The notes under the pieces are model-generated. The model was not told the origin of the DNA. It searched no databases and was given only the letters and a program-made list of their open reading frames with translations. From Candidatus Methylomirabilis oxygeniifera (lineage in GTDB: Bacteria; Methylomirabilota; Methylomirabilia; Methylomirabilales; Methylomirabilaceae), in contig FP565575.1 of the NCBI GenBank assembly GCA_000091165.1, positions 570,001-602,000 on the forward strand: a DNA stretch of 32,000 nt, read 5' to 3'. Shown piece after piece: positions 1 through 32,000 of this stretch; the stretch's first letter is position 1; each line of letters opens with the position of its first letter. The translations under genes were made by a program, and so were the position numbers.

Positions 1-34
1 TACCGGAGTTGATAGGTCACGCAACGCGTGAGGT

Positions 35-77
35 GTCATTGCGAGGCTCCGACACGTCGGGGTCGAAGCAATCTCGC
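35..77. repeat. Hairpin-forming intergenic repeat unit (GTCATTGCGAGG...GCAATCTC family), copy 1
   Basis: gtcattgcgagg at 35-46 and gaagcaatctcgc at 65-77 (attgc/gcaat arms). The same unit recurs twice, inverted, at 7605-7710. It is bracketed by an imperfect 17-nt direct repeat gcaacNNNtgaggtgtc (21-37 and 86-102, 14/17 identical). Confidence 0.6.
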
Positions 78-125
78 TGACGAATGCAACACATGAGGTG
101 TCGGCGCGGTACGTCCTATTTTCGC

Positions 126-155
126 TTGTTTTGATCTATTTTGACGTGGTATAAA
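126..155 (+). promoter_or_regulatory. Putative sigma70-type promoter of rpsB-tsf with extended -10
   Basis: TTGTTT (126-131), 18-nt spacer, TGg-TATAAA (147-155). It lies about 165 nt upstream of the rpsB start. Confidence 0.4.
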
Positions 156-319
156 TGCAGGGCGTTAGCGGGTGAGAGAACTCGCATCAACTTCACACGC
201 CCCCCGATTCCTACGAGGGTGCCCCTACCGGCTGTGTAGGGGTCTCGCAGGGAGGTGACGAGGGCGGAGGACACAACCCAGAGGGCTGCGCGGAACGGTC
301 AGCCGAACGGAGGAGCAGT

Positions 320-1108
320 GTGGTAACGGTTACGATTAAGGAGCTGTTGGAAGCAGGGATCCATTTTGGGCATCAGACCAAGCGCTGGAACCCAAAGATG
401 AAGAAATTTCTCTTTGGAGAACAGAACGGTATCTACATCATCGATTTGCAAAAAACCTTGAAGAAATTTCATGAAGCGATTGCGTTTGTGAGGGATGTGG
501 CAGAACAAGGCCTGCCGGTCGTGTTTGTCGGAACAAAAAAACAGGCCGCTGATGTGATGGAGCAGGAGGCCAATCGCTGCGAGCAATTCTTTGTGAACCA
601 TCGTTGGCTGGGTGGGACCCTCACCAACTTCCAGACGATCAGGAAGAGCGTAGGCCGGCTGCGCCATATTGAAGAAATGGAGGCCAAGGGCGAATGCGAG
701 CGTCTGACGAAGAAGGAGATTGCGGGGCTGCAGCGGGAGCGTCAGAAGCTTGAATATACCTTAGGCGGTATCAAGGGGATGGAACGGTTGCCGGGTGCAA
801 TCTTTGTGATCGATACCAAGAAGGAGCGGATCGCCGTATGCGAGGCCAGGCGCCTTGGTATTCCGGTTGTTGCCGTTGTGGACACCAACTGCGATCCCGA
901 CGAGGTGGATTATCCGATTCCTGGTAATGACGACGCGATTCGAGCCATTCGACTGATGGCGGGTCGTATGGCCGACGTCATCCAGGAGAGCCGAGCCGCA
1001 CGGATGAAGGCTGCCGAGGATATGGCGGCGGCTCAGGCCGAATCAGCCCCTTCATCAGAGGACATGGGCCCGACCGAAGCGCCACTGGAGATCCTCCAAC
1101 AGATCTAA
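320..1108 (+). CDS. rpsB: 30S ribosomal protein S2
   Basis: 262-aa ORF with S2 hallmarks [22 protein letters not shown] and [15 protein letters not shown] start preceded by GGAGGAG at 309-315. Confidence 0.97.
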
Positions 1109-1228
1109 GATCCGGCAAAGCGATTCGCTTTAAGTGGAAAAGGCTGAAGGTTGTTCGGTAGTTCTCCTTCAGTCTTCAGTCTAAACGCCTAACTGCTGAG
1201 CGCTATTTTCCAAGGAAAGAGGATAAGG

Positions 1229-3172
<1,944 letters not shown>

Positions 3173-3183
3173 GGGCTGTCGGC

Positions 3184-3225
3184 GGTCAGCTATGAGCTGA
3201 TAGCTGAAAGCTGATCGCTGCATTC
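3184..3225 (+). repeat. Tandem heptanucleotide array (TGANNGC-type, 6 units)
   Basis: ggtcagc tatgagc tgatagc tgaaagc tgatcgc tgcattc, ending 1 nt before the cdsA ATG. TGA at 3198, 3205 and 3212 falls in all three frames. Confidence 0.85.
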
Positions 3226-3226
3226 T

Positions 3227-4030
3227 ATGCATCTGAAAAGAATCCTCAGCGCTGCTGTCCTCCTTCCAGCCTTCCTCCTGCTGGTTCAGTTCGGAACTGC
3301 CCTTCACTTCTTCCTGCTTGTCGCGCTTGCCATCCTGGTTGGGCTGTACGAATTCTACGGGATGGCAAAGGCCGGCGGTTGGCATCCGTTAACGCCCCTG
3401 GGGATGGGGTGCGGTGTGGCGCTGAGTTGTGTAGAGTTTTTCGAGGCGCCGGCGCCATGGCTGATATCGGCTCTGAGTGGGGTGGTTCTCGTCCTGCTTA
3501 CCAGCCTCATGGTGGGAGGAACAGACCAGAAAGAGGCGGCCTCGCGAGGAGCAGTGACGCTGCTCGGCCTGATCTATGTCGCGGGGTTGATGAGCTTTCC
3601 GGCGCTCCTGCGAGCCATGGAGCCGGGGCGTACCTACATCTTATATCTGGTGTTGGTCACGTGGGCAGGCGACACCGGGGCCTTCTATGTGGGCTCAACG
3701 ATGGGGAAGCGATTGCTCTGCCCCTCGGTGAGTCCGCGCAAAACCGTAGAAGGAAGCGTAGGCGGACTTCTCTGTTCAGTGTTGGCGTCCGGCATAGCCA
3801 AGTTGTGGTTCTGGGAGGGGCTTGGGGCCGTTGAGGTTGTTGCGATGGGATTAGGGCTGGGTGTGATGGGCCAGATCGGGGACCTGTGCGAATCGATGCT
3901 GAAACGAAGTTTCGGGGTCAAGGATACCGGTGCGCTGATCCCCGGCCACGGTGGTCTGCTGGATCGCGTCGATAGTCTCCTGTTCACCGGGCCGGTCCTG
4001 TACGTCGCCGCCCTCGCGGGCTGGGTATGA
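3227..4030 (+). CDS. cdsA: Phosphatidate cytidylyltransferase (CDP-diglyceride synthase)
   Basis: Polytopic membrane ORF with the C-terminal CDS signature SMLKRSFGVKDTGALIPGHGGLLDRVDS. Confidence 0.93.
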   Translation: MHLKRILSAAVLLPAFLLLVQFGTALHFFLLVALAILVGLYEFYGMAKAGGWHPLTPLGMGCGVALSCVEFFEAPAPWLISALSGVVLVLLTSLMVGGTDQKEAASRGAVTLLGLIYVAGLMSFPALLRAMEPGRTYILYLVLVTWAGDTGAFYVGSTMGKRLLCPSVSPRKTVEGSVGGLLCSVLASGIAKLWFWEGLGAVEVVAMGLGLGVMGQIGDLCESMLKRSFGVKDTGALIPGHGGLLDRVDSLLFTGPVLYVAALAGWV

Positions 4031-5607
4031 TGTCGGTCTTTCTGGCTGCGTTGTCGGGAGGACTCCTCATCCTGGCGTTTCCGACGCCCGACCTTGGATG
4101 GCTCGCGTTCGTGGCCCTGGTCCCGTTACTGTTGGCGATCCGTGGCCGGACCCCGGTTCGAGCCTTCTATCTGGGGACGTGTGCAGGACTACTCTTTTAT
4201 CTGGTCAGTGTCTCCTGGGTAACGAATTCGATGACGGCGTACGGCGGCGTACCGTTCGCTCTCAGTGCGCTGGCGCTGCTCGTCCTGGCCGCATACCTCG
4301 CGCTCTACCTTGGTCTGTTCGCCATGGGCGCCGCGTGGATGGCGAGGATGCCGTGGCCCCTTAACCTGCTCGCCCCTTCGGCCTTATGGATCGGCTTGGA
4401 GTACCTGCGGACCTATGCGCTGACCGGATTGCCCTGGATCCTCCTGGGGTATACGCAATATCGGAACAGTGCGCTTCTGCCGATTGCCTCGGTTGCCGGG
4501 GTATACGGCCTGTCGTTTATCGTGGTCCTCATCAATATCGCCCTGGCGCAACTGGCTGGAGGCGCGCCGAACCGTCTTCACACGATCGGCGTGGCCGGCG
4601 CGGTTGCTCTGATCCTGGTCTGGTCGCCCAGACTCCTTTCCCCTGCTTCGACCACGCTCAGTGCAGGGCCTTCTCTGTCTGAGAATTCAGGGCAGAGACT
4701 GAGCGTTGCCGTTGTGCAAGGGAACATCGATCAGGCGGTGAAGTGGGACCAGGCGATGCAGGCCGCTACGATTGAGCAGTATCGCCGCCTCAGTCTGGAG
4801 GCGGCAAAGGAGGCCCCCGCCCTTATCGTATGGCCCGAAACGGCCGTTCCGTTCTTTTTTCGATATGAACCGGCGTTGATGGGCCGCGTCTTGGACATCG
4901 CGGCTGAGACCGGCAGCTATCTCCTGGTAGGCAGTCCGGATGCGGAGCCGCCCGCAGGCGCCGATACCCCGACGCGGTATCGCAATAGCGCGTTTCTGAT
5001 CTCTCCCCGGCGGGAACTCCTCAACAAGTACGACAAGATCCATATGGTGCCTTTTGGGGAGTACGTCCCGCTCAAATCGATCCTGTTCTTTGTCAACAAG
5101 TTGGCGTACGGAATCGGTGATTTCGAAGGGGGCCAAACCTACACCGTGTTTGATACCCCCGGCGGACGTTTTAGTGCCACCATTTGCTACGAGGTAATTT
5201 TTCCGGATCAGGTTCGACGCTACGTGAAAGACGGGGCGGAGTTCCTGGTCAATATGACGAACGATGCCTGGTTCGGTCGGTCGGCTGCCCCGGCGCAGCA
5301 TCTGGCGATGGCCGTCCTTCGGGCGGTCGAGAACCGCCGCTATCTGATCCGAGCGGCCAATACGGGTATTTCCGCTATTGTGGATTCCAGTGGCCGGATC
5401 CTTCGTACCTCGGATATCTTTGTGCCGGCCGTGATTGTAGATCAGATTCACGTCGAGCGAACGCAGACGTTTTATACCCGTTATGGCGATCTCTTTGCAT
5501 GGATCTGTGTCATCTTTATTGCTGCAGTATTCATAGCCACGTGGGCCAGAAGCACGGTAAGAATGGCTTCGGTGCCTGCTGCGACTTCACAAAGGAGGAT
5601 GCGATGA
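4027..5607 (+). CDS. lnt: Apolipoprotein N-acyltransferase
   Basis: 526 aa. N-terminal multi-TM region plus a C-terminal C-N hydrolase domain with a canonical Glu/Lys/Cys triad context (VWPETAVPF, YDKIHMVPFGEYVP, ATICYEVIFPD). ATGA overlap with the cdsA stop. Confidence 0.92.
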   Translation: MMSVFLAALSGGLLILAFPTPDLGWLAFVALVPLLLAIRGRTPVRAFYLGTCAGLLFYLVSVSWVTNSMTAYGGVPFALSALALLVLAAYLALYLGLFAMGAAWMARMPWPLNLLAPSALWIGLEYLRTYALTGLPWILLGYTQYRNSALLPIASVAGVYGLSFIVVLINIALAQLAGGAPNRLHTIGVAGAVALILVWSPRLLSPASTTLSAGPSLSENSGQRLSVAVVQGNIDQAVKWDQAMQAATIEQYRRLSLEAAKEAPALIVWPETAVPFFFRYEPALMGRVLDIAAETGSYLLVGSPDAEPPAGADTPTRYRNSAFLISPRRELLNKYDKIHMVPFGEYVPLKSILFFVNKLAYGIGDFEGGQTYTVFDTPGGRFSATICYEVIFPDQVRRYVKDGAEFLVNMTNDAWFGRSAAPAQHLAMAVLRAVENRRYLIRAANTGISAIVDSSGRILRTSDIFVPAVIVDQIHVERTQTFYTRYGDLFAWICVIFIAAVFIATWARSTVRMASVPAATSQRRMR

Positions 5608-6720
5608 TTGCGGAATGTGCGCGCACACTCGATGGTCTGAAGGACAAGTTGCATATCCTCCGGGACTATCTTTGACGTAGCAGGAAAACAGTCGCGTCTG
5701 GCCGCGATCGAAGAGATGCTCCATTCACAGGAATTCTGGGCCGACACCTCCCGCGCCCGGGAGATCATGAAGGAGCAACGCGCGCTCAAGGATGTGGTCG
5801 ACCAACTGGTAGCCATCGGGGGCGAGCTTGACGATCTGGCGGTCTTGCTCGGACTACTGCGAGAGGAAGAAGACCCGCAGGCTCTGAAAGAGTTGGAAAG
5901 TTCGCTGCGAAGCCTGGAGGGTCAGATTGGCGCGCTCGAGCTGACCACGTTTATGGCGGAAGAATACGACTCGGGCAACGCGATCCTCTCCATCAATCCG
6001 GGCGCCGGCGGCACCGAGTCGCAGGATTGGGCGCAGATGCTGCTGCGAATGTACCTGCGATGGGCGGAGACCGGCAGCTACAAGACCGAAATCATCGACC
6101 TACTTCCTGCGGAGGAGGCCGGGATCAAGAGCGCCACGGTGACGGTATCCGGCAAGTACGCGTATGGTCGCCTGAAGGCTGAGATTGGGGTCCACCGCCT
6201 GGTCCGCATCTCGCCGTTCGATGCCAATCACCGCCGGCACACCTCCTTTGCGTCGGTCTTCGTCTACCCGGAGATCGATGAGACCATCGACGTGGCGATC
6301 GACGACAAGGACCTGCGCATCGACACCTACCGCTCCAGCGGGGCAGGCGGGCAGCATGTCAACGTCACTGACTCAGCAGTTCGGATCACGCACCTGCCGA
6401 CAAACATCGTGGTCTCCTGCCAGAATGAGCGGTCGCAGCACAAGAATAAGGCCATGGCCATGAAGGTCCTGCGCGCCAGGCTGTACGACCACTATCGTCG
6501 GGAGCAGGAGAAGGAAATGGCCAAGCTCGAAGGCGAAAAGAAGGACATTGCGTGGGGCAGCCAAATTCGTTCCTACGTCCTCGCTCCATACCAACTCGTG
6601 AAGGACCATCGGACAGGGCTGGAGACCTCCAATGTCGATAAGGTCCTGGATGGAGAGATCGAGCCGTTCATCGATGCGTTTCTCATGAGAGGCCGAATCT
6701 CGCCCGGCGCTGCGAAGTGA
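5604..6720 (+). CDS. prfB: Peptide chain release factor 2, requiring a programmed +1 frameshift at CTT TGA C (5670-5676)
   Basis: Frame-0 segment ATG 5604 to in-frame TGA 5673-5675 encodes MIAECARTLDGLKDKLHILRDYL. Skipping T5673 joins the frame of ORF 5716-6720 (DVAGKQSRLAAIEEMLHSQEFW...), which carries the RF2-specific SPF and the GGQ (SGAGGQHVN) motifs. The ATG overlaps the lnt stop (ATGA) and has SD AAGGAGGA at 5591-5599. Confidence 0.93.
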
Positions 6721-6741
6721 GCGTTGGTCATGGATTGAGCG

Positions 6742-7089
6742 GTGTACTACCTGACGAAACTGATTGTTACCTGCACACTGATTGTCGCCGTCTCCGAGGT
6801 GGCCAAGCGAAGTTCCCTCGTGGCAGCGGTGTTGGCCTCGCTTCCGATCGTCTCGGTCTTGGCCATCATCTGGCTGTATCTGGACACGCGAGACGTTGAC
6901 AAGGTGGCAGGGCTTGCGCGCAGCATCTTCTGGCTGGTCATTCCCTCGCTGCTGCTGTTTGTCAGTCTGCCGATCCTCCTGCGCAGCGGCGTGAACTTCT
7001 ATGTCGGTCTTTCCGTCTCCATCGGCCTGACCTTGGCCGGCTATTTCCTGATGATGTTGGTCCTACAAAAACTGGGGGTCCAGCTCTAA
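6742..7089 (+). CDS. Small integral membrane protein, DUF3147-like
   Basis: 115-aa ORF with four predicted hydrophobic helices and a GTG start. The family assignment is from memory of DUF3147-type sequences only. Confidence 0.6.
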   Translation: MYYLTKLIVTCTLIVAVSEVAKRSSLVAAVLASLPIVSVLAIIWLYLDTRDVDKVAGLARSIFWLVIPSLLLFVSLPILLRSGVNFYVGLSVSIGLTLAGYFLMMLVLQKLGVQL

Positions 7090-7153
7090 GCCTGCGTATG
7101 AGGGCAGGTGAAAAGTAGCCTGTTTGCTTTTTCTTTGCATGGGAGAACCCTGT

Positions 7154-7495
7154 ATGCCGGTTATTCTTCGTACGGGGCTGTTGCTCGCGCTTTCCAACAT
7201 CTTTATGACATTCGCGTGGTACGGCCACCTGAAAAACCTGAACCATCACAGGTGGTACGTTGCCGCGTTGGCGAGTTGGGGTATCGCGTTATTTGAGTAT
7301 ATGCTCCAGGTGCCCGCGAATCGGATCGGCTATACGCAACTGAGCATCTCGCAGCTCAAGATCATGCAGGAAGTCATTGCGTTGGCTGTATTTGCGCCGT
7401 TCGCCGTTGTCTATATGGACCAGCCGCTCAAGCTTGATTATCTTTGGGCGGCATTGTGTCTGCTCGGCGCGGTCTACTTCATCTTTCGCGCATAA
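7154..7495 (+). CDS. DMT-superfamily small membrane protein (DUF486 family)
   Basis: MPVILRTGLLLALSNIFMTFAWYGHLK... matches the DUF486 N-terminus. ATG 7154 is preferred over the TTG at 7124 used by the ORF track. Confidence 0.75.
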   Translation: MPVILRTGLLLALSNIFMTFAWYGHLKNLNHHRWYVAALASWGIALFEYMLQVPANRIGYTQLSISQLKIMQEVIALAVFAPFAVVYMDQPLKLDYLWAALCLLGAVYFIFRA

Positions 7496-7604
7496 TCCCG
7501 ACGTACCGTTTTTGGGAAACAAGGTAATGTTCTAATGTACTTGTAGTTCTCGTCGAGAGATCGGTCCGGTAACGTTGTCATTGCCCAGAAAGTCCCCCTC
7601 GCAG

Positions 7605-7710
7605 GTCATTGCGAGGGAGCGCAGCGGATCGACGCAATCTCACAGTCGTTGGGGCGCATAGAGTCGCCGGGAAAGACAGTGAGATTGCGTCGCCTTTGGC
7701 TCGCAATGAC
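7605..7710. repeat. Inverted pair of GTCATTGCGAG...CGCAATCTCAC hairpin repeat units
   Basis: Unit gtcattgcgagggagcgcagcggatcgacgcaatctcac (7605-7643) and its reverse-complement relative gtgagattgcgtcgcctttggctcgcaatgac (7679-7710). There is a partial third copy, gtcattgc, at 7577-7584. Same family as 35-77. Confidence 0.8.
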
Positions 7711-7789
7711 GTGTAAAAAGGGATTTGTGAGCCAGTGACACTTCCTCCAGCGGGTGTCAATTAGGACAGTACCGGGGAATGAAAAACGC

Positions 7790-7819
7790 TTGACACCTGC
7801 CCTTCGTTTTTGGTATAAA
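7790..7819 (+). promoter_or_regulatory. Putative sigma70 promoter (consensus -35, extended -10) for the M23 peptidase gene
   Basis: TTGACA (7790-7795), 18-nt spacer, TGg-TATAAA (7811-7819). Confidence 0.55.
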
Positions 7820-7893
7820 AGTTCGATTTCCCCTCCCGGCTCATCGGTTGTTCGTAGTTCGTGGCAGAAACAGACTGGAAAGGATTCGGCTCG

Positions 7894-8859
7894 ATGGCGA
7901 AGAAGTTTTATACCGTCCTTGTCCTTCCCGATGCCGGTTCTCAGATTCGAAAGTTTCACATCGCCAAACCCCTCCTTCGCGCGCTTGCCGTCACCGCGAG
8001 TCTCATTTTCGTCGCCTTTCTGTTTCTCATCTATCAGACGGTCAGCAACACTGGGCACCTACTGGAGCTCCGTCAGCTTCGGACGACAGCAAGCGAGCAG
8101 GGTGACTTGTTGCAGAAGTTTGAACGCCTCGAAGATCAAATGACCCAGCTCCGGGAATTCGACGTCCGTTTGCGTACGGCGGCCGGTCTGGAGGTAAAGA
8201 GTGCGGAGAGTTCGATGGTTGGCGTGGGCGGGGCGGATACCTTGAGTTCGCGCGCGCTGATGGTGGCGGCTCTCGCTCATCAAACCCTACCTGCCGGCTC
8301 TTCAACAAAAATCGGGGTTGACAATCTTGGCGGCGAGCTTGATCGCTTAAGCCGCGAGATGAATGATCGTAATAAGAGCTTTCAGGGTCTGATTGGGGCG
8401 CTCGAGGCAAAGCGGAGCCTCCTGGCCTCTACTCCGACGATCTGGCCGGTTAAAGGGTGGCTTACGGCCGGGTTCGGGCAGCGTCGCTCGCCCTTCACCG
8501 GACAACGGCAGATGCATGAAGGGGTCGATATCTCGAACAGCGTCGGTACGCCGATCATCGCCCCTGCCGATGGGGTCGTGACGTATACGGGTCCGCTTGG
8601 CGGTTTCGGCAATGTGGTCTCGGTCAACCACGGCAACAAGATATCTACCTTCTATGCTCACTTACAGCAGCACAAGGTGTCGCAGGGTCAGCGAGTGAGA
8701 AGAGGAGACGTGATCGGTCTGGTGGGGACAACGGGCCGTGTGACCGGGCCTCACCTTCATTATGAGATTCAGGTAAACGAGGTGCCTGTTGATCCGACCA
8801 AGTATGTCATCGACCCGGAAACGGTGAAATTTCTCGGGAACGGTGAATCGGCCGAGTAG
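7894..8859 (+). CDS. M23/LytM-family metallopeptidase (murein DD-endopeptidase-like) with N-terminal TM anchor and coiled coil
   Basis: C-terminal LytM motifs HEGVDI and GPHLHYEI. The N-terminus MAKKFYTVLVLPD is followed by a hydrophobic helix. ATG 7894 is preferred over the GTG at 7861. Confidence 0.88.
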   Translation: MAKKFYTVLVLPDAGSQIRKFHIAKPLLRALAVTASLIFVAFLFLIYQTVSNTGHLLELRQLRTTASEQGDLLQKFERLEDQMTQLREFDVRLRTAAGLEVKSAESSMVGVGGADTLSSRALMVAALAHQTLPAGSSTKIGVDNLGGELDRLSREMNDRNKSFQGLIGALEAKRSLLASTPTIWPVKGWLTAGFGQRRSPFTGQRQMHEGVDISNSVGTPIIAPADGVVTYTGPLGGFGNVVSVNHGNKISTFYAHLQQHKVSQGQRVRRGDVIGLVGTTGRVTGPHLHYEIQVNEVPVDPTKYVIDPETVKFLGNGESAE

Positions 8860-8923
8860 CGCTCGGACCTCTGCCTGTGCGTTGCAGGCAGACAGGTTGC
8901 CTGGTTGCAGAGTGTGGGAATAA

Positions 8924-8956
8924 CCCCTGGAGGAATCGGTCCTCCGGGGGTTTTTT
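8924..8956 (+). terminator. Rho-independent terminator downstream of the M23 peptidase gene
   Basis: 11-bp stem cccctggagga / tcctccggggg (one G-U pair), 5-nt loop atcgg, followed by TTTTTT (8951-8956). Confidence 0.8.
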
Positions 8957-9052
8957 GTCGCTGATCCGAAATCCCCGCCGATGTCCTGAAATGCCTTTCA
9001 ATTCCACATGTGAAAAGACGGGAACAGGGGAGATTTGTCCGCCGCTTTCGGA

Positions 9053-9081
9053 TTGAAGGCTTTCCGCTTCTATGGTAGTAT
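9053..9081 (+). promoter_or_regulatory. Putative sigma70 promoter for secA
   Basis: TTGAAG (9053-9058), 17-nt spacer, TGg-TAGTAT (9073-9081). GGAGGAGAGG SD at 9104-9113. Confidence 0.45.
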
Positions 9082-9122
9082 CCGCTTGAAAATCCGATCA
9101 TCCAGGAGGAGAGGGCTCAAAG

Positions 9123-11948
<2,826 letters not shown>

Positions 11949-11956
11949 CGGGAGAA

Positions 11957-12025
11957 GCGTACAGCGATCAGCGCCGAGATCCCCCCCAACCCCCCTTTGA
12001 TAAAGGGGGGCGCGGGGGGATTTTT
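11957..12025. repeat. Composite repeat: GCNNNCA heptads plus C6/G6 double-hairpin REP-like element (copy A); probably also the secA terminator
   Basis: gcgtaca gcgatca gcgccga (11957-11977), then atccccccc-aa-cccccc-ttt-gat-aaa-gggggg-cgc-gggggg-at followed by ttttt (11979-12025). Confidence 0.8.
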
Positions 12026-12078
12026 GGTAAAGCGGATGAAAGTGAGCGTAACGAGCGTGGGGAATCATCCTGCGTAAG

Positions 12079-13227
12079 GTGTCGGTCATCGGCATCGGAT
12101 GTACGCCGTTCGGGAAGCAGGACGGCGTCGGCATCGTTGACCTGACACTGCAGGCTTGCCGCGAGGCCATGGACGACGCTCACCTTCCTGGAAGACGCAT
12201 CGACGCATTCTACCTCGGCAACTTCGTCTCCGAGACGTTAGTCCATCAAGGGTCGCTGGCCCCGATTATCGCGCATCGGCTTGGTCTTGGTCCGATTCCC
12301 TGTACGAAGGTAGAAGGGGCCTGTGCCTCATCCGGTATTGCGTTCCGCCATGGAGTGCTGCTGATCGCATCGGGCCTGTGCGATATCGTGCTGGTTGCAG
12401 GTGTCGAGAAGATGACCTCTGCGGAGACGGGGGCGGTGACGGAGGCGCTGGCGTCGGCCGGCGACGCCGAGACCGAGATGCGGCTGGGCCTCACCTTTCC
12501 TGGAACCTTCGGAATCATCATGCGACGGCATATGCATCAGTACGGGACGACGCGCGAGCAGGTGGCTATGGTGTCGGTCAAGAATCGGTCCAACGGCAGC
12601 ACCAATCCAAAAGCCCACTTTCAGACGCCGGTGGCCATGGAGGAGATCCTGGAATCGCGGCTGATCTGCGATCCGATTCGACTGTATGACTGCACTCCGA
12701 TTAGCGACGGCGCCGCCGCGGCGGTCCTGTGCGCGACCGATCTGGCGGCTGAGTTCACCGATCGGCCGATCGATGTCATCGGTTCCGGTCACGCCACGGG
12801 TCCCGCGACGCTGTTCGAGATGGCGGACCTGACGACCTTTGAGGCGTCGGTAGCCGCCGGGCAGCAGGCCTACCGACAGGCCGGTCTCGGCCCTCGCGAT
12901 ATCGATGTGGCAGAGGTGCATGATTGCTTTACCATTGCCGAGATCGCGGCCATCGAAGATCTGGGATTCGTGGCAAAAGGGCAGGGGGGACCGGCCATCG
13001 CCGATGGGCTCACGGCGCTTCATGGGGCACTTCCAATCAACCCGAGCGGCGGCCTGCTGAGCAAGGGGCATCCGGTGGGCGCCACTGGTCTCGCCCAGAT
13101 CTATGAGATCGTCGCACAACTCCGTGGAGAGGCGATCAATCAGGTGAAGGATGCGGAGATCGGCCTGGCTCACAACCTCGGCGGGACCGGGGCGGTCAGT
13201 ACGGTCCACATCCTGACGCGGCGATAA
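12079..13227 (+). CDS. Thiolase-fold protein (archaeal/SCP-x-type acetyl-CoA C-acyltransferase-like)
   Basis: 382 aa with active-site Cys context KVEGACASSG and C-terminal GHPVGATGL and NLGGTG. Followed 2 nt later by a DUF35 partner, the usual pairing for this thiolase class. Confidence 0.85.
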   Translation: MSVIGIGCTPFGKQDGVGIVDLTLQACREAMDDAHLPGRRIDAFYLGNFVSETLVHQGSLAPIIAHRLGLGPIPCTKVEGACASSGIAFRHGVLLIASGLCDIVLVAGVEKMTSAETGAVTEALASAGDAETEMRLGLTFPGTFGIIMRRHMHQYGTTREQVAMVSVKNRSNGSTNPKAHFQTPVAMEEILESRLICDPIRLYDCTPISDGAAAAVLCATDLAAEFTDRPIDVIGSGHATGPATLFEMADLTTFEASVAAGQQAYRQAGLGPRDIDVAEVHDCFTIAEIAAIEDLGFVAKGQGGPAIADGLTALHGALPINPSGGLLSKGHPVGATGLAQIYEIVAQLRGEAINQVKDAEIGLAHNLGGTGAVSTVHILTRR

Positions 13228-13229
13228 GG

Positions 13230-13553
13230 ATGGCCTCATTCGAGGCGTTTGCGTGCGGCGGCTGCAAGAGTCTGTTTGCGAGGCGTCACATCTGCTGTCG
13301 GCGCTGCGGGACGCCTACCGTCCTGCCGATCAGCTTGTCTGGTCGAGGGACGCTCACCTCCTTTACGACTATTCGGGTGCCGCCGACTGTCTTCCTGGGA
13401 CAGGATCCGTACGACATCGCGGTCATCGATCTGGATGAAGGGCTGCGGGTCACAGCCCGCCTTATGGTCCCGGAAGGACGAGAGGCGGCGATCGGCGATC
13501 CGGCGATCTTTGACGAGATGCTTTCGTATGGGCCGGTCTTTCGGCTGATCTAG
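13230..13553 (+). CDS. DUF35 Zn-ribbon/OB-fold protein (thiolase scaffold partner)
   Basis: 107 aa. CGGC...CCRRCG four-Cys ribbon followed by an OB-fold-like segment LTSFTTIRVPP...VIDLDEGLRVTARL. Confidence 0.8.
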   Translation: MASFEAFACGGCKSLFARRHICCRRCGTPTVLPISLSGRGTLTSFTTIRVPPTVFLGQDPYDIAVIDLDEGLRVTARLMVPEGREAAIGDPAIFDEMLSYGPVFRLI

Positions 13554-13555
13554 GA

Positions 13556-14389
13556 ATGGGAATGGACGACAGCATACTGACAATGGCGGGTATCCAGATG
13601 GGTGGGGGACCTGATCCCGGAGCCAATCTGGAAAGAGCGATAGAGCTGGGAAAGATTGCTGCCCAGCGGGGAGCGAAGATCATCTGTTTGTCGGAGTGCT
13701 TTGCCTGGCCCTGGTTCCCCAGTGAGATCGACCCGGCGCAGTTCGCGACTGCCGAGTCGGTTCCTGGACCACTCAGCGAGACGGTTGCCGCATTTGCGAG
13801 GGATCACCAGGTGGCTGTCGTCGCGCCGATCTTCGAGCGCGGGACCGACGGAGCCTACTATAATACGGCCCTCGTGTTTGACGCCGATGGGACCCTGCTG
13901 GGTCAATACCGAAAAAATCATCTCCCGCAACTCCCAAACTATCAGGAGCGATTCTATTTCCAACCCGGGAACCAGGGATTCCCCGTGTTCCATACCCGAT
14001 ACGCTGTGATCGGCGTCCAGATGTCATGGGATAATTTCTTTCCTGAGGGGTCGCGTCTACTTGCGCTCCAGGGCGCCGAGGTGATCTGCGCGCCAACCTC
14101 CGCCTCGATCGTTGCGTCACACGCTAAATGGGAGCGGGCGCTTGTTGGGAGCGCGGTCTACAACGGCGTATTTGTGTTTCGGGTCAACCGTGTGGCGGGA
14201 GGCGGTGCATTGCCGTTCTATGGGAAGAGCTTTTGCGTCGATCCCAACGGCGACTTTGTGGCGGATCCGAGTGGCGCCGACGAGGGGGTCGTTCTGGCGG
14301 AGATCGACCTGAGGTGGGTCAAGACCGTCAGGGGGATCTGGCCGTTCCTCCAGGAGCGTCGGCCCGAGATCTACACCGGACTGACCTAG
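13556..14389 (+). CDS. Carbon-nitrogen hydrolase (nitrilase superfamily) homolog with Ser in place of the nucleophile Cys
   Basis: 277 aa. Glu context ICLSECF (E47) and Lys context YRKNHLP (K120). The position normally reading C[WY]D..[FY]PE reads QMSWDNFFPE, with the Ser157 codon TCA at 14024-14026. The start lies 2 nt after the DUF35 stop. Confidence 0.8.
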   Translation: MGMDDSILTMAGIQMGGGPDPGANLERAIELGKIAAQRGAKIICLSECFAWPWFPSEIDPAQFATAESVPGPLSETVAAFARDHQVAVVAPIFERGTDGAYYNTALVFDADGTLLGQYRKNHLPQLPNYQERFYFQPGNQGFPVFHTRYAVIGVQMSWDNFFPEGSRLLALQGAEVICAPTSASIVASHAKWERALVGSAVYNGVFVFRVNRVAGGGALPFYGKSFCVDPNGDFVADPSGADEGVVLAEIDLRWVKTVRGIWPFLQERRPEIYTGLT

Positions 14390-14505
14390 GGGAAGTTGTG
14401 AGTTGTGGGTTTTCCATTTCGAGGTGGGAAGCTCTTCCGCAAATGTCACACTCCAAACTCGAAACCTGATCATCTTCATCTCGATAGATAACGTCAGGAG
14501 GAACA

Positions 14506-15858
14506 ATGGCCTTAATCGCGCCCTTCAGAGGATTACGATACAATCCTGAGTTGATAAGTGACCTGAGCCTGGTGATGGCGCCGCCCTACGATGTGATTTC
14601 ACCGGAAGGGCAGCAAACCTTTCATGCCCGCCATACCCACAACGTGATCCGCCTGATTCTTGGTGAGACACTGGCGGAAGACGACGCGGTACGAAACCAA
14701 TATAGTCGTGCCGGCGACTATTTCCGCCGATGGCAGGCCGAGCAGGTACTGGTTCGTGATGCTGCGCCCACCTTATACCTCTACCAGCAGACGTTTCGTC
14801 TCCCTGGTGTCGGGGAACTCGCACGATCCGGTCTGATCGGACTGGTTCGTCTGGAAGAGTTCGGCAGTCGTACGGTCTTCCCTCATGAACGAACAATGGG
14901 AGCCGCCAAGGCGGACCGACTTCGCCTGATGCAGGCCTGTCACGCGAATTTAAGTTCAGTCTTTGGTATCTACCCCGGTCGCTTTCTCGAACTGGATCGA
15001 CTGGCGGCTGCCGCCATGGGGTCCACGCCGATTATTGATCTCCGCGATTGGGATGGCATTCATCATCGAATCTGGATGTGTCAGGATCATGCGGCGATCG
15101 GAAGACTTCAGGCGGAGTGCGCATCGACGCCGCTCTTTATCGCAGACGGTCATCATCGGTATGAGACGGCGCTGGCGTTTCGCGATCTCATGCGGGCGAA
15201 GGAGGCTGGTGATCCCGCCCACACGCAGAGACGGCCTTATAACTACGTCATGATGACGCTCGTCAGCGCCGAAGACCACGGCCTGGTCATTCTTCCGATC
15301 CATCGGGTCATGAGACACCTCCCGGGTGGCAGTCTGGATGGATATCTGGCCCAGCTCGGTCGACAATTCGCCGTGGAGAGCCTCACTGTTTCCCGTGACC
15401 CTCAGGCTACGGCGTCGGTTCTGCTGGACCGTCTCCGACAGACTACGGAGGGGATGCACTGTTTTGGTCTCTACGGTGGAGAGGATCGCGCCTATCTTCT
15501 GACGCTCACCGATGAACGGGTCCTGGAGGCGGGGGATGACAAGCCGCCAGTGTACAGACGGCTGGATGTCACCATCGCGCACACGTGTCTCATTGAGGGG
15601 CCGTGGTCACGGCATGGGTTGGGTGATCTTTCAGATGACGGGCTCAGTTACCATCATGATGCCGCGGAGGCGGTCCGGATGGTCCAGAAAGATGGGTGGG
15701 CAGCGGCTATTTTGCTTAATCCAACGAAAATTACTCAGGTTCAGGCGGTGGCCGAGGCCGGTCTGCGGATGCCGCCTAAGTCAACCTTTTTCTACCCCAA
15801 ACTCCTTACCGGCCTGGTCATTCATCCCATCGTAACCGATGAGGTGATCGAGGCGTAG
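14506..15858 (+). CDS. DUF1015 family protein (function unknown)
   Basis: 450 aa. The N-terminus MALIAPFRGLRYNPE...MAPPYDVISPE and the later FIADGHHRYETA are characteristic of DUF1015. AGGAGG SD 5 nt upstream. Confidence 0.85.
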   Translation: MALIAPFRGLRYNPELISDLSLVMAPPYDVISPEGQQTFHARHTHNVIRLILGETLAEDDAVRNQYSRAGDYFRRWQAEQVLVRDAAPTLYLYQQTFRLPGVGELARSGLIGLVRLEEFGSRTVFPHERTMGAAKADRLRLMQACHANLSSVFGIYPGRFLELDRLAAAAMGSTPIIDLRDWDGIHHRIWMCQDHAAIGRLQAECASTPLFIADGHHRYETALAFRDLMRAKEAGDPAHTQRRPYNYVMMTLVSAEDHGLVILPIHRVMRHLPGGSLDGYLAQLGRQFAVESLTVSRDPQATASVLLDRLRQTTEGMHCFGLYGGEDRAYLLTLTDERVLEAGDDKPPVYRRLDVTIAHTCLIEGPWSRHGLGDLSDDGLSYHHDAAEAVRMVQKDGWAAAILLNPTKITQVQAVAEAGLRMPPKSTFFYPKLLTGLVIHPIVTDEVIEA

Positions 15859-15913
15859 CGCGCAATAGCGTGGGATCCGTAGTGAGTCGGTGATATCGTA
15901 TTCAGCAGGTGAG

Positions 15914-15932
15914 ACCTCGGACACGCCGAGGT
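15914..15932. terminator. Possible bidirectional hairpin between convergent genes
   Basis: Perfect 7-bp stem acctcgg/ccgaggt with loop acacg. No clear U-tract on either strand. Confidence 0.3.
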
Positions 15933-15943
15933 TAGGCACAGGC

Positions 15944-16150
15944 TCACCCGCCTGGCGCACAACCCCCGCCTCCGCCGCCTGTCGTGCCGGAGACGACAGA
16001 TCCCTGCTCCCCTTTAAAGCTGAAGGCGGAAAACTGTTTTTCCACAGCCGCCCCAGGGCAGTGCGGGCATTCTACGACGGCATCGCGGCTTAGGACGAGC
16101 TTTTCAAACACCTGGCCGCAGTGTGAACACAGATACTCATAGATAGGCAT
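15944..16150 (-). CDS. FmdB-family zinc-ribbon protein (CxxC...CxxC)
   Basis: MPIYEYLCSHCGQVFE...VECPHCPG with a Gly-rich C-terminal tail. GGAGGG SD upstream. Confidence 0.85.
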   Translation of the reverse strand: MPIYEYLCSHCGQVFEKLVLSRDAVVECPHCPGAAVEKQFSAFSFKGEQGSVVSGTTGGGGGGCAPGG

Positions 16151-16170
16151 ACCGACACTACCCTCCGGGT

Positions 16171-16368
16171 TTATTCTCCGCCGCGCTGGACGTAGCTCTT
16201 GACAAACTCCTCGGCGTTTTCCTCGAGGACCTCATCGATCTCATCCATAAGTTTGTCAAGGTCCTCCTTGAGCTTCTTCCCCTTCTTTACGGTTTCGGGA
16301 TTCGGCTCAGCCGCCTCAGGTGGGCCGGCGCCGGCCTCGCGCTTTTGCTTGCGTTCCTGCTCTGCCAT
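16171..16368 (-). CDS. pup: Prokaryotic ubiquitin-like protein (Pup/UBact family), C-terminal GGE
   Basis: 65 aa. Disordered charged N-terminal half. The C-terminal half KLKEDLDKLMDEIDEVLEENAEEFVKSYVQRGGE closely parallels the mycobacterial Pup C-terminus as I recall it (LLDEIDDVLEENAEDFVRAYVQKGGQ). AAGGAG SD 5 nt upstream of the ATG. Confidence 0.85.
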   Translation of the reverse strand: MAEQERKQKREAGAGPPEAAEPNPETVKKGKKLKEDLDKLMDEIDEVLEENAEEFVKSYVQRGGE

Positions 16369-16388
16369 GTCTCACTCCTTCATCCGTC

Positions 16389-16901
16389 TCACCGAGCCGC
16401 CTGCCAGACGAGGTGTTGTACCTCCGGTACCAGGAGTTTCGTCAGGGCGAGACGGACGGCGTGCTCTGAACCCGGCAGACACACGATCACCTTTCCTTTT
16501 GCCGTCCCGCATAGCGCGCGACTCATCAGCGCAGCGCTCCCAACCTCCTGGAAGCTGAGACTTCGGAACAGCTCGCCAAAGCCCGGCAACATCTTATCCA
16601 AAATAGGGCTGATCGCTTCAATCGTCTGATCTCTCTTGGTGAGCCCGGTCCCTCCTGTGATGACGATCAGATCAACCTCATCTTCACACAGCTTCTTGAC
16701 GACCTCTCTCAGGCCTTTTGGATCGTTCTTCAGGATCATTGCGGCCACCTGGCTATGACCGGCTTCATTGAGCAGCGATTCAATAAGTCGGCCTGAGTGG
16801 TCGTCTTCCGACTTACGACTATCGGTGATGCTGAGCCTTACGTATCGGACCGGTCCGACCTTCTTGGACTCTGCGTGATGATCGTGAACACCCATGGGCA
16901 C
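16389..16901 (-). CDS. moaB: Molybdenum cofactor biosynthesis protein B (MoaB/MogA family)
   Basis: VITGGTGLTKRDQTIEA, GFGELFRSLSFQEVGSAALMSRA and CLPGS motifs. The start is either GTG 16901 or ATG 16895. Confidence 0.9.
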   Translation of the reverse strand: MPMGVHDHHAESKKVGPVRYVRLSITDSRKSEDDHSGRLIESLLNEAGHSQVAAMILKNDPKGLREVVKKLCEDEVDLIVITGGTGLTKRDQTIEAISPILDKMLPGFGELFRSLSFQEVGSAALMSRALCGTAKGKVIVCLPGSEHAVRLALTKLLVPEVQHLVWQAAR

Positions 16902-17002
16902 CTCGATGTGTTGTGGGCTCTCTCCCGCCCGGCATCGTTTCTATGGTGTATGATAATAGAAGACGCCATGTCGGTCAATGCGGCCGGCCGCAATCAGTTG
17001 CT

Positions 17003-17557
17003 TTATGTTGCGTGCGACCGGATCAACTGCATGAACTCGTTTCGGCTCTCGATCCGCTCGCGGAAGACCCCGTGCATCGATGAGGTCACAGCCTTACTAT
17101 TCTGTTTTTCTACGCCGCGCATCATCATGCAGAGGTGTTGGGCTTCCATGACGACGGCCACTCCCTTTGGTCGCAGGGCCTCCAGAAGCGCATTGGCGAT
17201 CTGTGAGGTCAGACGCTCCTGCACCTGGAGTCGGCGACTATACATCTCAACCAGCCGAACCAGCTTGCTCAAACCGACGATCCTGCCGTCCGGCAGATAG
17301 CCGACGTGGCACTTGCCAAAAAAGGGCAGGAGATGATGTTCGCACAACGAGAAGAAATCGATGTCCTTGACCAGGACGATCTCGTCATAGTTGTCCTGGA
17401 AGACCGCCTCGTTCAGAACATTATTGACCTGTTTATCGTATCCGGACGTGAGGAAGGCGAACATCCGCTCTACCCGCTCCGGGGTCTTGACCAATCCTTC
17501 CCGATCGGGATCCTCGCCGATCTCCTTCAGCAGATCCCTAACCAACCGCTCGATCAT
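17003..17557 (-). CDS. folE: GTP cyclohydrolase I
   Basis: 184 aa from ATG 17557. [31 protein letters not shown] and HLCMMMRGV motifs. The 69-codon upstream extension in the ORF track has no FolE similarity. Confidence 0.93.
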
Positions 17558-17624
17558 GCGTATATTCCTTATCGCGACAACATGAGTGACGCCGAATCGT
17601 AAACGCGTTGAGGCTCTTGGTAAA

Positions 17625-17653
17625 AGTGTAAATGAGCAGACCGGGATGTGCAA
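17625..17653 (-). promoter_or_regulatory. Putative sigma70 promoter for folE
   Basis: On the minus strand: TTGCAC (17653-17648), 17-nt spacer, TACACT (17630-17625). About 65 nt upstream of the folE ATG. Confidence 0.35.
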
Positions 17654-17974
17654 GGAAAACCTCTGTTGCGCAAACGAGCAGGGCGCGGCCCACTGGAATC
17701 GCCATCGAAGAAAGGGCAGGGAAAATGGTTTTGGACGCTTTTTCCCATACCCTATATCCTCCACCCTACACTCCGGATCACGGAGGTGCCGGTGAGTCGT
17801 GTGGTTGCTGACGGGCCTTGCATGCGCAGTGAGAGGCTTGACCGGTTACTTGGTCGGATCGGGCCGGGTAGCATGCCTGCTGGCCGGAGTACTTGAGGGA
17901 TGAGAGGGGCGGGTCTCGATGTTGCTTCGCTCGCCAGAGCGAGATCTGTGCAGATAATGTATCTGCTGTTCCTG

Positions 17975-18577
17975 TTACGGCGCAGGAGCGGTCTGTCCTT
18001 CCAACGTGAGCCTCCGCAATGCGGATTCGGCCTGCGCCCGTGCCTTACGGGCCTCGCTCCTGACGGCTTCCTTGGCGCCGAGTTCGCCAAACAGGTGCTC
18101 TCGCGTCGAGGTAAAGCTTCGATCGACATTGGTGTTGAAGGTATCGACGATCTGCGCTTTGATCGTGGTGATCTCACGATCGGATTTCACTTCTATCGCC
18201 TTGGTTCCCGCCACCTTCGCCTGATACTGCGCTTTCTCTGCGAGCAAGCTGACCGCTTCCCCTGAGGTCCTGGCGCTGAACAGATGAGCGCCCTTCTCCT
18301 GTGTCGCAGACCTGAAGAGTTTCGCCTCATCCTTGGCCTGCGCCAAATATTCCAGGGCCAATGAGAACTCCTCCGGCGCATAGATCTCCGCCTCGAAGTC
18401 TCTCGCCTCCAGAATGGCTTTGTCCGCCTCCTCCAGCGCCTTCATGAAGACGATCTCTTGCGCATCGGCCAAGTCTGTTCTGAGCAGAACCGAAGGGCCC
18501 GCCCAAAGCGTAAACGACACCAGCGCGATCATGATAGCTACAATCAGGCCCGGAACAGTTCGCCTGTGCTCTCTCAT
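17975..18577 (-). CDS. Hypothetical membrane-anchored or exported alpha-helical protein
   Basis: 200 aa. The N-terminal basic stretch plus hydrophobic helix (GLIVAIMIALVSFTLWA) is followed by an Ala/Glu/Lys-rich helical region. The ATG overlaps the pfp stop (ATGA). No family is recognised with confidence. Confidence 0.6.
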   Translation of the reverse strand: MREHRRTVPGLIVAIMIALVSFTLWAGPSVLLRTDLADAQEIVFMKALEEADKAILEARDFEAEIYAPEEFSLALEYLAQAKDEAKLFRSATQEKGAHLFSARTSGEAVSLLAEKAQYQAKVAGTKAIEVKSDREITTIKAQIVDTFNTNVDRSFTSTREHLFGELGAKEAVRSEARKARAQAESALRRLTLEGQTAPAP

Positions 18578-19824
18578 TGCGATGACCCTTTCGTGCGTTC
18601 GCCGAGATACCTGAATCGGTTCGTAAATGCCGTCGGCTCCAGATGGCCGTCACGCGCCAGCGCCTCGATCTGCCCCGACGTCTCAAAATCCTGGAACTCC
18701 AGGCGAATCATATAGGCCCGAAGCGTCTGATACGACTCGGAGTCGATATCAACGTAACGGACGCGGATCTTCCCTGTCCGATGATCCAACATCTTCTGAA
18801 ACGGGATCGGGACCATCTTCCCTCCCTGGATAGTCACCATGGCTTCCGTCTGACCGTCCAACAGGAAACGGGTCGCCCAATAGCCAAGACTGCGACAATA
18901 CTGGATATCCAACGCACCCGGGGGAGCACAGCGGAGTTCATAACCGATATCTTTCGCCACGATCGTGACATCGATGCCTCTCGCCCGAAGACTTTCGGCA
19001 ACTCGCTCTTTCAGTACTCGTCCGAGCACAAGCTCCGAAAGCCGGACATTCCCATAACCGTCCTGTTCTACCGAGCCGAACTCGGCAGGATCCAGTTTAT
19101 CGGCCAGCCCTTCGCTCAGAATGGCCACGCCATGTCCCTTCCCTGACGTGCGTCGCTTGATGACTGCTCCTTCCAGGATATCAACCAGTGTCTGAAGAGG
19201 GATCCTCGGCTCCGAAAATTCCTCTCCGATCACCGTGAGTGTGGCGCCGGCGGCGCCTCCAATCCCAAGCGCCAGATGGCCGGCCCGTCGCCCCATCACC
19301 GTGATGAAAAACCATCGGTCCGTTGTTTCTGCATCGTCCATCAGATTCTGGACGATTTCCTTGCCCAGATTGCAGGCCGTGGTAAAACCAAACGTCGCGA
19401 CTTCCTGCGGAAGCGGGAGATCGTTATCGATCGTTTTCGGTACATGCGCGACAGCGATCCGACCCTTCACCGCGTCCGACAGTCGATACGACGCGAAGGC
19501 AGTGTCGTCGCCCCCGATCGTCAACAGGCCTGAGACCTCCAGTTTCTCCAGCGCCTCGATCGTATTTCTGAGCGTCTCCTGGGATTTGGTCGGGTTCGTC
19601 CTGGACGTCCGAAGGATGGACCCGCCCTCGAAATGGATCCGGGATATCCCGTCGATTTCGAGCTCTATCACGTGGCCGGTATCGCCTCGCGCAAGCCACT
19701 TGAACCCATCGTAGAAGCCGAGGACGCGTACCCCATGGTTGCGGGCCTCGATGGTTGCCGCCGCAATCACGCCGTTAATACCAGGCGCGGGGCCGCCTCC
19801 GACCAACATGGCAAGCGTTTTCAT
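18574..19824 (-). CDS. pfp: 6-phosphofructokinase, pyrophosphate-dependent type
   Basis: 416 aa. GGGPAPGINGVI, TIGGDDTAF and HVPKTIDNDL motifs. The Asp in GGDD and the Lys in PKTIDND are the residues that distinguish PPi-PFKs from ATP-PFKs (GGDG and PGTIDND). Confidence 0.88.
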   Translation of the reverse strand: MKTLAMLVGGGPAPGINGVIAAATIEARNHGVRVLGFYDGFKWLARGDTGHVIELEIDGISRIHFEGGSILRTSRTNPTKSQETLRNTIEALEKLEVSGLLTIGGDDTAFASYRLSDAVKGRIAVAHVPKTIDNDLPLPQEVATFGFTTACNLGKEIVQNLMDDAETTDRWFFITVMGRRAGHLALGIGGAAGATLTVIGEEFSEPRIPLQTLVDILEGAVIKRRTSGKGHGVAILSEGLADKLDPAEFGSVEQDGYGNVRLSELVLGRVLKERVAESLRARGIDVTIVAKDIGYELRCAPPGALDIQYCRSLGYWATRFLLDGQTEAMVTIQGGKMVPIPFQKMLDHRTGKIRVRYVDIDSESYQTLRAYMIRLEFQDFETSGQIEALARDGHLEPTAFTNRFRYLGERTKGSSQ

Positions 19825-19842
19825 GAGATTCCCTCGCGATGA

Positions 19843-19877
19843 GAAAGCAGCTTTCAGCGGTCAGTCATCAGCTTGAT
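19843..19877 (-). repeat. Tandem heptanucleotide array (TGANNGC-type on the minus strand)
   Basis: The minus strand reads atcaagc tgatgac tgaccgc tgaaagc tgctttc, ending 18 nt upstream of the pfp ATG. Three consecutive TGAs cover all three frames. Confidence 0.75.
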
Positions 19878-19910
19878 ATCTGGGGAAGAAGGCGGATGAT
19901 GTCCGCAATC

Positions 19911-19985
<75 letters not shown>

Positions 19986-20019
19986 GCCCTCTTCTGTCTA
20001 ACAAAAGCGCTCGCGCTTG

Positions 20020-21531
20020 TCAATGGCTTTCGGCACGCGACTGCCGTGAAGTGGGCGATGTCTCGAAAAACCGTCGCCACGATTCAAGATGTTCCTGCGC
20101 GTAAGTCAAAGCCTCCCCACGGCTGGCGATGAGCCCTGTTGCCTGAGCCTCCTGCAAGCGATCAAGTACAGATCCCAGGAAAGGGCCAGGCACAATATTG
20201 AACGTCTCGATCAGATCGTCTCCTCGTAAGATGGGCTTGACCTGACTGGTCAGAAACTCGGTTCTGTAGAACCGGAACGCCTCCCTCAGGAACACCTGGT
20301 GCCGGACGAACGCCTCAGTTTCTCCGCCAAAGGTGGCCCGCAGGTCCGCCCACGAGTGCAGCAACACAAGGGGAACCGCATCATCCGCTTCCCTGAAGAA
20401 ACGATACTGCGCCCTGGCGGTCACGGTTGTTGCGCTCGAGAGGTGGATCGGCCGCAAGTGATGTTGCTCGATGCCGGCCACCAGGCTCGTGGCCAGCCGA
20501 CCCAATCGAAGGCGGTCGCACAGGCCAGCGAGGATCGGCAGGCCGGCCTGCTCGTGTCCGAGGAACCGGACCCGACCATCCGGTTGGACGCTTCGGGTTT
20601 TCGGCTTGCCGACATCGTGCAGGAGGGTCAGCAGCTTGAGGATAGCGGTCTCGCTGACGCCCGCTTCGATCTCGCGATCAAGCCGCTCGCGCAACCAGAG
20701 GGCGTGTTCCGGAAAGAGCTGCTCAAGGTGTGCGAGCAGCAGCTCGATAGACCACAGCGTCTGAAGCGAGTGTTCCCAGAGAGGCAGACGATGTGGTGTG
20801 CTCGCCGGAACTGATTTGAGCGCCTCGGCTTCCGGGACCAGCACCTTCAGAAGTTGTAGGACGTCGAGCTGCTCGATCCAAGGCGCCGCAGGGACCGTAT
20901 CGAGGATCCTGAACAGCTCGTCGCGCAGACGCTCCCCCGCTGCCGTTCCGAGGAGCGGTGCGCGCTCGATGATCGACCGTCTGGTGTGCTCCTCAATAGT
21001 GAAGTCGAGTTCTGCCGCCAGGCGGACTGCCCTGATCAGACGAAGCGGATCGCGATCGAATGCCGATGGGGCAATGGCGCGCAGGCGCTTTTCCTTCAGA
21101 TCGTTCAGCCCACCCGTTGGATCGATTACACGCAGAGGGTGAAGGGTATCGAGCCTTACGGCTAGGGCATTGACGGTGAAATCGCGAGCTACCAGATCAG
21201 CCTCGATCGTCTCACCCTTCGGCCGACTGATATCGATCTGTACGATGGCTCCCGCCGATCGGATGATGGTCCGAACCGTCTCCTGGTCAAGGCGCACGAG
21301 GCTGCCTTCCAGGGAATCGACCAGGTTGCGACCGAATCGTTCAGGCTCCCCCCAGACCACCAGATCAAGGTCGGCGCGTCTTACCCTGCTGCGACCGAGT
21401 AGAAGATCACGCAGGTATCCGCCAACCAGATACAGAGGACCTGTCCTGTTTGAAGCCGCAACCGCCACTATAGCGCGAAGATACGGCTCTCTGTGGAGCG
21501 TGTCCGGCCCGAAGCTCCACGTCCCACTCAT
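20020..21531 (-). CDS. cca: tRNA nucleotidyltransferase/poly(A) polymerase family protein with HD domain (CCA-adding enzyme-like)
   Basis: 503 aa. The head domain has LVGGYLRDLLLGR...DLDLVV and the C-terminal HD domain has LLHDVGKP. Specificity (CCA-adding, A-adding or CC-adding) cannot be told by eye. Confidence 0.8.
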   Translation of the reverse strand: MSGTWSFGPDTLHREPYLRAIVAVAASNRTGPLYLVGGYLRDLLLGRSRVRRADLDLVVWGEPERFGRNLVDSLEGSLVRLDQETVRTIIRSAGAIVQIDISRPKGETIEADLVARDFTVNALAVRLDTLHPLRVIDPTGGLNDLKEKRLRAIAPSAFDRDPLRLIRAVRLAAELDFTIEEHTRRSIIERAPLLGTAAGERLRDELFRILDTVPAAPWIEQLDVLQLLKVLVPEAEALKSVPASTPHRLPLWEHSLQTLWSIELLLAHLEQLFPEHALWLRERLDREIEAGVSETAILKLLTLLHDVGKPKTRSVQPDGRVRFLGHEQAGLPILAGLCDRLRLGRLATSLVAGIEQHHLRPIHLSSATTVTARAQYRFFREADDAVPLVLLHSWADLRATFGGETEAFVRHQVFLREAFRFYRTEFLTSQVKPILRGDDLIETFNIVPGPFLGSVLDRLQEAQATGLIASRGEALTYAQEHLESWRRFFETSPTSRQSRAESH

Positions 21532-21544
21532 CTGAAAAATTTCC

Positions 21545-21574
21545 TTGCCATGACTGATTCCTGCCCTATATGAT
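21545..21574 (+). promoter_or_regulatory. Possible promoter for the DUF1858-cysE pair
   Basis: TTGCCA (21545-21550), 18-nt spacer, TATGAT (21569-21574). Confidence 0.3.
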
Positions 21575-21709
21575 AAGTCAAATAGTCGAGAAAGGCGGTT
21601 CTGTGCCTGCCCTCACTCCGGGAGACTGTCGATAACGTGACCAGGGCGACGACAGGGGTCGCTCCTGCGAGAACAATAATGACACGGATATGATCGGGAA
21701 GGAAGCAGC

Positions 21710-21916
21710 ATGATGAGGATTACCGCGGAGATGAAGATTGACAATGTGGTGCGGCAGTACCCGGAGACCGTTCAGGTGTTTAACCGGTATGGCGTCGCCT
21801 GCCTGGGGTGCTCCGCGGCTGAGTACGACAACATCGCTGTCAGTGCCCAGGTCCACGGTGTCAACCTCGACCAGCTCCTGCGGGAGTTGAACGAGACCGT
21901 AGCGATCCGAAACTGA
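21710..21916 (+). CDS. DUF1858 domain protein (hybrid-cluster-protein-associated redox disulfide domain-like)
   Basis: 68 aa. [39 protein letters not shown]... matches the DUF1858 pattern, including the CxxC (CLGC). Confidence 0.75.
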
Positions 21917-21930
21917 ATCGCACACATCGC

Positions 21931-22635
21931 GTGTTCACAACACTCAAACGAGACATCCAGGCAGCCCTGAACCGAGATCCAGCCGCTCGCAGCGCGCTGG
22001 AGGTTCTCGTATGCTACCCCGGCCTGCACGCCCTGTATTTCCACCGCATCGCGCACTGGTTGTGGGGCGGCAACCTGAAGATCCTCGGCCGCCTGATTTC
22101 GCATGTGGGCCGGTTCCTGACCGGGATTGAAATCCACCCCGGCGCGCGTCTCGGCCGGGGCCTTTTCATCGATCACGGCAACGGGGTGGTTATCGGCGAG
22201 ACCAGCGAGATCGGTGAGGATGTCACCATCTATCAGGGCGTCACGCTGGGCGGCACCAGCCTGGAGAAAAAGAAGCGCCATCCGACGATCGGTAACGGCG
22301 TCGTCATCGGCGCAGGCGCCACCATTCTCGGGCCGATCAAGGTCGGAGACAACAGTCGCATCGGTTCAGGCTCCGTGGTGGTGAAGGAGGTTCCTCCGAA
22401 CTCGCTTGTGGTCGGTGTGCCGGGGCAGGTTATCTATCGCGACGGCAAGCGCGTGCCCCCGTCCGTCGATCTGGAGATGACCGACATGCCGAACCCCGCC
22501 GAGAAAGCCATCCGGTGCGTTCTGGAGCGTCTACACGAGCTGGAAAAGGAAGTTGAGACGCTCAAAAAGGAACTGACGTCTGTCCACGCTCCCTATACGT
22601 CGTCCTCGCGATACCACTCCCCGCGAAACGAGTAG
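21931..22635 (+). CDS. cysE: Serine O-acetyltransferase
   Basis: [20 protein letters not shown], then hexapeptide repeats [47 protein letters not shown] start. Confidence 0.92.
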
Positions 22636-22653
22636 CCCGCCACAAACAGCGCC

Positions 22654-23907
22654 CTAATCAGGCGGGGTCATTGACCAGGTCTGGTCCGGCTCTTCTCTGG
22701 CGATAACCACAATGCCCGAGTCCGAGACGTGGTAGCGCTCACGGTCCTTCTCTGCGTGATAGCCGATCTCGGTTCCTGGTCGGATAAACACATTTTTATC
22801 GATGATGGCCCGCCGAATCCGACAGCCCCGTCCGATTTCAACCCGATTCATGATGACCGATTCCTCAATCTGGCAATGGCTGTGAATACGGACGTTACGG
22901 CCGATTACTGAATTGCGGACCAGGCTTCCGCTGATGATGGTCCCCTCGGCGACGATAGAGTCCAACGCCATCCCTCGCCGCCCGTCTTCATCAAAGACGA
23001 ATTTGGCGGGCGGGTCGCTGTAGCTGACGGTACGAATCGGCCAACTCCGGTTGTAGAGGTTAAAGGTCGGGTGGACGGCCCGCAGGTCCATATTTGCCTC
23101 GTAATACGCCTCAATAGTTCCGACATCCCGCCAATAACTCGGCTCCTCCCCTCGCAACAAGGTAGGAATCCGGTTCCTCCTGAAGTCGTAGGCATACACC
23201 TTCCTGCCTTCTGCCACCAGACGAGGGAGAACGTCTCTGCCGAAGTCGTGGGTGCTGTGGGGATCATGCGCGTCCTCCTCGACTGCCCGGAGTAGAAGAT
23301 CCGTCTCGAACAGGTAGTTACCCATTGAGACGAGCGCGTGTTCCGACTCCCCAGGGATCGGTTTTGGCTGTGCGGGTTTTTCCTCGAAGCCGAGAAGCCG
23401 CCAGGTGTGATCCGCTTCCATTACGCCGTAATGCGATGCCTCCTCAATGCCGACCGGAAGGGCTGCAACGGTAACCTCTGCCTCCCTTCGCAGGTGGTAC
23501 TCCATCATTTGGCGAATATTCATCTTATAAATATGGTCGGCTCCGAAGACCGCCACAACGCGTGGGTGGACCCGCTTGATCAGATGAACATTCTGGAAGA
23601 CAGCATCCGCCGTTCCGCGGTACCAATCTTCGCCCGTCCGCATCTGGGCAGGAACCGGAACGACAAAATGATTTCGGGACACGCTGGTTACTTGCCAGCC
23701 TTCCTGCAGGTGCTCCACCAGCGACTGGGCCTTGAATTGCGTCAGGACATAGATGGAATAGATACCGGAGTTGACGAAATTGGACAGGACCACGTCGATG
23801 ATTCGGTACTTGCCGCCGAACGGGACCGCCGGCTTGGCTCGGTCCTTCGTCAGAGGATGGAGCCTTTCACCTCGTCCTCCCGCCATAATGATTCCCAGAA
23901 CGGTCAT
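22654..23907 (-). CDS. glgC: Glucose-1-phosphate adenylyltransferase
   Basis: GIIMAGGRGERLHPLTKDRAKPAVPFGGKYRIIDVVLSN plus a C-terminal left-handed beta-helix region. 417 aa. Confidence 0.95.
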   Translation of the reverse strand: MTVLGIIMAGGRGERLHPLTKDRAKPAVPFGGKYRIIDVVLSNFVNSGIYSIYVLTQFKAQSLVEHLQEGWQVTSVSRNHFVVPVPAQMRTGEDWYRGTADAVFQNVHLIKRVHPRVVAVFGADHIYKMNIRQMMEYHLRREAEVTVAALPVGIEEASHYGVMEADHTWRLLGFEEKPAQPKPIPGESEHALVSMGNYLFETDLLLRAVEEDAHDPHSTHDFGRDVLPRLVAEGRKVYAYDFRRNRIPTLLRGEEPSYWRDVGTIEAYYEANMDLRAVHPTFNLYNRSWPIRTVSYSDPPAKFVFDEDGRRGMALDSIVAEGTIISGSLVRNSVIGRNVRIHSHCQIEESVIMNRVEIGRGCRIRRAIIDKNVFIRPGTEIGYHAEKDRERYHVSDSGIVVIAREEPDQTWSMTPPD

Positions 23908-24156
23908 CCGCTATCCTCCTCAAATCCAGACCATGTGGTCAGTGCGTCGGAATTCAGCCTCTGCCGAGTACGGCCCAAGTGGGGTGCGACTCAGCATTGC
24001 TGCGATTATCCACACTCAGGCGGCCGTTGGCAAGAGAATGAACCTGGTACGCTTCTACTTTCTGGACCATAGATCGCATGACACTTTTAGGAGAGGCGCC
24101 TGATAGAGGGGATGGGGGTGAGGCTGAGAGGGGAAAACTTGCCAACCGGGGCAGCC

Positions 24157-25380
24157 TCATGTCCGGTGGAGGACGTTGAACAGGGCGGGTGGCGATAAGA
24201 GGGCGTGTGGCGGGAGTAGATCCCCGATGATACCAAGCAGCAGATTCGCAAGCGATTGACGTCGACAGAGAAGCCGCGCGACCGCGTTCGCAACGCGTGG
24301 TCGACGGATGATGGCCTGTAACGCAATACCAAGCCGCCGCCTGCCTCTCACAGCATTGCGCTGATGGTGATCAAACCGCGCAAGGTGAGCCTCGGTCAGA
24401 CCCCCGTCGCCTTCGGCACAGGCGGAGACGATCTCGCTGGCCGCGAGTTGCGCGCCGCAAAGGGCGTGACCTACCCCTTCGCCGGTAAAAGGATCGTAAA
24501 AGCCTGCCGCATCTCCAATTAGCAGCGCGCCGGCCATGGCGCTACGACTCGCTCGAAACGCCAGAGGGCCGAGGCATCGGACCGACCCGCGTCGCACCGT
24601 GTCACGAAGGGCGCTCAGTGCGAGGGGAAACGCCTGCAGCGTGCCGTCGAACAGCTCGTCAAGTTGCCCTTTCCAGCCTTGCACGATCCCCTGATCCACC
24701 ACAATGGCGGCGTTGGTCAGCCATTCACCGATTGAATTCAGGATGCAATACGACCGATCGCCGATCGAGATCAGCCCGTGATCCTGAAGTGTACTGACCC
24801 CCTCATAGTAGGCGACCAGCGCCATCCGATGTAGCGTAGGATGCGGCTGATACAGGCCGAGCCGCCTGGCGACCACTGAGTCTCGTCCGTCCGCTCCCAC
24901 GACGATCCGCCCTCGATACGTCTCCGGGCCCGTCGGCCCGATCCCTGTGACACCGCACACTTGCCCGTTCTCCAAAATCAGATCGGTCACGCGCAACCCT
25001 TCGACGCATCTCGCCCCGAAACCGCGAGCCCATTTCAGCAAGAGGCTGTCAAGGATAGCCCTTGGAATGGAAAGCGCGAACGGGGGCCCCGCGTTGATTC
25101 TGCTGATGGCGGGAAATTCGGCCGTGAAGGTCGTACCATCCGGGGAGATAATCGTCATGCCCAGCAGGCGCCGCGCCCCGGCCGAGCGTACGAGGTCAAG
25201 CAGATTAAGCTGATCGAGAAGTCCGACGGTCCCCGGGCTGAGATAGTCGCCGCAGATCTTCTCGCGAGGGAAGGTCGCCTTGTCGAGCAGCAGCGCGTCA
25301 ATCCCGCGCCGGGCTAAAAGACCGGCTAGGACCGAGCCGGCCGGACCGGCGCCCACAATGATGACCGTGGTCTGTGGCAT
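24157..25380 (-). CDS. FAD-dependent oxidoreductase (geranylgeranyl-reductase / aromatic-ring hydroxylase fold)
   Basis: 407 aa. N-terminal dinucleotide fold VIIVGAGPAGSVLAGLLARRGIDALLLDK, then GADGRDSVVAR and the GDAAGFYDPFTGEG motif. Confidence 0.85.
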   Translation of the reverse strand: MPQTTVIIVGAGPAGSVLAGLLARRGIDALLLDKATFPREKICGDYLSPGTVGLLDQLNLLDLVRSAGARRLLGMTIISPDGTTFTAEFPAISRINAGPPFALSIPRAILDSLLLKWARGFGARCVEGLRVTDLILENGQVCGVTGIGPTGPETYRGRIVVGADGRDSVVARRLGLYQPHPTLHRMALVAYYEGVSTLQDHGLISIGDRSYCILNSIGEWLTNAAIVVDQGIVQGWKGQLDELFDGTLQAFPLALSALRDTVRRGSVRCLGPLAFRASRSAMAGALLIGDAAGFYDPFTGEGVGHALCGAQLAASEIVSACAEGDGGLTEAHLARFDHHQRNAVRGRRRLGIALQAIIRRPRVANAVARLLCRRQSLANLLLGIIGDLLPPHALLSPPALFNVLHRT

Positions 25381-25386
25381 GATGTA

Positions 25387-25559
25387 GCGAATAGCCTTCA
25401 GCGATCAGCCCTCAGCCGTCAGCTTCAAACAAACCCCCCTGACCCCCCTTTCAAAAAAAGGGGGGGATATTACTGAGACGCTTCCTTCCCTCCCCCTTTC
25501 GTAAAGGGGGATTGAGGAGGTTTTCATGCGTTGATCGCTGAAAGCTGATAGCTGTCTTC
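25387..25559. repeat. Composite repeat block: heptad array, two C/G hairpin units and an inverted heptad array
   Basis: [GCNNTCA]x6 at 25387-25428. Hairpin B1 cccccctttcaaaaaaaggggggg lies within 25431-25469. Hairpin B2 ccccctttcgtaaaggggg...ggttttcatgcg lies within 25484-25530. [TGANNGC]x4 at 25532-25559. Together they fill the whole 179-bp spacer between the methyltransferase and FAD genes. Confidence 0.85.
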
Positions 25560-26282
25560 TCAAGTTGCAATCTCTTTGGTGAGGGCGATGCGGAACCAGA
25601 GATGACGGCTCAGTCGCACATCGGTAAGACCGGCTTCGGTCGCCATGCGACGCAACTCCTCTGGTCTGAAACCGCGAAGGACCGACATCGGACCGTCGTG
25701 GCGCGTCAGCCGATTGCCGGATAGCAGCCGTGTAGTTATCGCGGTCAGCAGACAGGCGAGTCGGCTGCGCAGCAGGTCATTGACCAGCAGCCCGCGTCGG
25801 GTTACCCGCGCCATCTCCCGCAGCAGGAGGATTCCTTCCGCCTCCGTCAGGTGGTGAAAGAAGAGAGAGGCGATGACGTAGTCGAAGCTGCGGTCCGGGT
25901 AGGGCAAGGGGGGCACTTGCGCCTGTCGCAGTCGGATCTCCGGGAAGTCGATCGACCATTCGGTTGCAGCCGCCAGAACATGGTCGTTCTGATCCACGGC
26001 TTCAATAGCGACAGGAAATTTGCGCTTCCTGGCCCAACGGCAGATGGCCCTGGGAATATCGGCGCCGCCGGTTGCCATATCCAGAATCGTGAAGGACCTC
26101 GGCGAATGCTGTTCTACCATTCGACCGAGGCATAAGAGTACCGTACGCACACCGCCGAAATATCGGTTCAGTCGCTCCAGGTCGCGCAGATTCTCACGGA
26201 TCTCCTCAGCGGAGTTATCCGAGCGGTCCAGTAGTTCCGCCGCCCCTTGGAGACGAGGGAGGGACAGTCGGGTCGTCACCAT
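25560..26282 (-). CDS. Class I SAM-dependent methyltransferase
   Basis: 240 aa. Motif I context FTILDMATGGADIPRAI and the later FDYVIASLFFHHL. The start overlaps the PKS stop by 7 nt. Confidence 0.8.
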   Translation of the reverse strand: MVTTRLSLPRLQGAAELLDRSDNSAEEIRENLRDLERLNRYFGGVRTVLLCLGRMVEQHSPRSFTILDMATGGADIPRAICRWARKRKFPVAIEAVDQNDHVLAAATEWSIDFPEIRLRQAQVPPLPYPDRSFDYVIASLFFHHLTEAEGILLLREMARVTRRGLLVNDLLRSRLACLLTAITTRLLSGNRLTRHDGPMSVLRGFRPEELRRMATEAGLTDVRLSRHLWFRIALTKEIAT

Positions 26283-27301
26283 CGCAGTAGCGCACCCTCC
26301 GCGCAGAAGCCCGGCCCGAGCGCAATCATCACGCCCAGGTCGCCGGGAAATGCCTGCCCGGATCTGATCACTTCATTGAGAACGAAGAGAACCGTGGCCG
26401 ACGACATATTCCCGAATTGGCGAAGCACCTGCCGGGAGAATTGGAGGTCAGCGTCACCGAGCCCGATCTCGCGTTGCGCCCGTTCGAGGACCCCTCGGCC
26501 GGCGGAGTGCAGGACCCAGAATCGGATATCCTCCTGCTTAAGATGATAGCGATCGAGTATTGCCGCCGCCAGCTCCTTCATCATGGCGCTGCCGATTCCC
26601 CTGATCTCCTTGGACAGCAGGATGCGGGGTCGTCCGCTCGGATAGGTAAACCCCATCAGGTCAAGGTACTCGGAACGAACCAGACTCATGTGGCCCATGA
26701 CCTCAACCCCGGCGCCATCGGATGCCAGGATGGCCGCCGCGGCCCCGTCGGCAAAGATCGCGTTGGCCACGGCGGTTTCGAGGGAATCATCGAGGTAGTA
26801 GGTTGAGGAACAGATCTCCACGGAGACGATCAGCGCCCGATGATCAGGAAAGGCCAGCAGGTGGTTATAGGCCTGCTGCAGCGCAATCATCCCGCTGGCG
26901 CAGCCCATATCTCCCACATGTACCCGTTGAACCCGTTCCTTCATCCTGAATTCCCGGACGAAATAGGCGTCGAGGTTGGGACACAGCCGGCCGGTGCAGG
27001 TGGTGGTCACTACAAAGTCGATCTCCTGAGCGGAGCAGCCGGCCTTGTCCAGGGCGCGCTGGATCGCCTGGCGGCCGATCTCGATGCCTCCTTTGCGGAA
27101 TCTGGCGTTGAGTTCGTCCGTGGTCTCAGTGGGGCGAAAGGTAGGCTTATCCACATACATATGCCGCTGCTCAATGCCGCTGTGGAGGAAAAAGCCCCGC
27201 CGTCGCTCATCGGTATACGATGCGATGGCCAGCAGCTCTTCTTGGGTGAAAGACGTTGTGGGGTTAGCGGTGTCGAGCGCGATAATCCTGGGGTTGGGCA
27301 T
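26276..27301 (-). CDS. Type III polyketide synthase (chalcone/stilbene synthase family)
   Basis: 341 aa. Catalytic triad contexts DMGCASG (Cys), WVLHSAGRG (His) and FGNMSSATV (Asn), with C-terminal ALGPGF. GGAGG SD upstream of the ATG at 27301. Confidence 0.88.
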   Translation of the reverse strand: MPNPRIIALDTANPTTSFTQEELLAIASYTDERRRGFFLHSGIEQRHMYVDKPTFRPTETTDELNARFRKGGIEIGRQAIQRALDKAGCSAQEIDFVVTTTCTGRLCPNLDAYFVREFRMKERVQRVHVGDMGCASGMIALQQAYNHLLAFPDHRALIVSVEICSSTYYLDDSLETAVANAIFADGAAAAILASDGAGVEVMGHMSLVRSEYLDLMGFTYPSGRPRILLSKEIRGIGSAMMKELAAAILDRYHLKQEDIRFWVLHSAGRGVLERAQREIGLGDADLQFSRQVLRQFGNMSSATVLFVLNEVIRSGQAFPGDLGVMIALGPGFCAEGALLRW

Positions 27302-27558
27302 GTGTACGCCTCCTAATGGTTCATTGGTGCCTCATCGTGGAGAGCAGCCAATCAATTCTACTGAGCGTTCGGCTTCGACGTTCCGGTTGGGTTGTGAGAT
27401 CAAGTTGATCCTACAGCGAAGGTGTGCCATAGTTAGTTGAGTAGGCGAAATGACTCTACCGGGTACCATAGACATCACTATATAACTGAGAGCGTGGTTC
27501 GCAACCTATCATTAAACTATGGGATTGACTCCTCAAGCACAAGAAATTTCTTTAACCT

Positions 27559-28452
27559 ATGTTTACCACAAAAACGTATACAAAAGATTTTAAGTATTTT
27601 AAGGAGCAATACGACGAAAGCATGGAGCGCATGTTTGCGGCGGTCAGCGATCTCTACGCCGAATACTGGAACGATTTTTTTCATTTTGCGCTGTTCAAGG
27701 ATGAAGATGAGAGTCGGGAGTCGGCTTTCCACAATACTCACAAGAAATATCTGGAAGCTCTGCGGATAGGCGACGCGCGTCATGTGCTCGAACTGGCTTG
27801 CGGGAGAGGCGGCTTTACGAATGTTCTGGCCGAACATACGTCCGGTGACGTGTTGGGGATCGATATTTCTCGTTCACAACTTTCACATGCCAGGAGATTC
27901 AAGCGGCCGAACTTACGTTTCAGGCACCACGACATCATGAAAGTTGATGAACTCGGAGAAATGTTTGACGCAGTCGTGCTCATGGACGCGGAGTGCTACT
28001 TACCGGATAAACAATTGGCTGTAGAGAAAATCTCGAACGTGATGAACCCAGGAGCTCGCCTTCTTCTCCTCGGATGGTGCAAGCAGGATGGGTTGAACTC
28101 AATTCAGGAAGAACTTGTCTTGCATCCATTTATGAAATACTGGGCCATCCCAAGTCTTGAAACGCCGGACAATTACAGAAAATATTTTGAGCACAACGAT
28201 TTCAACATCATTGAGATGACTGATCTAAATCATCAAGTCAAGAGAAACTGGGAGTTTGGCTATGCGTCAGCGTTGAAGGCCATTAAGACGCTTTCAATCA
28301 AAGACGTTCCGCGCCTCGTCTGGAAAGATATGAGATTGGGGAGCGAGGGGGTCAGACTCATGAAAGAGCAATTTCCGGCCGCTATCTACATCAAGGTCGG
28401 CTACGACGTGGGGTTCCTTCGCTATGTCTACTTCCTGGTCGAGAAGAAATAA
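27559..28452 (+). CDS. Class I SAM-dependent small-molecule methyltransferase, compositionally atypical (low G+C)
   Basis: 297 aa. The N-terminal LYAEYWNDFFHFALF segment resembles the W..N.HFG.W box of RebM/gamma-tocopherol-MT-like enzymes. Motif I is VLELACGRGG. A hand count gives ~48% G+C against >60% in the neighbours. Confidence 0.75.
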   Translation: MFTTKTYTKDFKYFKEQYDESMERMFAAVSDLYAEYWNDFFHFALFKDEDESRESAFHNTHKKYLEALRIGDARHVLELACGRGGFTNVLAEHTSGDVLGIDISRSQLSHARRFKRPNLRFRHHDIMKVDELGEMFDAVVLMDAECYLPDKQLAVEKISNVMNPGARLLLLGWCKQDGLNSIQEELVLHPFMKYWAIPSLETPDNYRKYFEHNDFNIIEMTDLNHQVKRNWEFGYASALKAIKTLSIKDVPRLVWKDMRLGSEGVRLMKEQFPAAIYIKVGYDVGFLRYVYFLVEKK

Positions 28453-28476
28453 AACTCCTTTTCTCGTACATTTCCC

Positions 28477-28505
28477 TTGACAAGAATTACGTCATATTTG
28501 AATAT
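28477..28505 (+). promoter_or_regulatory. Possible promoter of the gcv operon
   Basis: TTGACA (28477-28482), 17-nt spacer, GAATAT (28500-28505). About 145 nt upstream of gcvT. Confidence 0.35.
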
Positions 28506-28649
28506 CGCCCCGTATCTGAGGTGAGGTTCCTCTTTTTATTTCCCGCCGATAACACCCATACACGCTAGATCGACGATGCCACATGACAGTGACCGACCTT
28601 TGCCGGCCTCGCGCGTGCTTGACATCGCCACCGATAGTGGGGGTAGCAG

Positions 28650-29762
28650 ATGAGTGGAGCGACTGAACCCTTAAAGCGTACCCCGCTGTTCGAGATGCAC
28701 CGTTGTCTGGGCGCCAGGATGGTGGCCTTTGGCGGCTGGGAGATGCCGGTGCAGTATGCCGGGATTCTGGAGGAGCATCGCGCCGTCAGGGAGCGGGCGG
28801 GTCTGTTCGATGTGTCGCATATGGGGGAGATCGAGATCACGGGACCCGGCGCCTTGGACGCGATTCAGCGCCTCACCCCGAATGATGCGTCTCGGCTCTC
28901 TGTCGGAGAGGTGCAATATTCCGCATTGACCACCCCAGAGGGGACATTCGTAGATGACATCACCGTGTATAAGTTTGCGGATGACCGCTACGGTGTAACG
29001 GTGAACGCCGCGAATATCGAGAAGGACTATGCCTGGATCCGCGAGCACGTGCCATCAGGTGTTGAGGTCAGGAATGCCAGCGATGACAGGGCTCTTCTGG
29101 CCATTCAGGGACCCAGGGCGCAGGAGATCCTGGGGAAGCTGACCTCCGTGGAGTTGGGAACACTGAGGTACTTCCGGTTTGTCGAAGGGCAAGCGATCGG
29201 CATCGACTGCTGCATCTCCCGAACAGGGTACACCGGTGAGGACGGCTTCGAGGTCTATATTCCACCGCAGCATACCGTTACCCTCTGGAATGCCCTCCTC
29301 GAGGCAGGGACACCGGTGGGACTGCAACCCTGTGGCCTCGGCGCCCGCGATACGCTGCGCCTGGAGGCCAAGATGGCTCTGTACGGTCAGGACATCGACG
29401 ACCGCCACACCGTTCTGGAGGCGGACCTCGGCTGGATCGTGAAGCTGGAGAAGGGGGAGTTCATCGGCCGCGAGGCGCTTGCGCGGCAGAAAGCGGCTGG
29501 GATCAGCCGGAAGCTGGTGGGGTTCGAGATGTGCGGCCGGGGGATCGCCCGTCCCCACTATGCGATTGTCAATGGGAGTCAGCCGATCGGCGAGGTGACC
29601 AGCGGCGGTCCCTCGCCCTCGCTCGGGAAGAACATCGGGCTGGGGTATGTGGCGGTGCAGCACGCGGCCATCGGAACCGAGTTCGACATCGTGATCCGCG
29701 GCCAGCCTGTCGCTGCGAGGGTTGTTCGAACTCCTTTCTATAAGCGACAAAGGGATTCATAG
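28650..29762 (+). CDS. gcvT: Glycine cleavage system aminomethyltransferase (T protein)
   Basis: 370 aa. RTPLFEMH, GWEMPVQY, GLFDVSHMGEIEITG and ISRTGYTGEDGFE motifs. Confidence 0.96.
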   Translation: MSGATEPLKRTPLFEMHRCLGARMVAFGGWEMPVQYAGILEEHRAVRERAGLFDVSHMGEIEITGPGALDAIQRLTPNDASRLSVGEVQYSALTTPEGTFVDDITVYKFADDRYGVTVNAANIEKDYAWIREHVPSGVEVRNASDDRALLAIQGPRAQEILGKLTSVELGTLRYFRFVEGQAIGIDCCISRTGYTGEDGFEVYIPPQHTVTLWNALLEAGTPVGLQPCGLGARDTLRLEAKMALYGQDIDDRHTVLEADLGWIVKLEKGEFIGREALARQKAAGISRKLVGFEMCGRGIARPHYAIVNGSQPIGEVTSGGPSPSLGKNIGLGYVAVQHAAIGTEFDIVIRGQPVAARVVRTPFYKRQRDS

Positions 29763-29826
29763 CCGATAGTTCATAGATCAAATCCCCCTCGACCCCCCTT
29801 TATTAAAGGGGGGAACGGGGGGATTT
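29762..29826. repeat. Degenerate heptads plus C6/G6 double-hairpin REP-like element (copy C)
   Basis: gccgata gttcata gatcaaa, then aaatccccc-tcga-cccccc-ttt-att-aaa-gggggg-aac-gggggg-attt (29780-29826). Lies between gcvT and gcvH. Confidence 0.8.
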
Positions 29827-29868
29827 CGGCTGTCAACTGTGCACTGTGAACCTTAGGAGGAGGTGATC

Positions 29869-30255
29869 ATGGTTCCTGAGGGGTTGCATTATACGAAAGC
29901 GCACGAATGGATCAAGGTTGAGGGGGATCGTGGACGTATCGGGATCACCCACTTTGCCCAGAGCCAACTCGGCGACATTGTGTTCGCCGAGTTGCCGCAG
30001 GTCGGGAGGGTCCTGCATCAGATGGAGGCGTTCGGTGTCGTCGAGTCGGTGAAGGCCGTCTCCGACCTGTACTGTCCGCTGACCGGTGAGGTGCTTGAGG
30101 TCAATTCCTCGCTCGAATCGAGCCCGGAGCAGATCAACGCCGATCCCTACGGAGGGGGATGGATCATCGCGGTACACATCGCTGATCCCAGGGAGCTGGC
30201 GAATCTGATGTCCGCTGAGGAGTACAAAGCCTTTCTGGCGGCGGAGGAGCACTGA
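29869..30255 (+). CDS. gcvH: Glycine cleavage system H protein (lipoyl carrier)
   Basis: MVPEGLHYTKAHEWIKVEGD... with the lipoyl-lysine context VESVKAVSDLY. ATG 29869 sits 8 nt after GGAGG and is preferred over the GTG at 29863. Confidence 0.95.
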   Translation: MVPEGLHYTKAHEWIKVEGDRGRIGITHFAQSQLGDIVFAELPQVGRVLHQMEAFGVVESVKAVSDLYCPLTGEVLEVNSSLESSPEQINADPYGGGWIIAVHIADPRELANLMSAEEYKAFLAAEEH

Positions 30256-31604
30256 TGCAGTACATCCCGAATACGGAGGCCGACTGTCGCGCGATGCTGG
30301 ATGCCATCGGCGTCCGGTCAAGCGAGGAGCTGTTTGCCGACATCCCCTCCAAGCTCAAGCTCAAGCGAGGACTGAACCTGGCGCCGCCACTGTCCGAGAC
30401 CGGACTGCGACGGCATATGAAGGAGTTGGCCGGCCGGAACGCGGACGTAGAACAATACCCCTCCTTTTTGGGGGCAGGCGCCTACAATCACTTTATCCCT
30501 GCTGCTGTCTCCCACCTGGTGTTCAGATCGGAGTTCTACACCGCGTATACGCCCTACCAGCCGGAGCTGTCGCAGGGGACACTCCAGGCGATCTACGAGT
30601 ACCAGACGCTGATCTGCCAGCTTACCGGCATGGAGGTAGCCAACGCGTCGATGTATGACGGTTCCAGCGCCCTGGCCGAGGCGGTGCTGATGGCTCACAG
30701 GATCAACGGCCGCCAAGAAGTGGTGCTGCCCATGGCCGTGCACCCGGAGTACCGGACGGTATGCCGCACCTACGTGAGCAAGCTTGGCATCGATCTGCAC
30801 GAGGCGCCCTATACGGACGAGGGTACGACCGACCTGAAACAGGTGAAGGCGGCGCTGTCGGATCGCACCTGCGCCGTTGTGGTCCAGAGCCCGAACTTCT
30901 TCGGAGTTCTGGAGTCGCTCGATGAGCTTGCGGAGGCCGCTCGCCGCGTCGGGGCGCTCCTGATCGTGGTTGTAGCCGAGCCGGTCTCGTTCGGCATCGT
31001 CCGATCCCCGGGCGAGTGCGGGGCGGACATCGTTGTGGGGGAGGGTCAGGCGTTCGGAAATCCTCTGAACTTCGGCGGTCCCTATCTTGGTTTCTTCGCG
31101 TCGAAACAGGCCTATGTCCGCAGTATGCCGGGTCGTTTAGTCGGCCGGACCGAGGATAAGGTCGGGAGGCCGGGTTACGTCCTGACACTGTCTACCCGAG
31201 AACAACATATTAGGCGGGAGAAGGCGACGTCCAACATCTGCACGAACGAAGGGTTGTGCGCCCTGGCTGCGACCGTTCACCTGTCGCTATTGGGGCGAGC
31301 CGGGCTCAGGGAGCTGGCCCTGCTGAACCTCCGCAAGACGGCCTATGCCAAAGACGCGATCTCTCAACTCCGCGATTACGAGCTTCCGTTTGCGGGTCCT
31401 ACCTTCAATGAGTTTGTGGTGCGGGTGAAAAGGCGGACCCCGGCCCAGGTGAATCGCGCGCTGCTGGCCAAAGGCATTATCGGCGGTGTGGAGCTGGGCC
31501 GGTTCTACCCGGAGCTTTCGGATTGCCTGCTCCTCTGCGTGACGGAGCAAAACAGTCGCGAGGAGATCGACGCGCTCTGTAAGGCAATGGGAGGTAAGCG
31601 ATGA
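30255..31604 (+). CDS. gcvPA: Glycine dehydrogenase (decarboxylating) subunit 1
   Basis: 449 aa. FLGAGAYNHFIPA and YTPYQPELSQGTLQAIYEYQT motifs. TGATG overlap with the gcvH stop. Confidence 0.95.
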   Translation: MQYIPNTEADCRAMLDAIGVRSSEELFADIPSKLKLKRGLNLAPPLSETGLRRHMKELAGRNADVEQYPSFLGAGAYNHFIPAAVSHLVFRSEFYTAYTPYQPELSQGTLQAIYEYQTLICQLTGMEVANASMYDGSSALAEAVLMAHRINGRQEVVLPMAVHPEYRTVCRTYVSKLGIDLHEAPYTDEGTTDLKQVKAALSDRTCAVVVQSPNFFGVLESLDELAEAARRVGALLIVVVAEPVSFGIVRSPGECGADIVVGEGQAFGNPLNFGGPYLGFFASKQAYVRSMPGRLVGRTEDKVGRPGYVLTLSTREQHIRREKATSNICTNEGLCALAATVHLSLLGRAGLRELALLNLRKTAYAKDAISQLRDYELPFAGPTFNEFVVRVKRRTPAQVNRALLAKGIIGGVELGRFYPELSDCLLLCVTEQNSREEIDALCKAMGGKR

Positions 31605-32000
31605 CGGATGAGGTGCGAGGCAAATCCCCCCTCGCCCCCCTTTACGAAAGGGGGGATGGGGGGTTTTCATGCGGGCCAAGTGCCACAGGCGAGAACGAGG
31701 AGGTCGTTGCCCAGGGACTCGCCTTCAATGAGCCGCTCCTGTTTGATCAGGGATCACGGGGGCGGGTGGGCTGTACACTTCCTGAGTGCGACGTTCCGGA
31801 GCTGAAACCGGAGCGGCTGCTTCCCAGAAAGCTTCTCCGGCACGACATCCCCGGTTTCCCTGAACTCTCCGAGGTCGAGGTGGTCCGGCATTTTACGCGG
31901 CTATCACAATGGAATTACGGAGTCGATACGGGCTTCTACCCATTGGGCTCCTGCACCATGAAGTACAACCCGAAGATCAATGAGGAGGTGTGGCGGCTGC
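31601..32000 (+). CDS. gcvPB: Glycine dehydrogenase (decarboxylating) subunit 2, 5' part (runs off the window); the N-terminus appears to include a translated REP element
   Basis: The frame is open from ATG 31601 to the window end. GGGAGG SD 6 nt upstream, and ATGA overlap with the gcvPA stop. It encodes ...EPLLFDQGSRGRVG...LPELSEVEVVRHFTRLSQWNYGVDTGFYPLGSCTMKYNPKINE, typical of GcvPB. The ORF is not in the supplied track because it has no stop in the window. Confidence 0.85.
   Translation, partial: MTDEVRGKSPLAPLYERGDGGFSCGPSATGENEEVVAQGLAFNEPLLFDQGSRGRVGCTLPECDVPELKPERLLPRKLLRHDIPGFPELSEVEVVRHFTRLSQWNYGVDTGFYPLGSCTMKYNPKINEEVWRL
31622..31667. repeat. C6/G6 double-hairpin REP-like element (copy D), inside the gcvPB 5' coding region
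   Basis: aaatcccccc-tcg-cccccc-ttt-acg-aaa-gggggg-at-gggggg-tttt. It shares the right flank ggttttcatgcg with copy B2 (25519-25530). Confidence 0.85.

Follow-up and report, generated by a model that had tools for sequence, protein, structure and literature searches.

Within a 32-kb stretch of the genome of the methane oxidiser Candidatus Methylomirabilis oxyfera (the window, in what follows), a short minus-strand ORF at 16171–16368 resembles the gene for the prokaryotic ubiquitin-like protein Pup, with a moaB-like gene on one side, an FmdB-type zinc-ribbon gene on the other and none of the usual pupylation genes close by. Is this a genuine pup and, if so, where are its partners? Direct reading and translation show an ATG start, a TAA stop and the product MAEQERKQKREAGAGPPEAAEPNPETVKKGKKLKEDLDKLMDEIDEVLEENAEEFVKSYVQRGGE, and a Shine-Dalgarno sequence, AAGGAG, can be read on the same strand at 16375–16380, 6 nt 5′ of the ATG. 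The product matched the Pfam Pup family PF05639 over residues 4–65 (E = 8.8e-21; 75 bits, cutoff 27) and the NCBIfam model TIGR03687 (62.4 bits, cutoff 41.45). The 65-aa Pup-like ORF with its GGE end and the Shine-Dalgarno sequence before it, both described in the first-pass annotation of this DNA, are therefore real, and the proviso made there that no Pup profile might recognise the ORF is refuted by the hits to both models. The protein is a member of the Pup family. We regard it as an ordinary Pup in an unusual gene order that offers one modest new lead, its zinc-ribbon partner.

Comparison with solved structures agreed with this assignment. Mycobacterium tuberculosis Pup, as seen in its complex with Mpa (PDB 3m9d_G), aligned with residues 4–65 of the window Pup at E = 4.3e-12, and the Pup chains of 3m9d, 7px9 and 4bjr (the last a PafA fusion) did so at E-values from 4.3e-12 to 5.2e-6, so that, judging from the alignments, the C-terminal half corresponds by homology to the segment through which the experimentally studied Pup binds Mpa and PafA. 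The window Pup has 1668 homologues in a large protein collection, and its close homologues are already named 'ubiquitin-like protein Pup' by public pipelines. Pup proteins have been described as small, with a G[EQ] C-terminal signature (Iyer et al., 2008; PMC2588565). With 65 residues and a terminal …VQRGGE followed directly by the stop, the window Pup lies within the size range (about 50–90 aa) and has one of the two endings (GGQ or GGE) expected on these grounds, GGE being the terminus at 90/119 related loci and GGQ at 28/119. The name 'UBact' was reportedly coined by Lehmann et al. in 2017 for non-actinobacterial Pup homologues of Gram-negative phyla. In NCBIfam and Pfam we found no UBact-named model matching the window protein at E up to 1, and the NCBIfam name for both this protein and its Nitrospirota homologues is Pup.

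The genes around pup were read as follows. Upstream lies a moaB-like molybdenum-cofactor biosynthesis domain gene (16389–16895, minus strand; 168 aa; CBE67761.1, named MoaB in public records), whose stop codon (16391–16389) is 20 nt from pup and whose ATG start is also the one called at locus L001. Its product passed the domain models PF00994 (99.4 bits) and TIGR00177 (113 bits, cutoff 85.35), and only these, scoring 155.2 bits against the 222.4 required for the moaB equivalog TIGR02667. Downstream, the ATG of the zinc-ribbon gene (15944–16150, minus strand; CBE67759.1) is at 16150, 20 nt past the pup stop; it encodes 68 aa with a CxxC…CxxC arrangement and a Gly/Cys-rich tail ending in GG. The 20-nt gaps on both sides of pup, noted at first reading, are thus confirmed by the coordinates, as is folE further upstream (17003–17557, minus strand; GTP cyclohydrolase I, PF01227, 258 bits; 184 aa, the same length as in L001). 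Between folE and moaB we identified a candidate sigma-70-like promoter, TTGACC-17-TATCAT (16950–16978, minus strand), which matches the consensus at 10 of 12 positions and lies in a region that yields two consensus matches where 0.9 would be expected. No terminator-like sites were found on the minus strand from moaB to the zinc-ribbon gene. The proposal of a moaB-pup-fmdB transcription unit is probably right, and pup is most likely co-transcribed with the moaB-like and zinc-ribbon genes from a promoter just 5′ of moaB. Convergent with the zinc-ribbon gene is a plus-strand DUF1015 gene (14506–15858; PF06245, 303 bits).

Pfam scans of the large ORFs in the 32-kb window revealed no gene for PafA/Dop, Mpa or the proteasome, and a six-frame phmmer search of all window ORFs of at least 35 aa with the M. 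oxyfera Mpa, Dop, PrcB, PrcA and PafA as probes gave no partner gene either, in agreement with the earlier statement that none is present in the ~15 kb to each side. The search recommended beyond the window, for PafA/Dop, Mpa and 20S proteasome genes, found all of them in a single mpa-dop-prcB-prcA-pafA cluster on another contig. The window Pup is encoded identically in assembly GCA_009026205.1 and in the ENA contig 'Methylomirabilis_oxyfera_contig_196', and the cluster lies on a different contig of each of these same two M. oxyfera assemblies (L107 and L108), L107, with dop and pafA, being a contig of GCA_009026205.1. All five products exceeded their NCBIfam equivalog cutoffs: Mpa (TIGR03689, 726.8 vs 504.75), Dop (TIGR03688, 576.5 vs 492.3), PrcB (TIGR03690, 303 vs 191.9), PrcA (TIGR03691, 322.3 vs 139.05) and PafA (TIGR03686, 575.9 vs 551.3). 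All five pupylation and proteasome partners are therefore encoded in the same assemblies as pup. The M. oxyfera PafA (CBE67820.1/KAB2960717.1) belongs, as CBE67820.1, to the same 2,752,854-bp record as the zinc-ribbon protein CBE67759.1 and the MoaB CBE67761.1, and consecutive protein accessions together with contig geometry, rather than coordinates, place pup at an estimated distance of about 55 genes (roughly 45–60 kb) from the cluster. Thus pup looks orphaned because the genes for its ligase, depupylase, ATPase and proteasome are some 55 genes off; its description as 'stand-alone' does not hold, and the suggestion that PafA and Dop might be missing from the genome altogether is contradicted by the presence of both at equivalog level.

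Loss of the machinery in Methylomirabilis had been entertained and was rejected, given that the members of the PafA protein cluster include M. oxyfera and that L107 and L108 carry all five genes. A pattern scan of a genome collection with the PafA of a relative gave at least 80 loci, M. oxyfera not being among the matches listed, and a protein search with a relative's Dop returned no match named M. oxyfera, its protein being presumably inside a 90% cluster. The literature that we searched on UBact, on pupylation in Methylomirabilis or together with FmdB, and on the proteasome in Rokubacteria contained nothing directly relevant except a report of sporadic Dop/PafA in NC10 (PMC7947786).

With the enzymes located, the complete absence of pupylation genes from the window could still be taken to mean that pup is a remnant of rearrangement, a paralogue now redundant or in decay, or else a chance ORF. 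Substitution patterns speak against this: between the window and GCA_003104975.1, pup differs by 17 synonymous and 6 non-synonymous changes (dN/dS 0.063), similar to moaB (0.065) and folE (0.075) in the same comparison. The gene is under strong purifying selection and is therefore not a decaying copy. Its start codon, Shine-Dalgarno sequence and GGE terminus are all intact, the C-terminal half of its product is almost identical to that of Nitrospirota Pups encoded in the canonical position, and the M. oxyfera cluster contains no Pup ORF, the gap between dop and prcB being just 30 nt. The suspicion voiced earlier, that the genome might have a canonical dop-pup-prcBA locus and this copy be a paralogue in decay, was accordingly rejected, and we give decay or chance next to no credence. 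Instead, we put at about 85% the probability that the ORF is the functional pup of Candidatus M. oxyfera, and it is the sole pup detected in the ~20 kb read around each gene.

How pup came to lie apart from its partners can be read from a series of related loci in which the two are contiguous, split or unlinked. In five of them (L017, L020, L102, L127 and L186), moaB, pup and the zinc-ribbon gene (ZnR) run without interruption into the machinery genes as moaB-pup-ZnR-mpa-dop-prcB-prcA-pafA. In L100, four genes on the opposite strand (a 5-kb insertion) come between moaB-pup-ZnR and the machinery, and in M. oxyfera and GCA_003104975.1 the two parts are unlinked. The moaB-pup-ZnR blocks of the Methylomirabilota clusters L017 (ENA ERZ25039477 contig_17544) and L020 (MAG SBS.BIN.71) are orthologous to that of the window, in the same order and spacing, with Pups 72% and 71% (46/65 residues) identical to the window Pup respectively. 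Whereas these blocks continue into mpa-dop-prcB-prcA-pafA, in the window the convergent DUF1015 gene is met instead and the cluster is elsewhere; this gene marks the point at which L017, L020 and L100 run on into the machinery. Recurrence of moaB-pup-fmdB, which the first-pass annotation had proposed to check, is thus seen in relatives, where the three genes flank the pupylation genes on the 5′ side, and the odd neighbours of pup in the window therefore represent what was once the left flank of the Methylomirabilota cluster. The comparison suggests that in this phylum pup has its place at the cluster's left margin, flanked by moaB and the zinc-ribbon gene instead of by dop and prcB, and that rearrangements in the Methylomirabilis lineage would have detached this margin from the rest.

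The same comparisons bear on the earlier idea that Pup is linked to the pterin-cofactor genes. A functional coupling of Pup to pterin or molybdenum-cofactor metabolism (folE-moaB), for instance by regulation of those enzymes, might be read from the retention of folE…moaB-pup across Methylomirabilis-like lineages (with Pups 72–100% identical to that of the window) and from the gap of only 20 nt between moaB and pup. However, many sister lineages have the dCTP deaminase gene dcd in place of moaB, with pup-ZnR unchanged, which argues against such a link. Moreover, folE and moaB are not adjacent in relatives, a parA-like gene and a small ORF lying between them, and at L025 moaB still flanks the cluster even though pup itself occupies the canonical position. 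We consider the coupling very improbable and rejected a functional folE or moaB link on the strength of the dcd-pup-ZnR lineages: what is conserved is the 5′ flank of a cluster, and the folE-moaB-pup pattern fits inheritance of a neighbourhood, not a functional tie.

Like the actinobacterial system of M. tuberculosis (Pup Rv2111c, Dop, PafA, Mpa and PrcBA), M. oxyfera has a Pup of the PF05639 and TIGR03687 family and the same five partner families at equivalog level, and actinobacterial Pup and the window Pup share the C-terminal motif LDEIDxVLEENAExFVxxYVQxGG[EQ]. M. tuberculosis Pup ends in GGQ, whereas the window Pup ends in GGE, and the host here is a Gram-negative NC10 (Methylomirabilota) bacterium. 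Unlike actinobacterial pup, the window gene is not located between dop and prcB, has no PafA/Dop paralogue beside it and is about 55 genes away from the cluster. In Nitrospirota, where loci have the order mpa-dop-pup-prcB-prcA-pafA, the C-terminal half of Pup (KGKKIKEDLDKLMDEIDDVLEENAEEFVKNYVQKGGE) is almost identical to that in the window, most Pups also have the GGE end, and PafA shares about 60% identity with its Methylomirabilota counterpart. Manganitrophaceae and Troglogloeales-type loci have pup in its canonical position and lack the zinc-ribbon gene. The Nitrospiraceae clusters lack pup, and a search of these loci for a short UBact-like ORF with a G[EQ] terminus found none.

Iyer et al. 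(2008; PMC2588565) reported that pup invariably neighbours a PafA paralogue. Adjacency to PafA/Dop, a typical though not strictly defining feature of Pup, is absent at the window pup, whose setting deviates from the one that first prompted the argument for a functional link between Pup and PafA (PMC2588565). Across Methylomirabilota/NC10, including widespread soil lineages, pup lies outside the dop-pup-prcB position and is often distant from the ligase gene, so the early rule fails there, and screens that rely on gene neighbourhood will wrongly score such genomes as 'orphan Pup' or 'no Pup'. The window pup as originally flagged is of little importance, being an ordinary Pup with all of its enzymes in the same genome.

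As for how the system may work, family membership suggests that Pup would be translated with its Gly-Gly-Glu end already in place and that PafA would therefore act without prior deamidation by Dop, as had been predicted and as we accept for a genuine Pup with this terminus. PafA would phosphorylate the side chain of the terminal glutamate and then join Pup to substrate lysines. Pup is a disordered protein, and the conserved C-terminal helix region (LDKLMDEIDEVLEENAEEFVKSYVQRGGE) would correspond to the part that binds the Mpa coiled coil and PafA/Dop in the actinobacterial system. Tagged proteins would then have one of two fates, unfolding by Mpa with degradation in the PrcAB 20S core or removal of the tag by Dop. 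Actual conjugation of the window Pup, like whatever part the zinc-ribbon protein may play, is inferred here. Proteasome-independent pupylation is established in Corynebacterium, and Pup-GGE might here serve mainly as a reversible regulatory tag outside proteasomal degradation, with its expression set by its own operon rather than by the proteasome cluster. Such a role would suit the transcriptional uncoupling of pup from mpa and prcBA in M. oxyfera and GCA_003104975.1, and the retention of dop, which a GGE Pup does not need for deamidation, fits a depupylase. Nonetheless, mpa, prcB and prcA are intact and above their equivalog cutoffs in the same genome, so degradation is the simplest expectation, and we think a mainly regulatory tag unlikely.

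The new point here is the pairing of pup with the zinc-ribbon gene. A zinc-ribbon link, already flagged at first reading, survives and is stronger than the window alone could show: the zinc-ribbon gene lies directly 3′ of pup in 94 of the 111 loci whose flanks were long enough, the remaining 17 being 16 canonical dop-pup-prcB arrangements and one frame artefact, and is thus next to pup in 94/95 loci with pup outside the dop-pup-prcB position. The gap is tight (typically 3 nt, median 6.5 nt) in a survey spanning 51 distinct Pup C-terminal (45-residue) sequences that are 63–100% identical to the window Pup. The product of the window gene matched PF09723 (53.2 bits, cutoff 34.4) and TIGR02605 (59 bits, cutoff 31.3), and has the N-terminal ribbon of ~41 residues with two CxxC pairs (C8–C11 and C28–C31) expected of FmdB proteins. 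It shares with that family (TIGR02605, CxxC_CxxC_SSSS; PF09723) the MPxYEY-CxxC…CxxC ribbon and a degenerate Gly/Cys/Ser tail. In the literature searched, we found no paper that ties the FmdB family to pupylation and no description of a pup-ZnR pair.

These data make the zinc-ribbon gene a near-invariant, tightly spaced partner of pup and a lead to a possible accessory factor and a first FmdB function. We know of no established function for the FmdB family. The zinc-ribbon protein may tentatively be viewed as an accessory dedicated to pupylation in Methylomirabilota that has so far escaped description, although the odds are against it. One option is a chaperone or buffer that binds Pup; another is an adaptor for PafA, Dop or Mpa, or a regulator of one of them. 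In either case translational coupling would keep its synthesis matched to that of Pup, and the idea would add to the reading of an ordinary, functional Pup without replacing it. If true, this would be the first role for the FmdB family and a sixth player in a pathway whose parts list has been considered complete. Doubt arises because adjacency within one phylum may reflect inherited gene order without shared function. Furthermore, none of 69 Nitrospirota pupylation loci has the zinc-ribbon gene and none is described with pupylation in Actinobacteria in the literature searched, so the pathway works without the protein. A PDB search gave nothing meaningful and no solved structure, and the family lacks an invariant lysine, a further count against an accessory, as is its want of a known function. 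On the other side, beyond its frequency and tight spacing, the zinc-ribbon gene has a dN/dS of 0.038 between the window and GCA_003104975.1, and the pair persists both where moaB is replaced by dcd upstream and where it is far from mpa. Even at L025, with pup in its canonical position, the zinc-ribbon gene is still immediately 5′ of mpa.

The ORF at 16171–16368 (minus strand) encodes a 65-residue product that matches the protein quoted in the first-pass annotation and is, by its sequence, a member of the Pup family of protein tags with a GGE terminus. It passes the profile check proposed for it, scoring 75 bits against Pfam PF05639 (E = 8.8e-21; gathering score 27; residues 4–65) and 62.4 bits against NCBIfam TIGR03687 (cutoff 41.45), and can be aligned both to Mycobacterium tuberculosis Pup in its complex with the Mpa ATPase (3m9d; E = 4.3e-12) and to the Pup chain fused to the PafA ligase (4bjr), with near-identity to the M. 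tuberculosis chains across LDEIDxVLEENAExFVxxYVQxGG. UBact label aside, NCBIfam names both this protein and its Nitrospirota homologues Pup; the homologues are mostly from Methylomirabilota (NC10), where public pipelines already call them 'ubiquitin-like protein Pup'. The exact protein is encoded in several Candidatus Methylomirabilis oxyfera assemblies (WBTX01000004.1 of GCA_009026205.1; ENA 'Methylomirabilis_oxyfera_contig_196'; and one contig of >1 Mb), and the encoding-contig index placed it on 24 contigs; an exact-sequence cluster look-up of the protein collection missed it despite these, so that index negatives do not amount to absence.

Direct reading of the sequence also bore out the ORF and its described signals, with a Shine-Dalgarno AAGGAG 6 nt 5′ of the ATG and 20 nt separating pup from the stop of the upstream gene and, at its other end, from the downstream ATG. 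The 3′ neighbour (15944–16150, minus strand) is an FmdB-type zinc-ribbon gene (PF09723, TIGR02605), the 5′ neighbour (16389–16895, minus strand) encodes a MoCF_biosynth-domain protein recorded publicly as MoaB but scoring under the MoaB equivalog cutoff, and folE lies farther 5′, beyond moaB, all as had been annotated. Neither Pfam scans of large ORFs nor six-frame phmmer searches of all ORFs of at least 35 aa with M. oxyfera probes revealed PafA/Dop, Mpa or proteasome genes in the 32-kb window, in line with the earlier reading. Elsewhere in the window, a small biosynthetic-looking group (24157–28452) comprises an FAD-dependent monooxygenase (24157–25380), a methyltransferase (25560–26282) and a type III polyketide synthase (26276–27301) on the minus strand, and a second methyltransferase (27559–28452) on the plus strand.

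The proposal that this Pup stands alone without machinery did not survive a search for its partners. Neither a pattern-based scan of the genome collection (query, PafA of a relative) nor a protein search for the depupylase Dop had M. oxyfera among the matches listed, which suggested loss of the ligase in the genus; this is ruled out by CBE67820.1 (KAB2960717.1, UniRef D5MLF4), an M. oxyfera 'Pup--protein ligase' on the 2,752,854-bp record, reached by a PafA search and listing of cluster members. The M. oxyfera pafA locus has the order mpa-dop-prcB-prcA-pafA, with a leucyl aminopeptidase gene next, and the five pupylation and proteasome products exceed the NCBIfam equivalog cutoffs (Mpa, 726.8 bits, cutoff 504.75; Dop, 576.5, cutoff 492.3; PrcB, 303, cutoff 191.9; PrcA, 322.3, cutoff 139.05; PafA, 575.9, cutoff 551.3). 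All five partners are thus intact in the same two assemblies as pup, on different contigs (the cluster on WBTX01000003.1 and contig_159, one in each assembly). The cluster itself lacks pup: no Pup-like ORF turned up in the 10 kb flanking pafA on each side, and its dop–prcB gap is 30 nt. On the complete record the window Pup is presumably CBE67760, because the flanking zinc-ribbon protein and MoaB are CBE67759.1 and CBE67761.1, and accession numbers suggest that about 55 genes separate the pup unit from mpa. The contigs themselves agree: pup lies 22.9 kb from the end of its contig and mpa 21.8 kb from the end of the other, and the two distances put the separation at roughly 45–60 kb, just beyond the window. 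The spacing of moaB, pup and the zinc-ribbon gene and a single promoter-like match at 16978–16950 suggest one transcript, in which case pup expression would be uncoupled from the enzyme cluster. In both Methylomirabilis-like genomes, a tandem array of five or six paralogous ORFs (~303 aa each, without a recorded Pfam match) lies 3′ of pafA, M17 peptidase, AsnC and MFS genes (14817–20715 in L107, an M. oxyfera pafA locus; 14825–19554 in L189, that of GCA_003104975.1).

Surroundings compared across progressively more distant Pup homologues account for the odd neighbours. In L017 (Pup 72% identical), folE, a parA-like gene, moaB, pup, the zinc-ribbon gene, mpa, dop, prcB, prcA and pafA are contiguous, an order shared by L020, L102, L127 and L186; in L100 (85%), four opposite-strand genes part moaB-pup-zinc ribbon from mpa-dop-prcB-prcA; in GCA_003104975.1 (91%) the two halves are unlinked and an 8-kb insertion also parts prcA from pafA; and in M. 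oxyfera (100%) they are likewise unlinked. On this evidence, moaB-pup-zinc ribbon forms the left flank of the pupylation cluster in Methylomirabilota, a flank that in the lineage of the window has drifted from the remaining genes. A few Methylomirabilota-like genomes (L025, L027, L028) have pup in the canonical dop-pup-prcB position, and L025 even so retains moaB and the zinc-ribbon gene immediately 5′ of mpa. The insertion in GCA_003104975.1 (PQAM01000010.1; L189 2192–9843) resembles a defence or mobile island that has broken up the pupylation genes: it encodes a sigma-70/anti-sigma (zf-HC2) pair, an HMA protein and a 1002-aa MmeI-like restriction-modification enzyme, along with HEPN and nucleotidyltransferase genes. 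The region around pup is itself a rearrangement hot spot: relative to the window (14389–14506 and 17557–17975), L007, the pup locus of the 91% species (2686–8364 and 11952–14100), carries two insertions, one of an F420 biosynthesis block (cofC, cofD, cofE, cofG/H-like) separating the DUF4398 gene from folE, the other of an aldehyde:ferredoxin oxidoreductase and a small Ub-Mut7C beta-grasp gene after DUF1015.

That the displaced gene might be a decaying paralogue of a canonical copy is ruled out, given a cluster without pup and a dN/dS of 0.063 between the window and GCA_003104975.1 (17 synonymous and 6 non-synonymous differences), in the range of moaB (0.065), folE (0.075) and the zinc-ribbon gene (0.038), together with a C-terminal half that hardly varies between Methylomirabilota and Nitrospirota. 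The gene is evolving under purifying selection. By analogy with the established actinobacterial mechanism (PMC7947786, PMC3511204 and general knowledge), PafA would use Pup-GGE directly, spending ATP to activate the side chain of the terminal glutamate and then joining it to substrate lysines; Dop would act as depupylase, its deamidation being unneeded; and Mpa would bind the Pup helix and deliver tagged proteins to the 20S core. Compared with known Pup-proteasome systems, M. oxyfera has the Pup family member and the complete system and departs from the typical features only in neighbourhood, pup having been described as invariably adjoining a PafA paralogue (Iyer et al., 2008; PMC2588565). 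Dop/PafA homologues were reported in 2020 to occur 'very sporadically' in NC10 draft genomes (PMC7947786).

In a survey of 189 fetched loci with a custom ORF and HMM pipeline, the two positions of pup excluded one another: it lay either canonically between dop and prcB (pup-bearing Nitrospirota loci, mainly of Manganitrophaceae and Troglogloeales types, as well as three Methylomirabilota-like loci) or with the zinc-ribbon gene directly 3′. The latter is the next gene in 94 of the 111 loci whose sequence extends 250 nt or more beyond pup (median gap 6.5 nt, mode 3 nt), the other 17 being 16 canonical-position loci and one frame artefact; none was found in 69 Nitrospirota pupylation loci. The gene 5′ of pup varies, from moaB in the Methylomirabilis-like group to a dCTP deaminase gene in many soil lineages, which argues against a functional tie to pterin/molybdenum-cofactor metabolism and for pup–zinc ribbon as the conserved unit. 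Hence, of the linkage first proposed, the pterin part falls and the zinc-ribbon part holds, and a stand-alone Pup with a new pterin link is explained as something ordinary. Of modest interest are the displacement of pup from its ligase across the phylum and the tight coupling of pup to the zinc-ribbon gene, a pair of which we found no published description; we likewise found no literature mentioning pupylation together with FmdB and no solved structure for the zinc-ribbon protein. That the pair marks a new accessory factor is a tentative and rather doubtful idea.

Around pafA in Nitrospiraceae/Nitrospira (L041–L099) the order is mpa-dop-prcB-prcA-pafA, dop and prcB either touch or overlap, and the 10 kb on each side of pafA yielded neither a Pup-like ORF nor a conserved small ORF with a G[EQ] terminus; pup must therefore lie elsewhere in Nitrospiraceae too. 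The zinc-ribbon protein ends in Gly-Gly in moaB-type lineages (CAPGG, CTSGG, CSSSGG, CSSGG, CQGG, AGGG; window 15944–15952 and orthologues in L007, L017, L020, L022, L100 and L102) and in GCGCH in dcd-type lineages; a di-glycine end beside pup is curious and may reflect only the Gly/Cys-rich tail of the family.

Follow-up and report, generated by a model that had tools for sequence, protein, structure and literature searches.

Two groups of described gene sets built around a type III polyketide synthase (PKS) resemble the locus reported here. In srsABC of Streptomyces griseus and pkqABC (the pks10 operon) of Mycobacterium smegmatis, genes for a PKS, a methyltransferase and a flavoprotein follow each other in this order on one strand. 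Both make methylated alkylresorcinols and oxidise them to alkylquinones; in M. smegmatis these quinones carry electrons in biofilms poor in oxygen. Methyltransferases of the SrsB type are annotated as members of the ICMT family (PMC6669644). The second group comprises hidABC of picocyanobacteria, which makes the methylated and hydroxylated hierridin by a pathway requiring the introduction of a para-hydroxyl (PMC8086630), and the planctomycete mtr-fdo-t3pks operons. The latter make alkylresorcinols whose ring is methylated upon co-expression of mtr and fdo, and no role could be shown for the oxidoreductase (PMC10896814). Genes in this second group are usually ordered methyltransferase, FAD oxidoreductase, PKS, but the order PKS, methyltransferase, oxidoreductase also occurs among the cyanobacterial hid-like clusters, some of which have a second methyltransferase (PMC8086630). 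Some operons of this second group also encode a lipid/isoprenoid-binding protein (PMC10896814).

Here, a 32,000-nucleotide stretch of the genome of the NC10 bacterium Candidatus Methylomirabilis oxygeniifera (FP565575.1:570001-602000), referred to as the window, was analysed, with positions counted from its first letter. The four open reading frames delimited in the initial annotation were recovered exactly: a FAD-dependent oxidoreductase (24157-25380, minus strand), a methyltransferase termed MT1 (25560-26282, minus strand), a PKS (26276-27301, minus strand) and a second methyltransferase, MT2 (27559-28452, plus strand), with spacers of 179 and 257 bp as given there. All the motifs it had quoted are present in the translations: DMGCASG, WVLHSAGRG and FGNMSSATV in the PKS, and VIIVGAGPAGS and GDAAGFYDPFTGEG in the flavoprotein, which also carries FPREKICGD. 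The profile searches it had suggested (Pfam and NCBIfam) returned a type III PKS, two class I SAM methyltransferases and a flavoprotein of the GGR superfamily. The four proteins match homologs over their full length, and therefore none of the genes is a pseudogene.

Conservation of the neighbourhood, also put forward as a check, was evident. The order PKS, MT1, flavoprotein was found in 21 of the 24 genome loci with a PKS at least 52% identical, in NC10, Rokubacteria and Bryobacterales, a count that includes three loci in which only MT1 is seen before the contig or the similarity ends. The trio was also present in every contig looked up directly, and was kept in every relative with a PKS of at least 52% identity and enough flanking sequence. 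PKS relatives at 40-47% identity had no tailoring genes nearby. Conserved across the Methylomirabilota and in Bryobacterales, the trio is thus a real functional unit. The product of such a gene set had been supposed to be uncharacterised. This holds for the present clade, whose synthase lineage has never been characterised, but clusters of this type have been described in cyanobacteria and planctomycetes and are widespread.

The closest known system is hidABC and the planctomycete operon. The initial annotation had instead likened the locus to srsABC and the mycobacterial locus, a comparison in which only the gene logic fits: the SrsB-type ICMT is a membrane protein of another fold, whereas MT1 (25560-26282) is soluble and belongs, among the class I SAM methyltransferases, to the PRK06202 (NF004851) family, and SrsA, PKS10 and PKS11 carry a conserved Trp where the PKS of the window has a Phe. 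MT1 matched NF004851 over its full length (residues 10-237 on 9-230 of 237) with 157 bits, below the cut-off of 243, and belonged to the Pfam class I families Methyltransf_11/25; the Pfam and NCBIfam profiles gave no ICMT match. The same model recognises the PKS-adjacent methyltransferases of Paludisphaera (232 bits) and Deinococcus (318 bits), to which MT1 is 28-34% identical over the full length, and relatives of MT1 in Sphingomonadales and Paenibacillus also have a type III PKS as neighbour. The overlap of 7 nt noted earlier between the PKS stop and the MT1 start reads ATGGTGA, and through it MT1 is translationally coupled to the PKS. An overlap of 4-7 nt is kept in eight NC10-type loci; two Rokubacteria-type loci have gaps of 8-22 nt between the two genes and no overlap.

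The flavoprotein likewise resembles its counterparts in the hid-like operons, whose FAD oxidoreductases bear the motifs FPRxKxCG and GDAxGFxxPxTGEG. The flavoprotein of the window has FPRxKxCG and GDAxGFxDPxTGEG in common with those of the hid-like operon in Paludisphaera and of an operon in Chloroflexia; the Paludisphaera protein, which carries both motifs, aligns with it over its full length at 26% identity. The Sphingobium flavoprotein retains only the conserved Cys-Gly of these signatures. TIGR02032, the top model for the flavoprotein of the window, is also the top model for those of Paludisphaera (116 bits) and Sphingobium (82 bits). The cluster differs from the hid-like systems in the low identity of the flavoproteins, with YxIxNP here in place of GY(V/A)GL, in an MT1 that scores below the PRK06202 cut-off, in a gene order other than their usual one, in the extra MT2 from a different methyltransferase family, and in a PKS that is about 30% identical, falls in another clade (89% split) and has Phe for Trp. 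The divergent part of the cluster is the PKS.

By analogy with the hierridin and planctomycete operons, we somewhat favour the view that the four genes work in the same manner and yield a phenolic lipid or quinone that is both methylated and hydroxylated. The PKS would take up an acyl thioester as its starter, with fatty acyl-CoA or acyl-ACP the likeliest candidates, extend it with malonyl-CoA and close the chain into a head group of the phenol or pyrone type. MT1 would then methylate the ring, and the GGR-like flavoprotein would oxidise or hydroxylate it to a hydroquinone or quinone-type lipid. MT2, as a later horizontal addition, may add a further methyl group. Points that weigh against this view are the Phe218 of the PKS and its place outside the Trp-type clade, the want of tailoring genes around PKS relatives at 40-47% identity, the flavoprotein scores below cut-off, the planctomycete result on the oxidoreductase and the mostly PKS-free surroundings of the MT2 family.

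The participation of MT2 is the step with the strongest competing explanation. MT2 (27559-28452, plus strand, 297 aa) is a class I SAM methyltransferase of a RebM/CMAS/gamma-TMT-like group, with Pfam matches to Methyltransf_25/31/11/23 and CMAS. Positions 27541-28452 of the window align in reverse to two sister loci (L001 and L006), and the flanks are collinear. In these and two further loci (L007 and L008) MT2 precedes the PKS by 51-109 bp and is read in the same direction, and in five others (L102-L104, L108 and L115) it is divergent. The divergent layout recurs at approximately 91% nucleotide identity in independent assemblies (all of these five except L115) and is therefore not an assembly error; it is a lineage-specific inversion of MT2, which in sister genomes shares the strand of the PKS. 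Divergent transcription from a 257-bp AT-rich spacer had been listed among the distinctive traits of the locus. The spacer (27302-27558) is indeed AT-richer (GC 0.463, or 0.46 vs 0.58 for the window), but as a trait the arrangement comes down to this inversion, a local accident. A putative sigma70-like site, TTGCGA-16-TATAGT at 27504-27477 on the minus strand, faces the PKS from within the spacer, where the number of such sites is not above chance and no Rfam match was found.

MT2 is itself GC-poor, at 0.47 (range 0.42-0.47) vs 0.61 for the PKS, and was acquired horizontally. It could therefore be a stand-alone methyltransferase that landed in the intergenic gap between the PKS and gcvT and has no part in the pathway, the trio alone being the functional unit. 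We regard this as a serious possibility, though not the favoured one. Besides the base composition, it draws on the orientation of MT2 in the window, away from the PKS, and on the distribution of its family, which is 60-70% identical across unrelated phyla, showed no conserved partner gene, is missing from most Methylomirabilota trio loci and is mostly not linked to a PKS, as in eight loci including a Methylomirabilis-like contig that has MT2 and no PKS. Against this stand the sister genomes with MT2 immediately upstream of the PKS, the adjacency retained after the inversion, the second methyltransferases known in hid-like clusters, and Azospirillum soli, in which a 60% identical homolog is divergent from a PKS-MT-FAD trio at a distance of 121 bp. 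Since MT2 adjoins the PKS in both orientations and is linked to the trio independently in A. soli, we count these observations in favour of a role for MT2.

The flavoprotein (24157-25380, minus strand, 407 aa) was placed by profiles, PDB matches and motifs in the GGR/variant-B-halogenase superfamily. In the PDB it comes closest to three halogenases, Mpy16, PltA and CndH (about 1e-22). A function as a variant B halogenase (PltA, Mpy16, CndH, CmlS) was rejected, as the protein is without WxWxIP and the catalytic Lys: in alignment with 5BUK and 8ZOP, WVWQIP/WLWYIP correspond to YCILNS, and PKKFG/RKYGG to ARRLLG. The catalytic Lys was absent in relatives, too. YxWxFP is a motif of the geranylgeranyl reductase family, and its position is likewise occupied by YCILNS here.

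A ring hydroxylase is the role that the flavoprotein would most plausibly have in the favoured pathway. Sequence does not reveal its activity, and it could be a GGR-like reductase, in which case the enzyme would reduce a double bond or a quinone and the end product would be a methylated alkylresorcinol or pyrone and no quinone. This outcome we consider unlikely. TIGR02032 is the best model (131.9 bits), the MenJ and DGGGPL reductase models also match, and the GGR-type Cys motif PREKICGD is present; however, the TIGR02032 score is under its cut-off of 158.8, as are all NCBIfam scores of the protein under theirs, and the model of the monooxygenase QhpG scores the same as MenJ. In the PDB, the O2-activating halogenases and monooxygenases are closer (1e-22 to 1e-16) than GGR (6e-10), and the homologous hid pathway needs a para-hydroxyl to be introduced.

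The PKS (26276-27301, minus strand, 341 aa) matched the Pfam families FAE1_CUT1_RppA and Chal_sti_synt_N/C (PF08392, 76 bits; PF02797, 62 bits; PF00195, 45 bits; cut-off 27 each). Its catalytic triad, Cys134, His265 and Asn298, is intact and conserved among 240 aligned homologs (235, 240 and 239, respectively). The best PDB match was Pks11 of M. tuberculosis (4JAO; 2.9e-41 over residues 41-341), with the same Cys-His-Asn and the C-terminal ...GPGF...LLRW. Pks11 is approximately 30% identical, belongs to another major clade and has Trp230 where the PKS of the window has Phe218, the position of Trp281 in ArsB and of W230 in MMAR_2474. Of 119 homologs from the phylum, 118 have Phe here; Pks11 and the PKSs of Deinococcus, Sphingobium, Paludisphaera and A. 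soli have Trp. A Tyr at the equivalent site reportedly limits MMAR_2470 to triketide pyrones (PMC5916927). The phylogenetic placement called for by the initial annotation gave, in a neighbour-joining tree, a Phe-type clade (99% bootstrap) containing the PKS of the window. It lies outside (89%) the Trp-type clade, as sampled by Pks11 and the operon-linked PKSs of the four genera above. With a Phe in place of the resorcinol-determining Trp and a position outside the Trp-type clade, the designation of the product as an alkylresorcinol is an assumption; the product of this PKS cannot be predicted.

DpgA, the 3,5-dihydroxyphenylacetyl-CoA synthase, was considered as an identity for the PKS. Its model (NF042429) was the best of the NCBIfam profiles and matched over the full length, and in DpgA an aromatic residue other than Trp, a Tyr, occupies the site of Phe218. 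The identification was rejected, as the 238 bits are far under the cut-off of 425 and the neighbours (MT1, the FAD protein and MT2) are unlike those of real dpg loci, with neither dpgBCD nor an NRPS context here. The PKS could still, in the manner of DpgA, PhlD or THNS, use malonyl-CoA alone and make a small aromatic polyketide that is not a lipid, which MT1, the flavoprotein and MT2 would tailor to a methylated hydroxy-aromatic or benzoquinone. This is improbable, although DpgA also gave the best plasmid tblastn matches (32%, range 32-33% identity), the protein is short, and the Phe-type clade groups in the tree with DpgA and the Tyr-type enzymes. The sister relation to DpgA has a weak 62% support, no dpgB/C/D-like enoyl-CoA hydratase or dioxygenase is found among the neighbours, and the accompanying enzymes match those in alkylresorcinol operons. 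Moreover, a gene for YceI, a lipid/isoprenoid-binding protein, sits at the junction of MT1 and the flavoprotein in 12 loci of sister lineages and also occurs near the trio in A. soli, which argues for a hydrophobic, lipidic product as in the favoured pathway. That the PKS is a FabH-type KAS III initiating fatty-acid synthesis is practically untenable. In its favour, Pfam also matched ACP_syn_III and ACP_syn_III_C, and one database source gives a homolog a name taken from the 3-oxoacyl-ACP synthase III C-terminal domain. It is refuted by FabH models scoring 70-86 bits (cut-offs 249-292) vs 238 for the type III PKS model and by the PDB, where each of the 60 matches listed (of 133) is either a type III PKS or a plant 3-ketoacyl-CoA synthase from the same superfamily, with no FabH among them. 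The triad and its context are CHS-like, too.

We also put forward a more speculative proposal, which we hold to be quite doubtful. Methylomirabilota and some Acidobacteriota might make an undetected class of methylated polyketide hydroquinone or quinone lipids by means of a Phe-type PKS lineage unrelated to the known alkylresorcinol synthases. As the cluster is conserved beside housekeeping genes in NC10 and Rokubacteria, much as a core gene set would be, the product might serve as an auxiliary membrane redox carrier or in protection from O2 and NO in these 'intra-aerobic' nitrite-dependent methane oxidisers. If so, the quinone lipid could serve as a diagnostic lipid biomarker for such organisms.

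The 179-bp spacer between MT1 and the flavoprotein (25381-25559) had also been pointed out as a distinguishing repeat block. The repeats are there, nested and inverted: two inverted copies of a REP-like palindromic element with a flanking 22-nt inverted repeat (inverted repeats I1 and I3), predicted to fold at -85.2 kcal/mol (z = -6.3). The spacer contains no terminator-like T-run and is not conserved in two related loci (L001 and L003). As a trait of the operon the block did not stand, being a local accident: it is a genome-wide REP-like hairpin and not operon-specific. The REP-like core motif has 9 matches vs 0.04 expected and is found again between genes at 11991, 29794 and 31636, and the element also sits inside the gcv operon.

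The initial annotation placed four genes in this region, and its positions exactly matched the ORFs found in the window: a flavoprotein (24157-25380, minus strand, 407 aa), a first methyltransferase, MT1 (25560-26282, minus strand, 240 aa), a type III polyketide synthase, PKS (26276-27301, minus strand, 341 aa), and a second methyltransferase, MT2 (27559-28452, plus strand, 297 aa). All peptide motifs quoted there were present in the translated ORFs, and the spacer sizes of 179 bp and 257 bp were reproduced, as were the 7-nt overlap, in which ATGGTGA is common to the PKS stop and the MT1 start, and the AT-richness of the 257-bp spacer (GC 0.46 versus 0.58 for the window). An Rfam search of both spacers returned 0 matches at the gathering threshold or at E <= 1. 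The cluster lies among housekeeping genes: a CCA-adding enzyme, a cysE-like gene and glgC flank it on one side and gcvT-gcvH-gcvPA on the opposite side, with rpsB…secA lying further upstream. A glycine riboswitch, expected upstream of gcvT, was rejected, as Rfam gave no match even at E <= 1.

Pfam, NCBIfam and PDB searches all identified the 26276-27301 product as a type III PKS, as had been proposed, and its best solved structure in the PDB search was Mtb Pks11 (2.9e-41). FabH models scored far under their cut-offs, the 60 PDB matches listed, of 133, were type III PKSs or plant 3-ketoacyl-CoA synthases, and the protein is therefore not a FabH-type KAS III. A DpgA identity was rejected on profile score and gene context. 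Cys134, His265 and Asn298 were practically invariant among 240 homologs.

The neighbourhood of the PKS is conserved. Its homologs at 60-94% identity, a set excluding the exact window sequence, all came from NC10, Candidatus Methylomirabilis or Rokubacteria, and the trio of PKS, MT1 and flavoprotein was seen in this order in all related contigs inspected (L001-L011). A scan of GTDB species genomes gave 24 loci with a PKS at least 52% identical to that of the window, including loci from Bryobacterales (Acidobacteriota). The whole trio was present in 18 of these 24, MT1 alone in three, where the contig or the similarity ends beyond MT1, and neither partner in the remaining three. The presence of the trio in L001-L011 and in these 18 loci thus bears out the neighbourhood conservation on which the cluster had been proposed to depend. 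More distant PKSs, at 30-47% identity (from Terriglobia, Bacteroidota, Gemmatimonadales, anammox bacteria and other groups), mostly had neither partner. The trio behaves as one unit, and the overlap of PKS and MT1, 4-7 nt long, is kept in NC10-type loci.

MT1 is a class I methyltransferase with NF004851 (PRK06202) as its best model, matched over the full length at 157 bits, a score under the cut-off. The same model recognised the methyltransferases next to the PKS in a Paludisphaera plasmid operon (232 bits), which has the planctomycete/hid order methyltransferase-flavoprotein-PKS, and in a Deinococcus plasmid trio (318 bits); MT1 is 28-34% identical to these two over the full length. Methyltransferases similar to MT1 also adjoin type III PKSs in Sphingobium, Novosphingobium and Paenibacillus.

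The top model for the flavoprotein was the geranylgeranyl-reductase (GGR) superfamily TIGR02032 (131.9 bits; cut-off 158.8), which was also the top model for the Paludisphaera and Sphingobium operon flavoproteins, and the MenJ, QhpG and CmlS models reached about 82-84 bits. In a full-length alignment the motifs FPRxKxCG and GDAxGFxDPxTGEG were common to the flavoproteins of the window, Rokubacteria, Paludisphaera and a Chloroflexia locus (L087) with the order flavoprotein-MT-PKS. By sequence, the nearest solved structures were the variant-B flavin halogenases Mpy16, PltA, ChlB4, CndH and CmlS (1e-22 to 2e-16), compared with 6e-10 for a GGR structure. A halogenase was of interest because we know of no enzyme assigned to the chlorination step of hierridin C. 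This role is excluded for the window flavoprotein, in which YCILNS occupies the position of the halogenase WxWxIP motif and ARRLLG stands where the catalytic Lys would be. From its sequence, the flavoprotein may be either hydroxylating or reducing. We noticed that two unrelated flavoprotein types fill the same position in type III PKS trio operons: the GGR-like type in the window and in L017 and L018, with representatives in Paludisphaera, Sphingobium, Chloroflexia and Methylomirabilota, and a UbiH/PHBH-type hydroxylase in the Deinococcus trio (L012, from a plasmid of Deinococcus sp. QL22).

Given the model and motif matches of MT1 and the flavoprotein, each member of the trio, the PKS included, has a homolog in the cyanobacterial hid and the planctomycete (mtr-fdo-t3pks) operons. 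The planctomycete PKS makes C15/C17 alkylresorcinols, which gain a single methyl on the ring if mtr and fdo are expressed along with it (PMC10896814), and the hid pathway leads to hierridin B (PMC8086630). Two of the three enzyme families are common to these operons and the window cluster, but the PKS clade differs. The likeness to the alkylquinone operons srsABC and pkqABC, drawn in the initial annotation, holds for the gene logic but not for the family: srsB homologs carry the annotation isoprenylcysteine carboxyl methyltransferase (ICMT; PMC6669644) and MT1 is of class I, so that the resemblance is an analogy, and the window cluster departs from srs/pkq in the methyltransferase fold as well as in the cyclisation Trp. 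An operon of M. smegmatis has been described as an srs homolog, and a two-gene arrangement linked to an ICMT was found on Stenotrophomonas and Sphingomonas plasmids. By analogy, the window cluster would work like the known type III PKS-methyltransferase-flavoprotein operons.

The residue ArsB Trp281, equivalent to Trp230 of MMAR_2474, decides between aldol and lactone cyclisation, and FtpA, SrsA, PKS10 and PKS11 are reported to share it (PMC5916927; PMC9927152). Counted from the PDB alignment, the position is Trp230 in Pks11, and Trp was also found there in the trio-operon PKSs of Deinococcus, Sphingobium, Paludisphaera and Azospirillum. The window PKS has Phe218 at this position, as do 118 of 119 in-phylum homologs. 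In a neighbour-joining tree (339 columns, 200 bootstraps), SrsA, ArsB/C, BpsA, PkqA and HidC were represented by Pks11, in the sequence of the PDB alignment, and by PKSs of annotated operons on plasmids. The trio PKSs of Methylomirabilota and Bryobacterales formed one clade (100% bootstrap), nested in a large Phe-type clade (99%) spanning Methylomirabilota, Acidobacteriota, Bacteroidota, Gemmatimonadota and Ignavibacteria. This clade grouped with Tyr-type enzymes (DpgA, Chloroflexia, anammox, Thermodesulfovibrionales), and a split with 89% support separated the two from the Trp-type enzymes. In agreement with the tree, an exhaustive search of representatives gave out-of-phylum PKS identities of at most 45%, and the nearest of these PKSs were almost all metagenome proteins. 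Since Phe218 replaces Trp and the tree separates the window PKS from the Trp-type enzymes, an alkylresorcinol product, assumed so far, is less secure.

None of the retrieved Phe-type relatives matched a characterised enzyme. In the literature searched, 'type III polyketide synthase' was nowhere paired with Methylomirabilis, and a broader search gave no paper on this cluster among its listed hits. A redox-active lipid made by this gene set had been presented as uncharacterised; the architecture is that of a known operon type, and what is new is the uncharacterised Phe-type PKS lineage and its product. NC10 bacteria oxidise methane in a process coupled to nitrite reduction, and unusual lipids are used to trace them in sediments. 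A conserved pathway to a redox-active phenolic lipid would bear on how the respiratory chain handles internally produced O2 and NO, and also on the choice of NC10 biomarkers. This well-conserved cluster can be put to the test as a candidate source of a new phenolic lipid or quinone in a phylum of biogeochemical importance, and the residue at PKS position 218 offers a direct test case for the Trp/Gly/Tyr cyclisation rule. Standard genome mining would already label the cluster as type T3PKS, and its sequence requires no new chemistry.

Tyr-type PKS homologs 31-33% identical to that of the window were found in anammox Planctomycetota (L089, L090, L093, L094, L096, L098) and Thermodesulfovibrionales (L099, L100). 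Most are preceded on the same strand by an ORF of about 475 aa with a CxxxCxxC motif (CHFKCVYC), and the pair recurs without an MT or flavoprotein partner. This ORF looks like a candidate B12-binding radical SAM enzyme.

MT2 is a class I methyltransferase of RebM/CMAS/PEAMT-like type. It is divergent in the window, as had been described, but not in the closest sequenced relatives, L006-L008 (PKS 94% identical) and L001 (89%), where it shares the strand of the PKS and precedes it by 51-109 bp, so that all four genes form a co-directional cluster beside a divergent gcv operon. Window positions 27541-28452 align in reverse to these contigs with both flanks collinear; hence the divergent orientation results from a local inversion. 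The inversion is real, because L102-L104 and L108 (about 91% nucleotide identity) show the same divergent MT2 with identical gaps; L115 is another divergent variant. Junctions of the one arrangement type could not be aligned with those of the other, and no inverted repeats or homologous junctions explaining the inversion were found when window 27321-28630 was compared with the relatives. Across close Methylomirabilis lineages, both orientations occur, co-directional in L001, L006-L008 and L109-L113 and divergent in L102-L104, L108 and L115.

The GC content of MT2 is 0.42-0.47 in Methylomirabilis genomes versus 0.61 for the PKS, and family members from Proteobacteria, Bacteroidia, a CPR MAG and an archaeal MAG keep 60-70% identity, which points to a probable horizontal acquisition. 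Azospirillum soli carries a 60%-identical homolog, divergent and 121 bp from a PKS-MT-flavoprotein trio. In a metagenome scan, PKS-linked MT2 homologs were confined to Methylomirabilis-like contigs; one such contig of 34 kb (L111) had MT2 without a PKS link. No conserved partner gene was found for MT2 homologs outside PKS-linked contigs, and 0 homologs were found on plasmids. On balance, MT2 probably belongs to the pathway. Family members P0304, P0306, P0324, P0375 and P0387 are 58-69% identical between distant lineages (NC10, a deltaproteobacterial MAG, a Doudnabacteria (CPR) MAG, a Woesearchaeota MAG, Azospirillum soli and Bacteroidia), an unusually strong conservation, with patchy spread, for a methyltransferase without known function.

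The 179-bp block between MT1 and the flavoprotein has the size and repeats described earlier but is not special to the cluster. A nested hairpin with the core AAATCCCCCC..CCCCCCTTTnnnAAAGGGGGG..GGGGGGATTT occurs in it twice, in inverted orientation, inside an additional 22-nt inverted repeat, and the block folds at -85 kcal/mol (z = -6.3). Copies of the core lie within the block (25444-25510), intergenically at secA/thiolase gene (11991-12009), between gcvT and gcvH (29794-29812) and after gcvPA (31636-31654), with nine matches in all, the strands being counted separately, versus 0.04 expected. The block is therefore a REP-like interspersed element of the genome, present also inside a bona fide operon; the family, with core CCCCCCTTTnnnAAAGGGGGG and arms of C6/G6 and AAAT/ATTT, is found at four or more intergenic positions, two within the gcv operon. 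An intrinsic terminator was rejected, as the block has no T-tract, and conservation of the block in relatives was not found. The junction of MT1 and the flavoprotein gene is variable, with overlapping genes in the Rokubacteria locus L005, a gap of about 110 bp in L001 and L003, and an inserted gene for a YceI (PF04264) lipid/polyisoprenoid-binding protein in L009-L011, L029, L032, L052, L109-L113 and L187. A YceI gene also lies near the Azospirillum soli cluster (L107, 8141-8722) and is absent from the window. The block says little, either way, about co-transcription of MT1 and the flavoprotein gene. The ORF at 31287-31679 (minus strand; '...PPFRKGGRGG...') is a mere translation of one REP-like copy.

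Elsewhere in the window, the prfB (RF2) ORF (5716-6720) is without its N-terminal codons, and CTTTGAC occurs at 5670-5676, 40 nt before the first start codon in frame; together these are consistent with a classic programmed +1 frameshift site.
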